NCBI GenBank assembly: GCA_015232315.1
Contig: JADFZZ010000004.1
Coordinates: 83,414 to 115,413, forward strand
Direction: 5' to 3'
Source: SAR324 cluster bacterium
GTDB lineage: Bacteria > SAR324 > NAC60-12
Length of the DNA stretch: 32,000 nt
Positions 1 through 32,000 of this stretch are shown here, piece after piece. How positions within the stretch are numbered: the first letter of the stretch is position 1; each line of letters begins with the position of its first letter. The notes under the pieces were generated by a model. That model saw only the letters and a list, made by a program, of their open reading frames with translations. It had not been told where the DNA came from and did not search any database. The position numbers were made by a program, and so were the translations under genes.

Positions 1-79
1 GATGGAAAAATAGATGAGTTTATCAAAGAAGCCCTTGTTCAGAAAATTTGTGATTAACCTAAAGTGATGAGAAAAATTT

Positions 80-571
80 ATGTCAAGCTGTTCATTTGAT
101 ATTGTTTGTGAAGTCAACCTTCAGGAACTCGACAATGGGGTCAATCAGGCTAAACGGGAAATTGAAACCCGTTATGATTTTAAAGGCAGTCATTGTGAGA
201 TCGAACTTGATAAGGAAAAATCATCGGTGTTGCTGACAGCGGATGATGACATGAAGATGAAAATGGTGATTGATATTTTATTGACCAAACTCATCAAACG
301 ATCTGTTCCTGTTAAATCCATTGTTTATGGAAAGACTGAGCCTACTGGACGTTTATTGAAAAAAACATTGACCGTTCAGCAGGGACTATCCAAAGAACAG
401 TGTAAAAAAATCACAACGTGTATCAAGGATTCCAAACTCAAAGTGCAGGCACAGGTAATGGGCGAACAAGTTCGGGTTACCGGGAAAAGTAAGGATGATC
501 TTCAGCAAATCATGGGATTGTTGAAAGGAATGGAACTGGATTTTGATCTTCAGTTTACAAATTACAGATAA
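80..571 (+). CDS. yajQ: YajQ-family (UPF0234) nucleotide-binding protein
   Basis: 163-aa ORF with an ATG start. Length and end-to-end pattern fit the YajQ family: N-terminal SFDIV, RYDFKG, and a C-terminal LQFxNxR-type end. Confidence 0.85.
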   Translation: MSSCSFDIVCEVNLQELDNGVNQAKREIETRYDFKGSHCEIELDKEKSSVLLTADDDMKMKMVIDILLTKLIKRSVPVKSIVYGKTEPTGRLLKKTLTVQQGLSKEQCKKITTCIKDSKLKVQAQVMGEQVRVTGKSKDDLQQIMGLLKGMELDFDLQFTNYR

Positions 572-573
572 TT

Positions 574-2379
574 TCAGTTCATTGGCGTCTGAGTGATCTG
601 TTTCACCGCATGGATCAGATCACTTTCCTGTGTGGCTGAGAGCATTAAAAATTCCAATCCGATGGTCCATTTATTGATGTAATCTTTTTTAACGCTGTTT
701 TTCTGCCATATGACTTTGCAAATAATTTGTATGGGATCCAGTTCAATAGCATGACCATCTTTTTCTGGCAAAAATACAATTTCAGCAATTGTGGTTTCCC
801 CCACTGTTAACGGTTCTTCCAACTCCATACGCATTCCAAACCTCGAAATATCCAGAGCGATCCCGGAAATCATGTTTTGCTTCATAAACAAGCGGGCCGG
901 CGTATAGACATCAAACCTTGGCGTGCGTCGTCGTCGTTGTTGGTTGAGATAGTAACTGGTTTCTTCCACAACACCATCCCAGAAATAATCCTCAGGCGGA
1001 TAACGCAAAAAATACCGGCAGCGTTGCAAATATTCACGCGTTATCACATCATCCGGATAAATCGCTTCACATTTTTCAAATAACTTTATGGCGTCTTCAA
1101 AGTGCTGACTTTTGTAGCGAATGATCCCTTCAAATAAAAATGCTTTGGTCTGCTGCTTTTTATCATAAATTTCAGGAGGATCATGATCAAAAACCTCAAA
1201 AATTGTAACAGGTACTCCTTTTCCCCGTATTTTAACCGTATCAATTTCACGAATGGCATAATCATCATCATTGATTTCCGCATGACTGTATCCCGTGATC
1301 AGAATACCGGCTTTGTATTGTTTGGTCAGTTGTTCCAGACGGGCAGAGATATTCACATGATCGCCCACCACGGTTGAATCCATCCTGTTTATGGTACCCA
1401 ATGCGCCGACGACGACAGCACCTGTATTGATTCCCACTCCAAAATGTATAGGTGGAAATTCTTTGGAACGATGTGCATTGTGATGTTGAATGGCTCTGTG
1501 CATTTCTATAGCAGACTGAATAGCTCTGTTGACCGAATTTTCTCTATCAAACAGTGCCATGATCCCATCGCCTATAAACTTGTCAATGAAGCCCCCATGA
1601 TCAGTGATCAACGGTTCCATCATGGTGAGGTATTCATTGAGAAATTCGAAGTTTTTTCGAGGAGTCATTTGTTCTGATATGCGGGTATAGGAGCGAATAT
1701 CAGAAAATAAAATGGTCAAAACTTCTTGATGACAATAACCCGGTGTCAAAAAATCAACGCCTTCCGCATAGATACGCTGGAGAAATTGTTTGGGAACAAA
1801 CACCTGAAACATTTTTGTGGTTTTTTCCTGTTCTAGTCGTGAGGCGATCAATTCACTGTTGGTTTCTTCAAGTTTCTGTTTGGCTGTTTTTAATTCTTCA
1901 GCCGTCCTGATGGCATTATCCGCAATCATGTATTGGATAGAAAGAGCCTCATTCAGTTCCGCTGTTTTAAGAGCGAGATCTCTTCTTTGTTCATATAAAC
2001 TGACAAAAATACGGACTTTGCTTTCCAGAATATAAGGATCAAAGGGTTTAGACAGAAAATCAACGGCGCCATGTTCATAACCTTTGAAGATATAATGATC
2101 TTCACGGAAAATGGCGGTGATGAAAATGATGGGAACATTGCGGGACAGGTCATGCTCCCTGATTCTTGCCGCAATCTCAAAACCATCAAGATCCGGCATT
2201 TGGATATCCAGTAAAACCAATGCCAGATCTTGCTCATGCGCAATCTCTATCGCACGTTTTCCTGAGGATGCGGTATAAATTTGAATGTTGAGAGACTTCA
2301 GGATGGCTTGTGTCAGAAACAGGTTTTCCTCACGATCATCTACAATCAGGATTTGAGGTGCAGGATAATTTTTAGCCAT
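574..2379 (-). CDS. Response-regulator receiver / class III adenylate cyclase / TPR-like / PilZ multidomain protein
   Basis: 601 aa. REC spans aa 9-125 (DD at 13-14, phospho-acceptor D58 in LLDIQMPDLDG, K111 in LSKPF). A coiled-coil linker follows. The cyclase domain spans aa 218-397 (metal Asp D227 in FSDIRSYT and D271 in FIGDGIMALF, K267, T336, N343 and R347 in VGDHVNISARLE). The C-terminal PilZ has RRxxxR (R483-R488) and DxSxxG (D510-G515). Confidence 0.85.
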   Translation of the reverse strand: MAKNYPAPQILIVDDREENLFLTQAILKSLNIQIYTASSGKRAIEIAHEQDLALVLLDIQMPDLDGFEIAARIREHDLSRNVPIIFITAIFREDHYIFKGYEHGAVDFLSKPFDPYILESKVRIFVSLYEQRRDLALKTAELNEALSIQYMIADNAIRTAEELKTAKQKLEETNSELIASRLEQEKTTKMFQVFVPKQFLQRIYAEGVDFLTPGYCHQEVLTILFSDIRSYTRISEQMTPRKNFEFLNEYLTMMEPLITDHGGFIDKFIGDGIMALFDRENSVNRAIQSAIEMHRAIQHHNAHRSKEFPPIHFGVGINTGAVVVGALGTINRMDSTVVGDHVNISARLEQLTKQYKAGILITGYSHAEINDDDYAIREIDTVKIRGKGVPVTIFEVFDHDPPEIYDKKQQTKAFLFEGIIRYKSQHFEDAIKLFEKCEAIYPDDVITREYLQRCRYFLRYPPEDYFWDGVVEETSYYLNQQRRRRTPRFDVYTPARLFMKQNMISGIALDISRFGMRMELEEPLTVGETTIAEIVFLPEKDGHAIELDPIQIICKVIWQKNSVKKDYINKWTIGLEFLMLSATQESDLIHAVKQITQTPMN

Positions 2380-2606
2380 TGTGAATCTACAATAAAGTTC
2401 AAATTTTTAAACTATTCAATGATTTTTCCATAACAAACGAGATCGGAGATGTCGAATTAATTGTTGCGATCACAATGAGAATTGAGGCCAACATTCCGAA
2501 TAACAGCACAAAGTGAACGCCTATGAAAATAGTTGGATCTGGTTGATGATTTGCATTAAAGTCATGATGTACTTGCCAATTCAAAAATAGTGCGAAATCA
2601 TTCAGA

Positions 2607-3065
2607 TTGATTCCCCAAACAGGTTATATGGCTATGATTCAAGATTCCATGCTGGCCCTGATTATCAGGTTTGTGGCAGGAAATAAAAAAATAAATTTTT
2701 GTGACAATGAGTTCATTCAACAACAATTGGATGAAATCCAGGCCTTTATTGAGCAGTTTCCTGAAGCAGAGCAGGAATATCAGGCAATGGTCTGGATCCA
2801 GACTTATGCCAGAAAATACCGTGAGACCTGGGAAAAAGAAATCATTACTCAGGAAATGGCTCATCAACGCTGTGCGGACTGCCCCTTGAGGAGCGGTGCA
2901 AGTTATTGCGAAATTCACAAACAATGGCTGAATCTTCTGGAACAATACATCCATCAGGATATTGGCTCACAGCAATATGTGGAATCGTCTCTTCAGTTGC
3001 TGGAAGATCATAAAAACTCTCTAAAAATCAAGGGGCGACCACAGGTTGTGTCAATAGGATGCTGA
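2607..3065 (+). CDS. Hypothetical protein with a CxxC-x8-CxxH motif (start uncertain: TTG 2607 or ATG 2628)
   Basis: 152-aa ORF with protein-like E/Q/K-rich composition, whereas the antisense ORF 2598-2954 looks like antisense junk. Contains CADCPLRSGASYCEIH. No family recognised and no clear SD. Confidence 0.45.
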   Translation: MIPQTGYMAMIQDSMLALIIRFVAGNKKINFCDNEFIQQQLDEIQAFIEQFPEAEQEYQAMVWIQTYARKYRETWEKEIITQEMAHQRCADCPLRSGASYCEIHKQWLNLLEQYIHQDIGSQQYVESSLQLLEDHKNSLKIKGRPQVVSIGC

Positions 3066-4046
3066 CAGCAGTTGCGGATTTTCCATGAGTGTTTTCATCA
3101 CACGTTCTACAGGCAGATTTTCTGTGCTGAAATCAAGCACAGGATAACGATGAAGAATTTCAGCACTGATTTCTCTCAATTGCTTCATCGGCAGACGGAT
3201 ATGGACATGGGTTCTTTCCTCATTCCATCTGGTATCCAGAGATGTCCAGAACATATCATCCCTGGATATTGGCGCCGCAAATAAAAAAGAAACATCTTTT
3301 TCTTCACCCAACAACTTCTCAAACTCCTGTATGGGACCATCAAAACGTTTCCCACCCTGAAAAATGAGCACCAGCCTTGAGCAAAGCGCCGTGACATCAG
3401 CCATATAGTGCGATGTCAGAATGATCGTGCTTCCGGTTTCCTGATGATAGGATTTAATAAATTCCCTGATTTTTTGTTGTGCGATCAGATCCAATCCAAT
3501 AGTTGGTTCATCCAGAAAAATAATCTCTGGTTGATGGAGTAGTGACGCCATCAATTCAACTTTCATCCGTTCACCCAGGGATAATTTTCGAACATGGACA
3601 TGAAGGATATGTTCAACCTGTAACAGGGAGGAAAGCAACGCAACCCTTTGTTTGAAGGTATTCCGCTCTATTTCATAGTATCGTCCCAGCAGTTCAAACG
3701 AATCCATAGCTGGTAAATCCCACCACAGTTGCGATTTTTGTCCCATAACCAGCGCGATTTTTTTTCGAAACAGGCGCTCTCGTTTTTCAGGGACATGGCC
3801 CATCACAGAGAGAGAGCCCCCTGAGGGGACAATGATCCCGGTAAACATCTTCATTAAGGTTGTTTTTCCTGCGCCATTGGGACCAAGTAAACCAATGATT
3901 TCGCCATGCTTCACACTCAGATCAAAGGGTTTGACTGCCTCATTCATTTCATGGTTGCGATAAACAAGAGATTTCAGTGCTCCTTTCAATCCGGGAGACT
4001 TTCGATAGATGCGAAATGCTTTATAAAGTCCTTGTGCTTCAATCAT
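3051..4046 (-). CDS. ABC transporter ATP-binding protein (COG4586-like, ABC-2 type)
   Basis: Walker A GPNGAGKTT, signature LSLGERMK, Walker B IIFLDEPTIGLD, and the family-typical GQKSQLWWDLP and N-terminal PGLKGALKSL. ATG at 4046 is preferred; the ORF stays open up to TTG at 4073. Confidence 0.85.
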   Translation of the reverse strand: MIEAQGLYKAFRIYRKSPGLKGALKSLVYRNHEMNEAVKPFDLSVKHGEIIGLLGPNGAGKTTLMKMFTGIIVPSGGSLSVMGHVPEKRERLFRKKIALVMGQKSQLWWDLPAMDSFELLGRYYEIERNTFKQRVALLSSLLQVEHILHVHVRKLSLGERMKVELMASLLHQPEIIFLDEPTIGLDLIAQQKIREFIKSYHQETGSTIILTSHYMADVTALCSRLVLIFQGGKRFDGPIQEFEKLLGEEKDVSFLFAAPISRDDMFWTSLDTRWNEERTHVHIRLPMKQLREISAEILHRYPVLDFSTENLPVERVMKTLMENPQLLSASY

Positions 4047-4132
4047 TGCCGTTCTCTGGAATAATGCTTGCAAACCGTAAAAACAGTTAAATTTATGAAA
4101 GATGTTATGAAATCAATCTCAAGGCGGGGTTA

Positions 4133-4591
4133 ATGTTTCCTTCCCGAATAAGATTTAAAATATTTATTCTGGTATGTGTTATGGGGTTATTCAGTTGCGC
4201 AGGTAAACGTCCGGAAAATCTTGGAGTCAAAGATCAACACTTGGCTCCTTGTCCCAACAAACCCAATTGTGTTTCCAGTCAAAGTCAGGATGACTCGCAT
4301 TTCATCAAGCCGTTGACATATCTTGGCACTGTTGAGGAATCCAGGCAATGGTTGAAAGAAATTATTACATCCAAGCCCAATACAACGCTGATCAAGGAAG
4401 AATCAGATTATTTCTGGTTTGAGTTTAAATCGGCCTTGATGGGATTTGTGGATGATGTGGAATTTTATTTTCCGCAATCGGAACAGATCATTCATGTACG
4501 TTCAGCTTCTCGTCTGGGATATTCGGATATGGGTGCCAATCGTAAAAGGATTGAACTCCTTCGTCAGACCTTCTCGCCGTCAGCTCAATAA
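4133..4591 (+). CDS. DUF1499-family lipoprotein
   Basis: 152 aa. Signal peptide with lipobox LFSC, then the DUF1499-typical LAPCPNKPNCVSSQ motif. A purine-rich AGGCGGGG lies upstream of the ATG. Confidence 0.75.
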   Translation: MFPSRIRFKIFILVCVMGLFSCAGKRPENLGVKDQHLAPCPNKPNCVSSQSQDDSHFIKPLTYLGTVEESRQWLKEIITSKPNTTLIKEESDYFWFEFKSALMGFVDDVEFYFPQSEQIIHVRSASRLGYSDMGANRKRIELLRQTFSPSAQ

Positions 4592-6939
4592 AGATTTCCA
4601 CAAAGCCATACTCCGTATCGGGTACATTCTTGCTGATCCGTCGCGGGGTACAGCATCAATTGATGAGCCGATGAGGCTTCTTTGGATCGTTCGTCAGCCT
4701 GGACTCTGGCTGCATAGAGTGCACCCATGTGTAGTTTGACAATATTTTCAATGTACCCCTGCCTGAAACTCAGTGAAATAGACCCATCCATTCGTTCCTT
4801 TTCCTCTTTATCCAATAGTTGATGGATCCTATTCAAGGACTCTATCCGTCTATTCTCATTTGTCTGAAACGAAAGGCGTGCTTTCTGGAGTTCTCCTGAA
4901 GTCTGAATTTTTTTGCCTGTTCTGGTCCTGGCAAGGTCAGGATTATCCTGAAGCACAGAATATTTTCGCATGGCAACAGTGTATTCTTTATTGCGGTTTG
5001 CCTGACGTGCTTCTTCCATCAAAACAAGGGCCGTTTCTTCAGGGGGGGTTAATTGTGATTCAGTGTTCAGACGAACGCGTTCAAGATCCGACAAATTCTG
5101 ATCAATCGTGTCATATTCATCCGCATAGGGAAACGCTCTTTGAAACTCTACCATCATTGAATATCCACCTCTCATGGCTCTTGCCATAGCAATCTGGTGA
5201 ATCTGTTTTACCGCATCAAGTGCCTCAGGAACATTGGGATATTTTTGCAAAAAATTCAGATATCCCGCAATGATGTTTGCGTTCCTTACTTTCGCATAGA
5301 TATCACTGATCGCTTTGCGGGCATGTGAACTGGCAGGATAAAGGGCCACAAATTTCTCAAATTTTTCAACATCCTTTTCTTTTTCATACAAACTGAGCAG
5401 AAGCCCTGTTGCCAGCGCGGCTTGCGGAGTATACGGGAATTTTTTAATGAAAGTTTCGTATCCTTCTTCTGTGTTTCCGGAGTGGTAAACTTCGAATTGT
5501 CTGTCGATGGCCTGGCTCACATGACGTGATTGGGGATGCCGTTGAATAAACTGATCATAGCCCTCAACGGTGTTCTGAACCTGATACAGTTTTAATATCG
5601 ATTCAATCGCACCACCTGTATGGGATGACAATGGATAGCGTTCAATAAATTCAAGGTATCCATCAATCGAAGGTGTTTCCTCATATTTTTGAAACAGACG
5701 ATCCCTTGCGGTTTCCGCTGTGGATGTCCCGTCAAACAGATCAATAAAATTCTGGTAGGATTCAATCGAATTTTTGAGAGTCGCCTGTTCCAGTTGCTGA
5801 TCAAGAATCATTTGTTGATCCACACCAAGTGATTGAGGACTTTCTTTAATTTGTAAGGCCAGGAGAGGTGCCATTTTTTCCAGGGCCTGTAAAGCAAGCG
5901 GCGAGTTTGGATACTGTTGACGGAATAGTTGATAGCCTTTCAGGGTGTTGGTTTGTATTGCCTCCCTCCAGGTTAAGGATTCCTGGAGTAAAATAGCATC
6001 ATTTATAAAACGACCATAAGGAAACTGAGCCAGATAGGTTTTGACGGCTTGAAGCGTATCAACTCTCAGACTTTCCGCGTATAAAGCTGATTCAAGGTTC
6101 AACCGCATCAAGGCAACATATTTGCCTTCAGGAAAATATTTGAGATAATCCAGCGCATTCCGCATTAATTCATTGCTTTGACTTTCTGACAGGTTGGATG
6201 GTTTTTGAAATGATAAGGATCTGTCAGGAATCCACCCGGACTGATTGTTTGGTAAGGCAAGACGGGTCCATTCCTGCTGGTGAGCAAGAATATCAAATTC
6301 ACCTGCGGCATTGATCGTAGAACCTGTCGGTGAATCATAACCTGGAGATTCATGAACTGTCAGTGGAACGATTTGAATAATTGCAATGTGTTTCATGGCG
6401 ACAGGACCAGGATAAAATAATTCTTCCATTTCCCGCATGGCCTCATTCAAAAATTTCCCTTGAGGAAATTCTTTCAAATACAGGAGATACGGACTCGGTT
6501 TTTTCTGTTCCCTGGCAAACTGAATCAGGATGGTTTCCTTGATTTCATTGACTTCCGCAACATATTTTCCCCGGGGATATTGTTCCAGATATTGATCACA
6601 CACTTCGCGTGTGTGCAGGGTCTGTACCTGTTCAAACAGCCATTGTTCAATCAGGTTCTGAACGTCCTGAACATAGTGTCCCTGAGGAAATTGTTTGAGA
6701 TAACGCTGGTAGGCATCCTTGGTATGCTGGTGTTTGGCTTGTTCAAACCAGGCTTTATCCAGCAGTTGTGAGGCTTCAGAAGAAAATTCGGAATCGGGAT
6801 AGTTTCTGATAAAATCTTCATAAGAAGTTATTGTATTTTGTTGTTTGGCTTTTTCAAAGGCTCCAGACGCTCCGCATCCCACCAGAATGGTAAATGTGAT
6901 GAATATAAGAATGGAGGCCTTTGACACAGAATCTGCCAT
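4585..6939 (-). CDS. Large lipoprotein with about 14 BamD/YbgF-like (TPR-like) repeats and an internal SH3b-like domain
   Basis: ATG at 6939 gives MADSVSKASILIFITFTILVGC (lipobox LVGC); the ORF is open to TTG 6966. It carries recurrent Y-x2-[FY]-[LI]-x2-[FY]-P-x-[GS]-x-[YFH] repeats. A segment HIAII...GWIPDRSLSF resembles bacterial SH3. Confidence 0.8.
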   Translation of the reverse strand: MADSVSKASILIFITFTILVGCGASGAFEKAKQQNTITSYEDFIRNYPDSEFSSEASQLLDKAWFEQAKHQHTKDAYQRYLKQFPQGHYVQDVQNLIEQWLFEQVQTLHTREVCDQYLEQYPRGKYVAEVNEIKETILIQFAREQKKPSPYLLYLKEFPQGKFLNEAMREMEELFYPGPVAMKHIAIIQIVPLTVHESPGYDSPTGSTINAAGEFDILAHQQEWTRLALPNNQSGWIPDRSLSFQKPSNLSESQSNELMRNALDYLKYFPEGKYVALMRLNLESALYAESLRVDTLQAVKTYLAQFPYGRFINDAILLQESLTWREAIQTNTLKGYQLFRQQYPNSPLALQALEKMAPLLALQIKESPQSLGVDQQMILDQQLEQATLKNSIESYQNFIDLFDGTSTAETARDRLFQKYEETPSIDGYLEFIERYPLSSHTGGAIESILKLYQVQNTVEGYDQFIQRHPQSRHVSQAIDRQFEVYHSGNTEEGYETFIKKFPYTPQAALATGLLLSLYEKEKDVEKFEKFVALYPASSHARKAISDIYAKVRNANIIAGYLNFLQKYPNVPEALDAVKQIHQIAMARAMRGGYSMMVEFQRAFPYADEYDTIDQNLSDLERVRLNTESQLTPPEETALVLMEEARQANRNKEYTVAMRKYSVLQDNPDLARTRTGKKIQTSGELQKARLSFQTNENRRIESLNRIHQLLDKEEKERMDGSISLSFRQGYIENIVKLHMGALYAARVQADERSKEASSAHQLMLYPATDQQECTRYGVWLCGNLY

Positions 6940-7057
6940 TTTAAAACCGTTACACACCAGGAACAATTAAATAATTAATATGAACTTTTGAAAGGTGCCC
7001 TGAATTTTAATGAAAGTGTTTGATGAAAATTTGCCTAAAAATGGATGTCCTGAAACA

Positions 7058-8065
7058 TTATGATTGAGTAAAATCAATCAACTGTTCCAGCTTTTTCATC
7101 GCCATGCCATTTTCCACGAGTTCTTTTGCCTGGGCGATACCCTCTTTCAATGTTGCGGTTTTTTCAGCAACATACAATGCCGCCGCGGCATTTAATATTG
7201 CGACATCTTTGGCAGTACCCAGATATTTTCCTGAAAGGATCTGGCGAATCATTTGAGCGCTTTCGTCGGCACTGTTGACACTCAATTCTTTCAGCGATCC
7301 TTTTTTCATTCCAAGATCTTCCGGAGTCAAACTATAGGTTTTGACCAGTCCATTTCTGAGTTCTGCGACATAGGTTTTGCTGGTTGTTGTTAATTCGCAT
7401 AGTCCATCCTCTCCTGTCACCACCATCGCGTTTCGGCTTCCAAGTCGCTGAAGTGCCTGGGCTAGCTTGTGAGTCCACTCCACAGAGGGAACCCCCAAAA
7501 CCTGGTCCATGGCTCCTGCTGGATTGGTAAGAGGTCCCAGAATGTTGAAAATGGTAGGTATTCCCAGTTCTTTTCGGATAGGTCCCGCAAATTTCATGGC
7601 CGGGTGATGTTTTATCGCATAACAGAAACAAATATTGGTTTGGGCAAGGCACTGTTCCACTTTTGGCAAATCAATATTGATATTCACCCCCAGTGCTTCC
7701 AGCGCTTCAGCACTGCCACTTTTGCGGGTATTGCTCCGGTTTCCGTGTTTTGCGACAACCGCACCGCCAGCCGCGGCAATAATCGCGGCGCAGGTGGATA
7801 TGTTGAACGTGCTGATTCCGTTTCCACCAGTACTACAGGTATCTACGGCATTAGCGGGGGCCTGAATGTGTGCGGACTTTTGACGCATCGCTGTTGCCGC
7901 TCCGGCAATTTCTTCTACATTTGCGCCTTTAGCTTGCAGGAGCGCTAAAAAGGCCCCCGCCTTGATTGGTGTTGCGTCTTCACTCATGATCCACTGGATC
8001 GCTTGATGCGATTCATCAAATGTTAAATCCTGCAATTTCAATAATTTTTGCAACAATTCATTCAT
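7058..8065 (-). CDS. trpD: Anthranilate phosphoribosyltransferase-like protein (glycosyltransferase family 3)
   Basis: Contains TGGNGISTFNIST, VAKHGNRSNTRKSGSAEALEALG and FNILGPLTNPA. ATG 8065 is preceded by GAAAGGA; the ORF is open to GTG 8104. About 335 aa, which fits TrpD. Confidence 0.75.
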   Translation of the reverse strand: MNELLQKLLKLQDLTFDESHQAIQWIMSEDATPIKAGAFLALLQAKGANVEEIAGAATAMRQKSAHIQAPANAVDTCSTGGNGISTFNISTCAAIIAAAGGAVVAKHGNRSNTRKSGSAEALEALGVNINIDLPKVEQCLAQTNICFCYAIKHHPAMKFAGPIRKELGIPTIFNILGPLTNPAGAMDQVLGVPSVEWTHKLAQALQRLGSRNAMVVTGEDGLCELTTTSKTYVAELRNGLVKTYSLTPEDLGMKKGSLKELSVNSADESAQMIRQILSGKYLGTAKDVAILNAAAALYVAEKTATLKEGIAQAKELVENGMAMKKLEQLIDFTQS

Positions 8066-8103
8066 TATTTCAGTCCTTTCTCTCTCAGGGTGTGGCTGAC
8101 TCA

Positions 8104-9378
8104 CTATTCATAAAATTTGAAATTTTTCAGTTTTTTCTTTCGTGAGCGGTCTTTCCGGGCAACGGTTCCCAAACCTTTATATTTGACATAGAGCAACAAT
8201 CGATCCAACAAATCATGCTCTTTTGTGGATAAATCCATGAACTTCAGACCATAAACCCATTGTTTATTCTGTTTTTTTCTGGTCATGATCCGTCCCCCCA
8301 GGGTCAGTGGACTGGATAGTGCTTCAGATTCAATGTTGACCCACGCCCAGGTTTTGGGTTTAATTTTGAAATGGGTCAGCAATCCCACCCCTCCCACAGA
8401 CATATCCACCAGAATGCCTTCAAAATTATCATTCAGGGTATGTCCGGAAACTGGAATATTGCAGGAATGACGTGGAGCAAATCGTTGTTCCAGGAATAGT
8501 TTACGAAAAAATATTGCATGGCTAAGCAACAATCTGGCGGATTCCTGATGAGAAATAGCGTAATTGAAATTGACCAGAAGATGATCGCCCATATGAAGAC
8601 GTGTGTCCAGTCTCACGGGAAGTCGAACAGGCCCGCTTAAGGAAGGATGGACAAAATCAACAATGGTCATTTGCTTTAGATCAACCCACTTTTCCCAGGA
8701 GCCTGTTTTGATACGTGCTTCAAAAGATAAAATACTCACATGCTCAACTGTTCCATCTACAAAAAGAATACTTTCTTCGTCTGACAACCGGCAAGTCAGG
8801 CCCGAAATAAAATTATGGATGACCCCCTGAAGATGAACATCCACCAACATGGTGCTTAGCGAATAGCGAGTGTCGGTGTTGATGGTTCCGAGATAAATAT
8901 GATAACCCAATAATGGAAGATACAACACCGCAAACAGTCCATGCAGGGCAATCAACACGCTTTTAAGTCCCGGCAAATCATGCGGACGTAAAAAATAAAG
9001 GGTGATTCCCGTAATGGACATCAGTGTAATCACGACCACTGACAAGAGTAGGAACAGCCATTGTTTCACGATCATTTTATCTGAAACGATACTTTCGCCA
9101 CCTTTACCAGTGGGATTCTGCAACACAATCAGGCTCAAAATTCCGGAACCGGTCATCCAGAAAATTCCAATGGTGATATGCCACCATCGGGTATCCCGAG
9201 CTAAAAAATCTCCCACATGGCGTAGTTCAACGATTTGAGAAATCCCCAGAGTATACAGTAACAGAATCATGGTCGCATTGAACCAGTGCAACCATCGTAT
9301 ACGGGGAGCGAATCGTGAAATGATGACAGTATCCTCAGGTGCTAACAGTTCCAGTCCGATACTTGCGGCATTTGTCAT
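8104..9378 (-). CDS. Di-heme cytochrome b (FdnI/Ni-hydrogenase b-type-like, 4 TM) fused to a C-terminal PilZ c-di-GMP-binding module
   Basis: 424 aa. There are four predicted TM helices with His at 31 (RWLHWFN), 67 (WWHITIG), 146 and 160 (LHGLFA...GYHIYLG), matching the His pattern of PF01292-type cytochromes. The C-terminus has RxxxR (R299-R303) and DxSxxG (D325-G330). AAGGA SD lies 7 nt before the ATG. Confidence 0.8.
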   Translation of the reverse strand: MTNAASIGLELLAPEDTVIISRFAPRIRWLHWFNATMILLLYTLGISQIVELRHVGDFLARDTRWWHITIGIFWMTGSGILSLIVLQNPTGKGGESIVSDKMIVKQWLFLLLSVVVITLMSITGITLYFLRPHDLPGLKSVLIALHGLFAVLYLPLLGYHIYLGTINTDTRYSLSTMLVDVHLQGVIHNFISGLTCRLSDEESILFVDGTVEHVSILSFEARIKTGSWEKWVDLKQMTIVDFVHPSLSGPVRLPVRLDTRLHMGDHLLVNFNYAISHQESARLLLSHAIFFRKLFLEQRFAPRHSCNIPVSGHTLNDNFEGILVDMSVGGVGLLTHFKIKPKTWAWVNIESEALSSPLTLGGRIMTRKKQNKQWVYGLKFMDLSTKEHDLLDRLLLYVKYKGLGTVARKDRSRKKKLKNFKFYE

Positions 9379-9399
9379 GAAGGTCCTTGGAAAATATGG

Positions 9400-9960
9400 C
9401 TACAGATATTCGCCTGTGGCAACATTGTAATATTTTGAATATTCTTTACCGGTTTTGACATGACAGTCCACACACCGGACATCAGTATTATCCCGTTTCA
9501 TATCAAAATCGCCCTCATCCATCAATTGGTGTGCGTAACGGACATCAGCCTTGCTGTGATTATGACAACTAATACATTGAACTTTTCGATACGTGGTCCG
9601 GTTGGTGATATCTTGGTGGCATTCCTTGCACTTCAACGTGAAATGATATTTTTTTCCTTCGAGCACCAGAACTTTACTGTGATATAAGGCCGCAGTGGAT
9701 TGTTTCCATCCAAAAAAACTGGGTTGATGGCACAAATTACAGGTTCCCAAATCATTATGGGCTTCCGGACGATTGGTATGGCAACTGTCACAACGGCGCT
9801 GAATGCCGTAAATATTCAGTTTCAGGTCGCCCAACAATCCGCGCCCATGCCCAAACAGTCCAACGTCAAAAAATTGCTCATAGGGCGTTTCTCTTACGCG
9901 GGGATCAGTGCATGAAATGAGCAAAAAGCAGATTCCAATTATTCCAGTGATACGAAGCAT
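9400..9960 (-). CDS. Pentaheme c-type cytochrome, probable lipoprotein
   Basis: Five CxxCH motifs (CDSCH, CNLCH, CKECH, CISCH, CVDCH) in about 170 mature residues. Start at ATG 9960 gives MLRITGIIGICFLLISC, a lipobox-type signal. The ORF is open to ATG 10056, so the start is uncertain. Confidence 0.8.
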   Translation of the reverse strand: MLRITGIIGICFLLISCTDPRVRETPYEQFFDVGLFGHGRGLLGDLKLNIYGIQRRCDSCHTNRPEAHNDLGTCNLCHQPSFFGWKQSTAALYHSKVLVLEGKKYHFTLKCKECHQDITNRTTYRKVQCISCHNHSKADVRYAHQLMDEGDFDMKRDNTDVRCVDCHVKTGKEYSKYYNVATGEYL

Positions 9961-10015
9961 CAGGGGGTTTATATGAAGCAGATTACAAATTGAGAAGGCA
10001 ATGCCACAGTTTGAC

Positions 10016-10378
10016 TCAGGATTCTTCAACTTCCTGTTCCTCATCAGAATGTACATGATCCAGGACGGTAATCAAAATCAGGGAAAACAGTGCTCCTGAT
10101 ACAAAGCCTTGTCGAACAGGCCACCAATCGTGGACAAGAAACAGGTCCGATAACGCCAGAAACACAGGGACTAATCCAATTGCCACATACACCGCATTAG
10201 GGTTGCTTATTCGAACCTTGAACCGGATAAACCGGATCAAAAATGGAATGACAACGCCCCAAACAATGCCATATCCCCAGTCTGTGTTAAATCCTCCGGG
10301 AGACGGGATGCTGAAGATTAATAGAATCAGACAGGTCAGGTTGTAAGACGAAATATGAAATTTACCAATGGGAATCAT
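10016..10378 (-). CDS. Small integral membrane protein, unknown function
   Basis: 120 aa with 3-4 hydrophobic helices and an acidic tail (SDEEQEVEES). GAGGTG lies just upstream of the ATG. It is the first gene of the cytochrome cluster on the same strand. Confidence 0.55.
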   Translation of the reverse strand: MIPIGKFHISSYNLTCLILLIFSIPSPGGFNTDWGYGIVWGVVIPFLIRFIRFKVRISNPNAVYVAIGLVPVFLALSDLFLVHDWWPVRQGFVSGALFSLILITVLDHVHSDEEQEVEES

Positions 10379-10472
10379 GACACCTCAAACTCAATATTTT
10401 GAAAAAAAGAATTCTTACTTTTGCAGGTATGCTGTTTGGACGCACATGTCAATAATTAACAAAGACAAAATT

Positions 10473-10820
10473 CTATGATTCCTGGATATCGCTCAAATAA
10501 TAGCGCCACGCCGGAGCATGTTGCTCAATGTGGTGGATCAGTTTTTCAGATATTTCACGTAACAATGCGACCTGATCATCAGGATCCGGCAGATTGTAGG
10601 GTTGTATTCGTATCTGGATAGCTCCTCCAGCGGGTGTTTCTTGATTTTGTGTAACTTTAAGGAGTAATTCCTCTGGTTGAACAATATAATAGCAGGGGTG
10701 AGAATCGATGCTCTGTCCTGTTTGAACAGGTTTTCCAGATGTGGACAGCACCTCAACCAAAAATTCAAACACTTTCCGGGAAGAATCTGAATTGTCTAAA
10801 TATAAATCCCTAAACTTCAT
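10473..10820 (-). CDS. Hypothetical protein, translationally coupled to kdsB
   Basis: 115-aa ORF whose ATG overlaps the kdsB stop (ATGA, 10817-10820). Soluble-looking composition; no family recognised. Confidence 0.6.
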   Translation of the reverse strand: MKFRDLYLDNSDSSRKVFEFLVEVLSTSGKPVQTGQSIDSHPCYYIVQPEELLLKVTQNQETPAGGAIQIRIQPYNLPDPDDQVALLREISEKLIHHIEQHAPAWRYYLSDIQES

Positions 10821-11572
10821 GCTGGAGTTTCCTTTGTCTTGTGGGAGTTGTTCATTAAAAAACGCTCCACTTTAAGGATGTCGTCTGGATGATCCACACC
10901 AATCCCCTCAAATTTTGCGGGAACGCACAAAATCGGGTATCCACGTTCCAATATTCTTAGTTGTTCCAGTGATTCAGTGCTTTCCAGTTGAGTTTGAGGC
11001 CATTTACTGAATGCCAGCAGAAAATCTTTCCGGTAAAAATATATACCAAGATGTTTCCACATGGATTGCGGAGGGTGCCGGGGATAAGGAATTGCGGCTC
11101 TGGAAAAATACAAGGCATGGTTGTTCTGATTTAAAACAACCTTGACTACATTCGGATTATTAAAGTGTGTCTCCTCTGTGATCGGGAAAATCAAGGTTGA
11201 TATTGGACACTCACCTGTCCCCATTGTGGTTTCTACCAGGTTATTCAAATCATCTGGAGAAATGACCGGTTCGTCCCCCTGAACATTCAAGATCCATTCG
11301 CAGGATAGATGTTGTGCGGCTTCAGCCAGACGATCCGTTCCCGTAGAGTGATCGGGGCTGGTCATGATGACTTCTCCGCCAAAATCTTTTACAACCCGGG
11401 CAATTCGCTCATCATCCGTGGCAACCATCACCTTTTCAATTCCTGATTGTGTGACCTGTTGATATACACGCTGGATCATTGGCAGGCCCATGATCTTCAC
11501 CAGGGGTTTTCCGGGAAATCGTGTAGATGCGTAGCGAGCTGGAATAATGGCGACAACCTTATGAAATGTCAT
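10817..11572 (-). CDS. kdsB: 3-deoxy-manno-octulosonate cytidylyltransferase (CMP-KDO synthetase)
   Basis: 251 aa with N-terminal AIIPARYASTRFPGKPL and IxGxPMIQRVY, plus NVQGDEP and the expected length. Confidence 0.9.
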   Translation of the reverse strand: MTFHKVVAIIPARYASTRFPGKPLVKIMGLPMIQRVYQQVTQSGIEKVMVATDDERIARVVKDFGGEVIMTSPDHSTGTDRLAEAAQHLSCEWILNVQGDEPVISPDDLNNLVETTMGTGECPISTLIFPITEETHFNNPNVVKVVLNQNNHALYFSRAAIPYPRHPPQSMWKHLGIYFYRKDFLLAFSKWPQTQLESTESLEQLRILERGYPILCVPAKFEGIGVDHPDDILKVERFLMNNSHKTKETPA

Positions 11573-12063
11573 GATCAGTCTCAGAGCCAGGTTGAACAGA
11601 ATATTGGTGGTATTTGTATAAAATCCCTCATGAAAGCTATTCTTACAGAAATCCTTGAGGAGTGTCTATTCTAAAATTTGAGATTTTATGGCGCACATAT
11701 TGTCATCCATTGTGCATTTTATGTCATATGTTTCACGTTATTATCATTCGATGTAATTTAATAACATCAAATTAAGCCATAATATTTGTTCTGAGATTCA
11801 TGTTTTTAATATTTACCAGAGACAACTACGCAAAAATTTGGGCATTAAAAATATTACTAATATAATCAATAATTTGATTGTGTTTGTTTCAAAGAAACAG
11901 GGAATATAAAATATTGTTAAAAATAGTTAAAATTTATTTTTTTTAAGTAAAAAATTGTTAGATTGGCATGAATATTGAGTTAGTGAATCCGTCATGTTTA
12001 ATTCAGGATTGACTCGCAATGAATGTGAGTCATGTATGAATAACCCCAACAAAGGATGGATAT

Positions 12064-13095
12064 ATGATAAAAAAAATCGCAATTACCTCAATGGCTGCTT
12101 TTTTGAGTCTGTCTGTGGCAAATGCTAAATGTCTGGACCAACAGGAAACCAAATTATGTTTGGGTGGTGAAGTAGCCGGCGCATTACAAATCAGTTCCAG
12201 TGATAATGGCACAACATCATCATCTCATATTGCTACTCCTGGAAGAGCTGAGTTGACTGCGAATATTGTGTTACCAGAAAACAATGGCTGGCAAACAGAA
12301 GCCTATTATACCATTAGCTCTGACTCTAATGAAAAGCTGGATGACTATCGGATCAAGGTTTCTTCCGGTAATGTGTCAATTCTGGCTGGACGAGATGGCA
12401 TTGGCTACGTCAAACAAGGACAAAACTATGTGACAGAAATGGGATCAACCACTGTCGGAACCTATGGTGATGGAACGCTGCTCAATGATAACAATCTGGC
12501 GCTGGAATATAGAGTCAATGAGAATTTCGCAATGCGTGGTGGCTTGAGTTATGAGGCCTATGAAGCCGTTGCGGCACAGGCCGAAGTCCTCGATAGTACG
12601 ACGGGTGCCGTGATCACTCCGGCTCAGGATGCTATAAATGCTGATGCCATGGCCTTGGCGCTGGTGGCTGAAGCTAACGTTGCCGGCTTGGGATTTGGAC
12701 TTGAATTTGAAACCAAATCTTATGGCGAACCTGCGGATGCTCCAACAGGGTTTACCGCACCTGATGGGCAAACCACATTGACTGTTGGTCTGCAATATAC
12801 AATTGCTGACAAGTACACTCCCTACCTGAACTATGGATCTTTCACACAGAATGCTGATGTGACTGAAACAGGAATTGATTTTGGTGTTGACGCCAATCTG
12901 GATGTGGTCGGACTGACCGTTGGTATGGAAAATTATGACAGTGGAATTGATGGTGCTGACACAACAAGCAGCATATACCTGGGCGTGATCGCTGGTGTGT
13001 TTGGTGATACACAGGTTGGATTTCAATATCAAACCAGCACTACGGGTGATATTTCATCCAGTGAAACAATGGTTGAGTTATATAGCACATTCTAA
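12064..13095 (+). CDS. Outer-membrane beta-barrel / porin-like protein
   Basis: 343 aa. The signal peptide ends in ANA|K. The sequence shows alternating amphipathic strands rich in G/Y/T/D and a C-terminal ...ELYSTF with terminal Phe (OMP signature). AAGGA SD is present. Confidence 0.7.
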   Translation: MIKKIAITSMAAFLSLSVANAKCLDQQETKLCLGGEVAGALQISSSDNGTTSSSHIATPGRAELTANIVLPENNGWQTEAYYTISSDSNEKLDDYRIKVSSGNVSILAGRDGIGYVKQGQNYVTEMGSTTVGTYGDGTLLNDNNLALEYRVNENFAMRGGLSYEAYEAVAAQAEVLDSTTGAVITPAQDAINADAMALALVAEANVAGLGFGLEFETKSYGEPADAPTGFTAPDGQTTLTVGLQYTIADKYTPYLNYGSFTQNADVTETGIDFGVDANLDVVGLTVGMENYDSGIDGADTTSSIYLGVIAGVFGDTQVGFQYQTSTTGDISSSETMVELYSTF

Positions 13096-13113
13096 CCATT
13101 CAAGTGGTTCTGC

Positions 13114-13141
13114 GATAACCCGTAGTCCCCCACGGGTTATC
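13114..13141. terminator. Perfect 10-bp stem / 8-nt loop hairpin between convergent genes (candidate bidirectional terminator)
   Basis: GATAACCCGT-agtccccc-ACGGGTTATC, 19 nt after the porin stop. There is no clear U-tract on either strand. Confidence 0.5.
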
Positions 13142-13242
13142 TTAACCACTCAGTTCGGTTGGTTTACCAGTCGACCTGCCACCTTCCTGAAAGTAGCCTG
13201 ATCAAATTCAATGTTCTGACCCGACCAAACCGTTTCCGTTCA

Positions 13243-14517
13243 CTATTGTGCAGCTTGAGCCAACGCTTGTTCCAGATCTGCGACAATGTCATCAATATGC
13301 TCAATACCAATACAAAGCCGTATCATATCAGCGGTGACACCGGCTGACGTCAGTTCGGTTTCTGACAACTGTCTGTGTGTCGTTGATGCCGGATGCGCCG
13401 CTAATGACTTGGCATCCCCGATATTGACCAGACGTTTGAATAATTTGAGAGCATCATAAAATTTGACAGCGGATTCATAACCACCCTTGATTCCAAAAGA
13501 CATCAAGGCTGACGGTCGCCCCTTCGTATATTTTTGCGCGAGTTCATAATACGGCGAATCTGGAAGTGCCGCAAATTTAACCCAGGCAACCCTAGGATGT
13601 TGTTTTAAATATTTTGCCGCGGCCAGGGCATTGTCACAATGGCGTTCCATGCGCAATGGAAGGGTCTCGATTCCCTGTAAAATCAGAAACGCGTTCATCG
13701 GACTGATGGCAGAACCTGTATTTCTCAAGGGAACAGTACGGGCTCTTGCGATATAGGCGGCTGGTCCCATCGCGGCCGTATAAACCACACCATGATAGGA
13801 AGGTTCCGGCTTGTTCAACACAGGAAATCTTTCAGGGTATTTTTCCCAGGGGAATTTTCCGGAATCCACAATGAGTCCTCCCAGTGAATTTCCATGCCCG
13901 CCCATATATTTGGTCAGTGAGTAAACTACTATGGAAGCACCATAGTCAATTGGCCTGATGATAGCCGGAGCAACGGTGTTATCCACAATCAATGGTATTC
14001 CATGTTTTTGTGCCATTTTCGCAAGGGCTTCAATATCCACAATATTGCCTGCCGGATTGCCGATGCTTTCGCAATAGACAGCAACAGTTTTATCATCTAT
14101 CAAGGCTTCAAGGCTGGCGGCACTGTCATCCTTTGCAAAACGCACATCAATTCCCTGCTTGGGGAGCATGTGGGCAAACAAAGTATAGGTTCCGCCATAA
14201 AGCATGGGAACAGAAACAATATTGTTACCTTGTTCAGCAATCGTCAGAATGGAGTAATTGATTGCGGCACTGCCTGAACTGACCGCAAGTCCGGCAATTC
14301 CGCCATCCAGCGCAGCCACTCTTTTTTCCAGAACATCCGCAGTCGGATTCATGATTCTGGTATAAATATTTCCGGGAACCGCCAGGTTGAATAAATCAGC
14401 TCCATGCTGGGCGTTGTCAAATTCATAGGCGACTGTCTGATAAATGGGCACGGCCACAGATTTTGTGGTCGGATCTGTTTGATAACCGGCATGAATGGAT
14501 ATTGTTTCTGGTTTCAT
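13243..14517 (-). CDS. metY: O-acetylhomoserine (thiol)-lyase / sulfhydrylase, PLP-dependent
   Basis: 424 aa with N-terminal ETISIHAGY...PIYQTVAYEF...GNIYTRIMNPT and the PLP-lysine region SLTKYMGGHG, typical of MetY/Cys-Met metabolism enzymes. Confidence 0.9.
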   Translation of the reverse strand: MKPETISIHAGYQTDPTTKSVAVPIYQTVAYEFDNAQHGADLFNLAVPGNIYTRIMNPTADVLEKRVAALDGGIAGLAVSSGSAAINYSILTIAEQGNNIVSVPMLYGGTYTLFAHMLPKQGIDVRFAKDDSAASLEALIDDKTVAVYCESIGNPAGNIVDIEALAKMAQKHGIPLIVDNTVAPAIIRPIDYGASIVVYSLTKYMGGHGNSLGGLIVDSGKFPWEKYPERFPVLNKPEPSYHGVVYTAAMGPAAYIARARTVPLRNTGSAISPMNAFLILQGIETLPLRMERHCDNALAAAKYLKQHPRVAWVKFAALPDSPYYELAQKYTKGRPSALMSFGIKGGYESAVKFYDALKLFKRLVNIGDAKSLAAHPASTTHRQLSETELTSAGVTADMIRLCIGIEHIDDIVADLEQALAQAAQ

Positions 14518-14550
14518 AGTCTAATGAACTCCTAAGTTTAAGTTGAAAAT

Positions 14551-15609
14551 TCAGACAGTTTTTCCGGAACTGTCCGGTCGGACCAGCGGATGAGGATGAT
14601 CAAACGCGGTTTTTTGATAGACAAGGCCCAGCCAGTTGTTAAAAATGGCTTTTCCTGTGTCTCTCCAGGTATTATCAAGATAAGGTTCAATCCTTTGCTC
14701 AGGAAAGGGAGGAATGGGGGTTCCTTTTTCTTTGGCAATAAACACCATGAGTTTGTATTGTTCCGCAATGCTTTGGGCTTCAGGACTGAAATAATTTTCC
14801 GGGGAAGGCGGATAATCAGGTCGTTTTCCATCCAGAAATAACAGAATTTCACGTTTATATTCTTTCAGCAGACTGTTGCTGTCATATTCAGGATGTCCCT
14901 GTAGAAAGAAAATTCTGAAATTATCAGGACTGACGGCCATGTTAACCCCTCCATCCAGAGATTCGACCAGAATCTTCAATCCTGCCTTTTCGAGTTGTTC
15001 CCTCAAAAGGGTGTTGTATCTGGATTGCGGGACATCAAACCGGGTGTTGATATCTCTCAGGACAGGATGTTCCACCTGGGTGATCCGATGGCTATAAACG
15101 CCCCATAGTTTTTGTGGCAGCATGTATCGATCAATATTATACAGATGCTTCACCAGCGCATGCGTCGAAAGGCAGGAACAAAGCACGGAGGCCACATTTT
15201 CAGTAGCCCAACTGATGACTTCTTTCAGCGTATGCCAGAATGGTTGTTGCTCCAGCATGGGGCTGGCGACATTTGCGCCAGTGATGATCAGGGCATCAAG
15301 CCCCTGTTTTTTGACGCTCTCAAAGGATGTGTAAAAATTATTGATATAATCCTGGGTATCTTTTCCACGGGCAAGACCTGGAATTGAAAAGGGATGAATG
15401 TAAAACTGCGCAATCTGGTTACAACTGCCAATCAATCGCATGAATTGACGTTCGGTCGCCTGTAGTGCCGCATCAGGCATCATATTCAGCAGTCCAATAT
15501 TTAACTCTCTGATATCCTGATGCAGAGCATCTTTTAAAGACAGGACGTCCTGACCTTGTACACGTAATTGATCAAAAGTTGGCAATTGGCTATGTGCGAC
15601 TAAAGGCAT
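14551..15609 (-). CDS. metA: Homoserine O-acyltransferase (MetA family; succinyl versus acetyl not resolvable)
   Basis: 352 aa with IGLLNMMP, active-site region CSCLSTHA and GHPEYD. It lies directly upstream of metY on the same strand. Confidence 0.88.
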   Translation of the reverse strand: MPLVAHSQLPTFDQLRVQGQDVLSLKDALHQDIRELNIGLLNMMPDAALQATERQFMRLIGSCNQIAQFYIHPFSIPGLARGKDTQDYINNFYTSFESVKKQGLDALIITGANVASPMLEQQPFWHTLKEVISWATENVASVLCSCLSTHALVKHLYNIDRYMLPQKLWGVYSHRITQVEHPVLRDINTRFDVPQSRYNTLLREQLEKAGLKILVESLDGGVNMAVSPDNFRIFFLQGHPEYDSNSLLKEYKREILLFLDGKRPDYPPSPENYFSPEAQSIAEQYKLMVFIAKEKGTPIPPFPEQRIEPYLDNTWRDTGKAIFNNWLGLVYQKTAFDHPHPLVRPDSSGKTV

Positions 15610-15990
15610 GGTACCTTTTCACATAAAATGTTTTCAAATCAGATGTTCAGCCATGGTGTTGCCGCGAACACTCATTGACTGATACCTCAACGATATAGGG
15701 TTGTTTATGGGTATTTTCAGGAGAGATAACGTCCACTCAGACTGAAAACCAAATAATGGAAGACAATGAACCATATCGAAATGATACTGTCGAGAAAAAT
15801 GGTTGAAAATTAAATGTGTGATTGACATTCTCTTTGGGATAACACAATAACAGATAAAATGACTGTTGATAAACCCTGAAAACATAATTTACGGTTCAAT
15901 CCCATCAAATTGTCTTAATGTATTCGACGGATTGGATGCCTGTGATACAGGTGTTTTTCAATGAATGATGGATATTGACCGCAATATTAA

Positions 15991-16031
15991 GTACCCGATC
16001 AAAAGTTATTTAACATTTTTGATCGGGGTAC
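15991..16031. promoter_or_regulatory. 41-bp near-perfect palindrome (candidate operator)
   Basis: GTACCCGATCAAAA-N12-TTTTGATCGGGGTAC: 14-bp arms with one extra G in the right arm. It ends 35 bp upstream of the usp ATG. Confidence 0.45.
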
Positions 16032-16038
16032 TTATACA
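16010..16038 (+). promoter_or_regulatory. Candidate sigma70-type promoter for usp-glg
   Basis: TTAACA (16010-16015), a 17-nt spacer, then TATACA (16033-16038), about 28 nt upstream of the ATG. It is embedded in the palindrome loop and right arm. Confidence 0.35.
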
Positions 16039-16065
16039 AATTTAAAAACCAATTGAAGGTTAGTT

Positions 16066-16893
16066 ATGGCTCCGAGGTATCTGGTTCCAATAGATTTTTC
16101 ACCGGTATCTGTCGATGTTGTACGGTTTGCGGACCAATGGGCTGTTCAGACAAAGGCTGAAATTTGGATCCTGCATGTCAGTCAGGCAACTTATACGTAT
16201 TATCCTGACCGGAAACAAAATGGTGAACTCCTTCCACAATCTGTGGATGATTTGAAATTGAAGGACTGGGTCGCAGCCCTCGATCTCAAGTCTCCTGTGC
16301 AGTGTTTTCATAAAACGGGGCTACCCTATTATGAGATTCTTCAGGCCTCCAGGCAGAAAGATGTGGCCTCCATCATTATGGCTGCCCATTCTCATGCCAT
16401 GAGGGATCGTCTGTTTCTTGGAAGTAACACGGATCATGTTCTGCATCATGCAACCTGCCCGGTGTTTGTTTACAAGAAAAACGGGCAGGTGTTTTCCGAG
16501 AATATTATTGTGCCGGTGGATTATCATGAAATCAACGCGCAAGTGATTCATTTTGCGGATCAATGGTGCCAAATCAATGGTGGAACGCTTAATTTCATTC
16601 ATGTGATCCGGAATGGAGAAGGCAAGGAGGTCGCAGACATGAATTTCTTTGAGCAGAAGCTGTTTGGATTTCTTGATGGTTTCAAGATCCAGTCTTCCTA
16701 TGAAGCTGTCATTCGTGTAGGAAAACCCTATTTGGAAATTTTGGCACTTCAGGAACAGATAAATGCCTGCTGGATCATGTTGGCGGCTCATTCCCACACC
16801 CAATTAGACCGCCTGTTGATGGGAAGCACTACAGATTATCTGGCTCATAACGCAAAATGCCCCGTTTATATTTTTAAACAGTCAACCAGTTGA
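16066..16893 (+). CDS. Universal stress protein, tandem UspA domains
   Basis: 275 aa made of two USP halves. Each half ends with the family motif (MAAHSHAMRDRLFLGSNTDHVLHHATCPVFVYK and LAAHSHTQLDRLLMGSTTDYLAHNAKCPVYIFK). Confidence 0.85.
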   Translation: MAPRYLVPIDFSPVSVDVVRFADQWAVQTKAEIWILHVSQATYTYYPDRKQNGELLPQSVDDLKLKDWVAALDLKSPVQCFHKTGLPYYEILQASRQKDVASIIMAAHSHAMRDRLFLGSNTDHVLHHATCPVFVYKKNGQVFSENIIVPVDYHEINAQVIHFADQWCQINGGTLNFIHVIRNGEGKEVADMNFFEQKLFGFLDGFKIQSSYEAVIRVGKPYLEILALQEQINACWIMLAAHSHTQLDRLLMGSTTDYLAHNAKCPVYIFKQSTS

Positions 16894-16933
16894 GTTCGAG
16901 GTTGAAGTGATATGCAATTGAAAGGATCAGATT

Positions 16934-19027
16934 ATGGCTTTATTTACTAAAATCAGCCCCTTGGCTCATGCGCCGTCAGGCATGACGCATGAGGGGCGGC
17001 AACTGGTGTTCAGTCTCTATGTGAAAGATGCTGAAAAGATTGAGTATCTGTTTTATCCCAACCCCTATCAAATGAAAATGGGGCAGCAATACTCCCGTCT
17101 GGAATGTGTAGAGTTGAACCTGAAAACATTCAGCGTTGGCAATCTTTGGAATTGGAAAGGGGAGTTGACCGCTGACTTTGACGAAAATTATGTGTTTGGC
17201 GTTGTCATCCGTATTTGGAAAATCGATCCTCAAACCGGAAAAGCCATTCCACATCTGGTCATTGACCCCTATTCCAGAGAAACCTCGGGTGGAGAACAAT
17301 GGCGACAATCAGAAGGCTTTGAAATTGATGCTAAAACGCTGAAGATTAAAAGAATTCCAAGAACATCTGTTCACGACCCATATGTGATCAGACGTTTGCC
17401 TGTATTACGCTATTATCACTACAATGTGGATCGACCTGCTCACCCACGAATACCGTTATCAGAATCCATTATTTATGAATGCCATGTCAGAGGTTTTACA
17501 AACAGTCCAACTTCAAGGGTTTCTGATCCAAAATATCGTGGCACCTATAAAGGTTTGACCGAGTGTATTCCCTATTTTCTGGAATTGGGAGTTACAACCA
17601 TTGAACTTCTGCCGATCTATGATTTTGATGAAAATGAAAACGTCAATGTTTCGCCCTTCACACGAGAACCGTTGATCAATTATTGGGGCTATTCACCGTT
17701 ATTGTTTCTGGCGCCCAAACAAAGCTATGCCTATAACATGGAGGATCCCATCTCCGAATTCAAGGAAATGATTGACGCCTTTCATGAGGCTGGCCTGGAA
17801 GTGATTCTGGATGTGGTTTACAACCATACCGCAGAACAGGGATCCGATGGTCCTATCGATCATTTTCGCTGGCTGGATGAGGAAACCTACTACATTTATC
17901 ACAAAACAAATCTGGCTAATTATTCAGGTTGCGGAAATACCCTGAATTGTTCGCATCCTGTGGTGAAACGACTGATTTTGCAAAGCCTTCGTTATTGGGT
18001 GAATGAAATCGGGGTTGATGGTTTCAGGTTTGATCTGGCTTCTATCTTGGATAGAAATCATGAAGGTCAGATGAATGCGTTCCCGTATCTCCTGTGGGAA
18101 ATTAAAAATGACCCGGCACTGTCGGCAGGCATCAAGGTCATTGCCGAACCCTGGGATAGTGGCGGGGGCTATCAACTCGGGCACATTGCCTATCATGCCT
18201 GCTGGGCAGAATGGAATGATCGTTTTCGTAATACGGTTCGAAAAGCTGTAAAGGGTGAGGATGGTATGATCTGGGGCATCATGAACAGTCTTGCCGGAAG
18301 TCCTGATGTTTATCAGTCGATTCAGAACGGACGTGATTTCAGCATCAATTTTCTCACGGCGCATGATGGTATGACCATGTGGGATCTTGTGTCCTACAAC
18401 CACAAGCATAATGAGGAAAATGGAGAAGAAAACCGTGATGGTACCAATGATAACTTTTCCTACAATTGCGGAATAGAGGGTCCAACGAAAGATATGGCCA
18501 TCAATAACCTCCGTTGGAAAAAAATGCGGATGATGCATTTAATGCTACAAATTTCAAATGGAACTCCCATGTTGCTTGGAGGCGATGAACTGGCACGCAC
18601 GCAGTTGGGAAACAACAATCTCTATTGCATTGATTCCCCCTTGAATTGGGTAGATTGGCGATTGGTGCAGAAAAATGTCCATTTGTTGCGCTTTGTCAAG
18701 CAGGCCATTGCCATCAGAAAACAATATCGGGATTTATTGTTTTCCACTGAAAGTCATTATTCCTGGTTTAACTCCGAAGGTGGTGAAGCGGATTATAGTT
18801 CTTATATTCGCACACTGGTCTGGCATATTTCACATCCCAGTCATCCTAAAAAAGCCATGTGCGTTTTGCTTAATTTTTTTCATGGTGCCATTGATTTCAA
18901 ATTTCCGGAGAGTGGACAGTGGTTTTGTGTCATGGATACAAAACAGGATTCAAATGTCATGGGCCGGATTATGAATAATATTGTCAAGGTTGCCGGTTTT
19001 TCAATACAGATTTACCGGCGTGTATGA
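16934..19027 (+). CDS. glgX: Glycogen debranching enzyme (isoamylase-type, GH13)
   Basis: 697 aa with YECHVRGFT, DVVYNHT, GVDGFRFDLASIL, AEPWD and FLTAHDGMTMWDLVSYNHKHNEENGEENRDG. Confidence 0.92.
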   Translation: MALFTKISPLAHAPSGMTHEGRQLVFSLYVKDAEKIEYLFYPNPYQMKMGQQYSRLECVELNLKTFSVGNLWNWKGELTADFDENYVFGVVIRIWKIDPQTGKAIPHLVIDPYSRETSGGEQWRQSEGFEIDAKTLKIKRIPRTSVHDPYVIRRLPVLRYYHYNVDRPAHPRIPLSESIIYECHVRGFTNSPTSRVSDPKYRGTYKGLTECIPYFLELGVTTIELLPIYDFDENENVNVSPFTREPLINYWGYSPLLFLAPKQSYAYNMEDPISEFKEMIDAFHEAGLEVILDVVYNHTAEQGSDGPIDHFRWLDEETYYIYHKTNLANYSGCGNTLNCSHPVVKRLILQSLRYWVNEIGVDGFRFDLASILDRNHEGQMNAFPYLLWEIKNDPALSAGIKVIAEPWDSGGGYQLGHIAYHACWAEWNDRFRNTVRKAVKGEDGMIWGIMNSLAGSPDVYQSIQNGRDFSINFLTAHDGMTMWDLVSYNHKHNEENGEENRDGTNDNFSYNCGIEGPTKDMAINNLRWKKMRMMHLMLQISNGTPMLLGGDELARTQLGNNNLYCIDSPLNWVDWRLVQKNVHLLRFVKQAIAIRKQYRDLLFSTESHYSWFNSEGGEADYSSYIRTLVWHISHPSHPKKAMCVLLNFFHGAIDFKFPESGQWFCVMDTKQDSNVMGRIMNNIVKVAGFSIQIYRRV

Positions 19028-19086
19028 GTTATGAACGGACCTTTGTCCTAACAGGAGTCCATCCTATAACATGAAAGGAAACTGAG

Positions 19087-20310
19087 ATGAATGTACTGAG
19101 CATGATACTGGCGGGAGGAGAGGGAACCCGGTTGTATCCACTAACGATTGACAGAGCCAAACCGTCCGTCCCTATTGGCGGAAATTACCGGATTATTGAT
19201 TTTGTGTTGAATAATTTCATGAATTCCGGAGTTCTGAAAATGTATGTACTGACCCAGTTCAAATCGCACTCACTGATGCGCCATTTACGACTGGGATGGA
19301 GAATTTCCGGTTTGACCCGCACATTCATTGACCCCATTCCCGCCCAGATGCAGACCGGAAAGAAATGGTATGAGGGCACGGCAGACGCTATTTATCAGAA
19401 TATCAACCTGATCAAGGATGAAGACCCTGAACTGGTGTGTATCTTTGGCGGCGATCACATCTACAAGATGGATATACAGCAAATGATCAAATTCCATCAA
19501 AAGAAAAACGCTGTGATGACTGTTGCGGCGATCCCGGTGCCAATACGTGATGCCCATCATTTCGGCGTGATTGAGGTTGATGACGATTGGAAAATGATCG
19601 GCTTTCAGGAAAAACCCAAAGAAAATCCCAAAACCATTCCGGGTGACCCTGACCATGTGCTGGCTTCCATGGGAAATTATGTGTTCAATACCAAAGAGTT
19701 GGTGGAAGAATTGATGGAAGACGCACAAAATGTTGATTCTGACCATGATTTTGGTAAAAATATCATTCCGCACCTATATCCACAGGGCGGCGTTTATGTT
19801 TATAACTTTCTGGAAAATGATATTCCGGGCATCAGTGAAAAGGAAAGAGGGTATTGGCGTGATGTAGGAACCATTGATGCTTATTGGGAAGCCAACATGG
19901 ATTTTATTCAGGTTGACCCCGTTTTTAATCTGTATAATCATAAGTGGCCACTGAATACATACAACCCTCCTTATCCTCCAGCAAAATTTGTGCATTTCAG
20001 CGAGATACGAACAGGACATGCTATCAATTCCATGGTGGCAACTGGAACCATCATCAGCGGCGCGATGGTCGAACAGTGCGTCATCAGTTATAATGTCAGA
20101 ATTCATAGTTTCTGTCATGTCAGTCAGTCGGTGATCATGGATAATGTGCAGATCGGCAGAGGCGCTCAGATTCAACGAGCTATTATTGACAAAGATACAA
20201 TCATCGCACCTGGTACGAGAATCGGTTACGATCTTGAAGCTGACCGAAAGCGGTTTCATGTCTCGCCCAATGGCATTGTTGTTATTCCCAAAGGAGTTCG
20301 CGTTGAGTAA
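19087..20310 (+). CDS. glgC: Glucose-1-phosphate adenylyltransferase
   Basis: 407 aa with ILAGGEGTRLYPLTxxRAKPxVPIGGNYRIIDFxLNNxxNSG and a C-terminal left-handed beta-helix-like region. Confidence 0.92.
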   Translation: MNVLSMILAGGEGTRLYPLTIDRAKPSVPIGGNYRIIDFVLNNFMNSGVLKMYVLTQFKSHSLMRHLRLGWRISGLTRTFIDPIPAQMQTGKKWYEGTADAIYQNINLIKDEDPELVCIFGGDHIYKMDIQQMIKFHQKKNAVMTVAAIPVPIRDAHHFGVIEVDDDWKMIGFQEKPKENPKTIPGDPDHVLASMGNYVFNTKELVEELMEDAQNVDSDHDFGKNIIPHLYPQGGVYVYNFLENDIPGISEKERGYWRDVGTIDAYWEANMDFIQVDPVFNLYNHKWPLNTYNPPYPPAKFVHFSEIRTGHAINSMVATGTIISGAMVEQCVISYNVRIHSFCHVSQSVIMDNVQIGRGAQIQRAIIDKDTIIAPGTRIGYDLEADRKRFHVSPNGIVVIPKGVRVE

Positions 20311-21781
20311 AAAATATAAAATTATCTTCACTATCTCTGAATGTAATGGATTTGCCAAGACTGGAGGTCTTGCGGATGTCGGAATGTCACTGCCACTTGC
20401 TCTCAAGGAACACGGGCATGATGTCAGGATTGTTATTCCATTTTACCGTGGTGTCTCCAGAAACTATAACACGATGACTGCTGTTCATTCCCTCGGTGTT
20501 CCGATGGGGGACCATGAGGCATGGTGTTCCGTACGTTATCTGATCGAAGAAGGCGTTCCTGTTTATTTTATTGAGCATAATGGATTTTTCGATCGGGATC
20601 GTATCTACGATGATGGAAACTATGAATATGGTGATAACGCCCTGCGGTTTGGCTTTCTCTCCCGTGCGGTGTTGCAATTATGCAAAGTTCTCCATTTCAT
20701 GCCGGATATCATTCACTGCAATGACTGGCAGACAGCAATGACACCCTATTATCTCAAGGAATATGAGCGCGATAATTATTTTTTGAGCAAAACCGCATCG
20801 GTTCTGACCATCCACAATGCGGCATTCCAGGGCAAATTCTGGGGTGGCTTTGCAGGGCCACTGGCTATCGCCCACAAAGATATGGTGTCAGACTGCTTTG
20901 AAGATTTCGGCATGATTAATTTTCTGAAGGGCGGTATTGCCTATGCCGACAAGATCAACGCAGTGAGTCCAGGTTATGCTGAAGAATTGACGACCTATGT
21001 GGGAAGTCATGGATTGCATGACTCATTCATGAGACGGCAACAGGATTTCAGCGGAATCCTCAATGGTTGCGATTATCATATCTGGGATCCTGAAATTGAT
21101 CATCTGATTCCTGCTCAATTCAGTCTCGATGACTTGAGCGGCAAAAAACTCTGCAAAAAAATGCTTCAGAAAAGTTTTAATCTTCCTCAGCTTTCTCACA
21201 CACCCGTGATCGGAATTGTCAGCCGATTGACCCAGCAGAAAGGCTTTGATTATACCCTGTCTGCGATGAGGGATATTCTGATTAATAATGATGTTCAGGT
21301 AGTGATCCTGGGCGCAGGCGAATCCTGGATTCAGGATGCCCTGCATGGCCTGGCCTGGGAATTTCCTGAAAAGTGTGGCGTGACGATCCGCTACAGTGAG
21401 GAAGTGGCCCATTATATCGAAGCCGGCAGCGATATGTTTTTAATGCCTTCTTTATTTGAACCCTGTGGACTGAATCAGATGTACAGTTTGAAATATGGCA
21501 CCTTGCCCATTGTTCGGGCTGTCGGCGGATTAAAAAACACAGTGGAACATTATAACATCCTCGATGGCAGTGGAACAGGGTTTGTGTTCCAGTTGCCAAC
21601 GAGCGGCGATGTGGTTCAGTGTGTGAACTTTGCCCTGGAAACCTATCATAAGCGCCCCACTCATTTCCAGAAAATGATACATCAGGCCATGCAACAACAC
21701 TTTGATTGGCGCAGTTCAACCATTAAATATGAAGAACTCTATGAAAGTGCGATTAAAAAACGTCAATCAGGGTCCCGGTAA
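20303..21781 (+). CDS. glgA: Glycogen synthase (ADP-glucose type)
   Basis: The conserved N-terminus starts at SKKYKIIFTISECNGFAKTGGLADV. TTG at 20303 is preceded by AAGGAG with a 6-nt spacer and overlaps the glgC stop by 8 nt. The track ORF extension back to 20144 lies inside glgC. The EPCGLNQ motif is present. Confidence 0.88.
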   Translation: MSKKYKIIFTISECNGFAKTGGLADVGMSLPLALKEHGHDVRIVIPFYRGVSRNYNTMTAVHSLGVPMGDHEAWCSVRYLIEEGVPVYFIEHNGFFDRDRIYDDGNYEYGDNALRFGFLSRAVLQLCKVLHFMPDIIHCNDWQTAMTPYYLKEYERDNYFLSKTASVLTIHNAAFQGKFWGGFAGPLAIAHKDMVSDCFEDFGMINFLKGGIAYADKINAVSPGYAEELTTYVGSHGLHDSFMRRQQDFSGILNGCDYHIWDPEIDHLIPAQFSLDDLSGKKLCKKMLQKSFNLPQLSHTPVIGIVSRLTQQKGFDYTLSAMRDILINNDVQVVILGAGESWIQDALHGLAWEFPEKCGVTIRYSEEVAHYIEAGSDMFLMPSLFEPCGLNQMYSLKYGTLPIVRAVGGLKNTVEHYNILDGSGTGFVFQLPTSGDVVQCVNFALETYHKRPTHFQKMIHQAMQQHFDWRSSTIKYEELYESAIKKRQSGSR

Positions 21782-21968
21782 AACGGCTTCATTACCCCCT
21801 TGCCAGTTTTAACTTGTTATTTTGCTCTGCAAAGCCAATACAAAGCCATTCCTGAGCCTGTCTAGCAGAACAGGCTCTATCCAGCAACAGAATCAGTTCC
21901 TTCTTGATTAACGCATAGTTTCTCTTTCCATATTTCACATAAACTCATTTCCTTACAAGGTAGCGGTT

Positions 21969-24185
21969 ATGTCACGTATAAAATTATCGGACGCAGAAAA
22001 AGATGCTTTGGTTGCAGCTAATTTCCAAACACCACGATCAGTATTAGGTTTTCATGAAGTAAAAAGAACCACTCAACCACCGGTCTGGGTAATTCGGGTA
22101 CTGGAACATGACGCTGCTTCGATTCAAGTGTTGTGGGAGGAGCAGGAACCTCTGAGCATGGAAAAAATTCATGATGGGGGATTGTTCGAACTGGTCATGG
22201 CACCCCTGAAAGAACTGACCCCCTATAAATTAAAAATTACTTATGTCAATGGCGTTGAAGTGTTACGGAACGATCCCTATTATTTCACACCCCAGTTGAC
22301 AGAATATGACTGTTATCTGTTCAATCAGGGAAATCACCATCAGATCTACAGAAAACTGGGATCACACCCCACAAACATCGAAGGCGTGGACGGTGTATTA
22401 TTCGCGGTTTGGGCACCCAATGCCCAGCGGGTGAGTGTTGTGGGCGATTTTAATTTATGGGATGGCCGTAAAAATCCGATGCATCTGGTTGGACATTCAG
22501 GAATCTGGGAAGTATTCATCCCTCATGTGAAGCAAGGCGCTTTCTACAAATATGAGATCAAGGACAGACACGGAAGTATCCGTCTGAAAACAGACCCGTA
22601 TTGTGTGGCAATGGAGCAACGACCCTCCACGGCATCCATGGTCTATGATCTCGAGGGACATCAATGGAATGACCGTGGTTGGCTTGATCACAGAAAAAAC
22701 AGCAATATTTACAAGGAACCTGTCAGTATTTATGAAGTACATCTGGGTTCATGGAGAAGGGTACCCCATGAAGAAAACCGGTTTCTGACATATCGTGAAG
22801 CCGCTGATCAATTGATTCCGTATGTCAAGGATATGGGATACACCCACATTGAACTTCTGCCCGTTGCGGAACATCCGCTGGATGCCTCATGGGGCTATCA
22901 GGTTATCGGTTTTTTTGCCGTAACATCAAGGTTTGGAACACCTCATGATTTTATGTATTTCGTGGATCGGTGTCATCAGGAAGGTATCGGTGTGCTCGTT
23001 GATTGGGTTCCCGGACATTTCCCCAAGGATGAAACCGGTCTCGTCTATTTTGATGGAACGCATCTGTATGAACATGAGGATACCCGTAAAGGTGAACACC
23101 TGGAATGGGGAACTCTGGTTTTTAATTATGGCCGTCATGAAGTATCCAATTTTCTAATCTCAAATGCTTTGTTCTGGTTTGATGTTTACCATATTGATGG
23201 AATCCGGGTCGATGCCGTTGCCTCCATGCTTTATCTGGATTATGGCCGGAAAGAAGGGGAATGGCTTCCTAACAAATATGGTGGAAAAGAAAATGTGGAC
23301 GCGATTGATTTCATGCGGCGTCTGAATGAAGTGCTGTTCAGCTATCATCAGGGTATTTTGACTGTGGCTGAAGAATCAACCTCATGGACTGGAGTGACTC
23401 ATCCCACTTACACAGGAGGACTCGGGTTCAACTTCAAATGGAATATGGGGTGGATGAATGACACGTTGCGATATATGTCCAAAACCCCGGTCTACCGTAA
23501 ATATGATCATCATCTGATCACTTTTTCTCTCATGTATGCCTTCTCTGAAAACTTCATTCTGCCGATTTCGCATGATGAAGTGGTTCATGGAAAATCTTCG
23601 CTTCTCAGCAAAATGCCAGGTGATGCCTGGCAGCAAAGAGCCAATTTCCGGCTGTATCTGTTTTTCCAGATGGCACATCCCGGAAAACAGTTATTGTTCA
23701 TGGGGTCCGAGTTTGGTCAATGGCTCGAATGGAGCGAAGCACGAAGTCTTGACTGGCACTTGCTGGAATTCCACGAACATCGACAGTTGCAGGACTTTTG
23801 CCGCGAAAACAACTGGTTCTATCGCCGATATCCCACGCTGTACACCAATGATTTCAGTTGGAAAGGTTTTGAATGGATTGATCTGCATGATAATGACAAC
23901 AGCGTGCTTTCCTTTTTAAGACGAGGCGACGAAAACACTCAGGACCCACCCATCATTTTTGTGATAAACGCAACACCCGTTCCCAGAAACCAGTACATGA
24001 TCGGTGTCCCTGACAGTGGACTCTACCATAAAATTTTTGACACGGATTCTCCCCGTTTTGGTGGAAGTGGTTACAACAGGCAGGATACCATTCATAGCGG
24101 TTCACTGGAGTGGCAGGGTCGCCCATACTCACTTTGTCTCGATCTTCCCCCTCTGGCTGGAGTCGCCTTTAGTTTGAAACAATAA
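21969..24185 (+). CDS. glgB: 1,4-alpha-glucan branching enzyme
   Basis: 738 aa with WGYQ, DWVPGHF, DGIRVDAVASMLY, AEESTSW and HDEVVHGK. Confidence 0.93.
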   Translation: MSRIKLSDAEKDALVAANFQTPRSVLGFHEVKRTTQPPVWVIRVLEHDAASIQVLWEEQEPLSMEKIHDGGLFELVMAPLKELTPYKLKITYVNGVEVLRNDPYYFTPQLTEYDCYLFNQGNHHQIYRKLGSHPTNIEGVDGVLFAVWAPNAQRVSVVGDFNLWDGRKNPMHLVGHSGIWEVFIPHVKQGAFYKYEIKDRHGSIRLKTDPYCVAMEQRPSTASMVYDLEGHQWNDRGWLDHRKNSNIYKEPVSIYEVHLGSWRRVPHEENRFLTYREAADQLIPYVKDMGYTHIELLPVAEHPLDASWGYQVIGFFAVTSRFGTPHDFMYFVDRCHQEGIGVLVDWVPGHFPKDETGLVYFDGTHLYEHEDTRKGEHLEWGTLVFNYGRHEVSNFLISNALFWFDVYHIDGIRVDAVASMLYLDYGRKEGEWLPNKYGGKENVDAIDFMRRLNEVLFSYHQGILTVAEESTSWTGVTHPTYTGGLGFNFKWNMGWMNDTLRYMSKTPVYRKYDHHLITFSLMYAFSENFILPISHDEVVHGKSSLLSKMPGDAWQQRANFRLYLFFQMAHPGKQLLFMGSEFGQWLEWSEARSLDWHLLEFHEHRQLQDFCRENNWFYRRYPTLYTNDFSWKGFEWIDLHDNDNSVLSFLRRGDENTQDPPIIFVINATPVPRNQYMIGVPDSGLYHKIFDTDSPRFGGSGYNRQDTIHSGSLEWQGRPYSLCLDLPPLAGVAFSLKQ

Positions 24186-24338
24186 GTGATTGAAGTGAAA
24201 TAATTGATAATTTGAAAATTATTTCTTTGCTTCCCGAATTTATTTTGCTAAGGGAAATTCAGGACAACTAACACAGATGGATCCATGTGAGGTCCATTGA
24301 CCTTATTCCCAAGTGTATAAAACAGTTTGAGGAGGACA

Positions 24339-26843
24339 ATGTCAGCACAAGAAACTAACAAATTATGGCAACACATTGCGGGTTACCGCAAGATGGACAA
24401 AGACTCTTTCATTGAGTCAATCGCGAATCACCTGGAATTTTCCCTGTGTAAAAACCGTTACACTGTAGATAACTTTGATATTTACTACAGCTTGGCTCTT
24501 TCAGTGAGAGACCGGATGGTGGAACTCTGGAATGATACGCAGCAGACCTACCACAATGAAAATGCCAAACGAGTTTATTATTTATCCCTGGAATATCTGA
24601 TGGGACGCAGTTTGTCCAACAGTCTGATCAATCTGGGGATCTATGATACTTGCAAACAGGCTCTTGCGGAAATTGGCTATGACATCAACGATATTGAAGA
24701 ACTGGAGCATGATGCCGGACTTGGCAACGGTGGATTAGGCCGCTTGGCCGCCTGTTTCCTGGATTCGATGGCAACCTTGCAGTTGCCGGCCTATGGTTAC
24801 GGAATTCGCTATGAATACGGAATTTTCAATCAGAAAATCGAAAATTGTGAGCAGGTCGAGCATCCGGACAACTGGTTGAGGGATGGTTACCCGTGGGAAA
24901 TTCCACGCTGGGACATGGTTTTTCCTGTTCAGTTCTTCGGGCGGGTGCATGAATATGTGGATTCCAACGGAAAAAAACGCTATGAACTGAGGGACACCCA
25001 GGACGTTATGGCAATGGCGTATGATGTGCCGATTCCCGGCTTCAAAAACCATACAGTCAATAATTTACGCCTCTGGTCAGCTCGCCCCACCAAGGAATTT
25101 GATTTCCACATGTTCAATAAAGGCGATTATTTCAAAGCCGTTGAAGAAGAACAGAAAAGTGAGACTCTTTCTAAAGTACTGTATCCCAACGACAAGGGCT
25201 TTGCAGGCAAAGAACTGCGTTTGAAGCAGCAGTTTTTCTTTGTTTCAGCCTCACTTCAGGATCTCATCCGCCGTTATAAAACAGACAATCAGTCTTTTGA
25301 CAAATTCCCGGATCAGGTGGCCATTCAATTGAATGACACCCATCCATCGATTGCTGTTCCGGAATTGATGCGATTGCTGATTGATATTGAAGGACTGGAA
25401 TGGGATACCGCATGGGACATCACCAAAAAAGTCTTTGCCTATACCAACCATACTGTTTTACCTGAAGCTCTTGAAAGATGGCCTCTCGACATGCTTGGCA
25501 ACCTTCTGCCACGACAATTGCAGATCATTTATCTGATCAACCATAATTTCCTTCAGGAAGTTCGGAAGCAGTTTCCAGGCGATGAGTCATTGATTGGCCG
25601 GGTTTCTCTGGTGAGTGAGAGTGGTGGTCGTCAAATCATCATGCCTCATCTGGCAATTGTTGGCAGTCACGCTGTAAACGGGGTTTCCGCATTGCACACT
25701 GAACTGTTGAAAACCACGGTCCTCAAAGATTTTTACGCCATTTATCCTGAAAAATTTCAGAATAAAACCAATGGCATCACTCCTCGACGCTGGTTGCGTG
25801 AATGCAATCAGGAGTTGTCAGCGCTGATCACCAGTAAAATTGGTGAAGGCTGGGTGACCAATCTGGACGAACTGAAAAAATTGATTCCGTTGGCGGATGA
25901 CAAAAATTTTCAGAAAGCCTGGCAGAATGTCAAACTGACCAAAAAGAAACAGTTTGCCCAATGGCTCAAGGATAATAAAAATATTGAGATCAATCCTAAT
26001 TCAATGTTTGATGTTCAAATCAAACGGATTCATGAATATAAACGGCAATTGCTCAATATTCTGCACGTTATCACCATGTATTCCCGAATCATCAGTAATC
26101 CGAATGGCAAGCATGTCCCTCGGACGGTGATTTTAGGCGGAAAAGCGGCTCCGGGCTATTACATGGCCAAGTTGATGATTCAACTGGCGAATGATGTGGC
26201 ACGTACCATCAATAACAATCCTGCGGTTGGTGATAAACTGCGAGTCGTCTTTGTGGAAAACTATGGCGTGTCTCTTGCCGAAAAAATCATGCCGGCTACC
26301 GAACTCTCCCAGCATATTTCCACGGCGGGAACAGAAGCGTCCGGAACAGGAAACATGAAGTTCTGCCTCAATGGAGCGATCATCATTGGTACTCTGGACG
26401 GGGCGAATATTGAAATCATGGAGGAAGTGGGTGAGGAGAATACATTCATCTTTGGATTAAAAACTCCGGAAGTGATGGCACTTCAGGCTCAGGGCTATAA
26501 TCCAAGAGTGTATTACCAGGCTCATGAAGAACTTCAAAAAGCCCTGGAAATGATCAACACCGGTTATTTCAACCGGAATGATCCTCATTTATACAATGAC
26601 ATCTACAACTCGCTGGTATTTGATGATCAGTATCTGCTGTTGGCGGATTACGCGAGCTATATCGCCTGTCAGGAAAAAGTCTCTGAGACTTACAGTGATC
26701 AGGCAAAGTGGACGCGGATGTCGATTCTGAATACAGCCAATATGGGTAAATTTTCCAGTGATCGGACCATTGATGAATATGCAAAGGACATCTGGGATGT
26801 GAAACCTGTCAAAATTCGACCTGTTGGTCAGAAAATTCGTTAA
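24339..26843 (+). CDS. glgP: Glycogen/alpha-glucan phosphorylase
   Basis: Contains the GT35 motif EASGTGNMKFCLNGAIIIGTLDGANIE (PLP Lys) and YLSLEYLMGR. ATG 24339 sits just after GAGGAGGA; TTG 24327 is an alternative start. Confidence 0.92.
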   Translation: MSAQETNKLWQHIAGYRKMDKDSFIESIANHLEFSLCKNRYTVDNFDIYYSLALSVRDRMVELWNDTQQTYHNENAKRVYYLSLEYLMGRSLSNSLINLGIYDTCKQALAEIGYDINDIEELEHDAGLGNGGLGRLAACFLDSMATLQLPAYGYGIRYEYGIFNQKIENCEQVEHPDNWLRDGYPWEIPRWDMVFPVQFFGRVHEYVDSNGKKRYELRDTQDVMAMAYDVPIPGFKNHTVNNLRLWSARPTKEFDFHMFNKGDYFKAVEEEQKSETLSKVLYPNDKGFAGKELRLKQQFFFVSASLQDLIRRYKTDNQSFDKFPDQVAIQLNDTHPSIAVPELMRLLIDIEGLEWDTAWDITKKVFAYTNHTVLPEALERWPLDMLGNLLPRQLQIIYLINHNFLQEVRKQFPGDESLIGRVSLVSESGGRQIIMPHLAIVGSHAVNGVSALHTELLKTTVLKDFYAIYPEKFQNKTNGITPRRWLRECNQELSALITSKIGEGWVTNLDELKKLIPLADDKNFQKAWQNVKLTKKKQFAQWLKDNKNIEINPNSMFDVQIKRIHEYKRQLLNILHVITMYSRIISNPNGKHVPRTVILGGKAAPGYYMAKLMIQLANDVARTINNNPAVGDKLRVVFVENYGVSLAEKIMPATELSQHISTAGTEASGTGNMKFCLNGAIIIGTLDGANIEIMEEVGEENTFIFGLKTPEVMALQAQGYNPRVYYQAHEELQKALEMINTGYFNRNDPHLYNDIYNSLVFDDQYLLLADYASYIACQEKVSETYSDQAKWTRMSILNTANMGKFSSDRTIDEYAKDIWDVKPVKIRPVGQKIR

Positions 26844-26850
26844 TCTCTCC

Positions 26851-26880
26851 TGAGCCATGAAAATTATGTTTCATGGCTCA
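26851..26880. terminator. 12-bp perfect stem / 6-nt loop hairpin after glgP, between convergent genes
   Basis: TGAGCCATGAAA-attatg-TTTCATGGCTCA, starting 8 nt after the glgP stop. No U-tract follows. Confidence 0.5.
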
Positions 26881-26961
26881 TCTCACCCCCCGATTCCCGT
26901 CACCACGCTTTAAGATCCCTCATGGATGAAAATGTGACAACCTTCAAAAGGTTGATACAGC

Positions 26962-27828
26962 TCAGGAAATGAATTTCAAAAATGGCAGTTCCGGAGTGCT
27001 TGTAGAAAATCCTGCCGCGTGTTTGTGACCGCCACCACCAAAAGAAGCCGCGATCAGTGATACATCAGCGCCATCCTTGCTGGAGCGCATCGACCATTCC
27101 CGCATGTTTCCCCTATCCTGAAATCCCAAGGCGAAGGGATAACCTTTTCCCAGTTCATGCAACACTTCGCTATTGATGTTTCCGGGACTGTTGACCATGG
27201 GCACCTGATAACCCGCAAATTCCACCATCACCGACCGACGACAGAAGCTTTCAATCATCTGGTCAATGTAACGGCAGAGAACAGTTCCTTCCTGAATCAG
27301 TTGCGGAATTCCCTGTGGAGAAAAAAACGGAGTCCATGCGTCGAAAGTCATGGGATAACTGCGCAGTGCCGTATTGATTTCACGGGATTTTGGCAGTTCC
27401 CAAAGCCATAAATCCTTGTCCTGAATATAGCGCAACAATTCAGGTGGTGAGGATTTCTGGAAAAAATTCCAGGAAAGGACCGCTCCTGATCGATTCATAT
27501 CGAAGGTGGTACTCAGATTGGCATGTTCCTGTTCAAGGCCTTCCAGATCTTTGAGCGCACTCACATGGTGATCAACCAGAATCACTTGGCTGGATTGCTC
27601 ACAAAGTTTTTTCAGGATGGGACGTTTGAACGAAAAATCTACAATAATGACAATTGTGTTCCGGTCAACATCTGGAGGCGGGTTTCCATGAAACGCGGGA
27701 TGAAAGGAGATACGTGGGTGGTCCTGAAAACACTGACGGACAGACCATGCGGCCCCGAAGCCATCAAGGCAATCCCCATGATAAATAACAACAATGGGGT
27801 GATCTTTCAAATTTTTCAGGTTCAACAT
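26962..27828 (-). CDS. DHH/DHHA1-family phosphoesterase (NrnA-like architecture)
   Basis: Contains YHGDCLDGFGAAW (motif I), IIVDFS, LVDHH (DHH motif) and C-terminal GGGGHKHAAGF (DHHA1). ATG 27828 is preceded by AAGGAGA; the track ORF starts at TTG 27852. Confidence 0.8.
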   Translation of the reverse strand: MLNLKNLKDHPIVVIYHGDCLDGFGAAWSVRQCFQDHPRISFHPAFHGNPPPDVDRNTIVIIVDFSFKRPILKKLCEQSSQVILVDHHVSALKDLEGLEQEHANLSTTFDMNRSGAVLSWNFFQKSSPPELLRYIQDKDLWLWELPKSREINTALRSYPMTFDAWTPFFSPQGIPQLIQEGTVLCRYIDQMIESFCRRSVMVEFAGYQVPMVNSPGNINSEVLHELGKGYPFALGFQDRGNMREWSMRSSKDGADVSLIAASFGGGGHKHAAGFSTSTPELPFLKFIS

Positions 27829-27848
27829 GAATCTCCTTGCGACATGAA

Positions 27849-30443
27849 TCAAAAATCAAAATTGAGAATTTCCTTATAAATTATTTTCCCTTCATGAATC
27901 ATTGGATTTGAAGGAGAAAATTGAGATGAGACAATTTCTACCAGCATTTCAAGACGTTCTTCATAAAAATCCATTTCCAGAATCTGCTCCAGACTTTCCA
28001 TCAACTCTGAAGGTGGTTCAATGCCAGATGAGGGAAACCCCTCTCCCTGCCAGGACTGAATATCATTGAACGTTTTGTAAATGGTATGGATTCCCTGAAA
28101 ATAAAGGGCCGTCAACAACGAGGACGCAAACGCTGTTGTTTCAGCAGGTTTCGTTTCAGGTGTCCCACGATTGAAGCCTTCTTCAATCCTGGCCTTATAC
28201 TTCTGGCCGATCGCATCCATATGCTTGTTCACTACGGTGGTACAACTGGTGAGTAACTGCCGGATTGAATCTTTGCCAACCGGGTTGCTTTTGAACATCT
28301 CCCAGAGTTTTATCAGTGATTTGATTTGCTTGATTCCCTGCTTGATCGCTTCCAGCACCTGCTGTTGACGATCTTCTGCCAGGAGGAAAAGTCCCCATTG
28401 AAACAACTGGAGGATGAGTTTACTGTCTCCTGTGAGATCATACACGACTTTGGCAATGGCTCTTGCAATGTTAACCTGTGCTGAAACTGAACTCATAAGA
28501 GCTTGTGAATTTGTCCATTTAAATTTTTCAAAGAACCAGGGATTGCTTCGTAAAATATCCTGAAACACAAAAATGGCCAATGCGGAGGCCTGTCCCAGTT
28601 TCATTTCATCGAATCGCCGTTTGTTGCTTTCCATCTGTCGAAGTGTGTGGATCAACGAATATTTCTGATCACATTTTTCAATATAAAACAACCGTTCCTG
28701 AGGGTTGGCATCGCTGTTCTCAATTTCAGTAATTTCTTCAGGTGTCAGAACAAATGTCTCTCCATAGGTTTTGAGCTTTTCCATGAGCAGGAATGCCTGC
28801 GTGTCAGCCTGTGAATAAAATTGAATTTCACGCTCATATTTCTGCAAAAATTTTTCAGCCATCCCTTCCGGCATATTGGCCTTTATCTTCTGTTCCAGAA
28901 TCTTCAGCTTTTCCAACAGGTTGTTGCCGGTGGACTCGAATACAATTTTGTCCGTTCCCAACTGATCTATCGCGGTCTGCCCTGAAGCACTGCCTGACAG
29001 TTCCTGAAACTGAATTTTCATCTGAGCCAATTCCTGCGTCAACTCTCTGATGCGTAAAAGCACGCCGGATTCTGCAACCTTGGGTTCAGTTGGTTTTTGT
29101 GGAATGGAAGTTTCCGGTTTGGCTGGTCCTACTGGTGTGGGCGTCACATCAGTTTTTTGCGGTGCCTGGGGTTCATGTGCCTCATGTTTCATGGCAACAA
29201 TTTTTTCAAACGCCTTTTTTGCGGAATGCTCATCCGCTTCCGGAGATGGTTGAGGTTGAGCCTGTGCTGTGCGTTTGACGTGACGGACCAGTATGTTTAA
29301 GAATTGTTCAATTTTAAGTTTTTCAAGCACTTCTTCAATCGAGGTTCCGTTTTTCAGCAGGTCTGTTTCCAAAGCAAATACATCCGGAACATTTTTCAGC
29401 AGTGTCACAACTTTATTCATGAGTTCGGTTTCATCGGCCCTGCCCTTGATTTTTTTACGGGTGAATACCTGAATCTCTTTTTTGATTTTATGGATTTTAA
29501 GAGTGTTCAACAATCCTTCACACGGCTGATTGATACTATTGAGAATGAATACCTCCACCTGCTTGGCATCAATCCATTTATTCGTATAAAATTCATCCAT
29601 CAACTGAAACAATTGCTTTCGTTTTTCAAGTTCAGGAATAATGGCTGCGACACCCTGTTTTCTGAGCGAAATATACAATTCTGTTTTGAGCATTCCATAG
29701 TCATGCATCAAATCCAGTTGGCTCGTTTTGATGCCATTTCGCAAGGCATGGTCAAAGTCATTTCCCCTCTTCTGAATGATATCCAGATAACACAGATAGC
29801 TGAAATACCCCTGAAGCGTCAAATGTATCAGTTCAATTCCGACTTCTCCGCGGCGGGTCATGATATAGATTGTTGGCAGGATACTTTCACGACGGGAAGG
29901 CAACCCCCCCTGCTGGTCTGTTTTTTTAATTTCCTCCTGAATCTGTTTGAAATATTCCAGGAATTTGTTCAAGGCGTCATGATAGATTTCATCAAACCGG
30001 AGGGCCTGTTCTTCAATCTGTTTTTTAAGGGAGAGACACTCCTCCAGATTAAAATTTTCTACCAGCGCGATCATGTTCGTTTTGCTGGGGTCTTCCTGAT
30101 AAGCTTTGATGGCATCGTTCTGACTGATGGAATATAATTGGTGGTCTGATTTGAGATTATCCACCAGATCGTCGCCCAGGCCGAATTCCTGATTGCAAAG
30201 CGTCTGAAGGCTCGCGTCTTCGATTTTGGGCAATTTTTTCAGAATCCGCTGGACATCAATTCCGATAGGAGTGATTTCAACAGGATGCAGTCTCAGTTCT
30301 TTAAGATAAAAGGCCCGGGTAAGATCATGTGTTGCGGTTTCCGCAAACGCTTGTATGGCCTGTTCCATTTCATGATCATTTGCCGGAACCAGACCGCTGT
30401 TATGACAAAATCTTTCAAACATTCGCTGCAATGGTTCGTACAT
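27849..30443 (-). CDS. Large hypothetical protein (864 aa): two helical halves joined by a Pro/Gln-rich linker
   Basis: Long uninterrupted ORF. Its ATG overlaps the upstream TPR gene stop (TGATG) and is preceded by AAGGGGGG. I saw no TM segment, P-loop or catalytic motif. Confidence 0.8.
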   Translation of the reverse strand: MYEPLQRMFERFCHNSGLVPANDHEMEQAIQAFAETATHDLTRAFYLKELRLHPVEITPIGIDVQRILKKLPKIEDASLQTLCNQEFGLGDDLVDNLKSDHQLYSISQNDAIKAYQEDPSKTNMIALVENFNLEECLSLKKQIEEQALRFDEIYHDALNKFLEYFKQIQEEIKKTDQQGGLPSRRESILPTIYIMTRRGEVGIELIHLTLQGYFSYLCYLDIIQKRGNDFDHALRNGIKTSQLDLMHDYGMLKTELYISLRKQGVAAIIPELEKRKQLFQLMDEFYTNKWIDAKQVEVFILNSINQPCEGLLNTLKIHKIKKEIQVFTRKKIKGRADETELMNKVVTLLKNVPDVFALETDLLKNGTSIEEVLEKLKIEQFLNILVRHVKRTAQAQPQPSPEADEHSAKKAFEKIVAMKHEAHEPQAPQKTDVTPTPVGPAKPETSIPQKPTEPKVAESGVLLRIRELTQELAQMKIQFQELSGSASGQTAIDQLGTDKIVFESTGNNLLEKLKILEQKIKANMPEGMAEKFLQKYEREIQFYSQADTQAFLLMEKLKTYGETFVLTPEEITEIENSDANPQERLFYIEKCDQKYSLIHTLRQMESNKRRFDEMKLGQASALAIFVFQDILRSNPWFFEKFKWTNSQALMSSVSAQVNIARAIAKVVYDLTGDSKLILQLFQWGLFLLAEDRQQQVLEAIKQGIKQIKSLIKLWEMFKSNPVGKDSIRQLLTSCTTVVNKHMDAIGQKYKARIEEGFNRGTPETKPAETTAFASSLLTALYFQGIHTIYKTFNDIQSWQGEGFPSSGIEPPSELMESLEQILEMDFYEERLEMLVEIVSSQFSPSNPMIHEGKIIYKEILNFDF

Positions 30444-32000
30444 CAGTTCCCCCCTTTTAGCTTTTCATCCTCAGTTTCATTGCGTTCCCGTCGTTCCGCA
30501 TCCAGTTTGTATTGTTCCATCCGTTGTCTATGTTCAACCAGACGGTTGTAACGCTGAGTCACATCCTCAATCATTCCCATTTGTTTGGTGCGTTTGTAAA
30601 GCGTGACCAGTTTCATCAGCAGTTCCTTGTCCGGATTCAACCGCAAGGCCTCTTCATAGGAATTGATCGCTTTGTAGGGGAGATGATGCGCTTCGAAATT
30701 ATGGCCTTCCTTGATTTTCTGATAGTGGCTCTGCAATAATTCTTTTTCCCGTTCCACTTCTTCCAGTTTCTGGAGTTTCCTGCGTAATTCCCGCAGTTTT
30801 TCATCATTCTTCAACAACTCATAGGCATGAATACATTCTTCAAGAATGGGAATGGTTGGCATCATTTCAAAGCTTTTTTCATAAACATCCGCTGCCTTGG
30901 CATACCGGTTGTTGCTCATGTGGTCAGCGGCTTTTTCGTTCATGAACTCCACCAGTTTCTGCGTCAGTTTTTCCAGATCCTCCGGTTTGGCATTCATGCT
31001 TTTGGCCTTGCCGTAAGTTTCCAATGCACCATCAATATCCGACAACGTCAGTTTCATACTGATAATTTTATTCAGCAGGCTGAAGCTTTCCTCTTCGGAG
31101 AGAATCACCTCATACATTTCGAGAGCTTTTTTGGTGCTACCTTCCTCATAATATTGATCTGCCTGTTTTCTGAACTGTGTCATGTCATAATAGCCTTTGG
31201 ATTTTTCCAGCAGGGTTTTGGCATGCAGATAATATTTTCTGGCTAACAGCATGGATCCCTGCAAGGCATATAACCGGCCAAGATTGACAGTGGCGTAGCG
31301 ATTGTAGGGATTTTTTCCGAGCAGGACCACCAGTTTGTCGATGGCGGTTTCGGTGTGTCCACGCAACCCGGTGGCCAGGGCCAGAAAACATTTGAAATTT
31401 TCGTTTTTGGGATTGGTGAAACTCAACCGTGTATAAATTTTCCAGGCGGCATTGTATAAATTATTGTGGAGCGCAAACAGACCGAGGTACCTCAGAATTT
31501 CCAGGCCCTCCTCGGTTTTAATGCCGATAGTGTCCCGAACATGTTGCAGAATCTCTTTGGGATCGAGTTTGGTTTCTTTTTCTTTCTTTGAGTTTTTATC
31601 TTTTTTCCCACTTGTTGCGGTAGGTTCTTCGGGGTCTTCCTCCGGGACACCTTTGGCGTCATTAATTTCTTTCTGAATCTGGGTCAATATGTTTTTTCCC
31701 TCGGTAAAATCAGGAAGTTTGAAAAATTTCATGGATTCAAATTCTGAAATCGCTGAAATGGCGGATTGATCCACATAATCCGCTCGCGACATGGTAGCGG
31801 CCAGATTGTATTGGGCATAAGTGAATTTCGGATCAATCTTGATACAGCGTTCATACAATTTTTCTGCCTGATTGTAATTGCCGATCTTGCGATAGGCGTT
31901 GCCCAGCAAATTAGCGAGTTCCACATCGTTCGGCGCTTTCATCATCAGATTGGATCCAATCGCGATCACCCCGTCATAATTGCCCGATGATTTGTATTGA
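30443..32000 (-). CDS. TPR-repeat protein (5' end beyond the window)
   Basis: Multiple TPR-like units (LGNAYRKIGNYNQAEKLYERCIKIDP, ALRLNPD and others). The frame stays open upstream of GTG 31969 through base 31997, the last complete in-frame codon before the window end (...QYKSSGNYDGV...), so the gene is probably truncated by the window. Confidence 0.8.
   Translation of the reverse strand, partial: QYKSSGNYDGVIAIGSNLMMKAPNDVELANLLGNAYRKIGNYNQAEKLYERCIKIDPKFTYAQYNLAATMSRADYVDQSAISAISEFESMKFFKLPDFTEGKNILTQIQKEINDAKGVPEEDPEEPTATSGKKDKNSKKEKETKLDPKEILQHVRDTIGIKTEEGLEILRYLGLFALHNNLYNAAWKIYTRLSFTNPKNENFKCFLALATGLRGHTETAIDKLVVLLGKNPYNRYATVNLGRLYALQGSMLLARKYYLHAKTLLEKSKGYYDMTQFRKQADQYYEEGSTKKALEMYEVILSEEESFSLLNKIISMKLTLSDIDGALETYGKAKSMNAKPEDLEKLTQKLVEFMNEKAADHMSNNRYAKAADVYEKSFEMMPTIPILEECIHAYELLKNDEKLRELRRKLQKLEEVEREKELLQSHYQKIKEGHNFEAHHLPYKAINSYEEALRLNPDKELLMKLVTLYKRTKQMGMIEDVTQRYNRLVEHRQRMEQYKLDAERRERNETEDEKLKGGN

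Follow-up and report, generated by a model that had tools for sequence, protein, structure and literature searches.

Physiological studies have amply documented cross-talk between cAMP and c-di-GMP. To our knowledge, it runs either via transcription or through cAMP acting on enzymes of c-di-GMP metabolism, as in the case of Bd1971. A gene of a SAR324 cluster bacterium raises the question of whether the reverse route might also exist, that is, whether c-di-GMP could act directly on the synthesis of cAMP, within one protein. The gene lies near one end of a 32,000-nt stretch of genomic DNA (the window), and its product, here called P0001, had been proposed in an initial annotation to fuse a receiver (REC), a class III adenylate cyclase and a PilZ domain, and so to convert phosphorylation and c-di-GMP input into cAMP output. 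The reading that we favor, and to which we assign a probability of roughly 0.6, is that P0001 works as a homodimeric, soluble adenylate cyclase of class IIIb that is regulated by both phosphorylation and c-di-GMP.

Domain layout of P0001

The open reading frame starts with ATG and encodes a soluble protein of 601 aa that lacks membrane segments (Table 1). In a Pfam scan, all three domains of the initial annotation passed their curated cut-offs: Response_reg (PF00072) at residues 10 to 122 with 92.7 bits versus 30.2, Guanylate_cyc (PF00211) at residues 219 to 392 with 72.0 bits versus 21.9, and PilZ (PF07238) at residues 483 to 593 with 42.5 bits versus 22.5. The predicted folds agree with these assignments. 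Apart from one numbering slip in the receiver, every residue that had been named is present in P0001, and the functional ones are invariant or nearly so across 21 relatives with 31 to 45% identity.

The full-length AlphaFold2 model has a mean pLDDT of 84.5. With a pTM of only 0.53 to 0.58 for the P0001 models, the placement of the PilZ domain relative to the cyclase is not predicted. At the level of the DNA, an Rfam scan of the whole window returned no riboswitch and no other RNA family, and a promoter and terminator scan of positions 1 to 3200 yielded sites in numbers not above the shuffled-sequence count.

Table 1. Features of the P0001 gene and its neighbor, with positions in the window
Feature	Position	Strand	Basis
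yajQ (DUF520) gene; neighbor only, outside the system	80..571	+	PF04461, E 8.5e-62
Whole gene of P0001 (REC / helical linker / class IIIb cyclase / TPR-like / PilZ protein, 601 aa)	574..2379	-	ORF list and translation; three Pfam domains above curated cut-offs
PilZ beta-barrel and C-terminal helix, residues 489-597; motif DISRFG (510-515, nt 835-852)	589..915	-	PF07238
Flexible linker, residues 460-488, ending in the c-di-GMP motif RRRRTPR (482-488, nt 916-936)	916..1002	-	Lowest model pLDDT
TPR-like three-helix extension, residues 402-459	1003..1176	-	Modelled helices; sub-cut-off TPR_2 match
Class III cyclase homology domain, residues 216-396; metal D227/D271, substrate K267/T336, transition-state N343/R347	1192..1734	-	PF00211, E 6e-20
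Pre-cyclase motif FQVFVPKQFLQRI, residues 191-206, transducer-like	1762..1809	-	Conserved in 21 family members
Long helical linker, presumed dimeric coiled coil	1810..2013	-	AlphaFold2 helix 115-194
Receiver (REC) domain, residues 10-122; D14/D15, phospho-acceptor D58, T88, K111	2014..2352	-	PF00072, E 2.1e-26

The cyclase domain retains its catalytic residues

The six catalytic residues that had been picked out by eye, namely the metal-binding, substrate and transition-state pairs D227/D271, K267/T336 and N343/R347, were borne out by alignment, as all of them fall on their equivalents in CyaC of Spirulina (1wc0) and CyaB of P. aeruginosa (3r5g). They are also invariant in the 21 relatives. 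Foldseek comparison of the domain with the catalytic-domain structures of CyaC, CyaB and the guanylate cyclase Cya2 gave target-normalised TM-scores of 0.80 to 0.85, and the modelled cyclase region matches the folds of OaPAC and bPAC as well as those of CyaC and CyaB. Because its functional residues are intact and conserved across the family, P0001 is not a degenerate scaffold, just as the initial annotation had argued.

Receiver, helical linker and TPR-like extension

The receiver matches those of PleD (E about 4e-24), PhoP and Spo0F in the PDB. Of the receiver residues named initially, D58 and K111 stand, whereas the acidic pair given as D13/D14 is off by one and is actually D14/D15. Together with T88, these active-site residues are conserved among REC-bearing relatives. 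No kinase gene adjoins the P0001 gene in the window; a paralogue in the same genome (contig C27) has a kinase gene 44 nt downstream.

Between receiver and cyclase, the AlphaFold2 model shows a single unbroken helix of ~80 residues (115 to 194; pLDDT 85 to 90), which on its own produced only weak, non-significant matches to unrelated coiled coils in the PDB. The helix runs into the pre-cyclase motif FQVFVPKQFLQRI, where F191, F194, V195 and P196 are invariant and Q198, F199, R202 and I203 are at least 90% conserved in 21 family members. The cyclase transducer element is reportedly a conserved segment of ~19 residues that lies directly N-terminal of the catalytic domain in class IIIa/b cyclases. 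Sequence matches of P0001 to bPAC (5mbh) and to a phytochrome-cyclase fusion (6fht) reach upstream of the catalytic domain into this same segment, and judging by sequence, the FxxFVPxxF stretch resembles such a transducer; searched alone against the PDB, it produced no significant match.

Downstream of the cyclase, the initially described TPR-like helical segment is recovered in the model as three helices (402-423, 427-440 and 445-459; pLDDT 89 to 96). Among the tetratricopeptide repeat profiles (PF07719/PF00515), the TPR_2 match at residues 414 to 444 scores 18.8 bits, under the cut-off of 27, and we therefore call the segment TPR-like and not a confirmed TPR; in the relative P0126, TPR_2 is above this cut-off, with 31.2 bits. 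K408, T411, G418, F427, A430, F434, P442, D444, Y450, R453 and Y456 are conserved in the 21 relatives, and the same extension also stands behind many PilZ-less cyclases of other phyla.

The PilZ domain carries both c-di-GMP motifs

[quoted passage not shown] The RRxxxR and DxSxxG motifs of the initial annotation were thus found within RRRRTPR and DISRFG, respectively. In the first motif, R488 is invariant and R484 at least 90% conserved among the 21 relatives, and the same is true of G515 and S512, respectively, in the second. The relatives show the latter as [DN]-hydrophobic-S-x-x-G, with the exception of P0012, which has N for S. That these motifs are kept while identity in the PilZ region is about 25 to 37% argues for selection on ligand binding.

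The linker that ends in the first motif has the lowest pLDDT in the model, about 50 to 73. The PilZ domain itself is modelled as six strands between residues 489 and 579, followed by a helix (582-597), with a pLDDT of 86.7 in the tail model. Compared with the c-di-GMP-bound structures of YcgR (5y6g), Alg44 (4rt0), VCA0042 (2rde), BcsA (4p00) and MapZ (5xly), the predicted barrel and helix reached a Foldseek probability of 1.00 in each case.

A rare module behind exchangeable sensors

The cyclase/TPR-like/PilZ architecture is rare and accounts for about 40 clusters in a set of 1.84 billion representative proteins. Within the organism's own phylum, it is present in 9 of 88 species genomes, all of one family. 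A scan of genome contigs with the family alignment returned mostly PilZ-less cyclases, with matches extending as far as the PilZ end at a single locus (L001, Deltaproteobacteria bacterium TL4). The module occurs with REC, REC-PAS, GAF, PAS or cNMP sensors at its N terminus, and such recurrence with exchanged sensors is what a regulated output unit would be expected to show. Some relatives also carry STAS or histidine-kinase additions after the PilZ domain.

P0001 is one of five copies in its own genome. These paralogues are dispersed over a deep tree, indicating that the fusion has been kept through old duplications. The genome encodes 45 cyclase, 50 cNMP-binding, 13 GGDEF and 21 PilZ domains; by its GGDEF domains it can make c-di-GMP, and by its cNMP-binding domains it can read cNMP. 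It also encodes cNMP-GGDEF fusions, through which the wiring between the two messengers could run both ways. The family size, the distribution in the phylum, the sensor swapping, and the five copies, cyclic-nucleotide domain counts and cNMP-GGDEF fusions of this genome are new in this analysis.

An independent link between the two domains comes from gene order, as a stand-alone PilZ gene was found 40 nt behind a cyclase gene. P0003, which is closely related to P0001 and stands as sister to the PilZ-bearing P0002, has kept everything but the PilZ tail, which was lost; the cyclase as such can therefore do without PilZ. Among the neighbors of the family members examined, none stood out as a conserved partner gene.

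Proposed mechanism and competing readings

From the architecture, it is reasonable to suppose that phosphorylation and c-di-GMP jointly set cAMP synthesis by P0001. As one input, a histidine kinase would phosphorylate D58 of the receiver, and the signal would pass down the long helix, presumably a coiled coil, and through the FxxFVPxxF transducer-like segment, where it would set the alignment of the two catalytic domains. As the other input, c-di-GMP would bind the C-terminal PilZ domain, with the arginines of RRxxxR in the flexible linker and DxSxxG on the barrel. If P0001 behaves like other PilZ proteins, the bound ligand would clamp the linker onto the barrel. PilZ would thereby be repositioned against the TPR-like extension, which packs behind the catalytic domain, and so raise or lower cAMP output, in what would amount to an allosteric coupling of PilZ to the cyclase.

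Several of these steps could be read differently. The cyclase domain might produce cGMP or some other nucleotide, or serve purely as a dimerisation scaffold, given that the best PDB sequence match of P0001 is the guanylate cyclase Cya2 (2w01) and that predicting specificity from two residues is fallible. However, Cya2 has Glu and Gly at the positions of Lys267 and Thr336, whereas P0001 shares the Lys/Thr pair of CyaC and CyaB, in line with the class IIIb, ATP-using type initially assigned, and the family-wide invariance of all six catalytic residues also speaks against this reading. We consider it very improbable and infer that the P0001 cyclase is ATP specific and dimerises; soluble adenylate cyclases of class IIIb work as homodimers, and many of them are responsive to bicarbonate/CO2. 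Similarly, the PilZ domain could have given up c-di-GMP to become a purely structural or protein-interaction domain, since PilZ domains that do not bind it exist (10.1101/814665). Its divergence is certainly strong: the region alone found no match among PDB sequences, and a word-index search with the tail alone (residues 400-601) returned the query as sole match, the tail relatives then being gathered by exhaustive phmmer search. A loss of binding nevertheless sits poorly with two intact motifs that are conserved in essentially all 21 relatives, with a Pfam score nearly twice the cut-off, and with a predicted fold that matches ligand-bound PilZ domains. We judge such a loss improbable and infer that the domain binds c-di-GMP.

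A different objection grants this binding and denies PilZ a role in catalysis. As a c-di-GMP-dependent docking or localisation module, the domain might recruit the cyclase to a particular partner or cellular site for local cAMP signaling, or it might report c-di-GMP to another protein via its charged C-terminal helix. This helix is present in canonical form, the position of PilZ versus the cyclase is not confidently modelled (pTM 0.53), the STAS or histidine-kinase modules in some relatives indicate that PilZ can face other outputs, and P0003 kept its cyclase after the tail was lost. Yet the fusion always puts PilZ directly behind the cyclase/TPR-like unit and has been retained across old duplications while the N-terminal sensors varied, which is more simply reconciled with regulation in cis; nor is there a conserved partner gene beside the family members examined. 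Docking without regulation thus seems unlikely, albeit not to the degree of the two preceding readings. As to the neighborhood of the gene, the initial annotation had hinted at a link with yajQ. The two genes are indeed convergent, with a gap of 2 nt (572-573), but genes in this orientation cannot be co-transcribed. In Xanthomonas, members of the YajQ family bind c-di-GMP (PMC4199771), and P0001 and the adjoining YajQ might on these grounds be seen as a functional c-di-GMP effector pair or cluster. This idea did not survive comparison, since yajQ was beside the cyclase-PilZ gene at none of the related loci or genomes checked. The sister genomes G043, G044 and G047 have yajQ on another contig than every cyclase-PilZ gene, none was found in G041 and G042, and in the nearest relatives, P0002 and P0003, the flanking position is taken by DUF4399. 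The adjacency is real, not conserved and probably coincidental, and a functional pair is very unlikely.

Relation to known systems and significance

CyaC and CyaB share with P0001 the family and fold of the catalytic domain (target-normalised TM-score 0.80 to 0.84, about 32% identity) and all six catalytic residues, among them the Lys/Thr pair diagnostic of subclass IIIb. In contrast with P0001, they have neither PilZ domain nor TPR-like tail but other regulatory domains, and we know of no control of either by c-di-GMP. Uncharacterised PilZ-less REC/cyclase/TPR-like response regulators, for example P0026 and P0049 of Magnetococcales and cyanobacteria, and also P0003, have the receiver, linker, cyclase and three-helix tail of P0001, with 33 to 47% identity over residues 1 to about 470. 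They differ in ending after the TPR-like tail, at about 440 to 470 aa, in lacking a receptor for c-di-GMP, and in being far more widespread; P0003 nests within the PilZ-bearing clade of the tree.

The bacterial cellulose synthase BcsA and the alginate protein Alg44, enzymes or co-polymerases, are, like P0001, output proteins with a canonical PilZ domain fused at the C terminus, which in their case exerts control in cis, and the predicted PilZ fold of P0001 matches both (4p00, 4rt0). Their output is membrane polysaccharide synthesis, whereas P0001 is a soluble nucleotide cyclase whose output would be a second messenger. The REC-GGDEF diguanylate cyclases PleD/WspR resemble P0001, as proposed here, in being receiver-controlled, dimerisation-dependent nucleotide cyclases with allosteric c-di-GMP binding, but their product is c-di-GMP and not cAMP, and they bind it at an I-site on GGDEF as product feedback, versus a separate PilZ receptor in P0001. 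In Bd1971 of Bdellovibrio, a cNMP-binding domain is fused to an EAL phosphodiesterase, and cAMP controls c-di-GMP breakdown (PMC6717892). Here too, one messenger directly controls an enzyme of the other's metabolism within a single protein, as we propose for P0001, albeit with other domains and in the opposite direction, from cAMP to c-di-GMP breakdown versus from c-di-GMP to cAMP. Our literature searches for cyclase-PilZ fusions found no paper.

On a more tentative note, it is possible, if rather doubtful, that the five PilZ cyclases of the P0001 type are joined with the cNMP-binding diguanylate cyclases of their genome in a closed two-messenger loop, with P0001 as the first adenylate cyclase shown to be under direct c-di-GMP control. 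If so, synthesis of c-di-GMP would be set by cAMP, and that of cAMP by c-di-GMP. The signs of the two effects would decide between a bistable switch and an adaptive/oscillatory circuit, and REC, PAS and other sensors would feed into the loop.

Being soluble, 601 aa long, and equipped with clear targets for point mutation in each of its three functional sites, P0001 is a convenient test object. Its architecture suggests that it may link two bacterial messenger systems directly. If true, a PilZ-controlled adenylate cyclase would provide the direct path, so far missing, by which c-di-GMP acts on cAMP synthesis. In the family, the cyclase/TPR-like/PilZ module, probably a regulated output cassette, is reused behind varied sensors in one lineage with an unusually dense cyclic-nucleotide network.

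Domain organization of the cyclase-PilZ protein

All three domains that the initial annotation had assigned to the 601-aa query protein P0001, namely receiver (REC), class III cyclase and PilZ, scored above the curated Pfam cut-offs, and the full-length AlphaFold2 model (mean pLDDT 84.5, pTM 0.53) resolves them together with the intervening helical segments (Table). The individual residues named there were likewise found in place, save that the acidic pair of the receiver is D14/D15 rather than D13/D14.

Residue-level alignment to solved structures paired D227 and D271 with the metal-binding aspartates, N343 and R347 with the transition-state pair, and K267 and T336 with the Lys/Thr that sets substrate specificity in the adenylate cyclases CyaC (1wc0) and CyaB (3r5g), bearing out the specificity pair proposed before. 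By Foldseek, the catalytic-domain structures of CyaC, CyaB and Cya2 gave target-normalised TM-scores of 0.80-0.85 to the model, which also matched OaPAC and bPAC, both composed of sensor, coiled coil and cyclase. Just upstream of the catalytic domain, the segment FxxFVPxxF (residues 191-199) is invariant in the query and 20 relatives; we take it to resemble a cyclase transducer element.

In the PilZ tail, RRRRTPR (482-488) and DISRFG (510-515) fit the signatures RxxxR and [D/N]hSxxG, as defined in a PilZ review (10.1101/814665). A separate model of residues 400-601 (pLDDT 86.7) matched solved PilZ domains, mostly c-di-GMP-bound, at a Foldseek probability of 1.00, among them VCA0042 (2rde), MapZ (5xly), MotI (5vx6) and BcsA (4hg6, 4p00), as well as YcgR (5y6g) and Alg44 (4rt0, 4rt1) with target-normalised TM-scores of 0.68 and 0.67-0.71, respectively.

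Coordinates of genes and protein elements
Feature	Location	Strand	Remarks
yajQ/DUF520 gene	window 80..571		convergent with cyclase-PilZ gene, 2-nt gap
Cyclase-PilZ gene (P0001)	window 574..2379	-	open frame, ATG start, 601 aa
ORF, 152 aa	window 2607-3065	+	divergent from cyclase-PilZ gene; no Pfam family at thresholds used
Region of cytochrome b561-PilZ fusion	window 8104-10056	-	fusion protein 424 aa
ORF, 343 aa	window 12064-13095	+	no Pfam family at thresholds used
Response_reg	P0001 10-122		92.7 bits
Guanylate_cyc	P0001 219-392		72.0 bits
TPR_2	P0001 414-444		18.8 bits, below cut-off of 27
PilZ	P0001 483-593		42.5 bits, cut-off 22.5
Receiver (model)	P0001 N-terminus
Single continuous helix (model)	P0001 115-194
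Short helix (model)	P0001 197-206
Catalytic domain (model)	P0001 216-396
Three helices (model)	P0001 402-459
Linker (model)	between three helices and barrel		low confidence
Beta-barrel (model)	P0001 489-579
Final helix (model)	P0001 582-597
Cyclase gene	L093:1564-3534	+	657 aa, contig C2 of window's genome
Stand-alone PilZ gene	L093:3577-3912	+	112 aa, same contig, 40 nt after cyclase gene
cNMP-GGDEF(-EAL) genes	L127:417-1868, L128:432-1880, L129:2-1408	-
MMPL/RND-type transporter gene	L130:642-4511	-	1290 aa; contig C10, about 60541-64410
P0003	L123:4001-5326		adjoins DUF4399 gene
P0002	L126:568-2253		adjoins DUF4399 gene

Conservation and distribution

Across an alignment of the query with 20 relatives carrying both cyclase and PilZ (31-45% identity), D227, K267, D271, T336, N343, R347, R488 and G515 are invariant, R484 and S512 are conserved in at least 90%, and the residue after the D/N of the second PilZ motif is hydrophobic in every relative. 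The REC-bearing relatives retain D14/D15, D58, T88 and K111, and the three-helix segment contains many conserved positions.

Tail residues 400-601 were searched exhaustively with phmmer against 1.84 billion representative proteins, giving 235 matches at E <= 0.001. Only ~40 of these extend over the TPR-like piece as well as PilZ; the others match the TPR-like piece alone, at the ends of other cyclases. Such tails lacking PilZ are widespread, being present in Magnetococcales, cyanobacteria, Leptospira and Gallionellaceae. Of the 88 species genomes in the window's phylum, 9 contain the complete tail; they represent seven genera, all within the window's own family, with 1-5 copies per genome and 31 in total. 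The relatives that bear names are 'SAR324 cluster bacterium' and 'Deltaproteobacteria bacterium TL4'. According to Pfam scans of the tail-spanning representatives and the first list of relatives, the majority are REC-cyclase-PilZ, alongside versions with a C-terminal STAS, GAF-cyclase-PilZ, REC-PAS-cyclase-PilZ, cNMP-cyclase-PilZ and two REC-cyclase-PilZ-HisKA-HATPase-REC-REC hybrids. The public metagenome proteins P0139 and P0146 are such hybrids of ~1050 aa; the cyclase domain of P0146 is no longer detected by Pfam, and its PilZ may therefore feed the histidine kinase.

In a maximum-likelihood tree of the relatives (quick search), which has long branches, paralogues from the same genome are scattered, pointing to old duplications. 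P0003, which ends after the TPR-like tail, is the sister of the PilZ-bearing P0002 within the PilZ clade. Given also their shared DUF4399 neighbour, the two look like orthologues, indicating a secondary, recent loss of PilZ in P0003.

The cyclic-nucleotide network of the genome

The assembly of the window's genome (5.25 Mb, 95% complete) encodes 45 class III cyclase, 21 PilZ, 13 GGDEF and 50 cNMP-binding domains, a very dense network for its size. The cyclase-PilZ module is present in five genes; besides P0001, these are a 567-aa REC-cyclase-PilZ with a HAMP histidine kinase gene 44 nt downstream, a 928-aa REC-PAS-PAS-cyclase-PilZ, a 712-aa REC-cyclase-PilZ-STAS and a 723-aa protein whose N-terminus has no assigned domain. 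At a sixth locus, cyclase and PilZ are encoded by adjacent genes that resemble the fusion in split form. Candidates for the opposite direction, cyclic-mononucleotide control of c-di-GMP turnover, are two proteins of cNMP-GGDEF and one of cNMP-GGDEF-EAL architecture. A transporter that combines two cNMP-binding domains with a PilZ at its C-terminus may be an exporter under the control of both messengers. The genome therefore has every part needed for reciprocal control between cyclic-mononucleotide and c-di-GMP signalling, and these parts may form a loop.

The window also encodes another PilZ fusion, in which PilZ forms the C-terminus of a protein with a cytochrome b561 (Ni_hydr_CYTB) membrane domain; its gene lies immediately downstream of one for a multihaem cytochrome c3/c7-like protein.

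Genomic neighbourhood

The cyclase-PilZ gene appears monocistronic, with a 227-bp intergenic region separating it from the divergent ORF upstream. Promoter-like and terminator-like sites around it showed no excess over shuffled sequence, and the window contained no Rfam families.

Proposed mechanism and alternatives

We consider P0001 most likely to be a dual-input adenylate cyclase (probability about 0.6), with receiver phosphorylation and c-di-GMP both acting on output. Phosphorylation would be relayed to the catalytic dimer through the long helix and the conserved segment that precedes the catalytic domain; c-di-GMP would bind at the linker/barrel junction and shift PilZ against the TPR-like extension, thereby changing output. 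Both dimerisation and the coupling of these inputs to the cyclase are predicted.

The main argument that binding of a ligand, presumably c-di-GMP, is under selection is that the binding motifs are kept in a PilZ region otherwise only ~25-37% identical among relatives. The RxxxR motif lies in the least confident region of the model and is presumably flexible, as is usual in unliganded PilZ domains; a non-binding PilZ seems improbable. That the domain serves as a docking module is less far-fetched, if still unlikely. As to the cyclase, its top-scoring match was Cya2 (2w01), a guanylate cyclase, yet where P0001 has the specificity residues Lys and Thr, Cya2 has Glu and Gly, a difference that argues for ATP as the probable substrate; a non-adenylate or inactive enzyme is highly unlikely.

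YajQ proteins bind c-di-GMP in Xanthomonas (PMC4199771), and the initial annotation had hinted at a link to the convergent yajQ. While its position was confirmed, no other family member was found next to yajQ, which lies on a different contig from the cyclase-PilZ genes in three genomes (G043, G044, G047) and was not found in G041 and G042. We therefore rejected the juxtaposition as functional and conclude that it is probably coincidental, leaving little room for a YajQ partnership.

The full-text literature searched, the coverage of which is incomplete, yielded no paper on a fusion between a class III cyclase and PilZ; this negative amounts to no more than absence of evidence. P0001 is valuable mainly because it offers a candidate on which direct control of cAMP synthesis by c-di-GMP can readily be tested.

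Follow-up and report, generated by a model that had tools for sequence, protein, structure and literature searches.

A cytochrome b fused to a PilZ receptor and encoded beside a pentahaem cytochrome c in a SAR324 bacterium: a candidate c-di-GMP-tuned electron-transfer module

A 424-aa protein of a SAR324 cluster bacterium combines an FdnI-like cytochrome b domain with a C-terminal half that consists of a motif-less barrel (xPilZ) and a canonical PilZ domain, and its gene directly follows that of a pentahaem c-type cytochrome lipoprotein. We rate at roughly 0.5 the probability that the two proteins form a conduit from the quinone pool to the periplasm in which electron flow is tuned by c-di-GMP. 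The genes lie in a window (the whole stretch of DNA that was analysed) of 32,000 nucleotides, for which a preliminary description had proposed a c-di-GMP-gated electron-transfer module; its statements on the sequence itself were all confirmed, and its interpretation is partly supported by the analysis presented here.

Results

The fusion gene and the segments of the encoded protein are as follows.

8104..9378, minus strand: gene of the 424-aa cytochrome b-xPilZ-PilZ fusion (ORF, Pfam PF01292 and PF07238, AF2)
8839..9312, minus strand: di-haem cytochrome b domain, aa 23-180 (Pfam, hhalign to FdnI)
8554..8838, minus strand: xPilZ (PilZN-like) beta-barrel, aa 181-275 (AF2 strands, Foldseek)
8491..8553, minus strand: two-helix linker, aa 276-296, QESARLLLSHAIFFRKLFL, which precedes RxxxR (AF2, conservation)
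8176..8490, minus strand: canonical PilZ domain, aa 297-401 (Pfam, Foldseek, motif conservation)

Both Pfam families expected in the preliminary description were recovered above their cut-offs. Ni_hydr_CYTB (PF01292) matched residues 23-178 over profile positions 2-177 of 179 (E 1.6e-7), with a score of 31.7 bits that barely exceeds the gathering cut-off of 30.1 bits, and PilZ (PF07238) matched residues 297-395 with 51.7 bits (cut-off 22.5 bits, E 1.2e-13). Conservation was counted in 20-22 distinct sequences with identities down to about 28-30%. The histidines at positions 31, 67, 146 and 160 are invariant (20/20), as are Q106 and Y162 in 20 sequences, and the linker residues L284, L285, L294, F295 and L296 are near-invariant across the family. 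The PilZ signature had been read correctly from the sequence: R299-F-A-P-R303 is followed 22 residues on by D325-M-S327-V-G-G330. RxxxR and [D/N]hSxxG are the motifs with which PilZ domains bind c-di-GMP (bioRxiv 10.1101/814665). Within the family the two arginines are kept in 20/21 and 21/21 sequences, the D/N residue in 19/20, the serine in 15/20 and G330 in 20/20; Cys, Ala or Gly replaces the serine in the other five, and one member has Ser instead of the D/N residue. Because both cut-offs are passed and the histidines, RxxxR and G330 show little or no variation at 28-30% identity, the domain matches are, judged by sequence, not a product of chance. The fusion gene differs from that of a sister MAG (L017) at 11 nucleotides, of which 10 occupy third codon positions, and by one amino acid; as 10/11 substitutions are synonymous third-position changes, the gene is under strong purifying selection.

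An AF2 model of the fusion protein (pLDDT 75.6, pTM 0.57, the latter leaving the relative placement of the domains uncertain) contains transmembrane helices at 25-53, 64-87, 100-129 and 136-165, in agreement with the four-helix N-terminal half deduced earlier. TM4 is followed by an amphipathic helix (168-178), and a short N-terminal strand (17-20) is modelled alongside the strand with which xPilZ opens (181-184). Lys and Arg are frequent in the N-terminus, loop 2 and the segment after TM4 and scarce in loops 1 and 3. Charge distribution and modelled topology agree on a protein with four transmembrane helices in N-in/C-in orientation, the PilZ half being predicted to lie in the cytoplasm, where it had been placed before.

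The cytochrome b half was compared with known proteins by profile and by fold. The hhalign alignment to E. coli FdnI (formate dehydrogenase-N gamma subunit, 1KQF chain C) covers the whole FdnI membrane domain (147 columns, E 6.9e-5) and pairs H31, H67, H146 and H160 with FdnI H18, H57, H155 and H169, and Q106 and Y162 with Q113 and Y171. In FdnI we take the four histidines to be the haem ligands, and Q113 and Y171 to belong to the quinone site. The suggestion that the histidines occupy bis-His ligand positions is thereby borne out for all four, and HMM alignments to FdnI and to HyaC (H22 and H63 matched) give the same result. Like FdnI, HydC and HyaC, the fusion has four transmembrane helices with a His each in TM1 and TM2 and two in TM4 that are 14 residues apart, a conserved Gln where TM3 begins and, within TM4, an HxY motif, both as in the FdnI quinone surroundings, and an amphipathic helix after TM4. 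Sequence similarity to FdnI-type proteins is marginal (about 16% identity), and 1kqf_C, although the top Foldseek match, is weak and not significant (E 0.26, TM 0.56). The alignment to CybB was weaker than that to FdnI (E 0.018, 36 columns). A PDB sequence search with the family profile returned weak PilZ matches and none to the cytochrome b. Unlike FdnI-type subunits, which serve a TM-anchored Fe-S/Mo or Ni-Fe enzyme, the fusion is partnered by a lipoprotein pentahaem cytochrome c and carries a 245-aa cytoplasmic xPilZ-PilZ extension.

This extension resembles two-domain c-di-GMP receptors in its fold. Foldseek aligned it to c-di-GMP-bound receptors over about 230 columns with E-values from 2e-7 (PlzA, 7mie) to 1e-5, the other two-domain matches being PlzD, MotI, YcgR and MrkH. 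The strands of the xPilZ barrel are modelled with a pLDDT of about 90; the barrel lacks c-di-GMP motifs and holds a histidine, H244, that is kept in 22/22 sequences. It is joined by linker helices 277-285 and 288-296 to the PilZ domain, a six-strand barrel (strands within 304-380) with a C-terminal helix (385-401). The earlier idea of a YcgR-N-like barrel therefore holds for the fold and fails for the family assignment: neither PilZN/YcgR_N (PF07317) nor PilZNR (PF12945) matched the barrel even at E-values up to 10, and the homologous region of one relative (L001) gave a weak Pfam PilZ match (E 0.019). As in YcgR, PlzD (VCA0042), MotI, PlzA and MrkH, a motif-less N-terminal barrel is followed by a canonical PilZ domain, and RxxxR lies in the linker between the two. 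Those receptors are soluble proteins whose targets are the flagellar motor or DNA, whereas here the tandem is attached covalently to a membrane cytochrome, and the fusion family has two features of its own, the conserved two-helix linker and the invariant H244. The PilZ domain taken by itself superimposed on Alg44, BcsA, MapZ and YcgR with TM-scores of 0.65-0.74 (target-normalised).

The remaining features of the locus are given below.

9379..9399, minus strand: 21-nt spacer holding the fusion gene's ribosome-binding site, AAGGA (read from the sequence)
9400..9960, minus strand: pentahaem c-type cytochrome lipoprotein, 186 aa from M33 (ORF, CxxCH motifs, lipobox)
10016..10378, minus strand: 120-aa hydrophobic protein (ORF)
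12064..13095, plus strand: 343-aa protein with a signal peptide and C-terminal YSTF (ORF)

The end of the pentahaem gene and the ATG of the fusion gene are separated by 21 nt with AAGGA inside, and the encoded cytochrome has a lipobox (LLISC) and five CxxCH motifs, all as first described. Its longest ORF comprises 218 aa and reaches 10056, and the start is likely M33, as in NCBI protein P0017. The CxxCH motifs lie at residues 89, 106, 143, 161 and 195 of the 218-aa ORF, and six additional histidines are invariant. Pfam c3/c7 families matched weakly, as did the best solved structures, cytochrome c3 and a multihaem selenoprotein. In its size (about 190 aa), its five CxxCH motifs and its presumed work as a periplasmic electron relay the protein is like NrfB; NrfB models nevertheless stayed below their cut-offs (TIGR03146, 16.6 vs 166.6 bits; NF008659, 15.2 vs 184 bits), and unlike NrfB it is a lipoprotein with a b-type rather than an NrfCD-type partner.

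A small membrane protein had also been noted ahead of the pentahaem gene. The 120-aa ORF exists and looks coding, because 7/9 differences from the sister MAG (L017) fall at third codon positions, and it is probably co-transcribed. It does not belong to the conserved module, however: a family-profile search gave no match, and its homologue is absent from every locus outside SAR324. As module parts, this ORF and a 115-aa ORF upstream of it were rejected, both being confined to two SAR324 MAGs. The 343-aa protein is probably an outer-membrane beta-barrel. It may correspond to the porins that stand beside the module at other loci; its match to their profile was partial and not significant (6.6 bits), and a Pfam search with it found nothing significant. 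Near the operon, neither a c-di-GMP riboswitch nor any other was found, related loci had no FNR/CRP-like or sigma-54 sites in their divergent promoter regions, and promoter and terminator scans stayed at background level.

Relatives of the fusion were collected by an exhaustive HMMER search together with locus scans. Among 1.84 billion representative proteins 15 matches were found; a word-index search, limited to the 8000 candidates sharing most words, gave 2 matches with the single sequence and 3 with the profile. PF01292 is precomputed for all homologues, and PF01292 plus PF07238 for every full-length homologue found. All members derive from metagenome or genome sequences and fall into about 14 lineages, which comprise SAR324, Oceanospirillales-type bacteria (Bermanella, Saccharospirillaceae) and untyped contigs. 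In the 1.84e9 proteins the cytochrome b half has relatives solely among members of the fusion family, either full-length or truncated (one without PilZ), which indicates that the two halves have co-evolved. The distribution points to an old, very rare and obligate family of marine bacteria.

When the co-occurrence proposed in the preliminary description was surveyed, a pentahaem gene was found directly upstream of the fusion and on the same strand in 22/23 checkable loci, with gaps of 3-172 nt; these loci represent about 10 lineages (<85% identity) from SAR324 and Gammaproteobacteria. At locus L004 no pentahaem gene adjoins the fusion, which directly follows a lone, full-length fliM. Beside the module most lineages also encode a class II cytochrome c, an outer-membrane porin and a small secreted protein, partners that had been missed before; the SAR324 window has neither the class II cytochrome c nor the small secreted protein. 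One natural variant lacks PilZ and retains cytochrome b, xPilZ and all partner genes. This fits, and is to be expected of, an electron-transfer core with PilZ as a regulatory addition, and it means that c-di-GMP control is not indispensable.

Cytochromes c' have Leu or Phe at the distal position. In the class II cytochrome c of the related loci an invariant Met replaces this residue, so that the protein may be a low-spin electron carrier. An NO-related function was considered for it and rejected, given the invariant Met and its absence from the window, and the literature searched held nothing relevant on a link between cycP and cytochrome b. A porin-cytochrome outer-membrane conduit is likewise unlikely, because the neighbouring porins are ordinary Porin_4-size barrels (about 340 aa) and the 343-aa barrel of the window is not significantly similar to these. 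No outer-membrane conduit of the MtrAB or Pcc type was found near the module.

Discussion

The preliminary description had compared the module with quinol-to-periplasm systems of the CymA and CbcL type. CymA is a poor analogue, being a c-type protein of the NapC/NirT family. The comparison with CbcL, MtoC and MtrH is apt: in these a HydC/FdnI-like b domain is coupled to multihaem c domains, an established design, and they are described as quinol oxidases/quinone reductases of metal-respiring bacteria (PMC6295460). By that description they share with the present module a di-haem b part and a periplasmic multihaem c part that link the quinone pool to periplasmic carriers. In CbcL a single polypeptide carries 3-23 CxxCH motifs and, C-terminal to them, about 6 transmembrane helices (PMC6295460), whereas here the c and b parts are encoded by separate genes, the fusion itself has no CxxCH, its b part has 4 transmembrane helices and a c-di-GMP receptor is attached. 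A quinone-pool to periplasm conduit that is a split counterpart of CbcL is the most likely function.

For such a conduit we infer haem and c-di-GMP binding, quinone reactivity, the direction of electrons, the substrate and the gating as follows. The cytochrome b half would hold two b haems, one on the periplasmic side (H67/H146) and one on the cytoplasmic side (H31/H160), the latter adjoined by a putative FdnI-like quinone site (Q106, H160, Y162). The periplasmic haem would exchange electrons with the lipid-anchored pentahaem cytochrome c, and in most other lineages the chain may run on to the class II monohaem cytochrome c. The xPilZ-PilZ tandem, which starts straight after TM4, would pack on the two elements flanking the cytoplasmic haem, the strand at the N-terminus and the amphipathic helix. 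Binding of c-di-GMP at the RxxxR/[D/N]hSxxG site in the linker could cause a re-packing of the two barrels like that in YcgR/PlzA-type receptors, and this in turn could alter quinone access or the haem environment, so that electron flow through the conduit would be raised or lowered by the cellular c-di-GMP level. That c-di-GMP acts in this way as an allosteric switch, opening or closing the cytoplasmic quinone/haem site and turning the branch from the quinone pool to the periplasm on or off, is put forward more tentatively, at somewhat less than even odds. YcgR-type tandems usually bind other proteins and do not regulate a domain to which they are fused, and this speaks against a gated conduit, as do the variable motif serine (5/20), the L004 locus that lacks the pentahaem gene and the lineage that lacks PilZ.

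The signal could equally run from the haem redox state to the PilZ module instead of from c-di-GMP to electron flow. The cytochrome b would then be poised by the quinone pool or the pentahaem cytochrome, its redox state would alter the binding of c-di-GMP or of a partner such as the flagellar switch or stator by xPilZ-PilZ, and the protein would be a membrane-anchored, redox-tuned brake or adaptor of the YcgR type. The C-terminal half is indeed of the YcgR/PlzA/MotI type, whose members work via protein-protein contacts (bioRxiv 10.1101/814665), and the fliM gene beside the L004 fusion is in line with such a role. We regard a redox-sensing effector as rather unlikely, since the fliM neighbour occurs in one lineage only, while all other lineages adjoin periplasmic cytochromes and a porin instead of motility genes; moreover, the PilZ-less variant keeps its whole electron-transfer neighbourhood, which argues for the redox chain rather than the output of PilZ as core function.

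That same variant, together with the motif serine, could also be read to mean that the conduit has a non-signalling xPilZ-PilZ half, serving in structure, oligomerisation or localisation. However, RxxxR (20-21/21), D/N (19/20) and G330 (20/20) are kept at about 30% identity, as is typical of binding-competent PilZ domains, and the motif of the window protein is fully canonical; we therefore hold this to be distinctly improbable. Still less credit is given to a b domain that is not linked to quinone and instead wires a cytoplasmic partner, docked on xPilZ-PilZ, to the periplasmic cytochromes in the manner of MsrQ or CybB. PF01292 does include members other than classical quinol dehydrogenases, among them E. 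coli CybB with its annotation as superoxide oxidase, and the quinone site was deduced from just two aligned residues, but FdnI and not CybB is closest by profile and fold, and the invariant Q106, H160 and Y162 match FdnI residues around the quinone pocket.

The c-di-GMP-tuned conduit has a precedent in BcsA cellulose synthase and Alg44, in which PilZ is likewise fused to a membrane machine (barrel TM-score about 0.67-0.74, target-normalised) and c-di-GMP gates the fused catalytic or transport module. Their output is polysaccharide synthesis or secretion, whereas in the fusion it would be redox chemistry, and the fusion carries an extra xPilZ barrel. It is a variation on the theme of PilZ-regulated membrane proteins, and a cytochrome b-PilZ protein is not described in the literature searched, as the preliminary description had supposed. 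The reach of the finding is limited, the family being very rare (about 14 lineages). The system is testable: it is compact, with a two-gene core and a natural PilZ-less control, and the fusion is found in relatives of culturable bacteria (Bermanella).

c-di-GMP controls motility, adhesion, polysaccharide synthesis and transcription. Its links to respiration and extracellular electron transfer have hitherto been indirect, for instance through effects on biofilm formation and gene expression in Geobacter and Shewanella (reviews). If the proposed function is correct, the principle of BcsA and Alg44, in which PilZ gates a fused membrane machine, would extend to redox enzymes, and an allosteric switch of this kind would be, within the literature searched, the first known instance in which a nucleotide second messenger acts directly on a cytochrome of a respiratory chain. 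A PilZ domain on a quinone-linked cytochrome b would then tie the decision between sessile and motile life directly and post-translationally to electron flow.

Domain organisation of the fusion protein

A 424-aa protein encoded in the window, which fuses a cytochrome b half to a PilZ-containing half, had been proposed in the preliminary description to form a c-di-GMP-gated electron-transfer module together with a multihaem cytochrome c. The gene (hereafter fusion gene) lies in the following neighborhood.

Genes around the fusion gene in the window
10817-11572, minus strand, kdsB
10473-10820, minus strand, 115-aa ORF
10016-10378, minus strand, 120-aa hydrophobic ORF
9400-9960, minus strand, multihaem cytochrome c (longest ORF reaches 10056)
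8104-9378, minus strand, 424-aa fusion protein
from 8065 or 8104, minus strand, trpD

Inspection of the sequence bore out what had been described upstream of the fusion gene: a lipobox-bearing protein with five CxxCH motifs, encoded by what is termed the pentahaem gene here, and a 21-nt spacer that includes AAGGA. Gene order is identical in the sister MAG GCA_015231535.1 (locus L017). Comparison of the two MAGs shows 11 nt differences in the fusion gene, 10 of them at third-codon positions, resulting in a single amino-acid change, and seven of nine differences in the 120-aa ORF are at third-codon positions. Given this bias, both appear to be genuine coding genes. Neither the 120-aa nor the 115-aa ORF was found outside SAR324.

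Both expected domains were identified with Pfam, establishing the domain identity of the protein: Ni_hydr_CYTB (PF01292) at the N-terminus (residues 23-178, 31.7 bits, cut-off 30.1) and PilZ at the C-terminus (residues 297-395, 51.7 bits, cut-off 22.5). The described signature, R299xxxR303 followed 22 residues on by D325-M-S327-V-G-G330, was present, and DMSVGG agrees with the second PilZ motif as defined by Galperin and Chou, [D/N]hSxxG (bioRxiv 10.1101/814665). An AlphaFold2 model calculated from the family alignment (mean pLDDT 75.6, pTM 0.57) contained four long helices (25-53, 64-87, 100-129 and 136-165), an amphipathic helix (168-178), a first beta-barrel (181-273, pLDDT about 90), two conserved helices separating the barrels (277-296) and a second barrel (304-380) with a capping helix (385-401). 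In Foldseek searches against the PDB, residues ~180-400 matched two-domain c-di-GMP receptors over ~230 columns, in line with the YcgR-like barrel suspected ahead of PilZ; PlzA (7mie) was matched at E 2e-7, and PlzD/VCA0042, MotI, YcgR and MrkH were further matches. The last barrel alone gave target-normalised TM-scores of 0.65-0.74 with the PilZ domains of Alg44, BcsA, MapZ and YcgR. PF07317 (YcgR_N), which had been considered possible for the middle barrel, was not recovered; this barrel matches no Pfam PilZN family and is therefore counted as one more variant of 'xPilZ', as Galperin and Chou use the term (bioRxiv 10.1101/814665).

In the membrane half, histidines are present at positions 31, 67, 146 and 160, for which a role as haem ligands had been put forward. 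The family profile was aligned with FdnI, the gamma subunit of E. coli formate dehydrogenase-N (structure 1KQF), over 147 columns (hhalign, E 6.9e-5). H31, H67, H146 and H160 fall on FdnI H18, H57, H155 and H169, the ligands of haems bP and bC, and Q106 and Y162 align with FdnI Q113 and Y171; Q113 and H169 belong to the menaquinone pocket of FdnI, near its cytoplasmic face. HMM alignments concur, with H31 and H67 falling on H22 and H63 of HyaC. When the N-terminal half was modelled by itself, its best match among 350,542 chains was FdnI (1kqf_C), a weak hit (prob 0.96, TM 0.56, E 0.26). Lys and Arg are enriched in the N-terminus, loop 2 and the segment after TM4 and almost lacking in loops 1 and 3, which supports the predicted N-in/C-in topology and the cytoplasmic location proposed for the PilZ tandem. 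Taken together, this structural annotation is very probably correct.

Conservation and gene linkage in a rare family

When 1.84 billion representative proteins were scanned exhaustively with HMMER, only 15 matches at E <= 1e-3 were returned, comprising six full-length fusions (31-43% identity), four fragments and weak matches to the PilZ end alone; no cytochrome b relative without the fusion was found in this set. Word-index homologue searches were nearly empty. Contig look-ups and collection scans yielded 25 loci with a family member, including the window and two PilZ-less loci, which represent 19 distinct sequences and about 11 lineages below 85% identity (about 14 with three fragment representatives). 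Where a source is named, it is a SAR324 MAG, a Bermanella species or an uncultured Saccharospirillaceae bacterium. Counted across 20-22 distinct sequences, the four His, Q106, K101, K105, R22, R28, W32, N34 and Y162 were invariant, as was H244. In the PilZ signature, R299 was conserved in 20/21, R303 in 21/21, D/N325 in 19/20, S327 in 15/20 and G330 in 20/20 sequences.

Linkage to the pentahaem gene, which had been suggested as a point to survey, was established: in 22 of the 23 loci that could be judged, this gene is the immediate upstream neighbor of the fusion gene, shares its strand and is separated from it by 3-172 nt. The five CxxCH motifs of its product, six further His and the lipobox Cys are all invariant. 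In locus L009 ('Deltaproteobacteria bacterium TL4', 5944-12555), a type I restriction-modification island (HsdM, an HsdS-like protein and DUF1016) follows the pentahaem gene where the fusion gene is expected.

In the gammaproteobacterial loci and in loci L005 and L026, three further genes accompany the module. They encode a class II cytochrome c of the four-helix type (PF01322), a ~115-aa secreted protein that has two Cys and a conserved ECPxDNxPxF motif, and a beta-barrel of the outer membrane; the short contig L003 shows the class II cytochrome only. Neither the class II cytochrome nor the 115-aa secreted protein was found in the SAR324 window. The class II cytochromes (L001 426-926, L002 2069-2560, L005 1788-2279 and equivalents) share a YRxxFMxxK motif close to the N-terminus, the Met of which is invariant. 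In view of the distal pocket of cytochromes c', these neighbors may be low-spin His/Met (c556-like) rather than NO-binding cytochromes c'. The outer-membrane barrel is a Porin_4 protein in the gammaproteobacterial loci (L002, L006, L007, L013-L016, L018-L023 and L025) and Pfam-less, ~374 aa long, in L005 (2698-3819) and L026 (8413-9537). The window itself encodes, at a distance of 1.7 kb, a probable outer-membrane barrel of 343 aa (12064-13095, plus strand), whose similarity to the porins of other loci was not significant. Counting this one, such barrels lie beside the module in every lineage; they have ~340-375 aa and an aromatic C-terminal residue, vary in placement relative to the module and form at least three groups without detectable mutual similarity.

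Proposed mechanism and alternatives

In the best-supported reading, the fusion protein and its pentahaem partner would form a conduit between the quinone pool and the periplasm, as a split, smaller analogue of CbcL/MtoC/MtrH; to regulated electron transfer we assign a probability of about 0.5. CbcL/MtoC/MtrH couple a di-haem b domain of the HydC/FdnI kind to multihaem c domains, and electron flow in either direction is considered feasible for them (PMC6295460). Three features point to mechanical coupling between the sensor and the cytoplasmic haem with its putative quinone site: the amphipathic helix behind H160 leads directly into the xPilZ-PilZ tandem, a short N-terminal strand just ahead of H31 lies next to the first xPilZ strand in the models, and the RxxxR-bearing linker is the most conserved cytoplasmic segment. 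By analogy to YcgR-type receptors and BcsA, c-di-GMP binding at the linker would re-pack the barrels and alter quinone access or haem properties. The analysis shows the domain identity, the conservation of ligands and motifs, the predicted topology and the linkage of the genes; binding of cofactors and ligand, reactivity with quinone, the way in which electrons run and the gating are inferred.

A natural variant bears on the role of PilZ. The homologue P0006 is a 324-aa version (cytochrome b, xPilZ and linker) present on three contigs including GCA_028281495.1 (L026 6001-7336; L027 860-2195). It stops just past the conserved FFRKLFL linker, and no PilZ remnant was found after it in any frame, the following 360 nt being non-coding. 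The PilZ-less loci retain the pentahaem gene, the class II cytochrome, the small secreted protein and the outer-membrane barrel, indicating that the electron-transfer core can persist without the c-di-GMP-binding barrel, which fits PilZ being a regulatory add-on. The existence of this lineage and the Ser variation of the motif would also agree with a PilZ half that is structural only, a reading we consider improbable.

The sole exception to the pentahaem linkage is L004 (6903-9242), where a solitary full-length fliM (PF02154 and FliMN_C) takes this position beside the homologue P0005, which hints at a flagellar-switch link in this lineage. This neighbor is the main support for an inverse arrangement, a redox-tuned, membrane-anchored YcgR-like adaptor that would take its input from the haems and give its output through the PilZ tandem; we regard this as rather unlikely. 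That the b domain passes electrons to or from a cytoplasmic partner instead of quinone is considered improbable as well.

Regulatory signals and other genes

No riboswitch was found near the operon, no FNR or sigma-54 sites were found in the divergent promoter regions of related loci, and promoter and terminator scans were uninformative. Where the genes for the small secreted protein and the pentahaem cytochrome diverge, the promoter region between them carries a conserved motif (TTAGCTTAGGCG...ACGCTTATGCGCAA) and a TATAGT box, which could be attributed to no regulator.

Regions with the conserved motif and TATAGT box
L002 2964-3154
L006 5813-6000
L021 2500-2690
L015 7180-7353
L016 7089-7400

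Elsewhere in the window, a 601-aa protein (574-2379, minus strand) combines a response-regulator receiver, a class III adenylate/guanylate cyclase (PF00211) and a canonical PilZ domain (RRTPR ... DISRFG), making it a possible point of cross-talk from c-di-GMP to cAMP/cGMP in the same genome. A DUF520 (YajQ-family) protein is encoded at 80-571 (plus strand); members of this family are reported to bind c-di-GMP in Xanthomonas. A complete glycogen metabolism cluster (16934-26843, plus strand: alpha-amylase-family enzyme, GlgC, GlgA, GlgB and glycogen phosphorylase) is preceded by a tandem-USP protein (16066-16893). A 793-aa lipoprotein-like repeat protein with weak YfiO/TPR matches (4585-6966, minus strand) adjoins a DUF1499 gene here and in the sister MAG; a DUF1499 gene is also present on the L004 contig.

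Significance

As anticipated, full-text searches found no paper on a cytochrome b-PilZ protein. Cytochromes, haem and comparable transmembrane fusions go unmentioned in the main census of PilZ architectures, and the NCBI name is only 'PilZ domain-containing protein'. Since all parts belong to known families, we rate the protein as a variant of the theme of PilZ-regulated membrane machines and not as categorically new. Its reach is limited by the rarity of the family, and its interest lies in a possible direct link from c-di-GMP to respiratory electron flow.
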